DNA of 64,000 nucleotides from Kondoa subrosea. Taxonomy: Eukaryota. The stretch spans positions 2,386,678 through 2,450,677 of the forward strand of contig BCIN01000002.1 in NCBI GenBank assembly GCA_039545335.1. The letters run 5' to 3'. The notes beneath the pieces were generated by a model. That model was not told the DNA's origin. It did not search any database and saw nothing but the letters and a program-made list of their open reading frames with translations. A program made the translations under genes and the position numbers. Shown one piece after another: positions 1-64,000 of this stretch. The first letter of the stretch is position 1. The number at the start of each line of letters is the position of its first letter.

Positions 1-1743
1 TGTTCAGAACAGCCCCCGCTCAGCCAGAGATCATTCTAACCCGAAGAAAGTACGCACATTCGGATCAACCATATTATAAGCAGGAGGTTCTTGTACTCTT
101 ATGGGTCCAGGCGTACTTTCACTTGCAGAAGGAGTAGGTGGCGGTCTATCATAATTTGCTGTTCTCAGTATCTCTTCAGCATCTGACTCTTGTTCTTCAG
201 ATGTGTTTTGTCTTCTTCTTCGATTGAAAGGGTTGAAAGCGTTGAAAGGACCTAGAGAATGAAGTGAGATGTCAAGAAGGTTTGGCGTAGGGGGATTGTG
301 TGGTAGATCTTCTTCATCTTCCGATAATGTTCTTTGCGCTTGTGGTGTTGCTGCTATAGGCGACTGTACACCAAGAACCGTGGGAATCAGCCAAAGCTAA
401 TCTATCCGCGAGTTCCAAACGCACCTGCTCAGAATCAGACGCATCCGATCCACTTCTTGATGACACAGAACTCCTTCTTGCTGTTCTCAACGGTGATGGT
501 ATAGCTGGAGCAGAAGAAGCTACTTGCTGTTGCTGATGACTTCTTCTGGAACTTCTCCTTGACGGCACTGTAGGCGTTGTCGGTTCCTCCGCCGATGATC
601 TTTGATGACCATTCAACAAGCCAGCCGCTTCCAACAGTATACTGCCTCTCTCACTGCCATAAGCTGGAGGAGGAGCCAAAGTTCCAATTGTCGGAGCCAA
701 ACCCCATTTCTTTACATTAGCTTCAATAAAGACGAAACCCGCTTGACCCAAATTAACATGAATTGAAGCTGGTCCATCCGCACCGACAGTAGGAAACAAG
801 TTGTACCGATTCAAACCGACATAAGCATCTTCCAATTTTTTCCCATTCCGAGTAAAGAAAACCGCTCCTGTTCTAGGTCTGTAACCAACACCTATTACAT
901 CCCCTTCCAACAATGATGGACCGTAAGAAGAAGCCGTGAAAGGATAATTATGAGCTTTGGTACCATCTTGACTGAAATAACCGACTGAGAACTTGTTCCA
1001 ACCTGGTAATCGAAAAGAAGGGAAAGGTTTAGTTGCTAATCCAATAGCAACATTGGTTGTCAAAGGTTTCTCATACAGCTTCGCTTCCCAATAATAGACT
1101 TCGTTGAGTTTCGGTAATGGTAAGTTGGACTGAACGCATGCTCCTCCACCTTGTTCTGGCAGCATATCAAGTCCATCAGGTAGAAAGATGATTTCTGTTC
1201 TAGATTGAACCAGTAAAGGAGGATTGGATTCATAATCTGGTTCGAATGACCAAGCTGAGACGCCTTTTTCTTGTATGGATAAGAACTGGGATAGAGTGAT
1301 ATCAGTAGGCTGAGAATTAGGTGGATATTGATTTTGCCAGGCTATTCCATTGTAATCCTTCTTGAGCATTTCTCACGATGCATAGGAAATCATTTCAACG
1401 AACCTTTTGCTCGACTATAACCCGCTTTGACTGGTTCTTCCACATTAGCCAACCATCTCGACTCATCTCCATCCATATCCAATTCCTCCTCTCTACCCAA
1501 ATCCAATGGTCCATCACTATCGTTCTCACCTCCCATCAATTGAATCCCCCGACCGCGTCTTCGAGCTAGAATGATAAAGATCAAGAAGAGTAACAGAAGA
1601 AAGAGCAGGGAGGATAAGAGGATGAGAATAGGTAGAAGAATAGCGAGCGTTTGATCTGATGGAGCTCGATTCATACTTAGTTTGAGAGACATGCTGCTAT
1701 CTTGCGGCTGCTGCGACTGCATTTGCTTGATTGAGTCTTCCAT
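1..1743 (-). CDS. SSH4: SPRY-domain single-pass membrane protein, Ssh4/Ear1-like (Rsp5 adaptor); 3' end probably runs off the window start
   Basis: ORF 1390-1743 has an N-terminal TM helix (LAILLPILILLSSLLFLLLLFLIFII). ORF 314-1369 has SPRY motifs (SNLPLP..YYWEAK, ATKPFPSFRLPGW, GDVIGVGY, FFTRNGKKL) and PPPAY. Intron at about 364-424, then reading continues to a second PPAY. Confidence 0.85.
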
Positions 1744-2014
1744 ACTTGTGAACCAGAGTATAGTAGCAAGCCGAGGAGAGGGAGATGTGGAGATATTGAA
1801 TCAGCTGGCAGCTCAGTTCGCAATTCTCCAAGACGCCGGAGTCATGCACGTCCCAAATGTGATCGCTGGTGTGGTATATATGTGAGACTGTAGCTATGGT
1901 ATAGAGCCAGACAACGGAAGATATATTCGGGAGCAGTGTTCGGTTTGCGGTCAAAGGGGGAGCCAGAATCAATCGCAAGCACTTTCATTCGTTATCGGCC
2001 GCTTCCTTGCAGAT

Positions 2015-2499
2015 ATGTCTTCTGGTGAGCTGGACAGCCCTAGTGCCCGGCAGTACTGATGCGCACGAACGCGAAGAAAGCGCAAACTATCTAATGTATG
2101 GTCTACATGTCTATGCCTCCATATCTACTGCCCTAATAAGTTATTGTGCCTTCTCTAGCGGCTTTCACAAAGATGCAAGCCCAGAAGCAAGAGAGAAAGC
2201 CAAGAAGGAGCTTGAATCCAATGGCGGTTCGTTATAGTTCTTCCCCTTCTTCCCTTTTTCTGACCCTTCAATCATACCCATAGCAATCATTCATAAGGAA
2301 ATCCCACTGGTCAAAATTCTTTCTGTATCGCTACCCAGTTCTTATTTCACCAGCTTAAATCAGACCGTTTCAGGTTCGGGACATGAAGCAATTCGTTATA
2401 TCGGTTCGCATTGTTTTCTGTTTATTTCGATGCTGAAAGTACTGATATTCCATTGCAGAACCAGATGGTGAAGTGAAGATTCAACCAATCAACGCTTGA
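2015..2499 (+). CDS. Small protease propeptide/inhibitor I9 family protein (POIA1/Pbi2-like), 5 exons
   Basis: Manual splicing gives MSSESANYLIGFHKDASPEAREKAKKELESNGAIIHKEIPLVKILSVSLPSSYFTSLNQTVSGSGHEAIRYIEPDGEVKIQPINA*. It has the I9-like N-terminal Y(L/I)xxF strand and C-terminal YIEPDGEV motif. All introns are GT-AG. Confidence 0.8.
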
Positions 2500-2635
2500 G
2501 ATAGCGGGAACTTGTATGCTTGTATCGTTTTTTGACAGTCTTGAACAGACTCTTTTTCTTTTTCTCGTTTCATAGACCAAATCTAGTCTTCGTATTCTGT
2601 AGCTGCTTGACCAGGCCACATATTTTGTAACACGC

Positions 2636-3284
2636 TCATGAATCCTCTTCGTCCAACATGAGCGTTTGAATCAAACCTGTCCAGTCAAAAAGATCTCTTA
2701 GCTCGATAGAAGCTCGAAACCCTTGGAACGGACCTTTCCCACGAATTATCCTCTACTTTTTTACCTAATGCTTTCCCAATCTTTCCCTGCGTCAATCTAC
2801 CTTGTGCTTGGAAAATGGCTTTCTGTTGAAAAACAGTATATCGTTCTGGATGATTACCTCTATTTGGAGGTCTGTACGATATTCTTTCGGTGCAAGTAAT
2901 GACAGAAGATAAGGATAAGTTGACGGAAGCTTGTAATAATGCTGGGGTATTTTCTGAAGCGGAAGAGGGTAAGACTAGGAAAGTGATTTCCCTAACATAA
3001 GCATCTTCTTGAGCTCCAACTAGTTTCATAACCCATTTAGGCGCAGATTCTTAAACAGACACTGTATCAGCTCCCCTCATTTCGCTTCAAGCTGTGAACA
3101 TACGAGATACGCCTATAAGTCTTTCTGTTCTCAATAGTTTCCCATCTTCTGATAATTTGCAAGACAGTGTATCAACGCTGACCACATGCTGAGCATCAGG
3201 GTTGGGATATTTTCGAAATAAAGATTGAGCGGTTTGTACAAAAGTGTAAGGGTAAGTGAAGGATTGGGTGAAAGGAGCGACCAT
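2636..3284 (-). CDS. PRELI/MSF1 domain mitochondrial intermembrane-space lipid transfer protein (Ups family)
   Basis: FRKYPNPDAQHVVSVDTL...LRTERLIG, then APKWVMKLVGAQEDAYVRE and SVNLSLSSVITCTERISY are typical PRELI motifs. The last exon ends LMLDEEDS*. Confidence 0.85.
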
Positions 3285-3660
3285 TGGTAGAAGTCTCTAG
3301 CGCATTGCCAGTGTGGTGATTAATCGTAAGCTCGTTCGTTACTGTATAATATGGTTTCTGAACAAAGAGGTCCGAAATTATTTGACCAGGGTTGAACGTT
3401 GGAGAGCAACGCTTTGGTCTGTCTCTCCTGTTGTCGTCTGTGTATGCGTTTGTGCTGGAGTCCCTTACGTCACAGACCCGGCATTGTTGTTGCTTCTAGC
3501 TGACATTAGGCTTTATTCAACTACCAAGCAGGTTGATCAAATCAATGCCGCGGCATGATTTTACGCGTTTCTGTGTTTGTGAGATGCTTTATGATCATTC
3601 CCCATCGATTCTTCTCGTTCTTCCGCGCGCATATTGCGAAACTCTGCAGAAACATCGCAT

Positions 3661-4700
3661 TCAGCATGAGCTCTGGCTGCCGTGGTCTTTCTTTATGTCT
3701 TCCTCCTTGCTGTCGTGTGTACCCGCGTCAGCGATTCCTCGAAATGTAAAGTATCGCAGAGACTCGTTGAAACTTGTATCATGCTATTTTATGTCCGAAT
3801 GTTACCCGCTTAATCGGCAGCCTATCACTTGGCTTGTCTCTCCCCGTAGTACTCCAGAAGAGTAAACAGCTGATGCTCCACCTGTCCGAACCCTTTCTTC
3901 CATGATTGGTAAACCGCTGCAGGTCGTTTGTCTAGATAACGCCGAACAACATCTTTGAAGTGAGCATCTTGTGTTTGGACAAGATGTACTTCTTCCCTTG
4001 CGCGCAATGCAGCTGACGTCTGCTGACGTCTGTAAAGTTTGTACTAATATTCGCGTGAGCGTCAAGACTGCTCTGATATCCATACGCAATCCCACTTACT
4101 AGCTCTTCCACATTGGCTTGCCCTAGAACTTCCAGGTATTGGAAAGGGTTGTTCACGAAGTCTGCATGCTTCGCTGCCCCTTCTTTCGATCGAGCTTTGA
4201 GTTCAGGTAAATCGAGCTTGTAAGCTGTTTCATAGAGTTTGAAAGCGTCCTCGTAGGACAAGAAGTGGCTGAAAATATAAGATTCAGCAAAATTCAGGCC
4301 CACAACAGAAAACCTACCGCTTTGACAGAATATCTTTTGCAACCCCAAACACTCTATGCATACCCCATTTATGACCTAATCTCAATACTCCGCATAAAAC
4401 GGTAGTGCTTTTGTTCTCAAGACTAGGTATTTCCATATTGTAGCAGAACGGAGCAACCAGATCCCAGTATCCCTTTGCTTCACAAGTATCAGTCAATTCT
4501 ACCTTGGCCATTCCGTTCTCATCCGGATTGCTGCTTGAGCATTCTAGCATGTCGAAAATAAGATCAGAGGAAGTCGAAAGGTACTTCATGTGTAATTCGA
4601 TAACATAGCCATCAGGTGTGACGAGCGCGATGTCGGGCTTGCCGGCACTTGAGGGAGCTTCGAAAGGCAGCACAGGTACAGAAGATTCGATGTTCTGCAT
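3661..4700 (-). CDS. BTB/POZ-like domain protein
   Basis: PDIALVTPDGYVIELHMKYLSTSSDLIFDML...VELTD resembles a fungal BTB N-terminus. ORFs 4314-4805, 3932-4348 and 3825-4007 join through GT-AG introns. Confidence 0.6.
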
Positions 4701-5248
4701 GTTCTTTGCTTTGCTTGCGGTCAGGACAAGAGTGTGCGAGAAAGAGAGAAAAAGACACAGAGAGAAAAGTAGCATCAGAGAAATTCCAAAACACGAGGAA
4801 AGCACGAGGCACTGATGTCATATAAATTGGTTGATGTAATACGAGAGGCATGAATCTGAATCAGGTCCAGCAGATTGAGAAGTGAGGTGAGATTGGTGAG
4901 GCCGCTTATCGCTGCGGCAAGCCTAGGAAACGGGCTGTTTGCTTTGTGGCAGAAGAAAGAACCAGACGAGAAGAGAGCACATGCTGTCCACAGAATGTAC
5001 CGCAGTCCACAAACTTGATGTAGTGATCTAAAAGAAAGCATTCCATTTTTCGTGTAACAAAACAGACCGCAAAGATCTTCTACTTAAAAAAGGCGTTAAT
5101 AAAGATTGTTCTTGTCAATCTCCCAGGTTACTGCGCTGCTCATACTGCTAGAGTTCCGGTCTTTTCATATCTGTGGATATTGTACGAGGGATGAGTGATT
5201 CTCAAAATCTCGAACCACATCAACCCACCTGAGCACTGATTTGAGCAT

Positions 5249-6257
5249 TTATGAAGTGTGAGCGGTGGTTGAAGGAGCAGCAGGGCTGTCACTGTTCGAT
5301 TGGCCAACCATGGACGTTAGCACATTAATTGCTAGAACATCGGGGCAACGAACGCGGGAATGTATCCACGTTGAGCTGAGATGACGACAGGGCGAAGGAC
5401 TTTCTGGTAAACGACTGAAGCACCTTTGGTTTGAGGAAGAACAAGGTAGATGATGAGGGCGGTCTTGAAAGTGTAGTAGACTGTGCGAAACATCAATGTT
5501 AGCTCATTGATCGCCAAGAATTACTTAAAGACATACATGGGAACCACTGTAGATACGAGCCACCTGGCATCAGTAACAAACTGACCCATCCTTTCTAGTC
5601 ACCTACGTAAAGGACGGCATCGGAGAAAGTCCTGATCAGCAAAGGATGAGCCATCAATTCGGGCGAAGTTCTGGCATGTCGCTTACTCAATGATTTGGAA
5701 GAATCCGTAAACGACCTGAGAAAGACTTTAGTAATACTTCGGCATAATGACAAAGTGGATTCACCCAGTATGTAAGCCACTAGAAGACAAATTCGATCAA
5801 GACTCGCAAAGATGGTTGGAAATACACATACCTGAACATCATCACCTGAGGAAGGAGTCTCCAAAGCCCTCATCGAGAAGTATGCAGGTAGAACCCATCT
5901 GAAATCGAGCAAATGAGTCAATAAAAGTCGGACTAGCAGCCTTCAGCGCATACCCGAAAAGGTTTGACAAGAAACCAGCAGCGATGTTGAAGAAGATCAG
6001 GAAGGAGAATAAGCCTCCAAGACCGAGGACGGCGTATGCTTTTGGGACATTGGTTTGTCTTTCAAGGTTGTTGAGAGCGGGGTATTTCGACAGCTGTCGA
6101 TCGTACTCTGGGTCAAACTCTCGAAAGAGTTTCTGAAGCACGACGAACCTCCTTGTCGACTTGAGCAATGTAGTCTGGTCATCTCCACGTCAACATTCTG
6201 GATTTAACGAAAGATTCGAATAAGAAGCTCACAATTGAATTTCTGTTGAGCGCTCAT
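5249..6257 (-). CDS. YOP1: Yop1 / REEP (TB2/DP1/HVA22) ER-shaping protein
   Basis: DRQLSKYPALNNLERQTNVPKAYAVLG, WVLPAYFSMRALETPSSGDDVQ, and YYTFKTALIIYLVLPQTKGASVVYQKVLRP. Confidence 0.92.
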
Positions 6258-6671
6258 GTTGTGTTATATTCGTACTCGTTCAAGAGGTCGTTACGCTGTG
6301 AGACATTATCGAATATGTCAGCAATGGCCTCGAACCAAGGAAATTTTGCAAGGCGGTCCAGAATGGAGAGTGAAGCTCTTTGCATGGGCTAGGAGTGAGG
6401 CCGCACTGAGAAGCAGCAATAGTCCAAGATATGCATTGAGTCTTGCTTGACCCACGCGAGAGATAAAAGATAGGGCAAAAAAGTCGAAGCTTACGTAGAA
6501 TTGGCTACTGTCTGTGCAAATTGAGTCAGCGGTGCGCGCTCAGGCTTTCGTGAAACTCTACTGACCTGTTTGGTGAAGACAAAAGACTTGGTTTGGGAAG
6601 AAGATGCGCCTTCGGAATATTCGTGACGTGCACTTTGTCGCACTCGGCCAATTTCATTAAAGGCTCAATCT

Positions 6672-8808
6672 ATGCAGGGTGGGGCGCTGGTAGTCAAGCA
6701 GGCGTGTAGAAGTAGCAGGACAACAGGGATCTCTCAGTGTCTGCTACCTTTACCTCTTTTTACCTCGTCGCCTTGCACACCTCTCGCACAACGGAGCTTT
6801 CATGCTCGATCAAGAGCTAGAGATGCTTCACAACGACAATCTTCTTCCTCTTTGAACGATCTTTCTTCTTCTGCTAAGCACAATCAATCTTTCTCGAGTA
6901 AGTCGCTCGAACCTTTGCTTTTGCATTGGCATGCTAACAAGGTGTGCGTTCCTACAGCGCGTCTGCGAACGAGATTAAAGGACACACCGACGAAATGGTA
7001 TCCGATAGTGAGCCCCTTGCATTATCAAACACGTAGGTATTTGATATGGTGTTGGCGGTTTACAGCCGATAGGATTGGGAATAGCTGTATTAGTCGGCAT
7101 GCGATTCATCAAAGAGCAATGGAACAACGATTCAGTAGGGGATGATAACGTTCGTGTTCAAGGTCCTTGGCAGGTAGATCACACGATCACATTGCATCAA
7201 TTTCGATCGATCAAATGGTTTGCTGTATCTACAGGTCCATGTAATGGGCGCTCTACCTCTACGAACGCTTTCAAGAATCTATGGAGCTCTAAATGAATAT
7301 ACTTTACCAAATTGGTTCCGAGTACCAGGTTTCAAGTTGTACGGATGGATCTTTGGCGTCAATTTTGATGAAGTGGAAAGACCTTTGGAGTCATATACTT
7401 CTTTGAGCGATTTCTTCATGAGAAAGCTTAAGGCTGGATCAAGAATAGCGGATGATAGTCCTCTGGTCAGTACATTATGCATCATGCGCTACCATAGCGC
7501 TCGGTTCATGATGTGACTGACAGATCTCACCTGCTGATGGAACGGTAGTCAATTTCGGTTACATTGAAAACAGACGGATCGAATCCATAAAAGGAGCAAC
7601 TTATTCCCTCGATGCCTTATTACAAGGTACTGGACCAACGAGTAGTGCCCCAACAAACGCTCTACCTCCGCCAGCAGCTTCAACGCATGATGATCATGTC
7701 AAGCAACATAGTACAGTGAAAGATGAAGAATTCGCTGATGTGAATGGTATCAATTATTCTCTTGATGATCTCATGGGCGGTGATGTCCAACACACAGCAA
7801 CTCAAACCACTTCCTCCAAGAACAAAAGAGTGGATATGATAGATACTAAAGTCTCGAATGGGAACGAACAGAAAGACGCTTCGGTCGATGCGGAAGATAG
7901 AGAACATGCTAGTATGGGGGAACAGGCGGCAGTGGCTATGAATGTTGGACCCAGGAGTATGCCTTGGACTTACAGAGGAGTACCGAAACCTGGAAACAAG
8001 ATGTTCTTTTGCGTTGTCTACCTCGGACCAGGAGATTACCATCGGTGGGTTATAATGGCGATGAGCTATACACTTAGCTGAGACGCTTCATCAACCACAG
8101 CTTCCACAGTCCTGCTTCATGGGTAGTTGAGAGGAGAAGACATTTCGCAGGTGGGTTGCCAGAATTGCGGTGGACATCAGGCTCATCTGCACCAGGCGAA
8201 TTGTTCTCCGTTTCTCCTTATGTTACGCAGAAGCTGGCAGATCTCTTTGTTCTCAACGAGCGGGTAGCGCTCTTGGGCAGGTGGAGATATGGTTTCTTCT
8301 CAATGTAAGCCATATTGTCCGATTATTGCTGTCAAAGTCTGACTGTATTTATCGCAGGGTACCAGTTGGGTGAGCTCTCATGTATTGCTGCTGACCCGAG
8401 CTCTGCTAATGCTGTGATCTCAGAGCAACCAATGTCGTAAGTCAGGCGCTCCTTTGCAATATTTTGCTGAAGGGTACTTCTCCTTACAGGGCCGAATTGT
8501 GATCAACTTCGACAAAGATCTTCGAACAAATTCTTCGAGCAGACCAGAAAAGCCAGGACGGTGTAAGTCGTCCGCTTACAGACTAAGCTTTCTCTGAAGT
8601 CTTAATGTGTATCGCAGTCACCGAGGCAAATTACGCAAGCGCATCCAGGTTACTCGGAGGTCATCCTCTGCAAGCATTCGACGAAGTTGGTGGCTTCATG
8701 CTAGGTAGCACTATCGTCATGGTATTTGAAGCGCCAGAAAACTTCCACTTCACAGCTGTAAAGGGAGCCAAATGTAAGGTCGGAGAGTCGCTGGGGCATC
8801 TAGCATAA
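6672..8808 (+). CDS. PSD1: Mitochondrial phosphatidylserine decarboxylase proenzyme
   Basis: [54 protein letters not shown], and the autocleavage motif [16 protein letters not shown]. The N-terminus looks like a presequence. Confidence 0.95.
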
Positions 8809-8987
8809 GCGCAAGGAAACACTGTCTAGATATTGCAGAATATGAAAAGTACAAGCGCCCATGTAGAAATACATCTGATCGAATCGAGACCTTTATTTGC
8901 TACCGATACAGTTCACTCTGCCATTTTCTCTGAACAATCTCTTGAGCAAACTTTCTACCCGAATCTTCTATCTAGTAAGAATACATT

Positions 8988-11587
8988 TCACCATTGAGGT
9001 CCTTCGGCTTGCTGCGTAAAGTTCAGCTTCCCACCGAGCATTGCATTGAAGAAAGTGATTCTCACCTTATCAACAGGGGCCATCCATATTCTTGTCTTGT
9101 ACAATCGGCTGCAGTAAAAGTGAGCAGACAGTATTAGCACATTGACACAACACTCACAAGAGGTCTTTGACCAAATCTCGGCTATCACGAGATTGAGCAT
9201 CAAAATCAGCAGACGAGAGACGTGACTCACAAATCGATCCTCTTGTCTGCAATGTAGAACAAAGTCAATTTGCGGCGGTCTGCGCAATTTCTGGTCAGCA
9301 AGGGAATGAACCTATTTGAGCCTAAGACTTACCGAATTGCCATTCGGCGCCAACCACTTCCATGTCCATACCTTTCTGATACACTTTGCTTTGCACTAAG
9401 GCTAGAGCTTTCGCCTCATCTCCAGCCTTCGATGCAAGTAGCTGAAGATCTGAAGGTGAAGCTTTGCCAAGTAAGCGCTTTGGATGCACCTCCTACGAAT
9501 ACGATCAGCAGATTGATTGCAAAATGAATAGCCATGACGTACTCTTGTCAAACGAGAGATTGTATGCGGATTAGGCGCTTGACCAGTCTGAGCTCCAGCT
9601 AATTGCGCCAAAGCAGTATCGACTTGTGACTTCTGGAAAGCTTGAACGTCTTCCAAGCTGATATTGTCATGAACGACTGTGCCCAAATCTTTGCCTCGAT
9701 CCGCTTCCACGATGACCACATCACCCGAAGCAATAACAGATGATGGATCGCCAAGGTAGAAGATGTCTGTCCTTCCTGGCTTGAACTCAACAATGAAAAG
9801 AGGCGAAGAGGCCGGCACTTGATGTAATGGAATACCACGACCAAATTCCTGCAAATCTGGTTCTTGATGGGTCTGAGCGCCAAAGTAGACCGGTCTGTTT
9901 GACGGATCGTGAGGATTTGAAGAGATAGACTGATGAGAAGGAACAGAGATCGGAGGTGGACGAGTATTGAAGCCGCCTGTAAATTGTTGAGGTTGCTGGA
10001 ATTGCTGCGGACCAGGTTGCTGGAATTGTTGCCTATTCTGGAAATTCTGTGGCGGCGCAAAAGCACCTGGAGGAGGTAGCTGATTTGCACGAGCAGGCTG
10101 AGGAATAAAGGAAGGGAATCCGAATGCATTTGGCAGAGGAGGTGGTTGTTGGTAGAACGAGACTGGTGGTGGTAAACCATTGCCAGATGGATGAGCCAGG
10201 TTTGCTGCAGATGGCTCGAAATTATTAGCAGGCTGGTACCTCGTTGGACTACTTCGTCTTGGCGAAGGATCTCTTCTATGAGGCGATTCTTGTCTGCGTT
10301 GCGGCTGATTCTCGAAACTAAGCTGCAACGAGTTCAAGCTATCTGCTAGCTCATCATCATCAAGACGCAAGCGACTCGAAGCAGGTTCAGGGAAAGCGGA
10401 ACGGATGTCTTTTTTGAAGCTGCTCGAAGTTGTTGTAGCGGGAATATCAAAGCCAACTTGACTTGTTCTAATCGCACTTGAAGTGAAAGCAGCCAGCGAA
10501 TGCCTTCTGGAAGTTGCTCCACTACGAGTAGGCGGAGCCACATCTTCATCCGACCCATCATCGTCAAACGCTTCTTGAGTGTATGACATTGGTCTCGTTC
10601 CAGCCCAAATCGTTTCTCCTCTCTTACGACCACTTCCAACCGGTCCCAGAGCTGATTTCATGCCAGCCTCGAATGGAAGACCTCCGCCCAAGAAGGCTCC
10701 ATCTCGAGTGAAGGGGCTGACATTGGTTGAAGCAATGCCGCCAAAGCGAGAGTCGTCTCGATGTATGGAGTATTCGCTGTTGAAAGATCTAGCGTGTCTA
10801 TCCCAGTCTGGACCGGAAGGAGACGATGGAGCTTGAAATCCAGATCTTTGTTGAATATTGATGGATAGACCCGAGGCGGGTTGAGGTGATGCTGGAGCTC
10901 CCCAAATCCTACTACTCGGAACAGAGGAGGGATGAGGGCCATTGGAGGCGAGAGCAGCGTTGCTTCCAAGTATAGGAAGACCTGGCGGCGATAGAACTGC
11001 TTCCACAGGTGCAACTGAAGATCTTGAGCGATGTCGAGTTCGAGAAGAGTGATGTTCTTCTTCAGCCATTGTGGGAAGAACGCTCCGAAGCGAGTGGTTA
11101 TCTTTAGCAGGAGAAAACGAAGGGTTTAATTCTCTCGCGCGAGAAGTTGGGGTAGCAGAATAAGACCTAGATGCAGGAGAATTCAACGGCGAACCAGTTG
11201 CTGCAGCTAAGATATCAAAGAGGGTGTTGTTGTTGGACAGACCGTTTTGCTGTGAAAGGTTTGGCGAATGGGTAATCGGTGGTTGACTATAGGATCGCGT
11301 TCGTAAAGGAGCTTTAGGTGGTGAGACGCCGAAGAGAGCGCTTAGAGCTGCGACCTTGTTGGTATCAAGTGCAGCGTCGGCTTTTTGCCTGACTTGCTGA
11401 CTTGCAAGACTGTGTTGCTGAAGCTGGAATTGAGGCCAATCTTGACCGTTACTATGTAGTGCGTCGATAGAACCTGATACCAATGAGTGACTGGCTGCTA
11501 CTGTGGGTGAAGCGAAAAGGGAGCGTTTGACGGCTCTTCCGCGCTCTTCTAAAGTAGGTGAACCAGCTAGATACGGAACTTCTGCCG
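8988..11587 (-). CDS. PSP1 C-terminal domain protein with long low-complexity N-terminus; 5' exons upstream of 11587 unresolved
   Basis: LFIVEFKPGRTDIFY, GDVVIVEADRGKDLG and RLYKTRIWM are motifs of fungal Psp1-like proteins. 693-aa ORF at 9402-11483. Confidence 0.8.
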
Positions 11588-12434
11588 CTATAGAAGATTC
11601 AAGAAACGCTGCAGATACTGATGTAGCGAGTGTTGCTGGTGTTCTAGTGCTGATCTACAAATAGACAACAGCATCAGTAATTGTTGCGGGGCAAGCGTCT
11701 CGATCGTGAAAATGCAGAAGGACTGTGATATCTTGGAGCTGGAGATAAGTGGTACATAGCGAATCTCGTATCTCCACTGTAAAGTATGGGAGACGGACAA
11801 CCAGGCGCGAACAGGCAGATTATGCAAAGACAAGAGAGCTTACTGGAGACCAAATTGAAGTTTCGAGTGAATGCGGCTCAGAGCCAAAGCCCTATTGATA
11901 GCTATTAGTCCAGCTCTGTACGTCAAAAGCGGTTTGCTCACACCGTTCATCAAATTGCAAGATCAAGCAGAACTGCTTTGGAGATGAGCTACACTTCTAA
12001 CCGCTCGCTTCCAGGCTTAAGAGATACGCTCCTCTTCTCTCTCCTCGTCTACAGGCCTAGACAACAGACCGCCGAGATTCGAGCTGGACCAGTACTTTTC
12101 GCGGGGTTTGTCGAGAATTGCTTGCGGGCCGACTGCTTGGAAGGCTTGAACAAGGATAATAGGAAGATCAAGATGCCTGCGCTCTTGATACTGACCCTCT
12201 TGTCCTGTCTTGAGGCCGTTCAAGAGGGAAAGTCATGTATTTTCTCGGCACATGATGCGCATAGAAAAGGGCGGAAAGAGTACAGGTCAAGGGCAGCAGC
12301 AGCTGCAGTTACAGTCTCAAACATATCTAGTGTCAAGAATACATAACCATACATTACAATCAACTCCCTTCAACCTGGCAGACTTAGAATTCAAACTCCT
12401 CCGATCGGCCCAACTATCGTGCCATAGTACATTT

Positions 12435-14917
12435 TCAGCGACCCCACTTCTTCTTCTCCAAATAGCGAACAGGTAGGAAGACAATAGCAGTGAAGGCAAT
12501 CGCTAAGGGAAAGCCGATATCTGTTAGAGACACAAGATCAGCACTGTTTCGTCAGTCTTTCCCATTGAAAATTGACCTGTGCCAAAAGGGCCAGAACCGA
12601 TTTTGCTATAGGTGAAATTATGAGCACAGAAAATCCTTGTAAAGACATTGACTTACATCGCTATCGGTCCAACGAAGAAGCTTGTGCTGTTCGACAAACA
12701 TAAGGATGAGTATGGCAGACGGATACCAGCTGTAGGTCCCTTACGACATGCCCGTAACAGCTCCAACCTGGTTCCGGACACCGCGTGAGCGACATAATTT
12801 TCGATTTTCAGAAAACTTACCCAGCCTGCACACAGACCAGCGAAAGCCGCAACACCAACAGGCAGAAAGGAAGGTACGTCGTATCTTTCCACGTCGTAAT
12901 TACTCCATTTTCCTTTGCGGAAAACCAAATGCTCGATTAAAACTGGTGAAAATGCATCAGAAATCATTCAAATGACCCCAGATTTCGCCTCCATACTCAT
13001 GGTACAGTACATGGACAGCCAGTAACCTAAAAATAGCAGAAGATTATCGAGAATCTGCTTGAAGCTGTTCTGGCCTGCACACGCCAACACCGTGTACACG
13101 ACGGTAGCAAAAATTGAGAGCGCAGGTCGAGGAATAGTCTGTGCCCAAGGTCCGAGGACTAAAACAAGCCAGGTTTCGATCAGAAGGAGCTTTGGCAGGC
13201 GGGAGAATGATAACACACCATGGAAGGTCATGGCGAAAGACTAGTACAGGAGTTGAATTAGAAGAGATCGCTTTCTCAGGTAGTTGACATCAAACTTACA
13301 TAGATGTTTGGAATGCTACAGCAGATAGGAAGAATAGACATGAGCGAAAAGTTTTTCGAAAGCGGAAACAACTCTTCACATACTTGTTTGCAATACTGGA
13401 GAACTCATTGAAATGAGCTACATGTAGACATCATAGAAGGGCTTGACTGACATGCTCAAACCGAGAATGACCATCAGGAAAGAACCGAAGCCACCCATTG
13501 GACCCTCAAGAGCTGCGCCAAGCAGACCACCAATTGATTCAGCTTCGTATGCTTCACCCCAGGTCGTCTTGTTGTTGAAGGTTGTCATCATAGCTGCGCC
13601 CAGCAGTTCAAGCAAGATCATAGGGATATTCATGCCAAGATAAGTCCAAAGGAAGAGCTTGCTTGAGGATGCTTCAACTGGCATATTGACAGTGTAGTCG
13701 CCTGCCAAGCTTGACCAGCCAAAGACGAAACCGACAATCGCGGCGCCGAAAGATAGCACTCCGGAAGCTGCATCTACTCCGCTAGCGGTGAACGATCCAC
13801 TCTCGAAATATCGAGCTCCTTGACCAAGAACGATGAAGAAGACTGGAAATCAAGCGTCAGCGAGTCATGTTCACAGGGAATAAAGACAACTTTTTACTTA
13901 CTGACTGCAACAGGGATCCAACTTTTTGAGAGACTTCAGATGAGCGGGACAGCTTCCATTACAGCTAAACTTACACATATCGCTCGTAGGCGTGTACGAA
14001 CTTGTAGCCAAAGAAGGAAACAATGAGGGTAGCAACAGCGATAATGATGATAGCTGCAGTCAAGGGCAATTTGTGTGATTGTGTCGAAGCTGTAAGAACC
14101 AATCCGCCTGACCAAAAGCTTAGGAGCGTTCTGATGCAAGCAATGCCACCAACATACCAGCAATAGTGTTGATGACCGACCAACCGATGCAGGCGATAAG
14201 ATTTAAAATAGTTGGAATACTGTACTCGAAGTCAGGTCATTCTCTCACAAGTTCGGAATAGCGTACTATACTGCGTAATAGCCAAAGGTGAAGCGGGAGA
14301 AAGCCAGAGCACGAACACCAAGAGCTTTTCCAAAAGTAGCAAAGTAAGCCGGTACAAGAGTAGTAGCCAAATTAAAGAAGAGAATGGTCAAGGCAGCGGT
14401 TTTGAAGTCCATACGCCAGACGGAAGCGCCTAATGTACCAAGAGCAAAAGTAGACACGGTACAATTTGCGCTCATCCACAGAGTAAAGTTGCTACAATAG
14501 TCAATTGAGCAAACGTATGGCGAGCTGAGCATCACAAACTCACTCCCGAATAGCGACATGATGCCTCTCGTTAGGCGGAACTCTTTCAATTCCTCTAGCT
14601 TCAACTCCATATTGCTTTTCAAGGACATCCATCACTGTTACGCATCAGAGAAATTTTGGAAACGCTACAACAATCGACTCACCTCGCCAAGCAGGAGCCA
14701 TAAAACCAGTTCTGCCTTTAGCACCAACTGCTTCATATCGCACACCAGCTGCTTCCTCCATTGACCCTTTCTCGGCGTCATGTCCAGCATATTCAGGATG
14801 AACGCCATGAGGACTGAAGATTCATGCGATAAGCTATTTTGGACATTCAGGGAAAGCGAAATATATAAAAACTTACTCTGCGGCTAAATCCGACAGTACA
14901 GCAACACCTCTTGACAT
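12435..14917 (-). CDS. FCY2: Purine-cytosine permease (NCS1 family, Fcy2-like), many exons
   Basis: NFTLWMSANCTVSTFALG, LSFGAAIVGFVFGWSSLAGDYTVNMP, LDNLLLFLGYW and C-terminal DIGFPLAIAFTAIVFLPVRYLEKKKWGR*. Multiple TM segments. Confidence 0.88.
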
Positions 14918-15097
14918 GATTTGCACTTGTTAGAGTTAAGTAGCGAGAGATAAGTGATCAGGACAAGAGAGAAGACTTGACGAAGTGCGTGAGGGAAAGC
15001 CCGGAAGTTTTACAGATAAGCGAGAGACATTAGCGGTCTCAGCCCCGACTATCAATTCATCCGTTTCTTCTTCGACCTACCTTAGACGCGATTAGCA
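14918..15097. promoter_or_regulatory. Putative bidirectional promoter between FCY2-like and FCY1 with GATAAG elements
   Basis: 180 bp between the divergent ATGs. GATAAG at 14949-14954 and 15015-15020 matches the fungal nitrogen-regulatory GATA factor (AreA/Gat1/Gln3) site. Confidence 0.55.
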
Positions 15098-16007
15098 ATG
15101 CTACCACCACAGTCTCCAGAGGATTCCATAGGAACACCGCCAATAAAAGCAGCTAGTGAAGTTCGTTCAGTCAAGATCCCTTATCTTTGAAAGCGGCAGA
15201 TCTGTTGAACCCATTTTTTGTTGCAGTTTGATCTCACAAATATCAAGCATGCTATTTTAGTGAGCTTGTAGCTAAGAAACAACGCAAGCAGCTGAAGATG
15301 ATTATAGCAAGCGAAACTAGGTCTAGCGGAAGGAGGTGTAAGCTATCCCTTCCCGACAGGATTTGCCAAGCTTGATACTGGAATAAGGTCCCCATAGGCG
15401 GATGTTTGGTAACGAAGGACGGTCTGGTATTGGGCGTAGGGAGGAATCGAAGGGTACAAGAGAACAGCGCGATCAAACATGGGGAAACGGACTGTCTAAA
15501 GTGAGACCTCGATCAATTTCCTCTGCAGAGTATGGTCTGATTGATAATGAACAGTAATATCGGTCGATTACCCGCTTGGCGCTTCAAGGGCACGACAATG
15601 TATACCACTTTGAGCCCGTGCAGTTCGTCTCGATTCATCTGCCTACTGTATGGTGTCTGATATGTCCGCAGCAATGTGTTCTGGAGCAGTAGTCCTCTTC
15701 GGTATCGAGCGAGTAGTAATTGGCGAGAACAGTACGTTCGTAGGAGGAGAAGCTTTCTTGTTCGTTTCCCCCTAATTTGGCCAGACGCAATTGCTGAAAG
15801 CACACGTAGGAAGAGTAGAGGAGTAGAAGTCATCAATCTTGACCTACAGGAGTGCAAAGATCTAATGGCGGAATTCATCAAGAACAAGCCAGAGAGTAAG
15901 CTTCCTGTGATGCAACCAAAGACATTCAAGCTGATTCGATTTGTATAGTATGGAACGAAGATATTGGTGAAGAAGAACATGCAGAGAGTCATAGCTTATT
16001 GCTTTAG
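15098..16007 (+). CDS. FCY1: Cytosine deaminase (zinc-dependent, fungal type)
   Basis: Spliced product contains QAKLGLAEGGVPIGGCLV..GRNRRVQENSAIKHGETDCL, TTMYTTLSPC/xMCSGAVVLFGIERVVIGEN, and C-terminal CKDLMAEFIKNKPE-VWNEDIGE, matching yeast Fcy1 HxE/PCxxC and W-x-EDIGE motifs. Confidence 0.93.
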
Positions 16008-16366
16008 TCTTGAATGTCCATATTGGCCAAATTAGCAGATAAGCAGCCAGTATCGCATTGCTGTCGCGTTGAGACTTCCTGTAGAGTCATAGAATATGGC
16101 TGAGATACAGATCGCAGTCTTGCTGCAGCGATTACCACTGGGAAGTGTCGAAGCTTTGAGAGAGGTCCAGGAGGATTTTGTGTCTAGGATTCTGTCATCA
16201 TACAAAGGCGCTCTGAGGGCTGGCCGAAAGAGAGATCAAGAATACAGGATGTCTCCTATGAGACGATATGCTGAAATGGCCGCTGTCAGATGAAGAAGGT
16301 CGAAACACAGCATGATGAAAGCTTCATTACGTAAGCCAGGATAATATATACAATGACATGGATCAT

Positions 16367-17404
16367 CTAAAACCTCTGCTTCATCCTCCCTTGCACTTGT
16401 TTCAAGTTGTTGTACACCCTGACATCAACAATGAGCAACGAATTCACCTGAGGTATTAAAATAACTCACTTTCCAGGTGGACTACCTAAGATGAGTGCGC
16501 AAATCGCATCTCTAGCAATCTTGATGCTTGAAAAAGTGCCCAGAATATGAATCTTGCTATCGGCGAGAACGATTCGAGTTCTTGAGACGTTCTCAATGGT
16601 GTACCTCGTTTTCCCATTCTGACCCGCTATTCTACCTATAGCTCTGGATAAATGATCTCCATGAAGAGTTTTTACGTCTTTGATCTGTCGAATTGATAAG
16701 TACAGCTGTAAAAAAAGAGGCAAATGATGCACATACCTCGAAGGACTCGATATAAAGATCATCCATTCTCACTAACGCTATTGCATCTTCCGCTGCGAAT
16801 CCCAAAGCATAAGCAGATAGGAAATCTGCCGATTTCTGCAAGATGGTGTTTGGCGGCGATATTGTATGTTTCGATGTCTGCTCCAAATGGATCAGCATCA
16901 ACTTACCCCCTCATGAACTTGTAAATAGCTTACTTTGAGTTCTACACAACGTTTCTTTGTATTCATCCGTATTTGCAACCCACATTCTTCAACTAGAGGT
17001 GTATAAATCTTAACCCAATCTTTTTTCAACGGTGTCAGTCTATGAGGTGGGATAGGTATCCTTCTTTCTTGTGTGATTTGCTTAGTAGCATGACTAGACA
17101 ACGCAGGGAAAGCTAAAGGATGATCTTGTTCATCAGTCTGCATGAGTTGCTGTTGCTGCTGAGGTGCTACAATTGGAACAAGTAATGAAGAAGGATCGAT
17201 TTCCATAGCTTCGTCGTCATCTTCATCATCATCATCTTGTAGATCTGCTGCAGCTTCTTCTGGTTCAGGTGAGAAAGCAGATGTGCTGGCTTCAGGTTGC
17301 GAAACTGGTCCAGGCAAGAAAGTGACTTCTTTCGCTTGCTTCTTAGCTTGCTGAGTTACAGAGGAGATCTTCTTGCCACTCTTGGCTGCTGAAGCGTAGG
17401 ACAT
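16367..17404 (-). CDS. PNO1: Pre-rRNA processing KH-domain protein Pno1/Dim2
   Basis: [76 protein letters not shown]. Confidence 0.95.
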
Positions 17405-17689
17405 CTTGATTGACAATGAGCAAGAAAAAAAAAGCATCAACCTTGGAGAGGGAGTCGGTGATGCCCGGAGAGGCCATTGAAGAGGTTGGTGACGAGAATG
17501 AGAGCGATTGACGGTGGTCGACCCTGCTCAGCCAACTCTTAAGCCTTGCTACCTGCTTCTGTGCTGTCTTCCGTATAGCCTGTTAGTTGCATATACCAGA
17601 TTATCGCTCGGTACTTATAGCATTCCCGTCGCTTTCAGTCGAAACCTCGCTTCAGCCCTTTCTCTGTCTTCCTCCTATTCCATACAACC

Positions 17690-18664
17690 ATGGCTGCCAA
17701 CCGCAAGAAGGTGCTCCTCAAAGTAAGTGTATCTTGACTCTGTGCTGTACTATGGCTCACCAGCCGTCCACAGGTCATCGTTAGTCTGGTGCTTGACTTC
17801 CAATTAATGGATTGTACTGAGCGCTTCACCACAGATCCTAGGCGACTCTGGTGTAGGTAAATCATCCCTAATGGGTCAATTCGTCAACAAACGTTTCAGC
17901 AATCAATATAAAGCTACAATAGGAGCTGATTTGTTTGTTTCATAACTCATTTCCTCTTATGTCTCAAATCTCTAATGCAAATAAAAACAGCCTGACGAAA
18001 GAGGTCATGGTGGATGATAGATTAGTTACGATGCAATTATGGGACACAGCAGGTCAAGAACGATTTCAATCTCTAGGTGTAGCTTTCTATCGTGGTGCGG
18101 ATTGTTGTGTTTTGGTATACGATGTCAATTCGGCTAAATCATTCGAAACGTACGTCCTGCTTCTATGTGATCACTTGATAGCGATTCCCCATTGATGGAG
18201 GGTGTACAGTCTTGATTCATGGAGAGATGAATTCCTCATTCAAGCATCGCCAAGAGATCCAGATAATTTCCCCTTCGTGGTTTTGGGCAACAAGATTGAT
18301 ATGGAAGAATCGAAGCGTGTAGTCAGTCAGAAGAGAGCAATGACTTGGTGTCAACAGAAAGGCAACATCCCTTAGTGGGTTGCCCGATTATAGAAGTATC
18401 AGACTAGTACTGATGCTTTTGGTTTCGTCGAACTCACAGCTTTGAAACATCAGCGAAAGAAGCTATCAATGTCGATCAAGCTTTCCAAGCAGCTTGCAAG
18501 AATGCTCTACAAGCAGAACCAGAAGTAGACATGTTCGTTCAATGCCTTTCGGTTATCAGCATATCTGATTCCACAGGCGCGGAATGAACAGGTTCGCGGA
18601 GTACACAGACCCGATAAGAATCAATTCGGACAGCAACAGTTATTCTTCAGGTTGCTCTTGCTAG
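17690..18664 (+). CDS. YPT7: Rab7/Ypt7 small GTPase
   Basis: [61 protein letters not shown], and C-terminal CSC prenylation motif. Confidence 0.97.
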
Positions 18665-18988
18665 AGGGGATTGTCCCCTTTTTTCTTTCGTACTGCTCTC
18701 GTATAAGACAACTGTACTAATGCATATTTGGCTTTTCACTCATTGATCCGCTCAATTTTCACTGCTTACTTCATTGGACAAATTATCTAAACACGATCGA
18801 CAACAAGCAATGCACATATGTATAACAAGTATTTACCCTATTTCTGCAGTGATCTATTCTATACATAATCCTGCGCGAAGCCCCACGAAGGTGGTGAATC
18901 CCATCCTTCTACATAATTAACGACTCTTCCTTGATCCTTCGTTTGATAACCAATCACATTTAATGCTTTGAGAAGATCTCCGCTCATC

Positions 18989-19996
18989 TCAGCGCCTTTT
19001 CGAATCTTTCCATTGCCGATATCCCAGAGTCAATGCCAAAGCAGCCCCTGGTCCCAGCAACACACTTGCCCCAAGCATAAGTACGACCACCTTGATTTTC
19101 CCTAGTACCGTATCACTCAATGTCCAAGCCACGAAACAGATCAGTGCGGAAGTAATCAGTGCTTGATCGGCTAAGAAGAGTCGATGAGCGTCTGCTGCGA
19201 ATCCAGTAGAACGCCGAGTAGTTATTAGATCGAGTAAAGGTAAACCTGAAGTAAGAATCTTGTATTGACCAGAAACGGATATGATGAATGAAAAAGCGTA
19301 GGCGAGGAAGAGTGGGAGGGAAGCGCTTGCTCGACGAGGTAGAATGAAGGAGAATAAGAGGTTGGCTATTGATGCGATTGGATAGAGGTACAAAGGAAAG
19401 GGCTGCCAGATTGATAAGGCTTGATACGACCAATTTGTGATTACGACTTGATATGTTGTGTGCCAATAACTAATCAAAACAGCGAGAACTGAAGCCCATG
19501 CATTCGATGCGCTCAATCCGGTCAGAAGACGTTTTTGTGGCCGAAGATAGACGAGAAGGGCGAGATAGGCTGGAATGCACACTGCAGCTGAAATGACTTG
19601 ACCGCAAAGTAGAGCTAGAATTCCCGCGTAACTTGCTAGATCTGGTATGCGCTGTCGACTATCGATGGTGATGAAGAAAGTGATTGTACTGAAGAGCTGA
19701 GCGAAAGATCCTGAACCGTACTGCTCGCCAAAGCTCTTGCTATACTCTTTGAAGGGCATATTGATGTAGCAGAGCAGCTCATTCAGCGACTTCGGCAAGA
19801 ATGCATAGAAGTGAGTGTCAACGTTGTTGAAGCAGGCTTGCGCGCTGATACTTGGATCTTGAAATAACGGCTTCTGGCAGCCTTTCCCTCTATATCAAGC
19901 TATGTCCAACATCTGAACCGTTTACTTACAATAGCCGAGAATGATTACTACAGCCAAGGCTGAATGCGCCAGGAAGAAGAGACTTGCTGAAGCCAT
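18989..19996 (-). CDS. Multi-pass membrane protein of unknown function
   Basis: 269-aa hydrophobic ORF at 18989-19798 plus an upstream exon MASASLFFLAHSALAVVIILGY ending in a GTAAGT donor. Contains the motif SIWQPFPLY. Confidence 0.7.
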
Positions 19997-20707
19997 AAAG
20001 ACGGATGCTGGCCAGCTTGGACTCTTCTTCTACCTTGTTTGATCACTTGCTCCAGCTATATTCCTTGTATGTTCCGCACAATTTCAGATGCAACTTGAAC
20101 GCCAGATGCACCCAGGCCTAAAGCTTCAACGTTGCCCTGTTCGTCTGGATGAAGCTCCTCAAGCGACGATGACCAGAACGCGACCGTATGTGGACAAGAC
20201 AAGCTCGTCTGTAATTTGGAGTCTCTCTTTCGCAAACAATCAACATCCGATATCCCAGATCGAGATACCCAGGCTGCTCTATACCTCTCCGATATACACA
20301 AGGGCTCAGGTGCTCAGAAAGTTAAGGGAAGCGCTGCAGCTTGATTAAGCTTGAATTCGTGTTTAATGGACTTTGGACCCTTGTACGCAACGCATTGGTG
20401 CGACACCCAGATCTGATCTTGAGGTCTAATTACGCGCTGAAGTGATCTATTCCTTTCAAATATTGTTCTGCTTCTCTTCGGCGTCATTCGAGCGGTCATC
20501 ACTTCCGTTCCATCAAGTCGGCCTCGGTGCTGTCCGCGCATCAGCAGACTGATCTTGTCTAGCAGAAGTTGTTGCTACTTGACTGAATAGAAGAAGTTAT
20601 TGTTGTTACCTCACTGAAGCTGCAAGCGTAGAATTGGATCCAACTCGGATTCTCGACTTCTGATCCATTTCACTCGTGAGTCTCGCTGTAAATATCTGGC
20701 CCAGAAG

Positions 20708-21828
20708 ATGATCATATCCGATCATGTCCGGAGTAGAATCTACATAGGAGCAATGCAGAAATTATCGCCCGACATAGCAGCACGTTTACCCAGTGCAGTC
20801 GACAATCTACTGAAAGCAATGAAAGAAGGAGACTGGGAAAATATTGGCGCGCTGGACTCGGTAATATCCTTGGACCCAGCCAATGAAAAAGATCTTGAGA
20901 GATTACGTGCGCTGGCATACCGCCGGGTCTTCTGCGAAGCGCCTCAAGACATTTTCAACCTATGCAAAAGTATGCTGACCGACTCCTGTTCCGATACACA
21001 TGGACTTCAGCACCAGGGCGTAATAGCCTCTCTTACATACTCGTTATCTTATTCCAATTGGCTCAATTGTTTCGCTCAAAAGGATGCCCATCTGTTTCTC
21101 CTCAATTCGCTTCATTTCGTTCTTTCATGGTCAGCAATCGCATGCACATCGTTCACAGATTCCACAGCCCATGTGAGCGTTTTCATGGGCATGCAGTACC
21201 TGCTGTCAGCATTCAGCAAACGACCAGACCTCTGCAATAGCATTTGTAGGCACGCGGACGACTTTCCGGAATTCAAGCAAGATTGGCAATACGCTGTAGA
21301 TCTTCTCAACGGCAACGAGATCAAGGTTACTGATTCAAAATACGGCTCCGCCCGAAGAGTGGTGATGGCTATCAACCTGGCAACAGCTTATATCTGTCTT
21401 ATTCTCGGTCTCAGAATCCCGAATGACAAGTTGCAGCACTTACAGCTGTCCCAATTATGTCAGATCAAGCAAATTTCTGAGGTCGAAGCTCGCATTTCTG
21501 CCATCCATCAAATTAGTCCAATAAATGCACTTCGCCCCGTCAGAACATACGAATGTATTCACTGCACCGCCTACTACCGTCCACGCGATATGCAAAAAGC
21601 TAAGAATGATACGATTGCGAGCCAATTCAAATTCTGCTCCGGGTAAGTCTGATTGAAACAAGCTGCCATGAAAGAATAGCTTAATGGTTCTTACTAAACA
21701 GTTGTTCTGCGGCTATGTATTGCTCTCGTGCTTGCCAAGTGGCAGATTGGAAAGCTGGTCATAAGAAGCGTTGTTCTGGAAAGAAAAGCATCCAATCTAA
21801 AGAAGACATCGACGTAGGCAATGAGTAG
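20708..21828 (+). CDS. MYND-type zinc finger protein
   Basis: 312-aa ORF ends CIHC...KFCSG; after one intron it continues CSAAMYCSRACQVADWKAGHKKRC, the MYND consensus. Confidence 0.85.
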
Positions 21829-22212
21829 CTGATGAGTCAAGTGCTGTTGGTTTGGTATCCAAGTATCGGTAAAGGAAGGAGATGCTACAGCTTTCGATTG
21901 GTCAATGGGAAGAGTACTGCGAGTGGAAGTTGGGTTTTCTTTTCAATGGACGGTCTGCTTTAGGGGTTGCAACACAATCAAGAGACGTAGTATGGTCAAG
22001 ATGATCATGGATTTGCGCTTATCTGGAGGAAGTTCGAGATACCTGAAGTTGTGATCCCATATACATTTCTTAGTATTCATCAATACCGCTATTGGATTAG
22101 TTATCATTTGTAATCTTATGATATAAACAACAGATTGCTACCCCCTTGCGTCTGGTTTCTAGGTTCCTTCAATTTCGGCTCGAGCTTAGCTTGTTTTGCT
22201 ACGTCGACGATT

Positions 22213-23277
22213 ATGAGTGAAAGCGAAGCAACACCCAAGAGCGCTGCTCAGCTACGTGCAGAGAAGAGGAATGCAAAGATCAAAGCTGGAGCAGGCAGCA
22301 GAATAGCCAGTATCACAACTTCCGCTCGAGGTGAAGAAGGCAAAGCCTATCTCAACAGTACATCTTCTGTTTGTCTCGTTTCGGTCAAGACACTGACTTA
22401 TCCAGAATACATTAGAACCTACACCTTTTGAGAATAAGCAAGCACCAGCCAATGCAGGTTTAGATCCAGATGACATTGATCTCTCTTCCCTCGCACCATC
22501 AAGATCTTCAGCTCGTTCAGATCCTTTCGCAGCTTCTACTTTCCCAGAACTAGCCTCAGAAGGTGGTCCACAAGATTTAATGTCAATGTTGGCTTCTCTT
22601 TCAGGAGGGGGACAAAATGGTTCAGCAATGCCTGATTTCCCTCCTGAATTAGCAAATAATCCTTTAATGGCTGCTTTATCTTCTATGTCTGGAGCTGGTG
22701 GAGCTGGCAGTGGGATGGGAATGGGACCTGGAATGCCTACTCAATCTGAAGTGATGAGACCGAAAACATTAATGGAGAGATTGTTGCCAATGTTGCATTT
22801 CGTTAGTATGATTGGGTTAGTGGTTTGGGCTGTTATGGTTGGTGAAGGGATCAATTGGGCGAGATTACCTTTCAGAAGCGAGAGCACAAAAGAATGGGCT
22901 GCGGATGCGATTGGGATCATCAAACCTGTGGTCAGTCCACAAGTCTAGACTTCCATTGTTACTCAGCTGACCGCGGTGGGAACATGTAGCCATTGTTCTA
23001 CGCTTTTATTACTGCACAATTGGTATTACAAACAATACAAATATTCGTACAAAAGGTGATTGCTCTTCAGCATTATTGTATACAATACTCATTCCTCATG
23101 CAGCGATCTGCACCACCGCCTTCAATGCTTCAAAGCATTCTACCAATGATTCCGCATCCATTCGGCATGTACATCTCAACAGGAATCAAGTATTACGCGC
23201 TTTTCGGTTCCGTTCTGGACGATTTATCGGTTTTGCTGGTAGGATTAGGAGTTTGTATCCTTTGGCATTCTTTATAG
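22213..23277 (+). CDS. GET complex subunit Get2/CAML-like protein
   Basis: Basic N-terminal motif AAQLRAEKRNAKIKAGAGSRIASIT, a disordered M/G/P-rich middle, and three C-terminal TM segments. Confidence 0.65.
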
Positions 23278-23323
23278 AACGTTCGCAAATCCAAAATCCG
23301 AAATTGGTTGTGGTTGTCTTTTA

Positions 23324-23702
23324 TCATTCTTGAGTTTTAGAGGAATCGACTTCTGCCCATCGTTCACGAATCTTTTCTCTCTTCAGTTTGGCTTCTGCGT
23401 TGTTACTTAGTGCTTTCGTTTTCCTCTGACCGTTTATTCAGTATTGAACACGAAAGCTGAGTAACCTATGGAAAATGACATACTTCACCTCGAAGACACA
23501 TATTGAGTGCATTCTTCTGATCGTTGCATTTCCCATTAAAGCGTGCTAGTATTCCAGATTTATGACATTCTTCTAGCGCTTGAATGAACTCTGAGCAGAC
23601 TGTGCAACCAATAGTAGAGAGAGATTAGATTCACCGCGATCGATAGTATGAATAAGCAGGAGAATAACCTTGATGCTGATGTTGTACTAATGGCGGATGC
23701 AT
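23324..23702 (-). CDS. CMC2: COX assembly mitochondrial protein Cmc2 (twin Cx9C-type), 3 exons, intact copy
   Basis: Manual splicing gives MHPPLVQHQHQVCSEFIQALEECHKSGILARFNGKCNDQKNALNMCLRGERKTKALSNNAEAKLKREKIRERWAEVDSSKTQE*. Confidence 0.88.
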
Positions 23703-23804
23703 TGACTATGATCCAGAAGAAGAGTGGCTGCTAGTGTCCAAGCCATAACGGAATTAAATGTCCTAGGTTGATCTTGTCAGACCATCTCCTGCATCTATAC
23801 AGTA

Positions 23805-24972
23805 ATGAAACAGAAGCGGACTAAAGCCAATCGCAAGACGATGAATATCTACACAGCCTCTTACGGCTTCAGGTAGCTTTCAGTCTGTTCATCTGATCTG
23901 ATAAATCTTGCTCATTTTGCATTTTTCCTCTGCTCATAGAGAACCGTTCAGGATATTGGGTCAGTCTCTCGACAGACATGTCTGTAAACATGCTAAGAAT
24001 GTGAATTAGTGGATGCGGACTTTGCTTTATCTGTGATTGCGCAGAAGTTGGATATAGAAGACCGACTGAAATCTACGCTGTGTGGTGAAATCAACCCTAG
24101 TAGGTCGAGTAACAGGAGAGATCAATCATCCTCTGATTGAATTGGACAAAGTGATCACACAATGCTGTTTGAATCATTTGTATGATTTGGGACCTGATGG
24201 ACAACCTGCTGTTGAACTCGCTCGAAGTTGGACACGATGGAAATGCAATCATTGGCAGACGAAAAGTACAACAGCTGAATGTTTATCAGGTGTTATAGGT
24301 CAGTTTCATGACCATGTCTGAAGTGTAGAGAAAATTAAAGTGGTCGGTCTTTTAGGCGATACGAATGCAAGACAATACTGTCTAGCTACTCAATCATCAG
24401 ATCTCAGAGCAACATCGAGAGATATTCCAGGTCTACCAATCATTTACCTCAACCCACATTCAGTCTTGATTCTCGAACCACCTTCAGAAGCAACTATAGG
24501 CAAACGCAAACAAATTGAAGAAACAAAATTACATGCTTCAACTAGTGAATTACAAGATTTGCAAGCTGGAAACAATGTTATAGGATCTTCTTCTACAGCA
24601 ATACCTTCTATTTCTTCTACTTTAGCTCAACCAGTAAAAACTGCTGAACAAACTATAGCTGCAAAGAAAAAGAAGAAGGGTGGACCGAAAGCTCCTAATC
24701 CTTTGAGTGTGAAGAAGAAGAAGAAATCAACTGTCTCTGTTTCCAGTACTGCATCGAAAGTGAAAGCAAGCAAAGAGAAGCCAAAAGTCGCAAAGTCGAA
24801 ACCTGTCGATCCTGAAGCAACATCTTCTGAACAGATAGAAAGCGCGGTGGGGAAGACGCAAGAGAGTATATTGAGAACTGCAAGAGATGTTCGAAAACGG
24901 CAGAGGAAAAGAGCAAAGAAGTCTGAGCCTGCGAATAGCACGAGCGCTAGTGCGGCTGAAGCAGTTCAATAG
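23805..24972 (+). CDS. UTP23: rRNA-processing PIN-domain protein Utp23, copy 1
   Basis: MKQKRTKANRKTMNIYTASYGFR-EPFRILVDADF, VITQCCLNHLY, RWKCNH, YCLATQ, IPGLPIIYL..VLILEPPS, KKKGGPKAPNPLSVKKKK. Confidence 0.93.
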
Positions 24973-25021
24973 AGTAGGAGCATCTACTGCTATTTAACAT
25001 ATATATTTGCATTGTATTCCC

Positions 25022-25889
25022 TCAACTAATATCTTCATTCTCCTTGTTCTCCTTATTCCAATTTGCGAGCGAATCTTTCAGAGCATTAGGATAATCGGCA
25101 TACTCTTTGCCTCTTAGTGCTAGAGTATACGAAGCTGAGGCCCAACACCATCAGCGTTTTTTCACTAAGGCTCAAGACTAGCTTACCTCCTTCCAATTTC
25201 CGCAAAGATTGACCAGTGACGATCATCTTCTTTCCCAGATTCCGTACTACAGGACTGAGGGGGCTCATCTCTGTGAATATGTCATCAAACTCTTGAGGGG
25301 TGATATACAGAATGAAGCTCAAAGACTAACCTGAATGCACCTGTCTAACCCATTGCTGCGTTTCTTGCACAGTGGCCATACTCGCATCGAAGCTTGACGA
25401 TCCAACAGCAGCAATACCATAGCGCATCAATTCACCCGTAAGATCAGACAGGCTGTAAATCCGAAGAAGATAGCAGTGTCAGCATTTTATGCTGAGTCTT
25501 TTAGTCTTGAGCTTACCCTAGTAGATAATCTTCCTCGGAACAATGTACTTGAGCTTGAGACAATTTCTCTCGCACTTGTTGTAGCGTGATGAGTGATTTC
25601 GGTTCTTGCAAGAAATAAAGGAAAGAGATAGCTTCGATCTGTCCAATATACTCCATCTCTTATCCCTCAATGAGAAAGAGAGATAAAGTAGAACGGACCC
25701 ATTCTTGTAATCCACCAGTATATTGATCCTTATACCTAAAAGTATGATATGATCCTAAATCTTTACCAACAGCATCAAAAATGGCTAAAAGCTCTGCTTC
25801 TTTCGCATTCGCTTGCTGTAACAATGGACCTAAAGGTGAATTGGAAGCTCTATGTAAGAGGAAGATGAGTTTCTTTGAAGCTGCTGTAA
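25022..25889 (-). pseudogene. 5'-truncated translin-associated factor X (TRAX) copy
   Basis: Contains GGLQEW/IEAISF and DYLLGLSDLTGELMRYGI but lacks the N-terminal ~35 codons present in the copy at 31215-32299. It is fused out of frame to an MCR1 fragment. Confidence 0.85.
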
Positions 25890-26298
25890 GTAAATTCCCG
25901 GAACTCGTTTGGATCCAAAGCGGAAGTAGTTAGAGGAGTCGAATCTGTAGAAGTATAACCAGCAACGGCCTATAATAGCTTAATATAAGCCTCTGCATCG
26001 ATTGATACGAATGCGAATGTATTGACGCACTTTAACTTTCTCTGCCATATTGTGCTCCAGATCTTTGACATCTTTAGGTGAAATCTTTCCTCCTGAAGTG
26101 TACCAGTATCCACCACCAGCCACAAGTGCCACACCACCCAGAATTAAAGGTAGCTGAGAAGAGCTCGAACTAGCTGAAGTTGCGTATTGTCGCCTCTGTT
26201 GACCGGATCAGCAAGGCCCTTGACATATATGATCTGGCTCAACGCACAGCCGTAGCTGGAGCGCATCGAGCTAATCTAGGAAGAAACCGTGCTGCCAT
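25890..26298 (-). pseudogene. MCR1: 5' fragment of mitochondrial NADH-cytochrome b5 reductase (Mcr1-like), cut at the start of the FAD-binding domain
   Basis: Three exons read MAARFLPRLARCAPATA / RRQYATSASSSSSQLPLILGGVALVAGGGYWY...KVK / AVAG...SALDPNEFREFT: presequence, TM anchor and the SALDPxEF motif typical of fungal Mcr1. The sequence then switches to TRAX. Confidence 0.7.
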
Positions 26299-26419
26299 CG
26301 TTGCTGACAGAAGAGCACAATCGCGAAATATCGTCTCGCTTAGACTCAAACAGTCATATCGCGGTGCCGCCAAACGTTGCCGCTCTTACCAGTTGTGTCT
26401 AGCTGTACTAGATTGGGTC

Positions 26420-28073
26420 ATGTCGTCGGCTGCTCGCTATCGTCGCAATCGTGGGGTTCGTGGCACTATCCGGGTGTATAACGATCAAGATGCTGCTCGA
26501 ACTGCACGAGGATGTCAAAACAAGAGCCGATTTGAACGGTCTCCTCATATCAGGGAGTTCCTAAAAAAAGTTCGAAGCAATAGCAACGCAAACCCGCAAG
26601 AACCGCAAGAACCTCTAAGTACTAGCGAAGACTTAGGCACGATGTGTCTTCGGTGGGCAAGACAAGTGGTCCCACCTTCAGATGATTCAGGCGAGGAATG
26701 GGTAGACGTAGACGAGCTATCGTTTGAGATGTCAATCAACCCAGAGGGTCATGCACCGGCGAGCAGCCCTTCATCAATATCCTCTGGATCTTCTTCCACA
26801 TCCAATTCTCGTCGCAGCGCCAAATTGAAGAGAAGGGCTCCCATTGGCTCCGATGGTGTAGTGGCGATAGTGGATTTCGAGGCGTATGAAAAGACCACTC
26901 GAAATGTACGCGCTGTCTGTTTCATCATCTCGGGTCATGCTTACTTGCATAGGCAGTATTATGAGCAGATTAGGGCAGAGAGCGATCAGCAAATAGCGGC
27001 ACTTCGTTTGCAGGTGAAGGTCGAGGAAGTTGCACGTTTGAAGGAACAGGCGGCACGTTTTACGGAACAGGCGGCACGTTTGAAGGAACAGGCGGCACGT
27101 TTGAAGGCAGAGGCGCAAATGAAGGACTTGGAAGTTGCACGTACGGAGGCAGAGACAAAGAGGAAAGAAGGCATCATCTTGAACTGGCAGATCTCCGATA
27201 AAATTGTGTTAGGTACGATCCAGTCAAAGCCTCCACCGGTTGCTTCTTGTCTCATAGCTTGCTACAGCGACAACCGCGTTGATGAAAGCTCAACCTGAAT
27301 GGAAGAATGAAATGGATGACTTGCCTCGTAGGCTCGCATTAGGTTTACAGAGGCCAGTGTGCTGATCTGAGCTACAGTGCGCCAAGCTCTCCGACAAGAC
27401 CGCTCAACAGCTTTGCTACAGGATATGCTGCGTATTTTTGATAATCTGCCAAGGGCTGTCCAAGACCTCACGAAAGCCGCGTACGCCGTTCTGACCAAGC
27501 CTAACGCTCAAGCACGACATGATCTCTATCATCCCAAAACTGACAAGCAAGCGTTGCATGTCTTTGCAGTACAAAAGTTGGACGCCCCCGACACCGCGCT
27601 CAATGACGCAGTCAATCTTCTTGCGCCACAGAGGATTCATACTACCCTTTCCAATGAACTGGTTGAGGCGTTCCCAAACTCCTAGCACTGTCTACTTCCC
27701 TCGTACGTCTCATTTGTTAGGGTTACATGTATTCTCGCAGCTGATGTTTAACCTTGTGAACCCGTATCAGAGTGCCAGTATACTGCTGTAGCAATGGAAA
27801 GAGACTCTCTTTCATGTATACGTTGTACGTCTCTGCTGCTGCCGCGCTGTCCTTCTTTAAGTGGTTCCCGTCAGCAGGATATAGCACCGATAATGCAAAA
27901 ACCATCTTCTGAATTATTCAGTCCAATCTGTTCGTACAATCTATATCGCTCTCACAAGCTCGTAAAGGTATCGGTCTCATATTGTGAGTCTATCCTTTTG
28001 CAGTTTTTACTGAATTTGAGCTAAAGTGAAAAGCAAAGACGTCGTAGCGAAGTACCGCCGAAAGCGAATCTAG
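26420..28073 (+). CDS. Orphan coiled-coil protein gene, possibly a pseudogene (start and 3' exons uncertain)
   Basis: Long ORF to 27298 and a second ORF at 27377-27685 are linked by GT-AG introns. Possible further exons are interrupted by in-frame TAG (27683-27685) and TGA (27910-27912). Confidence 0.5.
27032..27115 (+). repeat. 21-bp coding tandem repeat x4 (heptad ARLKEQA)
   Basis: GCACGTTTGAAGGAACAGGCG / GCACGTTTTACGGAACAGGCG / GCACGTTTGAAGGAACAGGCG / GCACGTTTGAAGGCAGAGGCG. Confidence 0.95.
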
Positions 28074-28216
28074 CCGCATTGCTACTTCTTGACGGTGAAA
28101 TTATCATTGCTTTCTCCGCTATGTATAACTAGTGAATTGCATACTTTCTTTTTACTTGTTATTGTACATTGCTTCGCTTTCACCGGCAGGGCAATTGTCC
28201 GTCTAATGGCAAGCTC

Positions 28217-29762
28217 CTAGCTCACTGACCTGCTACCAGCTACGACATATTTCTTTGTCTTGTCCATCTAGTTGTAAACATCTTGAGAAACGCGTAGAGT
28301 ATCTTTCACTACATGACCAGGCAGCAGAGCCATCCATTGTTGAAGCGAAACGCTAGAATCCAAGAAACAGATTGAGCTTATCATCGGTTACCGAGGTACC
28401 ACTACGCTCACTCTTCAACAGAAGGAGCCTTGAAGATCTATGGGGAGCTGATGCATTCAATATAATGACCGTAGCTGTTGTCGAATTTTCAGCCAAATAG
28501 ATGTCAAGGTAGAGAGACCTTACTCTTTTGGAATATATCCAACACCCTCCGCCTGGAAGTTGAAAGTGCGAGTGTTTTCGCCTGCAGCAAAGAGCCCAGC
28601 GCGGAAGTTTCCATAAATGAAGTAATCCCATGCATCGGAATTAGGGTGCCAGTGGAGCTCCCGCATACCTAGTTAAAAGATCAGCGGCGAACTTGACTTC
28701 TCGATTGATGTGCCGACCAACCTCCTGGCTGAATAGTGAACTCTGCTGCTGCTATAGTTTGCGAGGCGTTGAAGTTCGTGCTATCTGCAATCTTTACAGT
28801 GCCACCTTCGAGCTGTAAATCACCTTCTCAGTTTGCCAANNAGAGAAAGATATGATTGATCATGACTGACCTGCATTGGCTGCACTTTCGAGAACGAGTA
28901 GGTGTAAGCNTCAGTTGTTCGACCTCCTGGAGCATTCGGTACGTCTTGCTGACTGACTGGTCCGGGAGAAGGTGCTTCAACTGTGCCATGCTTCAGTACA
29001 ACCATGTGCTGAGAGGGATAAGAGCATACAAATATAGAGTTCCTCGCCAGGTATGTCACTGAAGGCTGTGGAGTTCTCATCGTAGCCAAAGTTCTTATTC
29101 AGAACGCCTTTAGGAATGTGAGCAGTCCAGTCAGAAACGAGGAAGGTGTCATTCTCGTCGAAGTCGCCCTGTGACATATATGACATGTCAGCTTTACCTC
29201 AGCGCAGCTGTCCTGATGTCGCACCTGATCAAATACCAAGATGAATTCGATGCCTATATCGGGATCATTCGCCTGGATCGAATGAGCTAGATAAGAGTAT
29301 CAGCAGGCTCAAGGATAGAGAAGAACAGTATATTGGCTGACGAATGCCTGAAGGGAAGAACCAAAGGTCGCCAGCCTCCACATCTGTTAAGACCAAATTC
29401 AATATCGAGACTCTCAGGCAGCTAGATGACAGACCAGCAGCGAAATTCTGTCCGTTCGGATCCGTGTTCACTACGGCTACAGTTGCAGAACCTTTGAGCA
29501 CAAAAGCCCATTCGTTCGCTGTTGGAATATGACTGGATTAGCTAAGGTGAACATGACGAAATTTGACTTGCCAGTATGCCAATGAAGCTCTACTAACTCT
29601 ATCAAGCCGATAATCATAGACATGGGAGAAAGACAAACCTCTATAGGCACCAGGTTTCACTGTCAAAATGGCAGCCAGTCTTAGTCGACACCAAAGTCAC
29701 ATAATGCGCAAAGCTTACATCGCACATTCACACCAGCTATACTCTCAGCACTGGGTAATTCC
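28217..29762 (-). pseudogene. oxdC: 5'-truncated, disabled oxalate decarboxylase (bicupin, OxdC family)
   Basis: Begins abruptly at ELPSAESIAGVNVRLKPGAYRELHWH. Also has GDLWFFPSG, GDFDENDTFLVSDW and a second GMRELHWHP. No N-terminus or signal peptide; premature TAG at 28268-28270. Confidence 0.88.
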
Positions 29763-29842
29763 GATTAGATTCCGCACGATCAAGTGTGTCGACGAGAAGA
29801 AGACCAACCTTGATGCTGATGTTGTACTAATGGTGGATGCAT
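29763..29842 (-). pseudogene. CMC2: CMC2 exon 1 plus partial intron 1 (truncated copy)
   Basis: ATGCATCCACCATTAGTACAACATCAGCATCAAG|GT encodes the same MHPPLVQHQHQ as the intact copy (one synonymous change). Downstream exons are replaced by oxdC sequence. Confidence 0.85.
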
Positions 29843-29961
29843 TGACCAGTACTTCAAAGAACGGTGTAGGTGTGGCTGCTTCAAGACAAGCGCTGTAACG
29901 AAATCCAAAATGTTCCACAGCTTAACCTTGCCAAACCATCTTCTCCCTGACTACTGTTAGA

Positions 29962-31148
29962 ATGAAACAGAAACGGACTAAAGCTAATCGCAAGACGATG
30001 AATATTTATACAGCCTCTTACGGCTTCAGGTAACTTTTCAAGTCTTGTTGACCTTAAGATCTGATAAATCTTGCTCATTTTGCATTTTCTATAGGGAACC
30101 GTTCAGGATACTGGGTCAGTCCCTTGATAGACAAGTAATTACGGATGCCTTATACCGTGAAACTAAGTGGATGCGGATTTTGCTTTGTCTGTGATTGCGC
30201 AGAAATTGGATATTGAAGACCGACTGAAATCTACTCTTTGTGGTGAAATCAACCCTAGTAGGTTTTGAGTAACAGGAGACATAGGAGCTTCTTCTCTGAT
30301 CTAAAATTGAACCAAAGTGATTACGCAATGCTGTTTGAATCATTTGTATGATTTGGGACCTGATGGTCAACCTGCTGTTGAACTCGCTCGAAGTTGGACA
30401 AGATGGAAATGCAATCATTGGCAAACCAAGAGTACAACAGCTGAATGTCTATCAGGTGTTATAGGTCAGTTCCCATCACCTGTTTTTGCATAGCATTAAG
30501 AAGCTAAGTTAGTGAGATTTCTTTTCAGGCGATACAAATGCAAGACAATATTGTTTAGCTACTCAATCATCAGATTTAAGAGCAACATCAAGAGATATTC
30601 CAGGTTTACCAATCATTTACCTCAATCCACATTCAGTCTTGATTCTCGAACCACCTTCAGAAGCAACTATAGGCAAACGCAAACAAATTGAAGAAACAAA
30701 ATTACATGCTTCAACTAGTGAATTAAAAGATTTACAAGCTGGAAACAATGTTATAGGATCTTCTTCTTCTTCAACAATACCTTCTACTTCTTCTACTTTA
30801 GCTCAACCAGTTAAAACTGCTGAACAAACTATAGCCGCAAAGATGAAGAAGAAGAAAAGTGGACCGAAAGCTCCTAATCCTTTGAGTGTGAAAAAGAAGA
30901 AGAAATCAACTGTTTCTAATAACATGAACGGACCGAAAGTGAAAGCAAGCAAAGAGAAGCCTAAAGTCGCAAAGTCGAAACCTGTCAATCCTGAAGCAAC
31001 ATCTTCTGAACAGATAGAAAGCGCAGTAGGAAAGACGCAAGAGAGTATATTGAGAACTGCAAGAGATGTTCGAAAACGGCAGAGGAAAAGAGCAAAGAAG
31101 TCTGAGCCTGCGAATAGCGCTAGTGCTAGTGTGCCTGAAGCAGTATAG
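29962..31148 (+). CDS. UTP23: rRNA-processing PIN-domain protein Utp23, copy 2
   Basis: Same exon structure and motifs as copy 1; the reading frame appears intact. Confidence 0.93.
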
Positions 31149-31214
31149 CAGAGGGAAGATATCATCTGCTATGTAACATATATATTTGCATTGTATTCCC
31201 ATTAACTAATATCT

Positions 31215-32299
31215 TTATTCTCCTTGTTCATTCTCCTTGTTCTCCTTATTCCAATTTGCGAGCGAATCTTTTAGAGCATTAGGGTAATCGGCATACTCTT
31301 TGCCTCTCAGTGCTAGAGTGTACGACGCTGAACCCCAAGACTCTGAGCGTTTCTTTTCATTAAGACCGAAGACTAGCTTACCTCCTTCGAGTTTCCGCAG
31401 AGATTGACCAGTGACAGTCATCTTCTTCCCCAAATTCCGTACTACAGGACTGAGGGGACTCATCTCTGTTGCAGATGATCACTTCCTGATTAATAGAACA
31501 TTAACTGGAAGTGCAAAGAACCAACCTGAATGCATCTGTCTGACCCATTGCTGCGTTTCTTGCACAGTAGCCATACTCGCATCAAAGCTTGATGATCCAA
31601 CAGCAGCAATACCATAACGCATTAATTCACCCGTAAGATCAGATAGTCTGTAAGTTCCGTCGAGATATCCAATCAGCTATTCGCTGAGTCGAAAACCGTC
31701 GAACTTACCCTAGTAAATAATCTTCCTCGGAACAATGTACTTGAGCTTGAGATAGCTTCTCTCGCACTTGTTGTAGCGTGATGAGTGATTTCGGTTCTTG
31801 CAAGAAATAAAGGAAAGAGATAGCTTCAATCTGTTCGTATTCTCCGTCGCTATCCCTCAATGAGAAAGGAGACAAGTAGAACGAACCCATTCTTGTAATC
31901 CACCAGTATATTGATCCTTATACCTAAAAGTATGATACGATCCTAAATCTTTACCAACTGCGTCAAACATGGCTAAAAGCTCTGCTTCTTTCGTATTGGC
32001 TTGCTGTAACAAAGGGCCTAAAGGTGAATTGGAAGCTCTATGTAAGAGGAAGATGAGCTTCTTTGCAGCTGCTGTAATGTCGCGACTGCATTTGATCAAG
32101 CGTTCTCTTCTGTCTTGCTGAATAGCAATAGGAAGTAAGCAGGGCAGAACAGAGGACGAGAAGATAGGAGTAGCTTGCGTGTTCGTTCAACTCAACGGCA
32201 CTAAGGAGAGAAATAATCAACTGTATGAATAATGACACTTTGAAGACTGGAGGAAAGCTACAAGTTCTGGAACATCTCCCTGATGCTAACCTGAGCCAT
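31215..32299 (-). CDS. Translin-associated factor X (TRAX/translin family), full-length copy
   Basis: MAQVSIREMFQNFAVELNEH-QDRRERLIKCSRDITAAAKKLIFLLHR...GGLQEWIEAISF...DYLLGLSDLTGELMRYGI...KKMTVTGQSLRKLE. Confidence 0.88.
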
Positions 32300-32465
32300 G
32301 GTATCTACGATGTGGTATCTGAGTCTTTGAAGATATATCTAGAAAATGGTTCACGCGGTACAAAGAGAAGCATTTGCAAAATGAATAACGCGAGTGTCCC
32401 TAGAATCTCTTAAGATGAACTGAACAGTATAGTAATAGTACATTGCACAGCAACATATCGAGAAA

Positions 32466-35400
32466 CTAATGTCCGATCAAGCGAAGCAGCATATACAGAG
32501 TTGTTCCCGCAGCTGCAGAAGGGAACCGTCAGCTTGGTTCAAGCAATAAGAAGGCTAAGGAAACGTACCTCTGAAAGCTGCCATTCCAGCAACGGCCCAA
32601 AAGATGCAAGTCCTAATTACAAAAGAGGTCAGTAAATTTCCGAAGAAAGCATGTACGTGACTTACATATAAGGATTGACTGTTGACCCTCTTGTACCAAA
32701 GTTGTCGTTCGCCCAATCCAAGAAGAAGTTGGAAGTGAAGACCAGGACGAGCGCGATATTGCATAAAGCGAAGGTAAGAACAGTATTGGTTCTGAAATTC
32801 TGTGAGTAGAAAAAGATTTGTAAGCGAATATTGACGCTAAAAGCCATCCTCTTCACTCACCCGCATATGATCTTCTTGTTTCTGATCCGCACTTCGCTTC
32901 TGCTTGACTTCGATAGTCTTGACGCTCAAATCTTTTCGCATCGCAAGCCAAACATCGTTGACATCCTTTTCGTTACCCGGCAATTCAACCTCAACCTTTC
33001 CTTCTTTACCAGTCTTCGCACCACCGAGAGCTGCTGGTGTAGATTGTCCTTCTAAAAACAAAAAGGATGGACATCAGCAAATGTTGCTACTGAAGAGACT
33101 CGTGACGTACTTGTGCCCCAGGAGACATCGTGCAGATTGCAGAAAGAATAGATTGAAAGAATGTTGATTGTCGAAGGCAAAAGCAGCATATATTGGATGA
33201 AACTTGTAAAGAGATGCCATGGCTCGGCATGTAGAATGCTGGAGTAGATGTAAAGGCCATAAGTTGCGCCCAAAGAGATGACGATATCTCTAAAGGCGGG
33301 CTTCCTCATGAGATCTCCACTAACAGCGAATAGATTGAAAATGAGTATCACATGCGGAAAGCTTGGACGCACAAGTCTTTCCAGCCGTCTAGATTGTGAG
33401 GTACCACCAACCATATAGTCCAAGAGGCACAATATCTTCATCGATTAATAGGACATGAGCGAACGAAGTTGCTACTGAAAAGGCACTTGACGTACAGAGC
33501 GACACCAAATAGAAGAGCGAAAATCACAATACATCCCACATACATGATTCTGCTTCCTGTCGAAGATATTAGAAGAAGGCCAGATGTACGAGCTTTTACT
33601 GACCTTGTGGTCTGTTGCCTAACGAGCAGATGATAATCACAAAGAGCAGAGCCAAATAGACATTGGTCAAGATCTCGAGCACATTCTTGCCTTGCCCATT
33701 GAATGGATCCTTTTCCGGGTTCTGCACTGAGGACGATGCAAGGAAGAAGAAGGCCAAGTAGAAATTTGCCGGTCCCAAAAAAGTGAAGATCATGACGATT
33801 GCGTTGTAGAGGAATTCGATGTTCAACCAAAGACAGCGCAGAACATTGTGCCCAGATGTCCAGATGCGGAAGAAGTGCAAGACAGAGTATAGACATGCGA
33901 AGAAAGCACCCTAGAGCATTGTCAGCAGGTATAATATGGCCCACAATAGGCAACTTACATTCAGCCAGCGACGACGTTGGGAGATATATTCAGCTGTTGA
34001 CGAAGGGGCATCTGTCGAAGCCTTCGCACTCTTGACATATTTGAGAACCCAAGCTTCTCGTTTCTTTGTAACAATCTCGAAGCAGAGAATACGATCTTCA
34101 GCCAAGTACATATTCGCGTCGAAAGCTGATCCAGTATATCCGCTACCCAAAGGTATTCAGCATGACCGTTTTGATTGATGTACAAAAAGGAACTCACGGC
34201 TCATGCATCTTCTCGCCTGTGGCAAGCACTTTCAGCCATGTAATCTGAAAGTAATGAGTGGAGAAAGCTTACCCAAGAAGTAAGAAGCCAAAGGTCCTTT
34301 GCCATTTGCATGATTTTGCAGGGCTTTCCATCTATAAGCTGAGAAAGCACCAGGCAAGACACTGATGTAGCCAAATACACTCTCCGTCGGTTTGTCCAGG
34401 ATATTACTCATTTTGTACTGCGAGAGGTCGCACAAACCAAATTAGCGCGAAGCTAATCTGCAGATATCGACCTCACCTCAAAGTTTTGTGCGGCGACCAA
34501 CGGATTGAAGACGTTCACGCAGCCTCTGCCGAGATCGACGCAGATCTAATAAATATGTAAGTATCGCGCTATCGCATCGGCAAATTGGCCGTACCTCGCC
34601 GCAAGCTCCCCCGACCTGCGAGATGCTTTCTTAGTGCATTGAAGCTTTCAAGATATGTATACTTACATTGCTATGCTTGTCGAATCTGCACGGGTATATA
34701 TTAGCAGATATCATCTAGCATACAAGACAGACGCACTCTTTCCAAAGCTTGTAAAGAGAAGTACCGGATGGTCTTGTTCCAACATCGATGAGAATGCAAA
34801 CGTTTGGATTCAGGGAAGCGCAAATAGCGTTGAAGAACCATCGATGGGAATTGAGCTTCTTCTTATTTTGTTCTTTGAGGACAAAAATGATTTGTACTGG
34901 TGCGATACCTCCTGCTACGTTGCCCATTTGATCAACTACGACTTGGGAAGAATACTGATTTTTTTTGAATTAGGTTCGTGAATGACAGTATGAGACAGCA
35001 ACTTACTTCGAAGATGTGTGCAGTCACCGGTTTACCCATGACGCTGTCTTTTGCGATGCCTTCTTGGTAAACACCATATAAACCAAGCATTTTCAAGACT
35101 TTGGCATTACATTTGGCTGTTCGAAATCGGTTGCTTCTCAGCTAGAAGGAAGCTAAAGAACGCCGCTGACGAACCTCTACCATCAGCAACAATGCAAACA
35201 ACAATCTTTTCCCATGCTTTCGGACCCCAAGTCTTGGATTTAGTTCTCGATTGCAAATGTTGGATATTCTTGACGATCGAAGACATTGAATCATCAAACA
35301 ATTTCTCTTCTTCGTTGTACATGGTGGCTACTATAGCCATTTCGGTTTGTCGACCGTATAAGTTTTGCCGAAGCGTATACTTTGATCGCACGAAATCATC

Positions 35401-36133
35401 CCTGTCGCGGTTCGACAACGTTAGCTAGGCCCAACCAGCGCAACGCAGTGGAACAACGAACGGATCGCAAGTACAGGCTGTGTAGCGCATCTTCTTGAAT
35501 TCCTCAGGGTTACCAGAGTAATCTTTGGCGTAAGAAAGAATTGAAGTTGGAACAGGGCAATCAAGAACCTAAAGGGGCCTTGCAACATCAACAAACAAAC
35601 AGAAAGCAAGGGGTCGGATATGATAGCTCACCAGATTGCCTTGAGTGAGTTCGACCTTCTTTGTGCTTCTGGCCCGCAGAAGTCTTTGAGCTGCATACCC
35701 ATAACCAGCAGTGGGCGATAGAGAAGGTGAAGGCATATTCACTTTGCAAAGCACTCAGCCAGATGCCTCCTTATTGGACATAGAAGGACTGACTTCTTTG
35801 TTGCGAACCTGCAAAGTAATCCGTTTGACCGTACTGTTTCTCGCTATAGGGAGTTTGAATGGTAGGAGTGTAACCTTGTTGGATCTGAGGAACAGGCGGG
35901 TAGTCTTGGTAACTGTTAGCAGCAGGATCGTGCAAGTTGGTCCGAGAGTTGAAACTCTTCACAGACCGCCCATCGTCCTGCGATGGTCTGTTATGGTAAT
36001 CGTTGTAGAAGTCATCGTTGGATGCTGCGTACTCTTGTTGCGCATAGGATTGCGCGTGATAAGGTGTAGCTGTGAGATGCTCTGTTGATTGAGGTTGTTG
36101 GCCGTAAGGCATGTTTGATTGATAATAGGCCAT
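32466..36133 (-). CDS. Chitin synthase (GT2, division 1 type, no myosin domain)
   Basis: [95 protein letters not shown]. Confidence 0.97.
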
Positions 36134-37078
36134 CACGAAATGCAAATAACGAGAGAATTAAACAGATTCAAGCGAGAGTCAAGCGAGTGAGAGGTAGGCT
36201 TCTGACAGATAATAGATTCGAGCGATTGTTTGGCCAAACTTAGCAGAAATGAAAGGAAATCTGAGTCTTGTACTACTGAAAGAGCAAGGGCCGGCCTTGT
36301 GAGAGTCGAGGAAGGTCGGTATATGGTTTGGGAGCAAGCAAAGCCTGATTTTTGCAAGTCGCACCGACACAACGGACGCTCGGACGCGTCTTATTGCCCC
36401 GCTGGCTACGTATTCATCACTTCTGCAGCCTGCTACTGGATATCTGCCTACACAAACGTGTCCTGTTGCTTTCGACGTGTTTTTGAAAATGCTCCAACAA
36501 CGGGATCTGCGGGATCGAACGATGATGTCCTCAGACTCAGGCTGTTGGATATACACTTGCTTGAATCAAGAACATCTGATAATAGACATCAAGGAAGCGG
36601 TCTCATTCTTTCTAATACCAATTTCAAAGTGTGCGCATTGCAGAAAATAAAATCATCCCAGCTCTCGGAATCGCTCAGTCCCTCTGATACACTTAACACA
36701 CTGACACTTGATGTTCCCTGCCTCTGTTTCTTTAATCGTCTTCCTGAGGTCTCAAGCAATGATGTTCTCGCGGAAAAGCTTGTACAGTACACGACCTTCT
36801 GTCGCTGCGTAATCCTCTCGATACGGCACGATTCCTCTTATCTGTATGCTCTATGTCAGTGTGCTCCATTGCCCGCTTTCAGTATAATCCCATAGAGACT
36901 ATGACTAGTTAGAGTCATCGATTACCAAGGGCTTGGCTTTCGAAGTTTCGCATGATAATACTGATTGTCCCTGATTGCCCACAGCCTCTAAGGCGGAGCT
37001 ATCGTTCAGCCTGACGGGTTCACATCGCGCTTGGAATCTTTTTCATCTCTTCTTCTGTTGGTATCTTTCGCTTGCAGA

Positions 37079-38675
37079 ATGAAACTTTCAACATCTTTCC
37101 TTGCTCTCGCTCTCTGCGCACTACCCGCTTGGGCTACCTACTTCAATGGCGACAAAGTGAATGGGTAAGCTCGTCCAAGCAATGATGAGCAGGTCGCTTA
37201 CAAATTATCAATCAGAGTTCCCGTGATCACTGAGCTCGACATTTCAAACTTGCAGAATAACAAAGTTCAGTATGTCAAGACGCACTTCCGTATCAAGTTC
37301 CTTGTTCGCTTATGAAGTCTGTCTTACCTGTCGTAGTCGATTCTTCCTCCGCGGATCCCAGGTCAGCAAATCTTCAACCGTACTCGAGACAAAGGACTGA
37401 TGCTAATTCTTCCCTTCAGCTCAACACGGAAGCGCCAGTCCATGTGCCAGTAGTGGTCGCTCGTGGTCCCAACCCATCAGCAGGCAAGACTTTTTGGGTC
37501 TCCGCAACTGTCCATGGAGACGAACTTAACCCGATCCGAGTCGCTCAACGCCTGATACAATCTCTGGATACATCACGCATCAATGGCACGATCATTATAG
37601 TACCCCTAACCGGTCAACAAGCAACACCTCGCATCAGTCGGTATTACTATACTTCTCGTGAGCCTAAACAGTAATCGCAGGAAGGAATGCATGGTGACTG
37701 TGTGTAATGCAGCATCTGGTGGAACTCTGACCGATCCAAATCGTCTTTTCCCTGGTACTCCAACCGGAAATGTAGTTTCGAGATTTGATTGGGCTATCTG
37801 GAACGGACTCACCAAGGTCGGTCCCCATGTACAGATGCTCTGAATAAAGCTCAAAACTGACTGTAATCTTGGACAGAATGGCACACAAGTCGATTATGCT
37901 GTTGACATGCACACTACTTCATCCGGTGCTTGTACGTCTTCAATCCATGCGTAGCAGGCCTGCTGGCTGACATCTTGGGGAAAAGCTACTCCTCTTTGGT
38001 GTTACTCAGATTACCAAATTCCAGGTGCTAAGCGTCTAGCTGAACTTATTGGTCTGTTTCTCTTCACTAGTAATGAATACTGACAGCTGCTGAAGTATAA
38101 CATACATTACAGGCGCCGATATCATCAAAGTGGATCCAGGAGAACCAGGCTCCCTCGAAACTACTTTCATCGAATACGGTATTCCTGCTATCACCCTCGA
38201 GATTGCAAGTCCCCGTATCTGGCAACCAGAGTACATCGATCGAGCCTACAGTTTCATTCGTCGTGCTCTAGACGATTTCCAAGTCTTCCCTAGCGATCAA
38301 TCTTCAGGAGTACCAGAAGTGAACACATATGTGTACGTCACTTTCTGTAGATTCAATCTTTCGTTGTGACACTTGACAATAGCGGAACTACTTTCGAAGC
38401 CGTTGTTGCTGTGACTGCTGGATTCTGGTCCCCCTCTGTCAAGCTCAACCAAGACGTGACTGAAGGTCAACTACTAGGTGTTCTGTACAATACTTGGGGC
38501 GATGTCCTTTCCAACTACACTGCTCCTGTTAATGGTCGCGTTCGTCAGTCGAGAATATCTATTACTGATCAGAGACTTGGCTGATTGTTTTCTTATCGCA
38601 TTAGACACGATATCGACTGATCCTGCCAACGAACCCGGCAGAGCTCTCGTCCAACTGATTACTGAGAGGCAGTGA
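37079..38675 (+). CDS. Secreted succinylglutamate desuccinylase/aspartoacylase (AstE/AspA, M14-like) family protein
   Basis: Signal-peptide-like MKLSTSFLALALCALPAWA; zinc motif SATVHGDELN; DPNRLFPG, AVDMHT, GIPAITLEI; C-terminal lipoyl-like VKLNQDVTEGQLLG..YTAPVNG. Confidence 0.85.
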
Positions 38676-38915
38676 GCGCGAGTGACTCTGTTTGGCGTAA
38701 GCCATAACTTGTGTGGATGCGAAAAAGAAAAATGTATATAGGGATCAGGGAATGTATCGGGAGGTATGAAATGAAATCGAGCGGCACAGCACAGCACGAC
38801 CTACGCGTCAAAGTCCGTCCGTCCGAACTTTACTCCCTTTGACTTTCGGTTAAGTTGCATCATCTGTTTACTTCTGTCAGCCATGTTCTCGCAATAAGCT
38901 TGATCTAATACAGTC

Positions 38916-40306
38916 ATGAGCGACTCGAGGCTACGTGTACAGACTACAAGACCGCCTGTCTCACCTGGTCCCTCGAATCCCTCTTCAAGGCGCTCGTCGT
39001 TTTCCAATGCACCGAGTCCGACTGAAGCCCAGAAGCCATTCAAGGAGCGACAGAGCTCGTTTACAAAGAATGTGCAGCGACTTGCAACAGGTGGCAGTCC
39101 TGCTCTGAATTCTAGATCCTTCAGTTCGAATACCTTGAACACCAGCAATTCTAGCAATCGCAGCAATGCACCTGTCTTCAGATCTGCTGTATCAGCTAGT
39201 TCTTCTTCTTTTCCTCTAGCTGCTTCAACATCGCAAGATAGATTCGGTATGCTAAATAGCTCACCGAGTATGCTTTCGCTGGCTTCCACTGTCACGCCGA
39301 ATCATCCTGGTCTAGCTTCTTCTGGCTCTTCCAATCTCATCAGCAAATTTGATGCTCGCAATGTCGCTATGGCTATGCATCGATTGGAGAACAAGGATAG
39401 TCATAATGCTTTGGATGCAAGAGCTGGAGAATTGGGTAACGTAGGAGCTATTGGATTTGGAGGTGGAGATGAATGGCAGACTGTCTGTGTGAGAGTATTG
39501 CCTCTTTTCAATGGAGAAGGAACGAAGGGATATATCGAAGATGTCAGTCTGACCGGACTGGTTTGGCTTGAGCTGAAGGTTGCTTCTAGCTCAATGAATT
39601 GGTCACCTTGCATATTCAGCGAATCACTTCAAGATCAGAGAAGAGAGCTATTCAATACCTGACGGAACATCTGACGGAACTACTTTCAATCGGCATGCTT
39701 ACCTTGAACTCAAAACTACAATCTCTGTCCGACGAGAGACTATTAGCCCGTCTGAACGAAGTCTGGACTTTCTTCTTCACCAGCATTCTGCCATATCTAG
39801 AAGGCGTCTTTCTGCCTTTTTCAACCGATCGAGATCTTATGCGCATCGCAGCCAAACAAGCCGCGGCTCAGCAACAGCCTCTATCTGTGCAACTCAAGCC
39901 GGCTCTACCTGTTCGCAAGCTTATCTTGATCTCCTTCCGCGATCAGATCATTTACCCAATAACGAACCACCTAGCAGTCCTATTCGCGGAGGAAGCCGAC
40001 CAAGCACCTTCTTCAAATCGGCTATCCATGGCTTATGGTCTTTCTTCTTCCAACTCATACAATGGCGCTGTGGGAGCCACACCAACCATCTCTCACCCTC
40101 GACCTTCTTCCTCCGAAAACCTTTCTAATCCCAATAGTGAAACAATGCTCAATCAAGCAAAGAGAATGCAAATGATTTCTATTCTATCTTCTGTTTTGAC
40201 AAATGATGAGAAACAAGCTGCAATGGACCATTTGGCTAGAAGTGTGAGAGAAGGGTATAGGTCCGACAGTAGAAGAGATAGTACTAGAACACCGGTGCCG
40301 TCCTAG
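38916..40306 (+). CDS. HbrB-like / Bit61-PRR5 family protein (TORC2-associated)
   Basis: DEWQTVCVRVLPLFNGEG and RLNEVWTFFFTSILPYLEGVFLP are HbrB domain motifs. Ser-rich N-terminus. Confidence 0.85.
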
Positions 40307-40659
40307 CAGTGAAGAGCTAGCCTTCGATCGACGAAAGTGAACACATATAACTAACAAGGTTATTGGCTGGTGAGACGTCAGCCTCACAAACAGATGTGGT
40401 CCGGTATGCTGGTCAGCAATAAGTACCCATTGTATTCGCAACGCTGACCAATACCTCCAAAACAGGCTCGAGAGTCCGATCCACAACTAACATCAGCCTG
40501 ATCTCTATTGCTTCTGTGGTACTATCATTGGTCGTTCCATCATTGAAGTCATTTGAACGGATTTGTATATTCTCAAAAGGTACGATGCTATAGTACCACT
40601 TCTGCTTTCCGCTTATCTAACGACAACCTCCAGCATTTAAAGCCAGCATTCATGCCAAC

Positions 40660-41106
40660 CCTACCACACGATCAGAAGCTTTCCGTTGCAAATCTTCAGG
40701 ACTCACCTCATCGTTCTCAAGCAGCCTCAACCTGAGCTCTTAAATCATTTATTATAGTTGCTTGATCATCCGGCTGTTCAGCATAGACCACCACAATCAA
40801 AGGAGGAGGCAAGATCGCTTTGCTCTTGGTTGCGAAGATTCCAATACGATATTCACCATTGGAAGTCTTTTGGCTACCAGGCTTGTAACCACCTAGTTGA
40901 GAGGTACGACTGTTATGCGCTCCCATCCAATTCACTTCCCATGTCCAACTAGGTTCGCTGTCGGCAAATACGTCCAAACAAGCTCGAAGTGCTTTCTTGG
41001 TTTTATTCTACAAAACAAATAGAAGAATCAGTCGTCGAACCAGACACATAGAGTGCCCATGAAATCATATCATTGCTCATGTACTGAAATGCAAGCTCAC
41101 ATCCAT
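40660..41106 (-). CDS. Small hypothetical spliced gene (boundaries uncertain)
   Basis: ATGGAT|GTGAGC near 41106 and an 86-aa open exon at 40717-40977 flanked by plausible splice signals. No recognisable domain. Confidence 0.3.
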
Positions 41107-41378
41107 GTTGTTCGCTGTTGTTTGGGTCGGGGAAGAATAGTCAGGCAACCCACTACCGGACAGCCTTGGTAGATTAAGTACATTGTCGTAGTAAAAGCAT
41201 GACACTTGTAATGTATTACCCCAGATCCCGCGTTCGATTATGTAACGTAGTCGGCATTAGAGTGTCACTTCTCTTGTTTCCTGTCCGCGAAACAACCGCT
41301 CTGGCATTGATACAATCTACGTTTTCAAGTGAAGAAGCTTCACAGTCCCGAGACGCCCCTCAGTTGGCTCTTGAGACC

Positions 41379-42239
41379 ATGGGAAACCTTCAAGAGATCA
41401 TATTGCTGAATTCGCAAGAATTTGGAGAACTGCAAGCTGTACCAATCCATGCATTCGAGCCTTTCACTAAAAGTAGAGTCTTCCACGTCGAGCTCAATGC
41501 CAGAACACCAGTTCTGGATCTACCTGAGCAAGCTTTTCTGAAGATTTATGATCCGAGGTATTTGGACGATAGGCAAGAGAAGCATCCGTGGGGTAATCAA
41601 GCGGAAGGAAAGGCAGTCAGTCTGCGTGCCCAGGGAGCTTACGCAGAGTGGGATGAGCATTTCATGTATGAGGATGATTTTGTCGAAGGGACGGATGAAG
41701 CTGCTGCTCAATGGGAAGAACACTATTATCGACAGATGCAAGAATGTTACATAAGCGAATCGGCAGCCTATACTTGTCTTCAATGCTTTCAGGGCAATCA
41801 AATACCTCGACTTTATGCTCAAGGTGTTGTGAAGAAGTCAGCAGATCGAATTTTGGAACCTTCTTTTATTCTTATCGAATACATACCCAATGCAATCAAG
41901 CTCGCAGACCTTCGAGCAGACAGCATACCTTTCAATTTACCACTCCTTGCGCAGAATCTTTACGCCGCTGTTGACAACTTCCACAAGCTGGGCGTGGCTC
42001 ATACAGATATACATACTAGCAATATCCTCATCAGTGACGACCGAGCAGTCTTGATCGACTTTGGCTGTGCAGCAATTCGGTCAAATATTGTTGAAGCGGA
42101 AGGAGACTGGGAGACGACCTCACAGTTCTACGACGATTCCTCAGCTATTCGCAAGATCTTCGCTCTGGTCATGCCTGCTTTTCCGAAACAAGCCAAAGAC
42201 ATGGATCTCCTGCTTCCTCAACCTGTTTCTGCATATTGA
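41379..42239 (+). CDS. Intronless protein-kinase-like (PKL fold) protein
   Basis: LKIYDPRY, ESAAYTCLQCFQGNQIPRLY, ILIEYI, catalytic-loop-like GVAHTDIHTSNIL, and AVLIDFG. Confidence 0.8.
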   Translation: MGNLQEIILLNSQEFGELQAVPIHAFEPFTKSRVFHVELNARTPVLDLPEQAFLKIYDPRYLDDRQEKHPWGNQAEGKAVSLRAQGAYAEWDEHFMYEDDFVEGTDEAAAQWEEHYYRQMQECYISESAAYTCLQCFQGNQIPRLYAQGVVKKSADRILEPSFILIEYIPNAIKLADLRADSIPFNLPLLAQNLYAAVDNFHKLGVAHTDIHTSNILISDDRAVLIDFGCAAIRSNIVEAEGDWETTSQFYDDSSAIRKIFALVMPAFPKQAKDMDLLLPQPVSAY

Positions 42240-42589
42240 ACAGTCGAGTCTGGATTTGCTGCAACTGTATAGGTACGCGAGCTTGAGAATGGTTACTTGT
42301 GCGCGAATCTCATTGACTGTAGATCGGGCTCTCTGGCTGTGTCCTCCATTTATATCTTTTCGGAGGCGCCTTATTCGCGCCTTATTCGAGAAGCAATGTA
42401 CTTCTGGGTAGTAGTCATAAATCGTAAATCCATCGCTATGTCGTTTTCATGATCAAGCTGGATGCCTCTTTGGCTGTTTCCCTCCAGGAAGCTCATGGTG
42501 ACATCGACTTTCGATGGATATCATTCGCTAGTGAGAGCTGGTCATGTACTATTGATGAGCTGGGTATCTTATGACTCATGTTATAGCTC

Positions 42590-45151
42590 TTATCTCCGCT
42601 TCAATATCTGTATAAGCCTGTGAGAAATACTTCAGCAGCATCACATCAACGGGACAAACATAGTCTGCGCTTGGCGATTGTAGCACTGCCCATCCAGAGC
42701 AAATGAGATCTTTTCCGAATAAGCAGGGAAGCACTTACGCGACAATACGAATTTCGGCGACAGGACTCTCGTCTCTAGCTCCTTCCTCGATTCACCTGGT
42801 TTACTCACCAGCCGAATCTCATAGCGCAATAAGATATGCGATATGAGGCAGACTGCTTCAACCTCTGCGAAGCGTCGCTACCACATAATTGTCAGCATCT
42901 ACCGGCGCACAAGATCATAATCTCTCACCCCGATACAAGAATATGTACCAGATGAGAATCCAAAGAAGTGTGCTTGCAGAACCAATTCAGTGTGGGAGAG
43001 CACAAAGTATCCAGCTTAGACACCTACCTTTCTCTTTACTGCCAGGCATGAATCGTTCAGAGCGAAATACCTCGGGATCAGCGAAGAAGGCAGGATTGTA
43101 GTGAACGCTTTGGAAGTCAGCTTAAGCAAGAATGAGTATTAGGTAAGAGCTACAATTGCAAGCGCGCCTCTGACTGAAGTGCCCGCCTTAACCGGAATGT
43201 GTATCGGTCCGCCAGTTACAAGGTTTGGAAGAGCAAGAGCGTGATCTTGTATGCATGACTTGATGATACCGATCGCAGGCGGTCTACCAGAAGACAAGGT
43301 GAGCTGAGTTGCAAAGAGATCTAAACCTTACTTCAGTCGAATAGTTTCCATTACTGCGGCAGAGACTCTAGTCAGGCGATTGACATCTATGTAGGACTGA
43401 TCGAAGTCATGCCAAGCTGGGCTTCTCAAGTGACAGGGCTCACAAGCTGCGCTGCATCTCCTTTCACGCTGAGCAGCTCTTGACAGGGTATTAGAATATG
43501 GCTCTCGTCAAATATTCAGTAGTACTCACGTTCATAGAGCATCTCCTGCTCTTCCGGGTACAGGGCTAGATACGCTAGAAGGAAGGCGAGCGTTGTAGCA
43601 GTGGTCTCTGAGCAGTTTAATCAGCATTTGTTTGCCTCCAGCGATTGACTGACCATGACCTGTCAATTGCGATATTCAAGTTAGCATTTAGTGAAGACTG
43701 GATGCTATTTGGAAGGCTGCCTACCAGCAATCAAGAAAGTAAGAATATTTGACATCACTTCGTTCCGAGTAAGACCATCTTCGCCATCAATTGATTTCAC
43801 CAGTGCGCCGAGCAGGTCTTTACTCTCTTCACCACTGCTTTGAGCAGTCAACCGATCGTTTACCAAATCGCGCATGCACTATCATATTAGTCAGCCTTTC
43901 CTTTGACTGCGTACTGAGAAAACATACTAGTTCAAACTCTGGAAATGCAATGTCCATCTGTTTGAGATTTGAGATAGGCAGCCAATATATGAACTACCTC
44001 AGCTATTGATATGGTCACCATGGATTGAGTGTAGTTTGAAGCCTACCTTCGGCAATACATTTCGCAAAAGCAGGTTTATTCCTCGCAATACGATTCCTAA
44101 ACTTTGATCGAAGGTCATTCTCCTGCCCGTCTTTAGGCTTTGCTTTTCTTCGGCCCAGGTAGTCTTTACTCCAAAGCCAGCCAACTTGATGATAGTCATC
44201 GTTGCTTTGCGAGTGAATCCGACAGCATCCGCAAGAGGAACATCTTGGTTTGGATACTGAGTATCGTACGATGCGAAGACTTGTTGCATAAGGCCCTCTG
44301 TAGCCGACCAGACCAAAGCACTGTTACTTGCTGTGAAAGAGGGTTCAGCTACAGAGCGATGTCGCTTATGTTCTTCGCCTGCTGTGCAGAGGACGTTCGG
44401 TCCACTGTTTCTTATGTCAGCCAAAATGAAGACCATTCTGACAGATAGATCTTACAAGTGAGCAATCATTCTATAAGAGGGATATTCAGCGCGGAAGACA
44501 ACCGGATGTGCTATAGCTTACTTGCGCAACTTCGCTCTTCTCTCGTAGAGCCGATTATTGTTGTTGATCTCACGAACAGCAGCAGAGTCAAACACTCTCA
44601 CTAACAAACTGCTTAGTCTTCTGTCCCATGTGTTTTGTATTGCTCACACTCAATGACAAATGGGATGACAGATCTGCAATGTAGATGAGACATACACGGG
44701 ATGTGTCAAGTCTGAGACTCACATGTAAAGCCAGCAGTCTGACTCGGTGTTCAGCTTGTCTTTCACAGCTGAGATTGGATCAGATTGAGATCATCCGTGA
44801 AAGTTGATCTTTACATACACAGGCGAATGAACTCACTGCAAGATCAACGTCAGATTTGGACCCGCAGTAGAGCGTATACATACTCATTCCAGTTTGATCC
44901 AAGGTTGATGCACCATCCTCGATTTGGGTTACCAATCCGCCGTTTACCGAAGATTCCAGGTTTCAAGCTTCAAAGACAAATGAGGACACGATAGCAGAGT
45001 ACACGAAGGGAAGTCAATACAAAGTAAAAGTGTGAAAGAGAGAAACGAGAACAGGACAGGGAGATTGAGAAACCAATTGGTATACAGCATAGAGACGCTG
45101 GAGACAGAAAAGGGCGGCGAGAGTCGCTACAACAAGTAGCACAGTAGACAT
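42590..45151 (-). CDS. Cytochrome P450 (paralogue A)
   Basis: N-terminal TM anchor, EEHKRHRSVAEPSFT, I-helix GH-ETTATTL, ETIRL (ExxR), PERF, and heme motif GFSSGTYSCIG-RRFAEVE. Confidence 0.9.
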
Positions 45152-45356
45152 CTTGGTCGTCCGCAACAAGCCTGAGACTCTATCATTCAAGAAGTGTAGT
45201 TAGAATGATTGGAAGTTTCCTTGAAGTGAGAAGAGAAGTGGTGAGTGTATCTACTGGATCTCGGTTACTGCTGCTGTTTGACAGGATGCAGTTTTGGCGG
45301 CAGCGTCATTGAGTCGTCGGACCACGCTGACCAATGTGATTACTAATGCAGTCATT

Positions 45357-46993
45357 TCAATGATTAGGTGATTGTACACAAAATATTACAGACGACAGCT
45401 CTGACAGCTCCCGTACATCTCCCAATGCCTATATTATTGGTCAGATGCAATCTTTCCAGTATAGCGACCTTTCAGACTTACCTCTAGGTATCGATTCGGT
45501 AGATCCAACATGACACTTTTCGATTCCCGAGCACTGGCAGGCAACACATCAACCAACCTCGCAGTCTTCTCTTGCAGCTCTTCAAATTTAGCTAAAGGGT
45601 GCGAAAAATCCTTTTCGGCAGGCAGAGGAGGGTTTGCGAAAGCTTGATCTTCCAAGACAGAAATGAAGACCTCAAAGACTCTGTCCAGTAAGACTTGGAA
45701 AACGTGCGCGAAATCTGGCGAGTCGATCAGATCGGCCGTCTCGTCCAAGAGATTGCGAAGTTCTGGTGGAATTCTTATGGAAGGAGATGAGATACCCGCT
45801 TGGTTCAGAACAAGCATTTCTGCTGCCGATGTAGGTGGAAGTAGAGTGGAAGCGAAGCTGTGCAAGAAAACGGCAGAGTCAGCTTCATAGGAAGCTCAAG
45901 ACCGGCCGCATTCGCACCTTTGTTTGAGTCCAGCCTCGTCATTTTCTACTAACGCTCTGACTTCTATGAGGCGCTTCGCTAGCTCATTGGGTGTTAGCAC
46001 AGTCTTGAGCGAGATTCTGCTTGAATACTTAAGCTCAGTTTGCAAACGGTACACAGGAGACATACGAGCTAAAGACCTGCTTCACTCCACTTTGCACTCT
46101 GTCGACGACTTCTTTCCATCCTTCATTGAGTAACCACCAACTAAAAGTAAGAAACATGACTTCAGTTTTTTGATCTATTCCACCATTTCTTGTCCTCGGT
46201 TCAGCGATATCTACATCTAATTCCATCCTTCCTTGTACTCCGATTGTTTCTCTTGCTTTCTCCTTCTCAACTACGTCTAACAGCGAACCAAGGTATTTGT
46301 ATCTTCCGATCAAGTTAAGCTGGATATGGGTTTGCAGGACTAGTAAAGTGAGGAGGTAGAGAGAAGATACGGATCGAGCAATAGAGAGGAGTTTGATTTC
46401 GTTCCAGAGCTCAGCTTTACTCTTCGTTGTTGAAGTCGTCAAAGGTTTGTCTTCAAGAATCATCGAGTTTTCACTTGAAGAAGGTGGTAAAGAAGCGATA
46501 GATGCATAAGAAGGTTTCTCGTCATTCGAAGCATTAGATTGAACAGAAGCAGATAGATCAGACGTCGATTGCCCAACTTGTTCGAAGGCAGACATCTGAG
46601 ACTCTACCATTTCTGGCTGTTGCTGAACAGGTGCTTTCTTCTTGGCTAGACTTTGCAGCTCCGTTGTTCGAGCGTCCACATCCATTGCTTGCATGAGCTC
46701 TTCCGACAAAGAGGGCAACAGAGCTTGTACAGTGAAAGCACAGTCTTCTTGATTCTGTTTGAACCTTCGCTTGAGGCTGTCAATCAACAAAACGATATTA
46801 GCTACATATTAAGTGATATCTTGTTGACGACCGACTTATCCTGAGCTGCTTTGTCCTCCATCATGCGCACTTGCACTTCATTGAATTTCGAAATGACATA
46901 TTTCCCAGCCAGATAGAGACCGCCTGCTACTCCTACAGTAATTCCTAGCGCCCGCCTTCGCCTCCTCCACACATCAGCCAGGTAACTTGACAT
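45357..46993 (-). CDS. PEX3: Peroxin-3
   Basis: WRRRRRALGITVGVAGGLYLAGKY, LKRRFKQNQEDCAFTVQALLP, KAELWNEIKLLS, QLNLIGRYKY, FLTFSWWLLNEGW, LLDETADLIDSPDF. The 3' end is approximate. Confidence 0.93.
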
Positions 46994-47270
46994 TAGATAT
47001 AAGATAGACTTCGTTCAAGAGCAACGACGCATGTGAAATTTAGACATGACGAGATGAAGAACAGAGCTGAGCAGCGATAAGGTGGAGTAGCACAACAGTT
47101 TCAATAAGGCAATGTTACAACTCTTTTCATGTTCCCCTGTTCCCATCTTTTTGCAACTCAAACAAATTCCCCTTTTCACTTCTTTCTCTCACAGGTCGGT
47201 CCCATACATTCCTTGTCATACTGCACATGCTGTACCCGTTGCATCATCACCTCATCTTGCACTTTTTCGC

Positions 47271-50200
47271 TTAATCAGAATCAGATTCATCAGACTCCGA
47301 ATCAGACGCTGAGGAACCAGAACCATGATTTGCTCGACTGGTCGGTTGTGGTGGAACAGGAGGCATCATAGATTGACCAGGTACACCAGGTTGACCATTA
47401 CCAGGTTGACTTCCAGGTTCGAATGCGTTGAGTCGAGCTTCCAAACTAGCAATGTAGGCACTTTCTTGATCTTCGTCCAAAGATTTGCCTTTCTGTAGAA
47501 CCAATTGCCTAATATCAGCATACGCTGATAGACTAGCCGCTCTGGTGCTTACCAAACCACCTGTACCAGCTCGACCACCTTTGTGTGCACGATGACCAGA
47601 GGCAGTCAAAGTACTTTCACGTCGACCCTTCTGTTTACCAGGTTTGCCAACAGCAAAGTTGTAAAGCTTGAGCAGAGTGGCCGTATCAAGTGAATCAATA
47701 TCGAGCTCAATTTCCTGTCCATCCTGTGATATCACGCCAAAACCTCATTAGATCGAATCTAATGCGAAGAACTTATGCGAGCTCACCCCAAGTAAATCAG
47801 GCCGAGCTTTTCGAATGATATCGATGGCCTTCTCCAACTTGTCACCAGAAACCATGCCCATGCTGTTTGCCAATTCTTGCTTCATACCCCAAGTAACTTC
47901 TTCATCTTGAACTAGACCAAACTCTTCATCCGAATCATTGTTTCGCGCTCTAGCTTTCCTGCCAGGTACGCCAGACGATGATCTTCGAGGAGCTTTGGGT
48001 TGTTTTGGTGGGGGTGCTGGAAGAGGAGGCAAAGCAGGCAGAGGAGGGAGATGACCATTGGACCGATTCATGGCTGCTTTCTTAGCTGCTGCTGATGCCG
48101 CTTGTCTGGCTGCTCGTTTCTCGACTCGACGCTTGTCGCGAGCTGCCTTCATGTTCTCAATGTTAGCAGCCATCATAGCTAGCTGATTCTCCATCTGAGC
48201 AATTTGGTCGTCGGATTCTGTGAGTATGACAGGATTTTTAGCAATCATAATCGCAAACGAACACTTCACACTCACCAGACGCGCTATCTTCCGAAACCTC
48301 AGTTTTCTCAGCCCATTTGTTCTCGAAAGCGTAATCCAAATGCGAAGCAAGAATATGAGGGTTGGAGCCAGCAGCATTGTAAGTTTGACAATTTGAGATG
48401 ATGAGCTTGAAGTCAGAGTAGAAATCGTTAGATGAGCGGTAGAGCCCCGAATCCAACTTTTGTCGCATAGTGCCTAGATCCATTGGATGCTTGATGATGT
48501 TGAAGTAATCAGGAATACCCAATTCGACGGGATCTGTACATTGAAAACGATCCACACATCAGCACTTCACGCTGGAATATGCACGAAGTTTCACGCACCG
48601 ACAGGTCTCAAGAAGATCCAATTGATTTCCGCATTACCCTTCTTCATCAATTCCTTGAGTACTTGATTGCAAAAGCGCATATCGGCATCATGTTGATTAA
48701 CATGAGACCTTTTCTTCTTGTGAACCAGTTGTTCTTCAAGCGCATCATAAGGTAGAGGAGCGTTGCTTTCTCTTTTTGGTCGACTAGATTCAGACTGTCG
48801 ACGGGAGGATGACTTTAGATTTCAGAATGTACTTATGAGGTATTACGCATCGCAAAGGCGAAGGAAAAGACTCACCTGTTTCCTAGGTTTCACAGAAAGA
48901 GGAGTCGTGGCAGGCTGAAGAAAACAAGGGTCATGTCAAAGAGCGGTATTGCATTGCTAAAGAAGGTACGTACAGCGAAAACAGGCATTTTTGACATTTG
49001 CTTGTTGAAGAGCGTTTCTAATCCCTTTGCCATCAATCCCACTACGCTTGCGTCTCCGTTGAACCTCAAGCAGTTGTTTACCATCAAGTGCATGTCCGCT
49101 GAGAATTCATCGACAGATCGATACTGCTTCTGCGATAGCTTGTACTCGATAGTGCTCAGATCCATAGGGTGAGTGATGACGTTTGGGTAATGAGGGATAC
49201 CCAAAGCGATAGGATCGACCGGTGCAAGGAAAGGTGGAGCATCACGAGATTTCTTCAGAGTCTTCAGAATACCATTGCAAAACTTGATCTGCTCTTTTGA
49301 CATGATTGCAGGAGCATGCTGGATTTGAGGTGCTCGGAAAGCTGCTGGTGAAACTGAACGAGAAGCAGACTGCTTGTGTCGCTTCTGAGGCGGACCTTGA
49401 GAGCTTTCTGGTTCATACGCTCGCTTTTGGTACATGGGAGATTGACCATCTGCTTGATTCATATTGACATCTGCCGGAGATGCCGTAGGTGGCATATCGG
49501 TCATTTGCACATCATTGATGGCTGAATTTGGTGCTGCTTCAGTTGCTGAAGGTGGAGGGTAAAGAGATTCATTAGTAGGTGGGTACAAAGAAGGAGTTGC
49601 AACAGCGTCTTGCGTTGAAGCGGTTAGAGGCGTTTCTGATGTTGCGCTTGGAGAAGCTGCTTGAGCGGAAGACTGCGGTTGATCGAGACTTTGAGTAGGC
49701 TGCTGATGAGAAGCTTGTTCAGGTTCTTGCATGACTTGATCTGTTGAGGACGGCTGTTGCAAAGTAGGTTGTACTGGCGGCTGCTGTTCTTGTACTACTT
49801 CTGCCGTAGCGATAGGTTGAGGTACAGGCTCACTTTGTGCTGAGGGTTGCGGCATTGATGCAGCAGAAGAAGACTCTTGAATCTGCGAAGACCTTGAAGG
49901 CAGTGGCTGAGCAGGTAAGGAAGGAGACATAGCGAAAGAAGAGGAATTAGCTGTTTCAATTGAAGCTTGCGAAGGGACTGGATCTGAAGCAGCTGGCAGA
50001 GTATCCGGTTGAGTAGATCCAGAGGGCACGAAGTCTGATGGCTGCTCTGTTGTGGTCACAGTAGAAGGCAAAGGTTGATCGACGTCGGCAGACATAGGCG
50101 GTTGTTGCACGACTTGATCTTGGAAAGGTTGTACAGCATCTTGAGACTGTTCTGGAGCGATGCCTAATTCTCCTGCTGTACCAGGCATGCCATTAGCCTG

Positions 50201-50461
50201 CAGCGAATGTTCATAAAGCGTTCCATTGGGTTCTTGAGATTGATGTATATTCAAGGCTTCCTGAGCTGGTAAAGGCATAGGTGCATGAGCTGAAGGACCG
50301 GCAGCAGCTTCTTGACCAGCTGTGGGTGCCGGTGGCAGACCTCCAGTCTCTTCCGCTTCGAGTGAAGTCACATTATCTTGCTTTGGTAATAATCCATCTT
50401 TAGAAGCTTCAGCCGCTGGCCCAGAGCTAGCCACATCGTTCAGTAGTCCATTGAGGGACAT
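47271..50461 (-). CDS. BDF1: BET-family double bromodomain protein with ET domain
   Basis: BD1 PFLAPVDPIALGIPHYPNVITHPMDLSTI..NCLRFN; BD2 DPVELGIPDYFNIIKHPMDLGTM..NCQTYN; ET domain KQELANSM..KAIDII..EIELDIDSLDTATLLKLY; acidic Ser-rich tail. Confidence 0.95.
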
Positions 50462-50937
50462 GACTGCAGAGCATCAGCTGCTTAGTAAGATCTACGGCTT
50501 GAAGTGAATCCGAAACCAACTGCAGAAAAAAACAACAAAGGCAAAAAATGAGAAGGAGGACAACGAAGATCCGTGAAATCCGCAAAGACCAATCGAACGC
50601 GCCGGCCTATCGGTCTCAGCCTTGAAGCCATCCCCTAGCAAGCTGCGCTTTCTGGCACCTCTCCCAGTCTCTGAATGCGATAGGAAGAGCTTCCGAAGGC
50701 CTCAAATCCATTGCATTGCTCAATATGGCGATAATCAGGTTTTCGTGGCAACCTCTTCAAATGCGGAATGTATGCTTGGTAGGCATCCAGTAGCCTCAGT
50801 GTACTATACTGTTCCCCTATCAGTCACTCCATTACGGTTTCCTCAAGTGCCTGAAGTGACACGTCAAGCTTTTCGCAATTATGGGAATTATGCATATGGT
50901 TTTTTTACAATGATAGTGAGAGATGTACAACAATATT

Positions 50938-53838
50938 CTAGCATCCTGCAGCGTCCATTGAACTCCTAGGGAAAGTTGCTCCAGCTTGTGCCCAAGTTGT
51001 GAGATTAGGATTCTGTTTCTCTTTGATCAGCTTTTGTCCGTCTACGCTACGTGCTTAAGACTCACCGTGTAAGCTTCGATATGTTCCTGAATGTAATCGT
51101 GAGTCGGGTGACTCTTTGGATCGCAAGTGACAGATTGTGGTAAATCTGCTCGTTGATACACTCGGACGTAATCGATTGCGCTTGATCGCAGATCAGCTAT
51201 AGTACCTGCTGTGTATGGCATCAGACTTACAAAACCGCTGGGAAAGTGATTTCCTTGAAATTGATAGCTTGGAAAGCGTTTGAGAACCCAAAGTTGAGTA
51301 CGATGGACATGGGTTCTTCTGATATCAGACGATTGCTGATCTGAGCATCCGCGTCGGGTCCGATAGCATTCGATGTGATAGTCCAAGCAGGACTGCCGTT
51401 TGTTTGCCAGGTGATGTATCCATTCTCACGATCTGGATGGTACTCGAAGCCGTACTGCAGCCTGCGTTAGCGCATCTATTAGAAAGGGATTATCTGACTT
51501 ACTGTAGCAAAAGCACCACCATTTTGAGCATAATTATCCGGCGGGGTGTAGGTTACGCCAGAAAGAGCTTGTTGATATACACCTCCCTAAAAGAGACGTA
51601 TAAGCAACTCTTAGCAGATCTGTGGTACGAGAATGCATACCTTATACTCGTTCAAGAGGGTTTGGTTATTATCGTAGACTATCACATTTGGCGTGGTGTT
51701 CAAGAATTGATAAGCAGTATTGTCTACATTGACAATCAGCAAGCATTCGAGCACTCGAAGTATAGACTGACAAGGAGCGATCTGACCACTTTGCGATACG
51801 GAACCAAGCAGACCACCCAGAGTTTCATTCCAGCTGATTTGGGCTTCAATGATATCGATCTGCATTGTGCATGAGCTTCTTTCTGCTGCATCGGCTCAAA
51901 CAAAGGCAGCATACTTCAGGACCTCCCCGCCCAAAATCGTTGCTTGGTCCCGGATGATCTTCACCTTTGCAAGTACACGATCTTCCTCCTACGTCAATTA
52001 TGTCAAGATACAGGCCAAGAGAACAACTCACGATAATCGTTGACCAGGTTGATAAGACAAACTGTTTCCTTTGTCCGGGTCACCGGTTGTGAGGGCTACG
52101 ACAGGAGTGACACCATCTGCATTTGTTTGATTCGGTCTTGCACCAGTATCGCAGCTGTCGTAACTGTAAGGCCAGACACCGTCTGTAGTAGCTCCATATC
52201 CAGCTCGGGCCAAGTTCCCACTAACAAAAACAATAATTCAGCGAGCGAAAATCTTTACAGATGGAGATGCATACATTGTCCATGCACCAGGCCAATAACC
52301 AACGACATTGTTTTGACCAGGAAGCACAACAGAGACTTCGATACTGTATTCTTTCGCTTTAGCAAAAAGGCAAAGCTAGAATAATTCACACTGACTATCC
52401 ACCAGTGAAGCATAGCTTGTTCCAAGACTGAAGCATGCCAGATTCTATAGACCCCATGATCAGCTTCGTCAAGCAAACTATGACCAAGTCGCACGATAAT
52501 CAAGTCCATGTGATGGGGTTTGTGACAGTGTGAGTAGTAGGTTTCCGCCAAAGGTTGTTGCCGCTGATGGGTCGTACCATTCCAGATCCTAGAGACTTTG
52601 TAAGAAGATTCTTCTATGTCCGATTTTTATCAAACGTACAGCTGTTCCCCTGTAGACGAATATAAAGGCGTCAGCACATTGGCAACCATCGGCTTAAGAG
52701 TATACGTACCAATAATGAAGGTCAACTGCTTCGAAGTATGGATCATCGCCAGGATAGAAAGATCGATTATCGACCTTTTACATCCGAATCAGCGGACTTC
52801 AAAGCAGAAAGCATTACAGTAATAACATTGAACTCATCAGAGAAGACCAAATTGTAAGCGAAACCATCAAAACCCGTTCTTGTTCTCGCTTCAATAGGTG
52901 TATCCGTATCGACCAAAGTATGAAAATTAGGTATTTGAGGTACTTGACCTGTTCCATTGACGCCACCTAAACCCCAACCAGCTTCTTTCTTGGACGCACG
53001 GATAAAGAAGGAAGTTAAAGGATAAGCCGCGAATATACCGACCAAAGCTAAAACGATCAAAAGCAGAGCAGTAGCGTTGAGCCAGCCTCTGAGTGTCCAG
53101 AGTTGCCAGATCGATCCAGTATCTTTGACTGACGGATCATGAATGTGATCATCTTTGTCGCCGGAAAAATCCCATTCGAGCTGTTGTTATGGTATTAGGA
53201 TCAGGAATTATGCGTTGTATTCCAAAGGAAAAGGTGACGAACCTCTTCTTTCGATGAAGCTGGAAAGCGATGTTCATTCGCATCCAAATACTCATCAAAC
53301 CCAGCATCGGAATGAAGTGAAGGGGAAGCAAGAGAAGGTGAGAAAGAATTAACGCTTTGACTTGAAGAGTTCAACAACTGAGCAGAAGAATGTGAATAAG
53401 GACCATAATTCGATCCAACGCGACCTCTAGATACGCCGATTGGTGAGTGTGGAATGATTGAAGACGAGTCGGAAAGCATTGATTCGGTTGATGTTTTCCG
53501 TCTTGGAATCGGAAACGGTGCTGAGAGTGCATCTGGTGAGTCTAGCCCCGGTGATCTGGGTGGATTGTAGTAATGATGAAACGAAGAGTTGCGAGGGGGA
53601 AGTGGTTCCTGTCCGTCTGAGCTGGTCTGTAATGGTTTACATTCAATGAATATCAGCTTCTCAAAGGCGTGGTAGTGTATGAACTGACTAGAGCAAGAAC
53701 GGGCTGTTGCATAGGCAGTCCATGCGCGACGCTTGAATCGCGCTGTGTCCGTGAAGGCGCGTCAGAATAGCTGTATTTTGCCTCAGAGGCCAGCTCTGAG
53801 TCTGAGGGCAGTCGGATATGATGTGAAGTAGGCCTCAT
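50938..53838 (-). CDS. KRE6/SKN1-like GH16 beta-glucan synthesis-associated protein
   Basis: Type II TM segment, [59 protein letters not shown] catalytic motif, IDYVRVYQ. The start codon is approximate. Confidence 0.92.
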
Positions 53839-54170
53839 AGCTTGAATTTGAAAAGTGTGCAACCGCCGTCCGCCGAAGTATTTCAGCTCAAAGTGGGAAG
53901 CACAGGGCAGAAGAGGGTATGTGAGAAATGAGTGTGGGTGATCTGGTGCTTGCTGAGTCTGCACGGTCAACTGACTCAGCAGTTTGCGTGGATGGTGTCT
54001 TGAGAGCAAGCTTCGTCCTTCGTCTCGCTTCTTAAAAATAGTTCTTTGTCCCGTTCAACCGCTTGACAGTCTGTGCCTCTTCAATGAGACTGCATAGAGC
54101 GTCTAGACTGATTTATTAGTAGACTTCGACAATCGAAACGCGATCTTGCCTTAACTTGGTGCCCACGAGG

Positions 54171-56662
54171 ATGTCGCATGTTCTGCTTATCTTGGGCACA
54201 GTACTCTTAGCCTTTCTTGTGCAGCGCCTCTATACCGTCTACAAGATCGTATCTACGAGTCCAGTCCCTTGCTTGGTGTCATTCTTTGACCACTTGTTCG
54301 ATTTCATTGTTCTCAGTCTGTGGCTCTCCCTTTTCTCATTCCGCTTGCTAGCTTTCCACCTGGATCCTTCATTACTCGTCAAATAGGAAATCCAAACAGC
54401 GGTTTCATTGTTGTACTTGGCCCAGAATGGAATGAGTTGAGTCACTACGTATCTTCTGTCTCACCTTCAGCAAACTAAATGAGCGGGGCAGAGAAATGTT
54501 GAGATTCTGTGCGTCCTCTTCAGAGTAATTTTGCGTCCGAGAGTCCTGGCGCTGATTGCGCATAATAGCGCTGAAGGATCGGCTCAATCCAGAAACAGAC
54601 TGCTGGCTCTATGTGTAAGCTGGACCTTATGGTTGGCTGAGACATGTTTTCGCTAACATTATTACAAGAACCTGCTTTCCATTGATGTCAGAACTCAAGT
54701 TCTTCGATTCTTCTGCTGTTCGTGCGATCAACAATGATAACAAATGCTACGAGCGGTGTGAAGAGTATAGAGAGTGGGACCTAGCTCTGCGTCATACCGC
54801 ATCTCTCGCTGATCTTGCCTGTTCAGTATGGTCGCTCACTTGTTTGTTTCGTCCGGCCCGAACCAAATTACAGAACCCTTACAGCTTCTACCAGCGGTCC
54901 AAGTGTGCTCACTACAGCTGGGAAAGAACACAAACGTCATCGAGCAGTTGCAGAACCCAGTTTCACAGCATCCAACAGTTCGCTCGTTTGGTCAGCAGCA
55001 GACAAAGTCATGCAGGAAATCTTCGCTTCACATGATGCTCAATACCCTAATCAAGACGTTCCTCTATCCGATGCTATCTCTTTCACCAGAAAGCTTGCAC
55101 TCATTGTCATCAAAGTTGCCGGGTTTGGCGTTAAATCACCCTGGGACGGCGTTGAGGAAAAGCCAAAAGCTGGAAGACGAATGACTTTTGATCATTCACT
55201 AGATGTAATCGTTCATGGTCTGAACACTATCTTGCGTGCTATTTTGCCAAGGGTAGAGTTTCCAGAACTGATACTCTGCGTGAGGCTGACGTGCTTATGT
55301 ACAGGCTGCATATTGGTTACCAATCAAGAACCTCAAAGAGATGGATGTTGCTTTCCCAGAATTTGATCTGGTAGACACCATATTTATAAAACCTGTTTCA
55401 CTTGGACTGACCATGCATTACAGATTATGCAAGACTTGGTGGAAGAACGAATTGCTGCACAAAACAACGGATTAGAAGAGGGTGCTGATCTGTTTGGCGC
55501 ATTGATACGCTCGATGGATGCAGATAACGGCGGTCTGACCAAGCGAGAGGTAGGCTTTCCGTCCGAGCCTTGCCCTTGAAGATCTCACCCCGTCCTTGTG
55601 ACTTTAGGTCCTTGGCAATATCTTCACCTTCCTCTTTGCGGGGCACGGTACGGCCTCCGTTGCAAGCATCGAGAATGATCTCATTTGGAATTGGCAGAAA
55701 CTACTGCCAATACGCTGGCTTTCCTTATGGCTTACCTTACTTTGTATCCGGAAGAACAGCGCAAGCTATATGAGGGTAAATCTGCCGGATGTATCAAGGA
55801 CTCTGGCTGATGATAGACGACCAGAAATCAAAGAAGTTTTGGGTGATCAAGATCGTCTAGTGAGTTCCAACTTTACACTGCTGACAGTTGCTGAAACAAA
55901 ACAGGCATACGCTGACATGAACAAGCTGTCAAGAGTGCTAGCTGCCATCAACGAAACCGTACGACTCAAGTATGATCACATGTCTTGGTATCACGAAGCA
56001 AGGCTGATTTGCTACAGACCTCCAGCAGTTTCTATCGCCAAATGGTGCATCCAGGACCATGTCCTTACTGTTCCAAACAGGCAGACGGGCGGCAATGTAC
56101 AGATTCCAGTGCAGAAAGGAGCTCAAGTCGGCGGTGAGACTGTTTGATACAAGCTGCGCATACTTGACTGACATCAATTCAGCATACTTCCAAGGAGTTC
56201 ATCACAACGAGTCTTTCTTTCCTGAACCTTCAGTTTTCCGCCCTGAGCGATTCCTTGATGGAAGCAAAGAGAAGAGTCAGTCCGAGCAGCCAGCTATTCT
56301 GCAGAATGAGATGCTGATCTTGCACCATAGCTCATTTCTTTGGCTTCTCAAGCGGAAGCTATTCTTGCATCGGACGGAAATTCGCAGAGGTGGAAGCAGT
56401 TTGCATCATCGCTAATCTGCTTTTGCGGTATGAGCTGGAAGTCATCAAATTACCTGGCGAAACACAGCAGGAGCTCGAGAAGAGAATATTGAAAGGAACT
56501 CCAATCGTAACATGTGAGTTTCCAACCCATGCCTATCTCTTGATCTGATCAATTCTCGCTTTTCAGTACAACCACCTAGTGTTGGATTTGTAAGTGGCTA
56601 AGTACGTCTGTCACTAAGACCTTACGGGTCACGCACAGATGTTGAAGCGAAGGAGTACTTGA
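54171..56662 (+). CDS. Cytochrome P450 (paralogue B)
   Basis: MSHVLLILGTVLLAFLVQRLY, KEHKRHRAVAEPSFT, FLFAGH-ETTANTL, ETVRL, PERF, FGFSSGSYSCIGRKFAEVE. Confidence 0.92.
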
Positions 56663-56857
56663 TTGAAATGTTGAAATATTTCACTACTGAGGAGCAACGT
56701 CGTTCATAATAGATGTAGACAGTACATGTCAAATTTAAAGCATGCTGCATAATTGCTTTCTAGTCTCCAATTCAGCTCTACTAACGAGACTTCCCCGTCA
56801 ACTAACAACTGTTAATCTTGCTCGAAATGCTGATCGATTTGATTTCGATGCCCTCGC

Positions 56858-58320
56858 TCAACGCATGACGACTGGTAACTCGTTTCTCATCAGCACGCGA
56901 CGCCCTTTACCGGTGGGAAAACTCTTGTAACACCCATCAACCGTTACGCGAGTGGAAAGCGCCTTCATATCGGCTAACAGAAGGTTGATGATCCACTGAT
57001 GTGCCTTACCAAAAGTACCGTCGGAATACTCTGCTTTCTCTTCCATTGCATCTCGATGATCATAACAAATATCAAAAGCGAAAGAATGGAGCTTAGGGAA
57101 ATTGCAAAGGTTGAAGAGATAGTTGAAGGAAATCAATCGAATGATAGACCCTTGCTGGAGTAGAGTGATCGAGAATACCTCGAGTTGCGTGCCAAAAGTT
57201 GAGTGATGGCTGAAAGCGTTCCGCAAGCTTTGGCAAACGATTTCTGACATTGCCAATTGATCCCACTGCAGATGAAGCACCTTACACGAGGACAAATTTT
57301 CGAAGAGCTTGCTCAATGATTGACTTTCCAGGAGACCCCGCACTGTTAAGGTGGTGAGGCGATTGAATTGCTCGACGTAGGGCAAAAAATCGGGCCATGG
57401 CCAGCTGTCAGGAGCGAATTCGAAGTCGAGACTAGTGATGAATGCTTTGGGATCTTGCAAAAGCCTGGTGAATGCTACGTCTTTATCCGGCCCGGTCCAT
57501 TGATCCAAGCACGTTTCCTTAGTGACGCGATAGGTCAAGCGGGTGAGTTTTGGTAAATTGGAAAGTAGGTCGATTTCGCCCAAATAAATATTTTTTAGAC
57601 AGAGAATTTCTAGTCTTGGTGTATGACGAATCAGATGAATGAAAGGGTGCCAAGAACTTTGGGAGAAGTTCATGTCTAGAGCTGACGATAATTCGAGATG
57701 CTGCAATGCAGGCAAGAAAACAAGACTTGCCAAGGAGATGCGAGAGGGCAGCATGAGCCAGTCTACAATATCGTATGCTGCGTTATAAGCCGGATCAATT
57801 CCATCACGAATGCCAACACGCAAAGACCTAAGCTTGACAAGGAGCCGAAGAATCGCAACAGCTATTTCGTTTCTTGATGCGGCTTCCTTCCTGGCTTCAA
57901 TCAAATCCCAAGAGAAATGGCAAGGTCTTTCTTCCCAACACCAGGCTGGATGAACCATGGTGGTCGTTATAGTCCATTCAGCGCGTCGGACAAATTGGCC
58001 TGGTTGACATCCTGACTGTAACGATCGAAGAAGTTTTCTACTGGAGAGATGCTTCGAGTCAAGCGACCAATAGATGAGAGGAAGGGTGATGTGATCTGGA
58101 ATTGCAACCCGCGATGAACTGAGAGTCGGGTTCGCAATAATAGCAGATACTTACAGAATGCTTCTACGAAGGTTATCAGCGAGATGCATTGACATTCAGA
58201 GGCAACATAGCTTACTGGAAGACAGAGCGATGTTCACCAAGTCCTGCTTGGATTCCGACTTCGTTTGCTTTTCCACCATGCTAAGATGTCCGACAGCAAT
58301 TCCACTGGAAGAATAGTCAT
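56858..58320 (-). pseudogene. F-box-like/LRR-like protein, copy 1, with a 1-bp frameshift in exon 1
   Basis: Starts MTILPVELLSDI, then goes out of frame versus its paralogue (TTT reduced to TT at 58283-58284). The 366-aa downstream ORF is open and homologous to 61352-62815. Confidence 0.65.
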
Positions 58321-58680
58321 TGTTCCTCCTGCTCTTGCTGCGTCACACCTTGAAAAGCGGCCCACCCAAAATCAATGCAAATCAGACCAAATGCCCGCTG
58401 TTGCGCTCAAATGAACCCTTCGTCCGGCTAGACACAGTGCAGCACGACCAGACCGTGCCAAACGGGTATATCGGACCTCGGATATTCTCCCTGCAAGGAC
58501 TTGACCGTACAAGAGCAAGCCTTATTTTTCTCGTCCTGAGCGGCGACATCGTTTCACGGGTCTTCTGCACTGTTCGAGATCTGGCGTGTGTCGGCCGCAC
58601 AGTCAGAGAAATCGAATGCTCTATCCAGTAACAGACTTGGACTTACCCACGTGATTCCTTCTTGCCTGAGACCATCCACC

Positions 58681-61185
58681 ATGTCGCTTAGCATACTGCT
58701 CGTCTTGAGCTCTGTGCTGTCTGCCTTTCTTGTGCACCGTCTCTACACTGTGTATAAACTGGTATCGACAAGCTCTGTTCCATGCCTTGTCTTGCTCTTT
58801 GATCATCAGTACTTCGATTCATTGGTTTCATATTTATCTGTTCTTGTTCTGATTGTTAGTGTAGCTTTCCACCTGGATCCTTCATCACTCGTCGAATAGG
58901 CAATCCTAGCAGCGGTTTCGCTATTGCTCTAGGCCCAAAATGGAACGAGTACGGGCCTTCTATCTTGCCTTCCTCGACTATGAACAACTGAGATTTGCAA
59001 TAGGGAATTATTACGCGTCGGTAAGTCGTTCTAATAGGTACAATCACGTTACATTGATTTCGCAACGCAGCTGTCGAGGACAGAATCAACCCAGAGACAG
59101 ATTGTTTTCTCTACATGTTAGCCGGCGGCGCTGTATTCTGACAAGTTGGCACAAAGCTGACACTGTATTCGATAGTTCTTGCTTTCCATTAGTGGCAGAG
59201 CTAAAATTCTTTGACTCTGCTGCTGTTCGTTCAATTAAGAACGATAACAAATACTACGAACGCTGCTTAGAGTACAGAGGGTAGGTGTTAGCTCCCGCTT
59301 ATGTGATACATCGCTGATTGATTCCTCTTCAGAATGTTAACAATCTTGTGTGTCCTCGTCTTCTCGACACTATCTTAGCTATTATTAACTGATTTGCTAC
59401 AGTGGCCCAAATCTACTGGCTCTCGCGGGCAAAGAACATAAACGCCATCGAGCAATTGCAGAACCCAGCTTCACTGCTTCCAACAGTTCTCTTGTTTGGT
59501 CAGCGGCTGACAATGTCGTGCAAGAGGTCTTCGCTTCTCATGACGCTCAATTTCCGGATCGAGATGTCTCCTTACCTGATGCTATTGCTTTCATGAATAA
59601 AGTCACTTTGATAGTAATCAAAGTAGCAGGTTTTGGTGTCAAGTCGCATTGGGAGAGTGTTGAGGAAAAGTCCAAGCCTGGAAGACGAATGACCTTCAAT
59701 CAATCGATGGACGTTATTGTACATGGAATCAACATTGTCTTGAGAGGCATTATACCACGGGTATGCACTGTCCTCCTCAATTTTAAGGCTTGCAAATGGC
59801 TAATAGGATCTGCAGGCTGCGTACTGGTTACCGATCAAGAATCTCAAAGAGATGGATATCGCCTTTCCAGAATTTGACCAGGTGATTACTGGGGCCGGAG
59901 AAGATATTCCTTGCAGACTGAACGAATATCACAGATCATGCAAGACCTAATAGAGGAACGAATTGCTGCTGAAAACAGCGGCGTTGAAGAAGGCGCTGAT
60001 TTATTTGGCGCTCTCATACGCTCGATGAACAATGGGACTGATGGATTGACTCAGCGCGAGGTCAGGCGTATAATATGCAGTTTCGAGTAAGAATTGATAT
60101 CTGTAGCTAGGTCTTGGGAAACATTTTCATTTTCCTCTTTGCCGGACACGGTATGGTCTCACGCTACATCACAAGCTTAAGCTAATCGGCCACGGCAGAA
60201 ACTACTGCCAACACTCTGGCTTTCTTGATGGCCTATCTTGCGATATATCCTGAAGAACAGCTCAAGCTATATGACGGTAAGTGCAAGGTCCTTCTCGACA
60301 GCTCTCGCTGATATTACATTCTCTACCCTACAGAGATACGAGACGCTCTGAGTGATCAAGTTGGTTTGGTGCGTGCTCGTGTTGACTCTGACACAGTAGC
60401 AGCTGAAGTTCAAAAGACCTACGCCGATATGCATCGGCTACCAAGAACACTAGCTGCCGTCATTGAAACGATTCGACTTAAGTGAAGTTTTGCCCTTTTT
60501 CTTGCGAGTGTATAGCAGCTGAACCTCTCGGTAGGCCTCCAGCTGTTTCGGCAGATAAATGGTGCATACAAGATCATACTCACGCCATGCCGAACAGGCA
60601 GACTGGCGGGAATGTGCAAATACCAGTATCGAAAGGCACAAAAGTTGGCGGTTCGTAACCATCAGGCAATCTCCTGGCACCTTTCTAACATCATTTGCAG
60701 CATACTTTCAGGGTGTACATTACAACGAGTCGTTCTTTCCCGAGCCATCAGTATTCCGACCAGATCGTTTCCTTGCCGAAAGCAAAGAAAAGTGTCAGTT
60801 CTGCGCATCCGGAAGAGAGGAGAAACTCAATTTGCGTGACAGCTCACTTCTTTGGTTTCGGTACTGGCACCTATTCGTGTATCGGTCGCAAGTTTGCAGA
60901 AGTCGAAGCGGTTTGCATCATTGCAAACCTTCTCTTGCGATACAAAATCGAAGTCGTGAAGTTGCCTGGTGAAACGCAGCAAGCACTCGAGAAGCGTATA
61001 CTAAGAGGGACAATCATGGTAGCCTGTAAGTCCAACGATAGGGAATGCCCTCTTCTTTTTCAGCTCATCGAGTCGGTTTGCAGTACAACCACCCAGCGCC
61101 AGCTTTGCAAGTCGTTGGTTATTTCTCTTTCGACGAGCTGACGTGTCTGGAACAGATTCTAAAGCGAAGGGACACTTCAACATAG
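58681..61185 (+). CDS. Cytochrome P450 (paralogue C)
   Basis: MSLSILLVLSSVLSAFLVHRLY, KEHKRHRAIAEPSFT, FLFAGH-ETTANTL, ETIRL, PDRF, FGFGTGTYSCIGRKFAEVE. Confidence 0.92.
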
Positions 61186-61351
61186 CAAGGGTAGAAAGCA
61201 GTTATGGAGATCGAGTCATGCCAAATTTCTACTATTTCGTAGTGATCAATATGCATTATCAGTCCGTACCAGATGTTATTGGATCGCAATTGCTCCATAC
61301 ACGAAAGTCACGTTGCAGACAGGTCCCAAATTTAGACACCTATGCTCTAGC

Positions 61352-62815
61352 TCAACGCATTACAGCTGGCACCCCGCCTCTCAGCTGTACGCGGCGTCCT
61401 TTGCCATTCGAAGAACTCTTGTAACACCCATCAACCGTTACGCGAGTGGAAAGTGCCTTCATATCGGCTAACAGAAGGTTGATGATCCACTGATGTGCCT
61501 TACCAAAAGTCCCATCGGAATACTCTGCCTTCTCTTCCATTGCAACTCGATGATCATAGCAGATGTCGAAAGCGAAAGTACGGAGCTTGGAGAAATTGCA
61601 GAGATTGAAGAGATAGCTGAAAGAATCCAATCGAATGATAGACCCTTGCTGGAGTAGAGTGATCGAGAAGACCTCGAGTTGCGGCCCAAGAGTCGAATGA
61701 TGGCTCAAAGTCTTCCGCAGATCTTGGCAAACCACTGCTGACACCGCTAATTCATTCCACTGCAAATGAAGCTCCTTACAAGAAGCTAAATTGTTGAAAA
61801 GCATGCTCAATGAATCACCTTGAAAGAGACCTCGCAGGATCAAGGTGGTAAGACGATTGAAGTGTTGGATATATAGCAATGGTCCGAGCCAGCCATCGGG
61901 AGCGAATTCGAAATCCAGAGTTTTGAAGGACGAATTGGAATGTTGTAAAAGCCTGATCAGTGCTGCTTCTTCCACTGGCGCGGTCCATTCGTTCAGGTAT
62001 ATATTATCATTGACGTGATAGGTCAACCGGGTAAGATTTGGTAGACTGGAAACCAAGTCGACTTCGCTCAAATGAATATTCTCGAGATAAAGTGATCTTA
62101 GTCCTAAGGTGTGGTGAATGAGATGGACAAACGGTTGCCAAATCTTTTGAGAAGTCGTCATATCCACAGCTGACTTTAATTCGAGATGTTGCAATACAGG
62201 CAGAAAGATAAAGCTGGCTAAGGATATACGAGAAGGTAGCACGAGCCAGTCTTCAATCTCGTACTCAACCTCGTGTTGATCGTCGTAGGCCGAATCAATA
62301 CCATTCCAAATAGCAATATGCAAAGATTTGAGCTTGGACAGGTGCCGTAAAATGGTGAGAGCCCGGTCATTCCTTGACTTGGCCACTATCCTGGCTTCTC
62401 TCAAGTCCTCGTAGACAACGCAAATTGTGCCGTTACCACATGAGGCCGGGTGTGTCATTTCGGTGCTGATAAGCCATTCGACCTTGCAGACCAATCGACC
62501 TGGTGTAAGCCTTGATCGCATTGCGCGAAGAAGCTTATCGCTGCGTAGATCTGTGAACGAGAGCGAGCGATAGATGTAAGGGAGAGCGATTTGATCTACA
62601 GGACTGGTGAGCCAAGACATCGAAAGAACATGATTCAGACACGAACAGAACACCTCTATGAGATAGGATGAGCGAAAGACTTCGAGATTCAAGGTGCAGA
62701 ATAGCTCACTCGAAGATAGGGCAATACTCAGCAAGTCCTGCTTGGATTCGATCTTTGCTCGCTCTTCTACTAGTCCAAAGACATTCGACAGCAGTTCCAC
62801 TGGTACCCCGGCCAT
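61352..62815 (-). CDS. F-box-like/LRR-like protein, copy 2 (intact)
   Basis: MAGVPVELLSNVFGLV..QDLLSIALSS..IALPYIYRSL is a fungal F-box-like N-terminus, followed by LxxLxL repeats (LKSLHI, LQHLEL, LRSLYL, LTRLTY, LTTLIL). Confidence 0.75.
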   Translation of the reverse strand: MAGVPVELLSNVFGLVEERAKIESKQDLLSIALSSSELFCTLNLEVFRSSYLIEVFCSCLNHVLSMSWLTSPVDQIALPYIYRSLSFTDLRSDKLLRAMRSRLTPGRLVCKVEWLISTEMTHPASCGNGTICVVYEDLREARIVAKSRNDRALTILRHLSKLKSLHIAIWNGIDSAYDDQHEVEYEIEDWLVLPSRISLASFIFLPVLQHLELKSAVDMTTSQKIWQPFVHLIHHTLGLRSLYLENIHLSEVDLVSSLPNLTRLTYHVNDNIYLNEWTAPVEEAALIRLLQHSNSSFKTLDFEFAPDGWLGPLLYIQHFNRLTTLILRGLFQGDSLSMLFNNLASCKELHLQWNELAVSAVVCQDLRKTLSHHSTLGPQLEVFSITLLQQGSIIRLDSFSYLFNLCNFSKLRTFAFDICYDHRVAMEEKAEYSDGTFGKAHQWIINLLLADMKALSTRVTVDGCYKSSSNGKGRRVQLRGGVPAVMR

Positions 62816-63087
62816 CCTCGTTTGCCTTCCTGTTTGGACTTGCACAAAACCCGAATTCCTGCTTGCAGAACACCGCTTGCCAATAGCCCTTAGACACACT
62901 AGCAATTCATTCTAAGCAAGGTATCTCGCAGGCCTGCAAAGAGCCTCCAAGTGACGCGAGCCCTGTGTCTATGACGGTTCGTGTCCAACCTTTCAGATCT
63001 CTTTTGCAAACGAAATTCGACAAGCTGAGGCTGAACCAAGTCTGCTATCTATCTAGCCTATACGTCCTCTACAGACCTGTTTGCGAG

Positions 63088-64000
63088 ATGCAGCTGCACC
63101 CCTATGTTGATTATCGCGCTGTCTGTGCATTCTCGTAAACAACGCGCTTTCTTTTGCTTATAAAGTATTCCAGCTACAAGGACACACTCCTGAAGATAAA
63201 GTACCAGATTACTCCTTCGCAGGCTATTGCGAATCTGCTGTTCCGTGTCAGCGTTCACAATTGCCTGGTCCTATTTGAGTACTGAATCATTGCAGTACCG
63301 ACTTTTCGCAGAGGAGATGAAGTGATAGAAGCGACGAACGATGAGAGAGATCGAACGCCAGGTGAATATGCATTTCCTCTGCCGCATTCAAGCTGAGCGG
63401 TTCAAATCATAGAAATCAATGCGGCTCTTGCTAGATTAGCGACAAAAGGAGGAGGCGTTCTGCAATTTTCTAGCGGCACTTTTCTTCTAGGATCGGACCC
63501 AATCAAGCTTGATTCGCCGAATTTACATTTGATGGGCGAAACTCGTCGACCAACCATCTTCAAAATCGCTGGAGTCGCGCGAAACATAGTTGAGGTTGGT
63601 AAAGCCGAACCAGGTGTACCGGTAATAGTAAGGCGAACAAAAGTGCTGGATACTTATGTTCCGGTCGGAGCGAAGAGTTTGATCGTTGAAGACCCTTGCG
63701 TCTTCGAGGGCAAAGAAGTGGTAATTGAGAGAACAGTGACGAGAAAGTGGATTCACGATATGGAAATGGATCACCTTGTACGGTATGTCAGAAGCCTCTT
63801 CGGTAGCAATGACGCTCGCTCATGCTTCTTTTATGCCAAAAGAGATGGCAAAGGCTTGACTTGGATAAAAGCGGGAAGTATCTTGAGCGTGATCCGAAGA
63901 GTGACGGCAATATCTACCACTAATAAGCGTATCTTGTCAGTCTCAATAAGCCTGCTTTGAATGTAACTTACGGGTTGATAACAGCTTCGACAATCCTTTG
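63088..64000 (+). CDS. Pectin-lyase-fold (right-handed beta-helix) protein; runs off the window end
   Basis: Spliced: DKVPDYSFAGY...DRTPEINAALARLATKGGGVLQFSSGTF..LHLMG..TIF...YVPVGAKSLIVED..WIHDMEMDHL..RRVTAI..FDNPL. The start codon is uncertain. Confidence 0.7.

Follow-up and report, generated by a model that had tools for sequence, protein, structure and literature searches.

A diverged direct duplication around a copied block in Kondoa subrosea looks like a known kind of copy-and-paste rearrangement, with cut genes that seem too well preserved for its apparent age

Known rearrangements and the layout of the locus

When a plasmid integrates into a yeast chromosome by the classical Campbell-type (ends-in) route, direct repeats of the homology segment reportedly flank the insert. 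In cancer genomes, events named cycles of templated insertions have been described, in which strings of copied templates return to the host segment and re-replicate it; the available portion of PMC7025897 counts 1,467 such cycles, most of them with two junctions. Replication-based segmental duplication and MMBIR, in yeast and human, give non-recurrent end points and complex duplications with inserts, and their template switches tolerate diverged sequence (PMC2518615, PMC2621351 and PMC4215184, in their accessible parts). Template switching between diverged sequences is documented for yeast break-induced replication (PMC4215184, same part). For human loci, duplication by means of circles that are cut out and reintegrated has been proposed (accessible text of PMC7188851). 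Finally, introgression and mitotic recombination in basidiomycete yeast hybrids, at ~10% divergence, are a route that can bring DNA of a diverged relative beside resident DNA (bioRxiv 10.1101/2021.03.02.433606 and PMC7846113, as far as their available portions go).

The window analysed here is a stretch of 64,000 nucleotides from a contig of the fungus Kondoa subrosea (BCIN01000002.1, positions 2,386,678 to 2,450,677, assembly GCA_039545335.1). A sequence-only reading of it had proposed a diverged direct duplication around a 3.9-kb foreign block. The duplication was recovered by three routes: a repeat search linked arms A and B by 14 co-linear families in direct orientation (81-95% identity), comparison of the window with itself by blastn gave the two arms as its single match (85.2% across 2339 columns), and in a global alignment with 400-nt flanks, likeness began and ended abruptly at the edges of both arms. 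The three parts are as follows.

23623 to 25889: copy A of the duplicated segment, 2267 bp, left edge within CMC2 intron 1
25890 to 29762: inserted block, 3873 bp, a copy of the MCR1 / orphan / oxdC locus
29763 to 32077: copy B of the duplicated segment, 2315 bp

The host segment is present twice in direct order, its outer flanks are continuous, and the duplicated content consists of CMC2 exon 1, UTP23 and most of TRAX:

23469 to 23702, minus strand: whole CMC2 (Cmc1 family), copy-A side (Pfam Cmc1, E 2.6e-11, in ORF 23469-23624)
23669 to 23702, minus strand: its exon 1, followed by intron 1 (23600-23668) and exon 2 (from 23599 downward), by frame reading
29809 to 29842, minus strand: CMC2 exon 1 stump of copy B, 11 codons, one synonymous difference from A
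23805 to 24972, plus strand: UTP23 copy A, five exons, 313 codons, intact (gene model and splice sites)
29962 to 31148, plus strand: UTP23 copy B, five exons, 314 codons, intact (gene model)
25022 to 25889, minus strand: TRAX stump of copy A, five exons, 209 codons plus stop, frame and all splice sites kept
31215 to 32275, minus strand: TRAX copy B, whole, its 5' exons beyond the repeat being a predicted model

The gene names given earlier to these genes and to those of the block (CMC2, UTP23, TRAX, MCR1, oxdC) were confirmed by Pfam, by PDB matches and by tblastn of a predicted protein, P0117. UTP23 is a Fcf1/PIN-like protein of the small-subunit processome; both of its copies here are full length and carry Pfam Fcf1 and the UTP23_sensor motif, so that the claim of two intact copies stands. 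Among 116 matches, their closest relatives are from Pucciniomycotina (37-43% identity), and none of the 116 is an outgroup near enough to polarise changes. The last gene is TRAX, the translin-associated factor X, and not translin: it belongs to the Pfam Translin family, and PDB matches are to TRAX chains only (3axj_B, 3riu_C, 3pja_J), the alignment to 3axj_B starting at residue 42 for copy B and at residue 58 for copy A. The predicted model of copy B includes a GC-AG intron at ~32118-32178.

Alignment and gene models agree with the order of genes first read, with the sharp cut points, and with outer genes whole and inner ones cut. The description of the inner genes as "CMC2 5' only" and "TRAX 3' only" was right as to the cuts and imprecise as to their extent. 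On its left the arm begins within CMC2 intron 1, 23 nt ahead of the acceptor, and for this reason copy B keeps the 11-codon first exon alone; TRAX in copy A lacks its promoter and, by the predicted gene model, just the first ~26 codons. On the following marks, the locus does not qualify as capture by a transposon, Helitron or retro-element: there are no inverted repeats of at least 40 nt in 20-36 kb, no transposase, reverse-transcriptase or RepHel domains among the 139 ORFs scanned with Pfam, and introns are all kept. The reported absence of transposon marks was thus upheld.

Among described systems, the locus resembles cycles of templated insertions (PMC7025897, available portion), with a host segment re-replicated in tandem, one template from elsewhere in between, two junctions, copy gain of both host segment and template, and gene fragments joined without transposon marks. 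It differs from them in being fixed in a fungal germline, those cycles being somatic, and in that ~0.25 synonymous changes per site separate the two arms, and perhaps also the template pair, with cut genes that have hardly decayed. It shares with replication-based duplication and MMBIR (accessible parts of PMC2518615, PMC2621351 and PMC4215184) the features listed above, but at junction 1 a 4-nt motif is doubled, not shared. With cut-and-reintegrate duplication through eccDNA (PMC7188851, in its accessible text) it has in common direct repeats flanking the insert, whole outer genes and cut inner ones; it differs from this and from Campbell-type integration in that no circle was seen, no crossover point was detected, and homology is only 85-92%. 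The likeness to basidiomycete yeast hybrids (bioRxiv 10.1101/2021.03.02.433606, PMC7846113, available portions) is that of diverged DNA lying beside resident DNA; a hybrid ancestry is hypothetical for the present genome.

The sequence-only reading had also taken the layout for the signature of a DNA circle integrated by a single crossover. Whole outer genes and cut inner genes are, however, what any tandem re-replication produces automatically when something is inserted at the joint, so the layout is not diagnostic of a circle and nothing at the locus requires one. The same reading had offered template switching as an alternative route to this layout.

The inserted block, its junctions and its second copy

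The block holds two gene fragments and one orphan gene.

25890 to 26298, minus strand: 5' fragment of an MCR1-type NADH-cytochrome b5 reductase (tblastn of P0117)
26248 to 26298, 26031 to 26195 and 25890 to 25969, minus strand: exons of this fragment, residues 1-100, frame open
26174 to 27295, plus strand: long ORF of the orphan gene, first ATG ~82 codons in, near 26420
28268 to 29762, minus strand: 3' fragment of an oxalate decarboxylase gene (oxdC), 12 exons, 300 codons, both cupin domains

The three MCR1 exons match residues 1-100 of the 349 residues of P0117, which carries FAD_binding_6 and NAD_binding_1. The cut falls at the start of FAD_binding_6, so the fragment does not combine an N-terminal anchor with FAD and NAD domains. 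A suspected frameshift near its start turned out to be an intron. The orphan ORF contains 21-nt tandem repeats (27032-27115), and no relatives of it were found in 5.8 billion proteins (near lengths), in JGI metagenome contigs, or by features in the ESM Atlas.

Single exons of the oxdC fragment match OxdC chains (E 1e-19 and 3e-9), and all 11 introns are bounded by GT or GC and by AG. Both domains of a bicupin oxalate decarboxylase are there, but the N-terminal part is gone, a premature TAG lies at 28438-28440, and in cupin domain II an alanine is aligned to the glutamate that precedes the conserved Trp. In bicupin oxalate decarboxylases each domain has three His and one Glu for manganese, and this glutamate would be the ligand of the second manganese site. 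Between two aligned exons, the stump is five residues shorter than bacterial OxdC. A word-limited search of an oxdC exon against longer proteins gave no match, nor did the TAG exon, with its stop read as X, against PDB, its 26 residues being too short. One metagenome match of an oxdC exon was rejected, as it consisted of an 11-residue motif only, on an unrelated high-GC contig.

Two junctions bound the block:

25889/25890: junction 1, TRAX codon ~27 to MCR1 codon 100, same strand, out of frame
29762/29763: junction 2, oxdC exon to CMC2 intron 1 of copy B, same strand

Pristine stumps would likewise result if two complete diverged loci, from haplotypes, homeologues or a mixed culture, had been fused into a chimera by the assembler or within reads, and three Ns lie within the block (28840, 28841, 28910). 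Depth was read from contigs of two runs of one sample (X1 and X2), a check that covers the left part of the locus with junction 1, one of the two, and so leaves some room for the artefact. As the runs are probably the assembly's own sample, it tests the assembler, not biology. A single contig of 2508 nt, at depth 52.9, runs from the unique left flank into the start of A. In run X2, A-specific pieces had depths of 63.3, 47.3 and 74.7, and block-specific pieces 63.1, 41.7, 71.3 and 49.1. Both A (47-75) and the block (42-71) are hence at the depth of single-copy flank and not at half of it, the value named earlier as the sign of allelic haplotypes joined by misassembly.

No contig bridging junction 1 was among those listed. 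At the repeat edges, the only loose ends belong to the flanks of copy B (exact matches at 29776 and 32078), and B's left continuation, 240 letters, has no match on A's CMC2 exons. In this left-part set, no contig extends A to complete TRAX, or B into CMC2 exon 2. The junctions are phased on one molecule in the assembly, and the contigs leave no alternative continuation. Moreover, the joints are without a common repeat of k-mer length able to mislead a graph assembler, and two chimeric joins 3.9 kb apart would be required. An artefact is, in our estimation, very improbable.

Variant contigs over the coding parts of MCR1, the orphan gene and oxdC reveal a second copy of the block, at least 90% alike and at the same depth, in the same sample, so that the block is not foreign to this genome in the plain sense. 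For the block, depths add up to ~2x where it is coding and to 1x in its non-coding bins, a pattern which suggests that this second copy may be as diverged from the block as A is from B. That similar divergence of the two pairs is the one thing that points to a single event. For the left flank, no second copy at 90% likeness or more was found among contigs of the same sample; if the genome has passed through a hybrid or diploid stage, the other parent's genome must then have been almost all lost.

Age of the arms and decay of the cut genes

The arms are old relative to each other. Synonymous divergence between A and B is ~0.25 overall (dS 0.235 for UTP23, 0.273 for TRAX), and non-coding parts show 216 mismatches in 642 aligned columns (34%) and 19 indel events. 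Substitution directions between A and B are balanced in non-coding DNA (81 vs 85) and in TRAX (17 vs 17), only UTP23 exons being skewed (38 vs 15). With these balanced counts and no CpA bias, RIP-like or directional mutation was rejected.

The cut genes, by contrast with this age, have barely decayed. The TRAX stump has an omega of 0.10, with 13 non-synonymous differences (neutral expectation ~67, P 1e-15) and no more than one indel where 9.3 are expected. The 95% bound limits its neutral phase to at most 31% of the per-lineage divergence. In the oxdC stump, 11 of 11 introns keep their boundaries and one frame runs across 904 nt, a length over which 13.4 indels would be expected. In the MCR1 stump all 100 codons are open, and CMC2 exon 1 in B differs at 1 of 34 nt, against 15 of 46 in the adjoining intron. 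From arms of this age next to near-undecayed, untranslatable stumps we infer that the joining happened much later than the divergence of the pieces, a point which the sequence-only reading had missed. The oxdC stump is not pristine; it may have lost its function a while ago, or ahead of the join.

The simplest history would be an old event within one genome. A and B would have started out identical ~dS 0.12-0.14 per lineage ago, as would the block and its source, and selection would have kept the cut pieces from then on because the junctions had created working chimeric genes. One event then explains the equal divergence of both pairs, and at both junctions the pieces are on the same strand with the 5' part upstream of the 3' part. 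At junction 2, CMC2-B exon 1 can be read in frame with oxdC through a cryptic acceptor at 29737/29736 (72-nt intron, 266 codons), but this reading stops at the premature TAG and lacks the metal ligand. At junction 1, a candidate cryptic GT...AG path could place MCR1 in frame with TRAX; if the annotated splice sites are used, however, MCR1 read from its start meets a stop 12 codons past the joint, and the TRAX frame has a stop 13 codons upstream, without an ATG. Constraint on TRAX includes its first 117 codons, beyond translation from any internal start. Such a history asks for function in four separate stumps, and an in-frame fit arises by chance one time in three. We consider it distinctly unlikely.

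Proposed history and what it would mean

If the join is younger than the divergence of its pieces, these were already diverged when joined. They would be two versions of the same loci, either hybrid homeologues, introgressed DNA or very divergent haplotypes. Our best reading is that a single repair event united such homologous DNA, already diverged by then and of hybrid, introgressed or foreign origin, the locus being a real chromosomal rearrangement with the layout of a cycle of templated insertions; we give this explanation as a whole a probability of roughly 0.45. A broken end or fork would have replicated the host chromosome as far as TRAX, changed template to the MCR1-orphan-oxdC locus for 3.9 kb, and then re-entered the other homologue at CMC2 intron 1. 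With diverged arms and barely decayed cut genes, this re-entry was probably into a diverged homologue and not into the sister chromatid. The predicted product is a recombinant chromosome with two working UTP23 genes. A circle or concatemer may have achieved the same, as the locus does not discriminate between template switching and circle integration.

A Campbell-type crossover would start from diverged material too. Fragments CMC2'-UTP23-'TRAX and MCR1'-orphan-'oxdC of a diverged relative, united in a circle or concatemer, would enter by one crossover at the resident UTP23 and leave chimeric copies. This yields exactly the observed layout, direct repeats of the homology segment flanking the insert, and accounts for duplication of just these two pieces, both similarly different from their resident partners, as well as for the undecayed stumps; the circles proposed for human loci (PMC7188851, accessible text) offer a precedent. 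A near-identical 8-9-nt direct motif at both ends of the block, found post hoc and as good as that of 0.8% of random start/end pairs, could mean that these ends once paired. But three joins are needed, one of them a crossover within 2.3 kb at only 85-92% identity, and mismatch repair blocks recombination of divergent sequences (PMC7846113, available portion). Along the copies, a weak test of GC/AT substitution direction found no switch point between resident and donor (permutation p 0.25), and neither circle, donor nor uptake route is in evidence. We hold this crossover to be unlikely. It is equally doubtful that a basidiomycete-type fungus captured ~6 kb from a relative ~25% diverged at synonymous sites, as two unlinked fragments joined together and placed by homology without a mobile element. 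If it did, it acquired in this way another working copy of an essential ribosome-biogenesis gene together with a second orphan gene, and the locus would be nature's equivalent of integrative transformation in the laboratory, or the footprint of a vanished hybrid.

By template switching between diverged homologues, as we prefer to read it, the locus looks like a member of an already known kind of copy-and-paste rearrangement, whose cut genes seem too well preserved for its apparent age. It is then a clean natural fungal example of events catalogued mostly in tumours, and illustrates how UTP23, an essential gene normally present once, can be duplicated by such an event while gene halves become fused. 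Should the join prove to be old, the locus would instead supply two candidates for chimeric genes maintained by selection. The point of interest is the mismatch between the age of the parts and that of the join: if true, the locus records contact with a diverged genome, through hybridisation, introgression or DNA uptake.

Structure of the repeat and of its genes

Fourteen co-linear repeat families, at 81-95% identity, were found by a repeat search between the following direct copies:
23623-25889, copy A: CMC2-UTP23-TRAX segment, with TRAX cut
25890-29762, block of 3873 bp: MCR1 5' fragment, orphan gene, oxdC 3' fragment
29763-32077, copy B: CMC2-UTP23-TRAX segment, with CMC2 cut

Self-blastn gave a single match between A and B (85.2% across 2339 columns), and in a global alignment with 400-nt flanks the likeness starts sharply at 23623/29763 and stops sharply at 25889/32077. 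The 2.3-kb direct duplication proposed by the sequence-only reading is therefore borne out. The remaining window holds ordinary housekeeping genes. Only one further internal duplication was detected in it, tandem and older (54183-58308 versus 58696-62803, 68-73% identity by blastn), each unit of which carries cytochrome P450 exons on the plus strand and a long ORF on the minus strand (430 and 519 codons); neither ORF had a Pfam match.

Cmc1, Fcf1 with the UTP23 sensor motif, and Translin-family pieces were matched by Pfam in both copies. Among solved structures, the Translin-family gene matches TRAX chains exclusively, the alignment to 3axj_B beginning at residue 42 for copy B and only at residue 58 for copy A. 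Exon models were built by hand, and their frames and splice sites checked; UTP23 is intact in both copies (313 and 314 codons). On the left, the repeat starts within CMC2 intron 1, 23 nt 5' of the acceptor, so that copy B has only the 11-codon exon 1 of CMC2. The right edge interrupts a TRAX coding exon, and TRAX in copy A would lack its promoter and about 26 codons, according to the predicted 5'-exon model. Owing to a 13-nt indel just 5' of the TRAX stop (31215-31240 versus 25022-25035), the two TRAX copies end in different residues. The last UTP23 exon (24373-24872 versus copy B) has G/C in A and A/T in B at 22 sites, against 6 sites with the opposite pattern; outside this exon the two directions are balanced.

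In the block, three MCR1 exons match residues 1-100 of the 349-aa protein P0117 (FAD_binding_6 and NAD_binding_1 domains), and the cut coincides with the start of its FAD domain. P0117 and P0119 (JGI contigs of 1072 and 1222 nt, intron-less and transcript-sized) encode an MCR1-type protein that shares 63-86% identity with the window fragment, which indicates that this fungus has a fairly near relative in an environmental data set. The twelve exons of the oxdC fragment supply the 3'-terminal 300 codons of a bicupin, for which oxalate decarboxylases were the best matches in the PDB. In the gene models, GC-AG apparently stands in place of GT-AG in an intron of this fragment (29519-29571) and in an intron within the 5' part of TRAX copy B (about 32118-32178). 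The orphan ORF between the two fragments has 374 codons, and no relative was detected among 5.8 billion proteins at near lengths, in JGI metagenome contigs or by features in the ESM Atlas. At 27032-27115 a 21-nt unit recurs three to four times within it, encoding a repeated seven-residue coiled-coil-like stretch.

The block start (25890-25898, 9 nt) and block end (29755-29762, 8 nt) match each other as a near-identical direct motif with one gap, whose score was reached by 0.8% of random start/end pairs in a post hoc comparison. At junction 1 (TRAX/MCR1, 25889/25890), a 4-nt motif is doubled. No transposase or reverse transcriptase was found by Pfam on 139 window ORFs, and no inverted repeat of 40 nt or more by an inverted-repeat search of 20-36 kb.

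Sample contigs and a second copy of the block

Two runs from one sample, which may be the assembly's own (X1 and X2, each with about 19 Mb of contigs), contained 90-94% of the words of the stretch. The comparison covered 19001-28839, with junction 1 inside and junction 2 (oxdC/CMC2 intron 1, 29762/29763) outside. In X2, a single 2508-nt contig at depth 52.9 joins the left unique flank to the initial 300 nt of A; A-specific pieces are at 63.3, 47.3 and 74.7, and block-specific pieces at 63.1, 41.7, 71.3 and 49.1. These depths are close to that of the flank, so the copies are not at the half depth that the sequence-only reading had associated with misjoined allelic haplotypes. Among the matches listed, the loose ends at the repeat edges were solely exact matches to copy B's own flanks. 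The 240-letter leftward continuation of B did not match A's CMC2 exons, contrary to what is expected if B belonged to a complete second CMC2. No contig among the matches listed for this range carried A on into a whole TRAX, and none bridged junction 1. Within 19001-28839, the contig data indirectly support the assembled structure at the A/block side.

The coding parts of the block are also matched by variant contigs, at least 90% alike and as deep as the window's own version. Added together, the depths over these parts come to about twice that of the flank, and non-coding bins are at single depth. Equal depths with a doubled sum point to a second, diverged MCR1-orphan-oxdC copy outside the window. 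With such a copy among the same sample's contigs, the description of the block as foreign does not hold. Of the 97 differences between block and variant contigs, 40 were listed, 17 of them in the orphan ORF; among these 17, 10 affect third codon positions (P 0.027), and 9 leave the encoded residue unchanged, a pattern that lends modest support to a genuine orphan gene. The block also contains all three Ns of the window (28840, 28841 and 28910; two in an oxdC intron, one in an exon), which may stem from reads of the second block copy being mixed into consensus calling.

Age of the parts and age of the join

Divergence between copies A and B
UTP23: dS 0.235, dN 0.027, omega 0.11
TRAX, shared 209 codons: dS 0.273, dN 0.027, omega 0.10
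Non-coding: 216 of 642 aligned columns differ; 19 indel events
Coding: 103 of 1608 columns differ; 3 indel events (two of 3 nt in the UTP23 tail, one of 13 nt at the extreme TRAX end)

Judged from its sequence, A's TRAX stump cannot yield a TRAX protein. The frame from the MCR1 start meets a stop 12 codons beyond junction 1; the TRAX frame itself has a stop 13 codons upstream with no ATG between, and offers no in-frame ATG before about codon 118. Had this stump drifted ever since A and B split, it should have gathered about 67 non-synonymous changes and 9.3 indels; 13 (P 1e-15) and at most one (P 9e-5) are seen. At the 95% bound, its neutral phase took up at most 31% of the divergence per lineage. 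The other stumps agree on little decay: oxdC keeps 11/11 intron boundaries and a single frame across 904 nt, with 13.4 indels expected, MCR1 is open across 100 codons, and CMC2 exon 1 in B differs from A at 1/34 nt, versus 15/46 in the adjoining intron.

The oxdC stump has a premature TAG (28438-28440), 37 codons ahead of the natural stop. Between two aligned exons it also falls 5 residues short of bacterial OxdC, and in domain II it has alanine where PDB OxdC chains have glutamate, preceding a conserved tryptophan. Searches with the oxdC exons, metagenome contigs included, found no relative able to separate lineage features from lesions. A brief neutral phase of all stumps would fit both the low decay and these lesions. 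An old event remains tenable only on condition that the stumps function as chimeric genes; a single cryptic splice would bring CMC2 exon 1 into the oxdC frame, but such a fit is expected by chance in one frame of three.

The join is thus inferred to be far younger than the divergence of the pieces it joined, so that two already-diverged versions of both loci would have been present at the time of joining. Candidates for these are homeologues of a hybrid, DNA from introgression, highly divergent haplotypes and a relative's DNA.

Routes to the structure

Whole outer genes with cut inner genes are what any tandem re-replication with an insert at the joint leaves. The sequence-only reading had proposed a chimeric DNA circle integrated by a single Campbell-type crossover: its product has the same layout, which is compatible but not diagnostic, and nothing supports this route specifically among the several available. 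It requires three joins, one of them a crossover across 8-15% mismatch, and mismatch repair opposes crossover between diverged sequences, according to PMC7846113. A change-point test, weak in itself, detected no switch between resident and donor along the copies. The preferred route is template switching, in repair or in replication, that re-enters a diverged homologue; it would need two switches and tolerate divergence, as PMC4215184 describes for template switching. The evidence does not separate this route from the circle.

In a cycle of templated insertions, as defined in PMC7025897, templates copied in series lead back to the host chromosome, a segment of which is then replicated again, mostly with two junctions; the A-block-B structure fits that definition. 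It is a new natural example of a class already known, and what is unusual about this locus is the apparent gap between the age of its parts and the age of their join.
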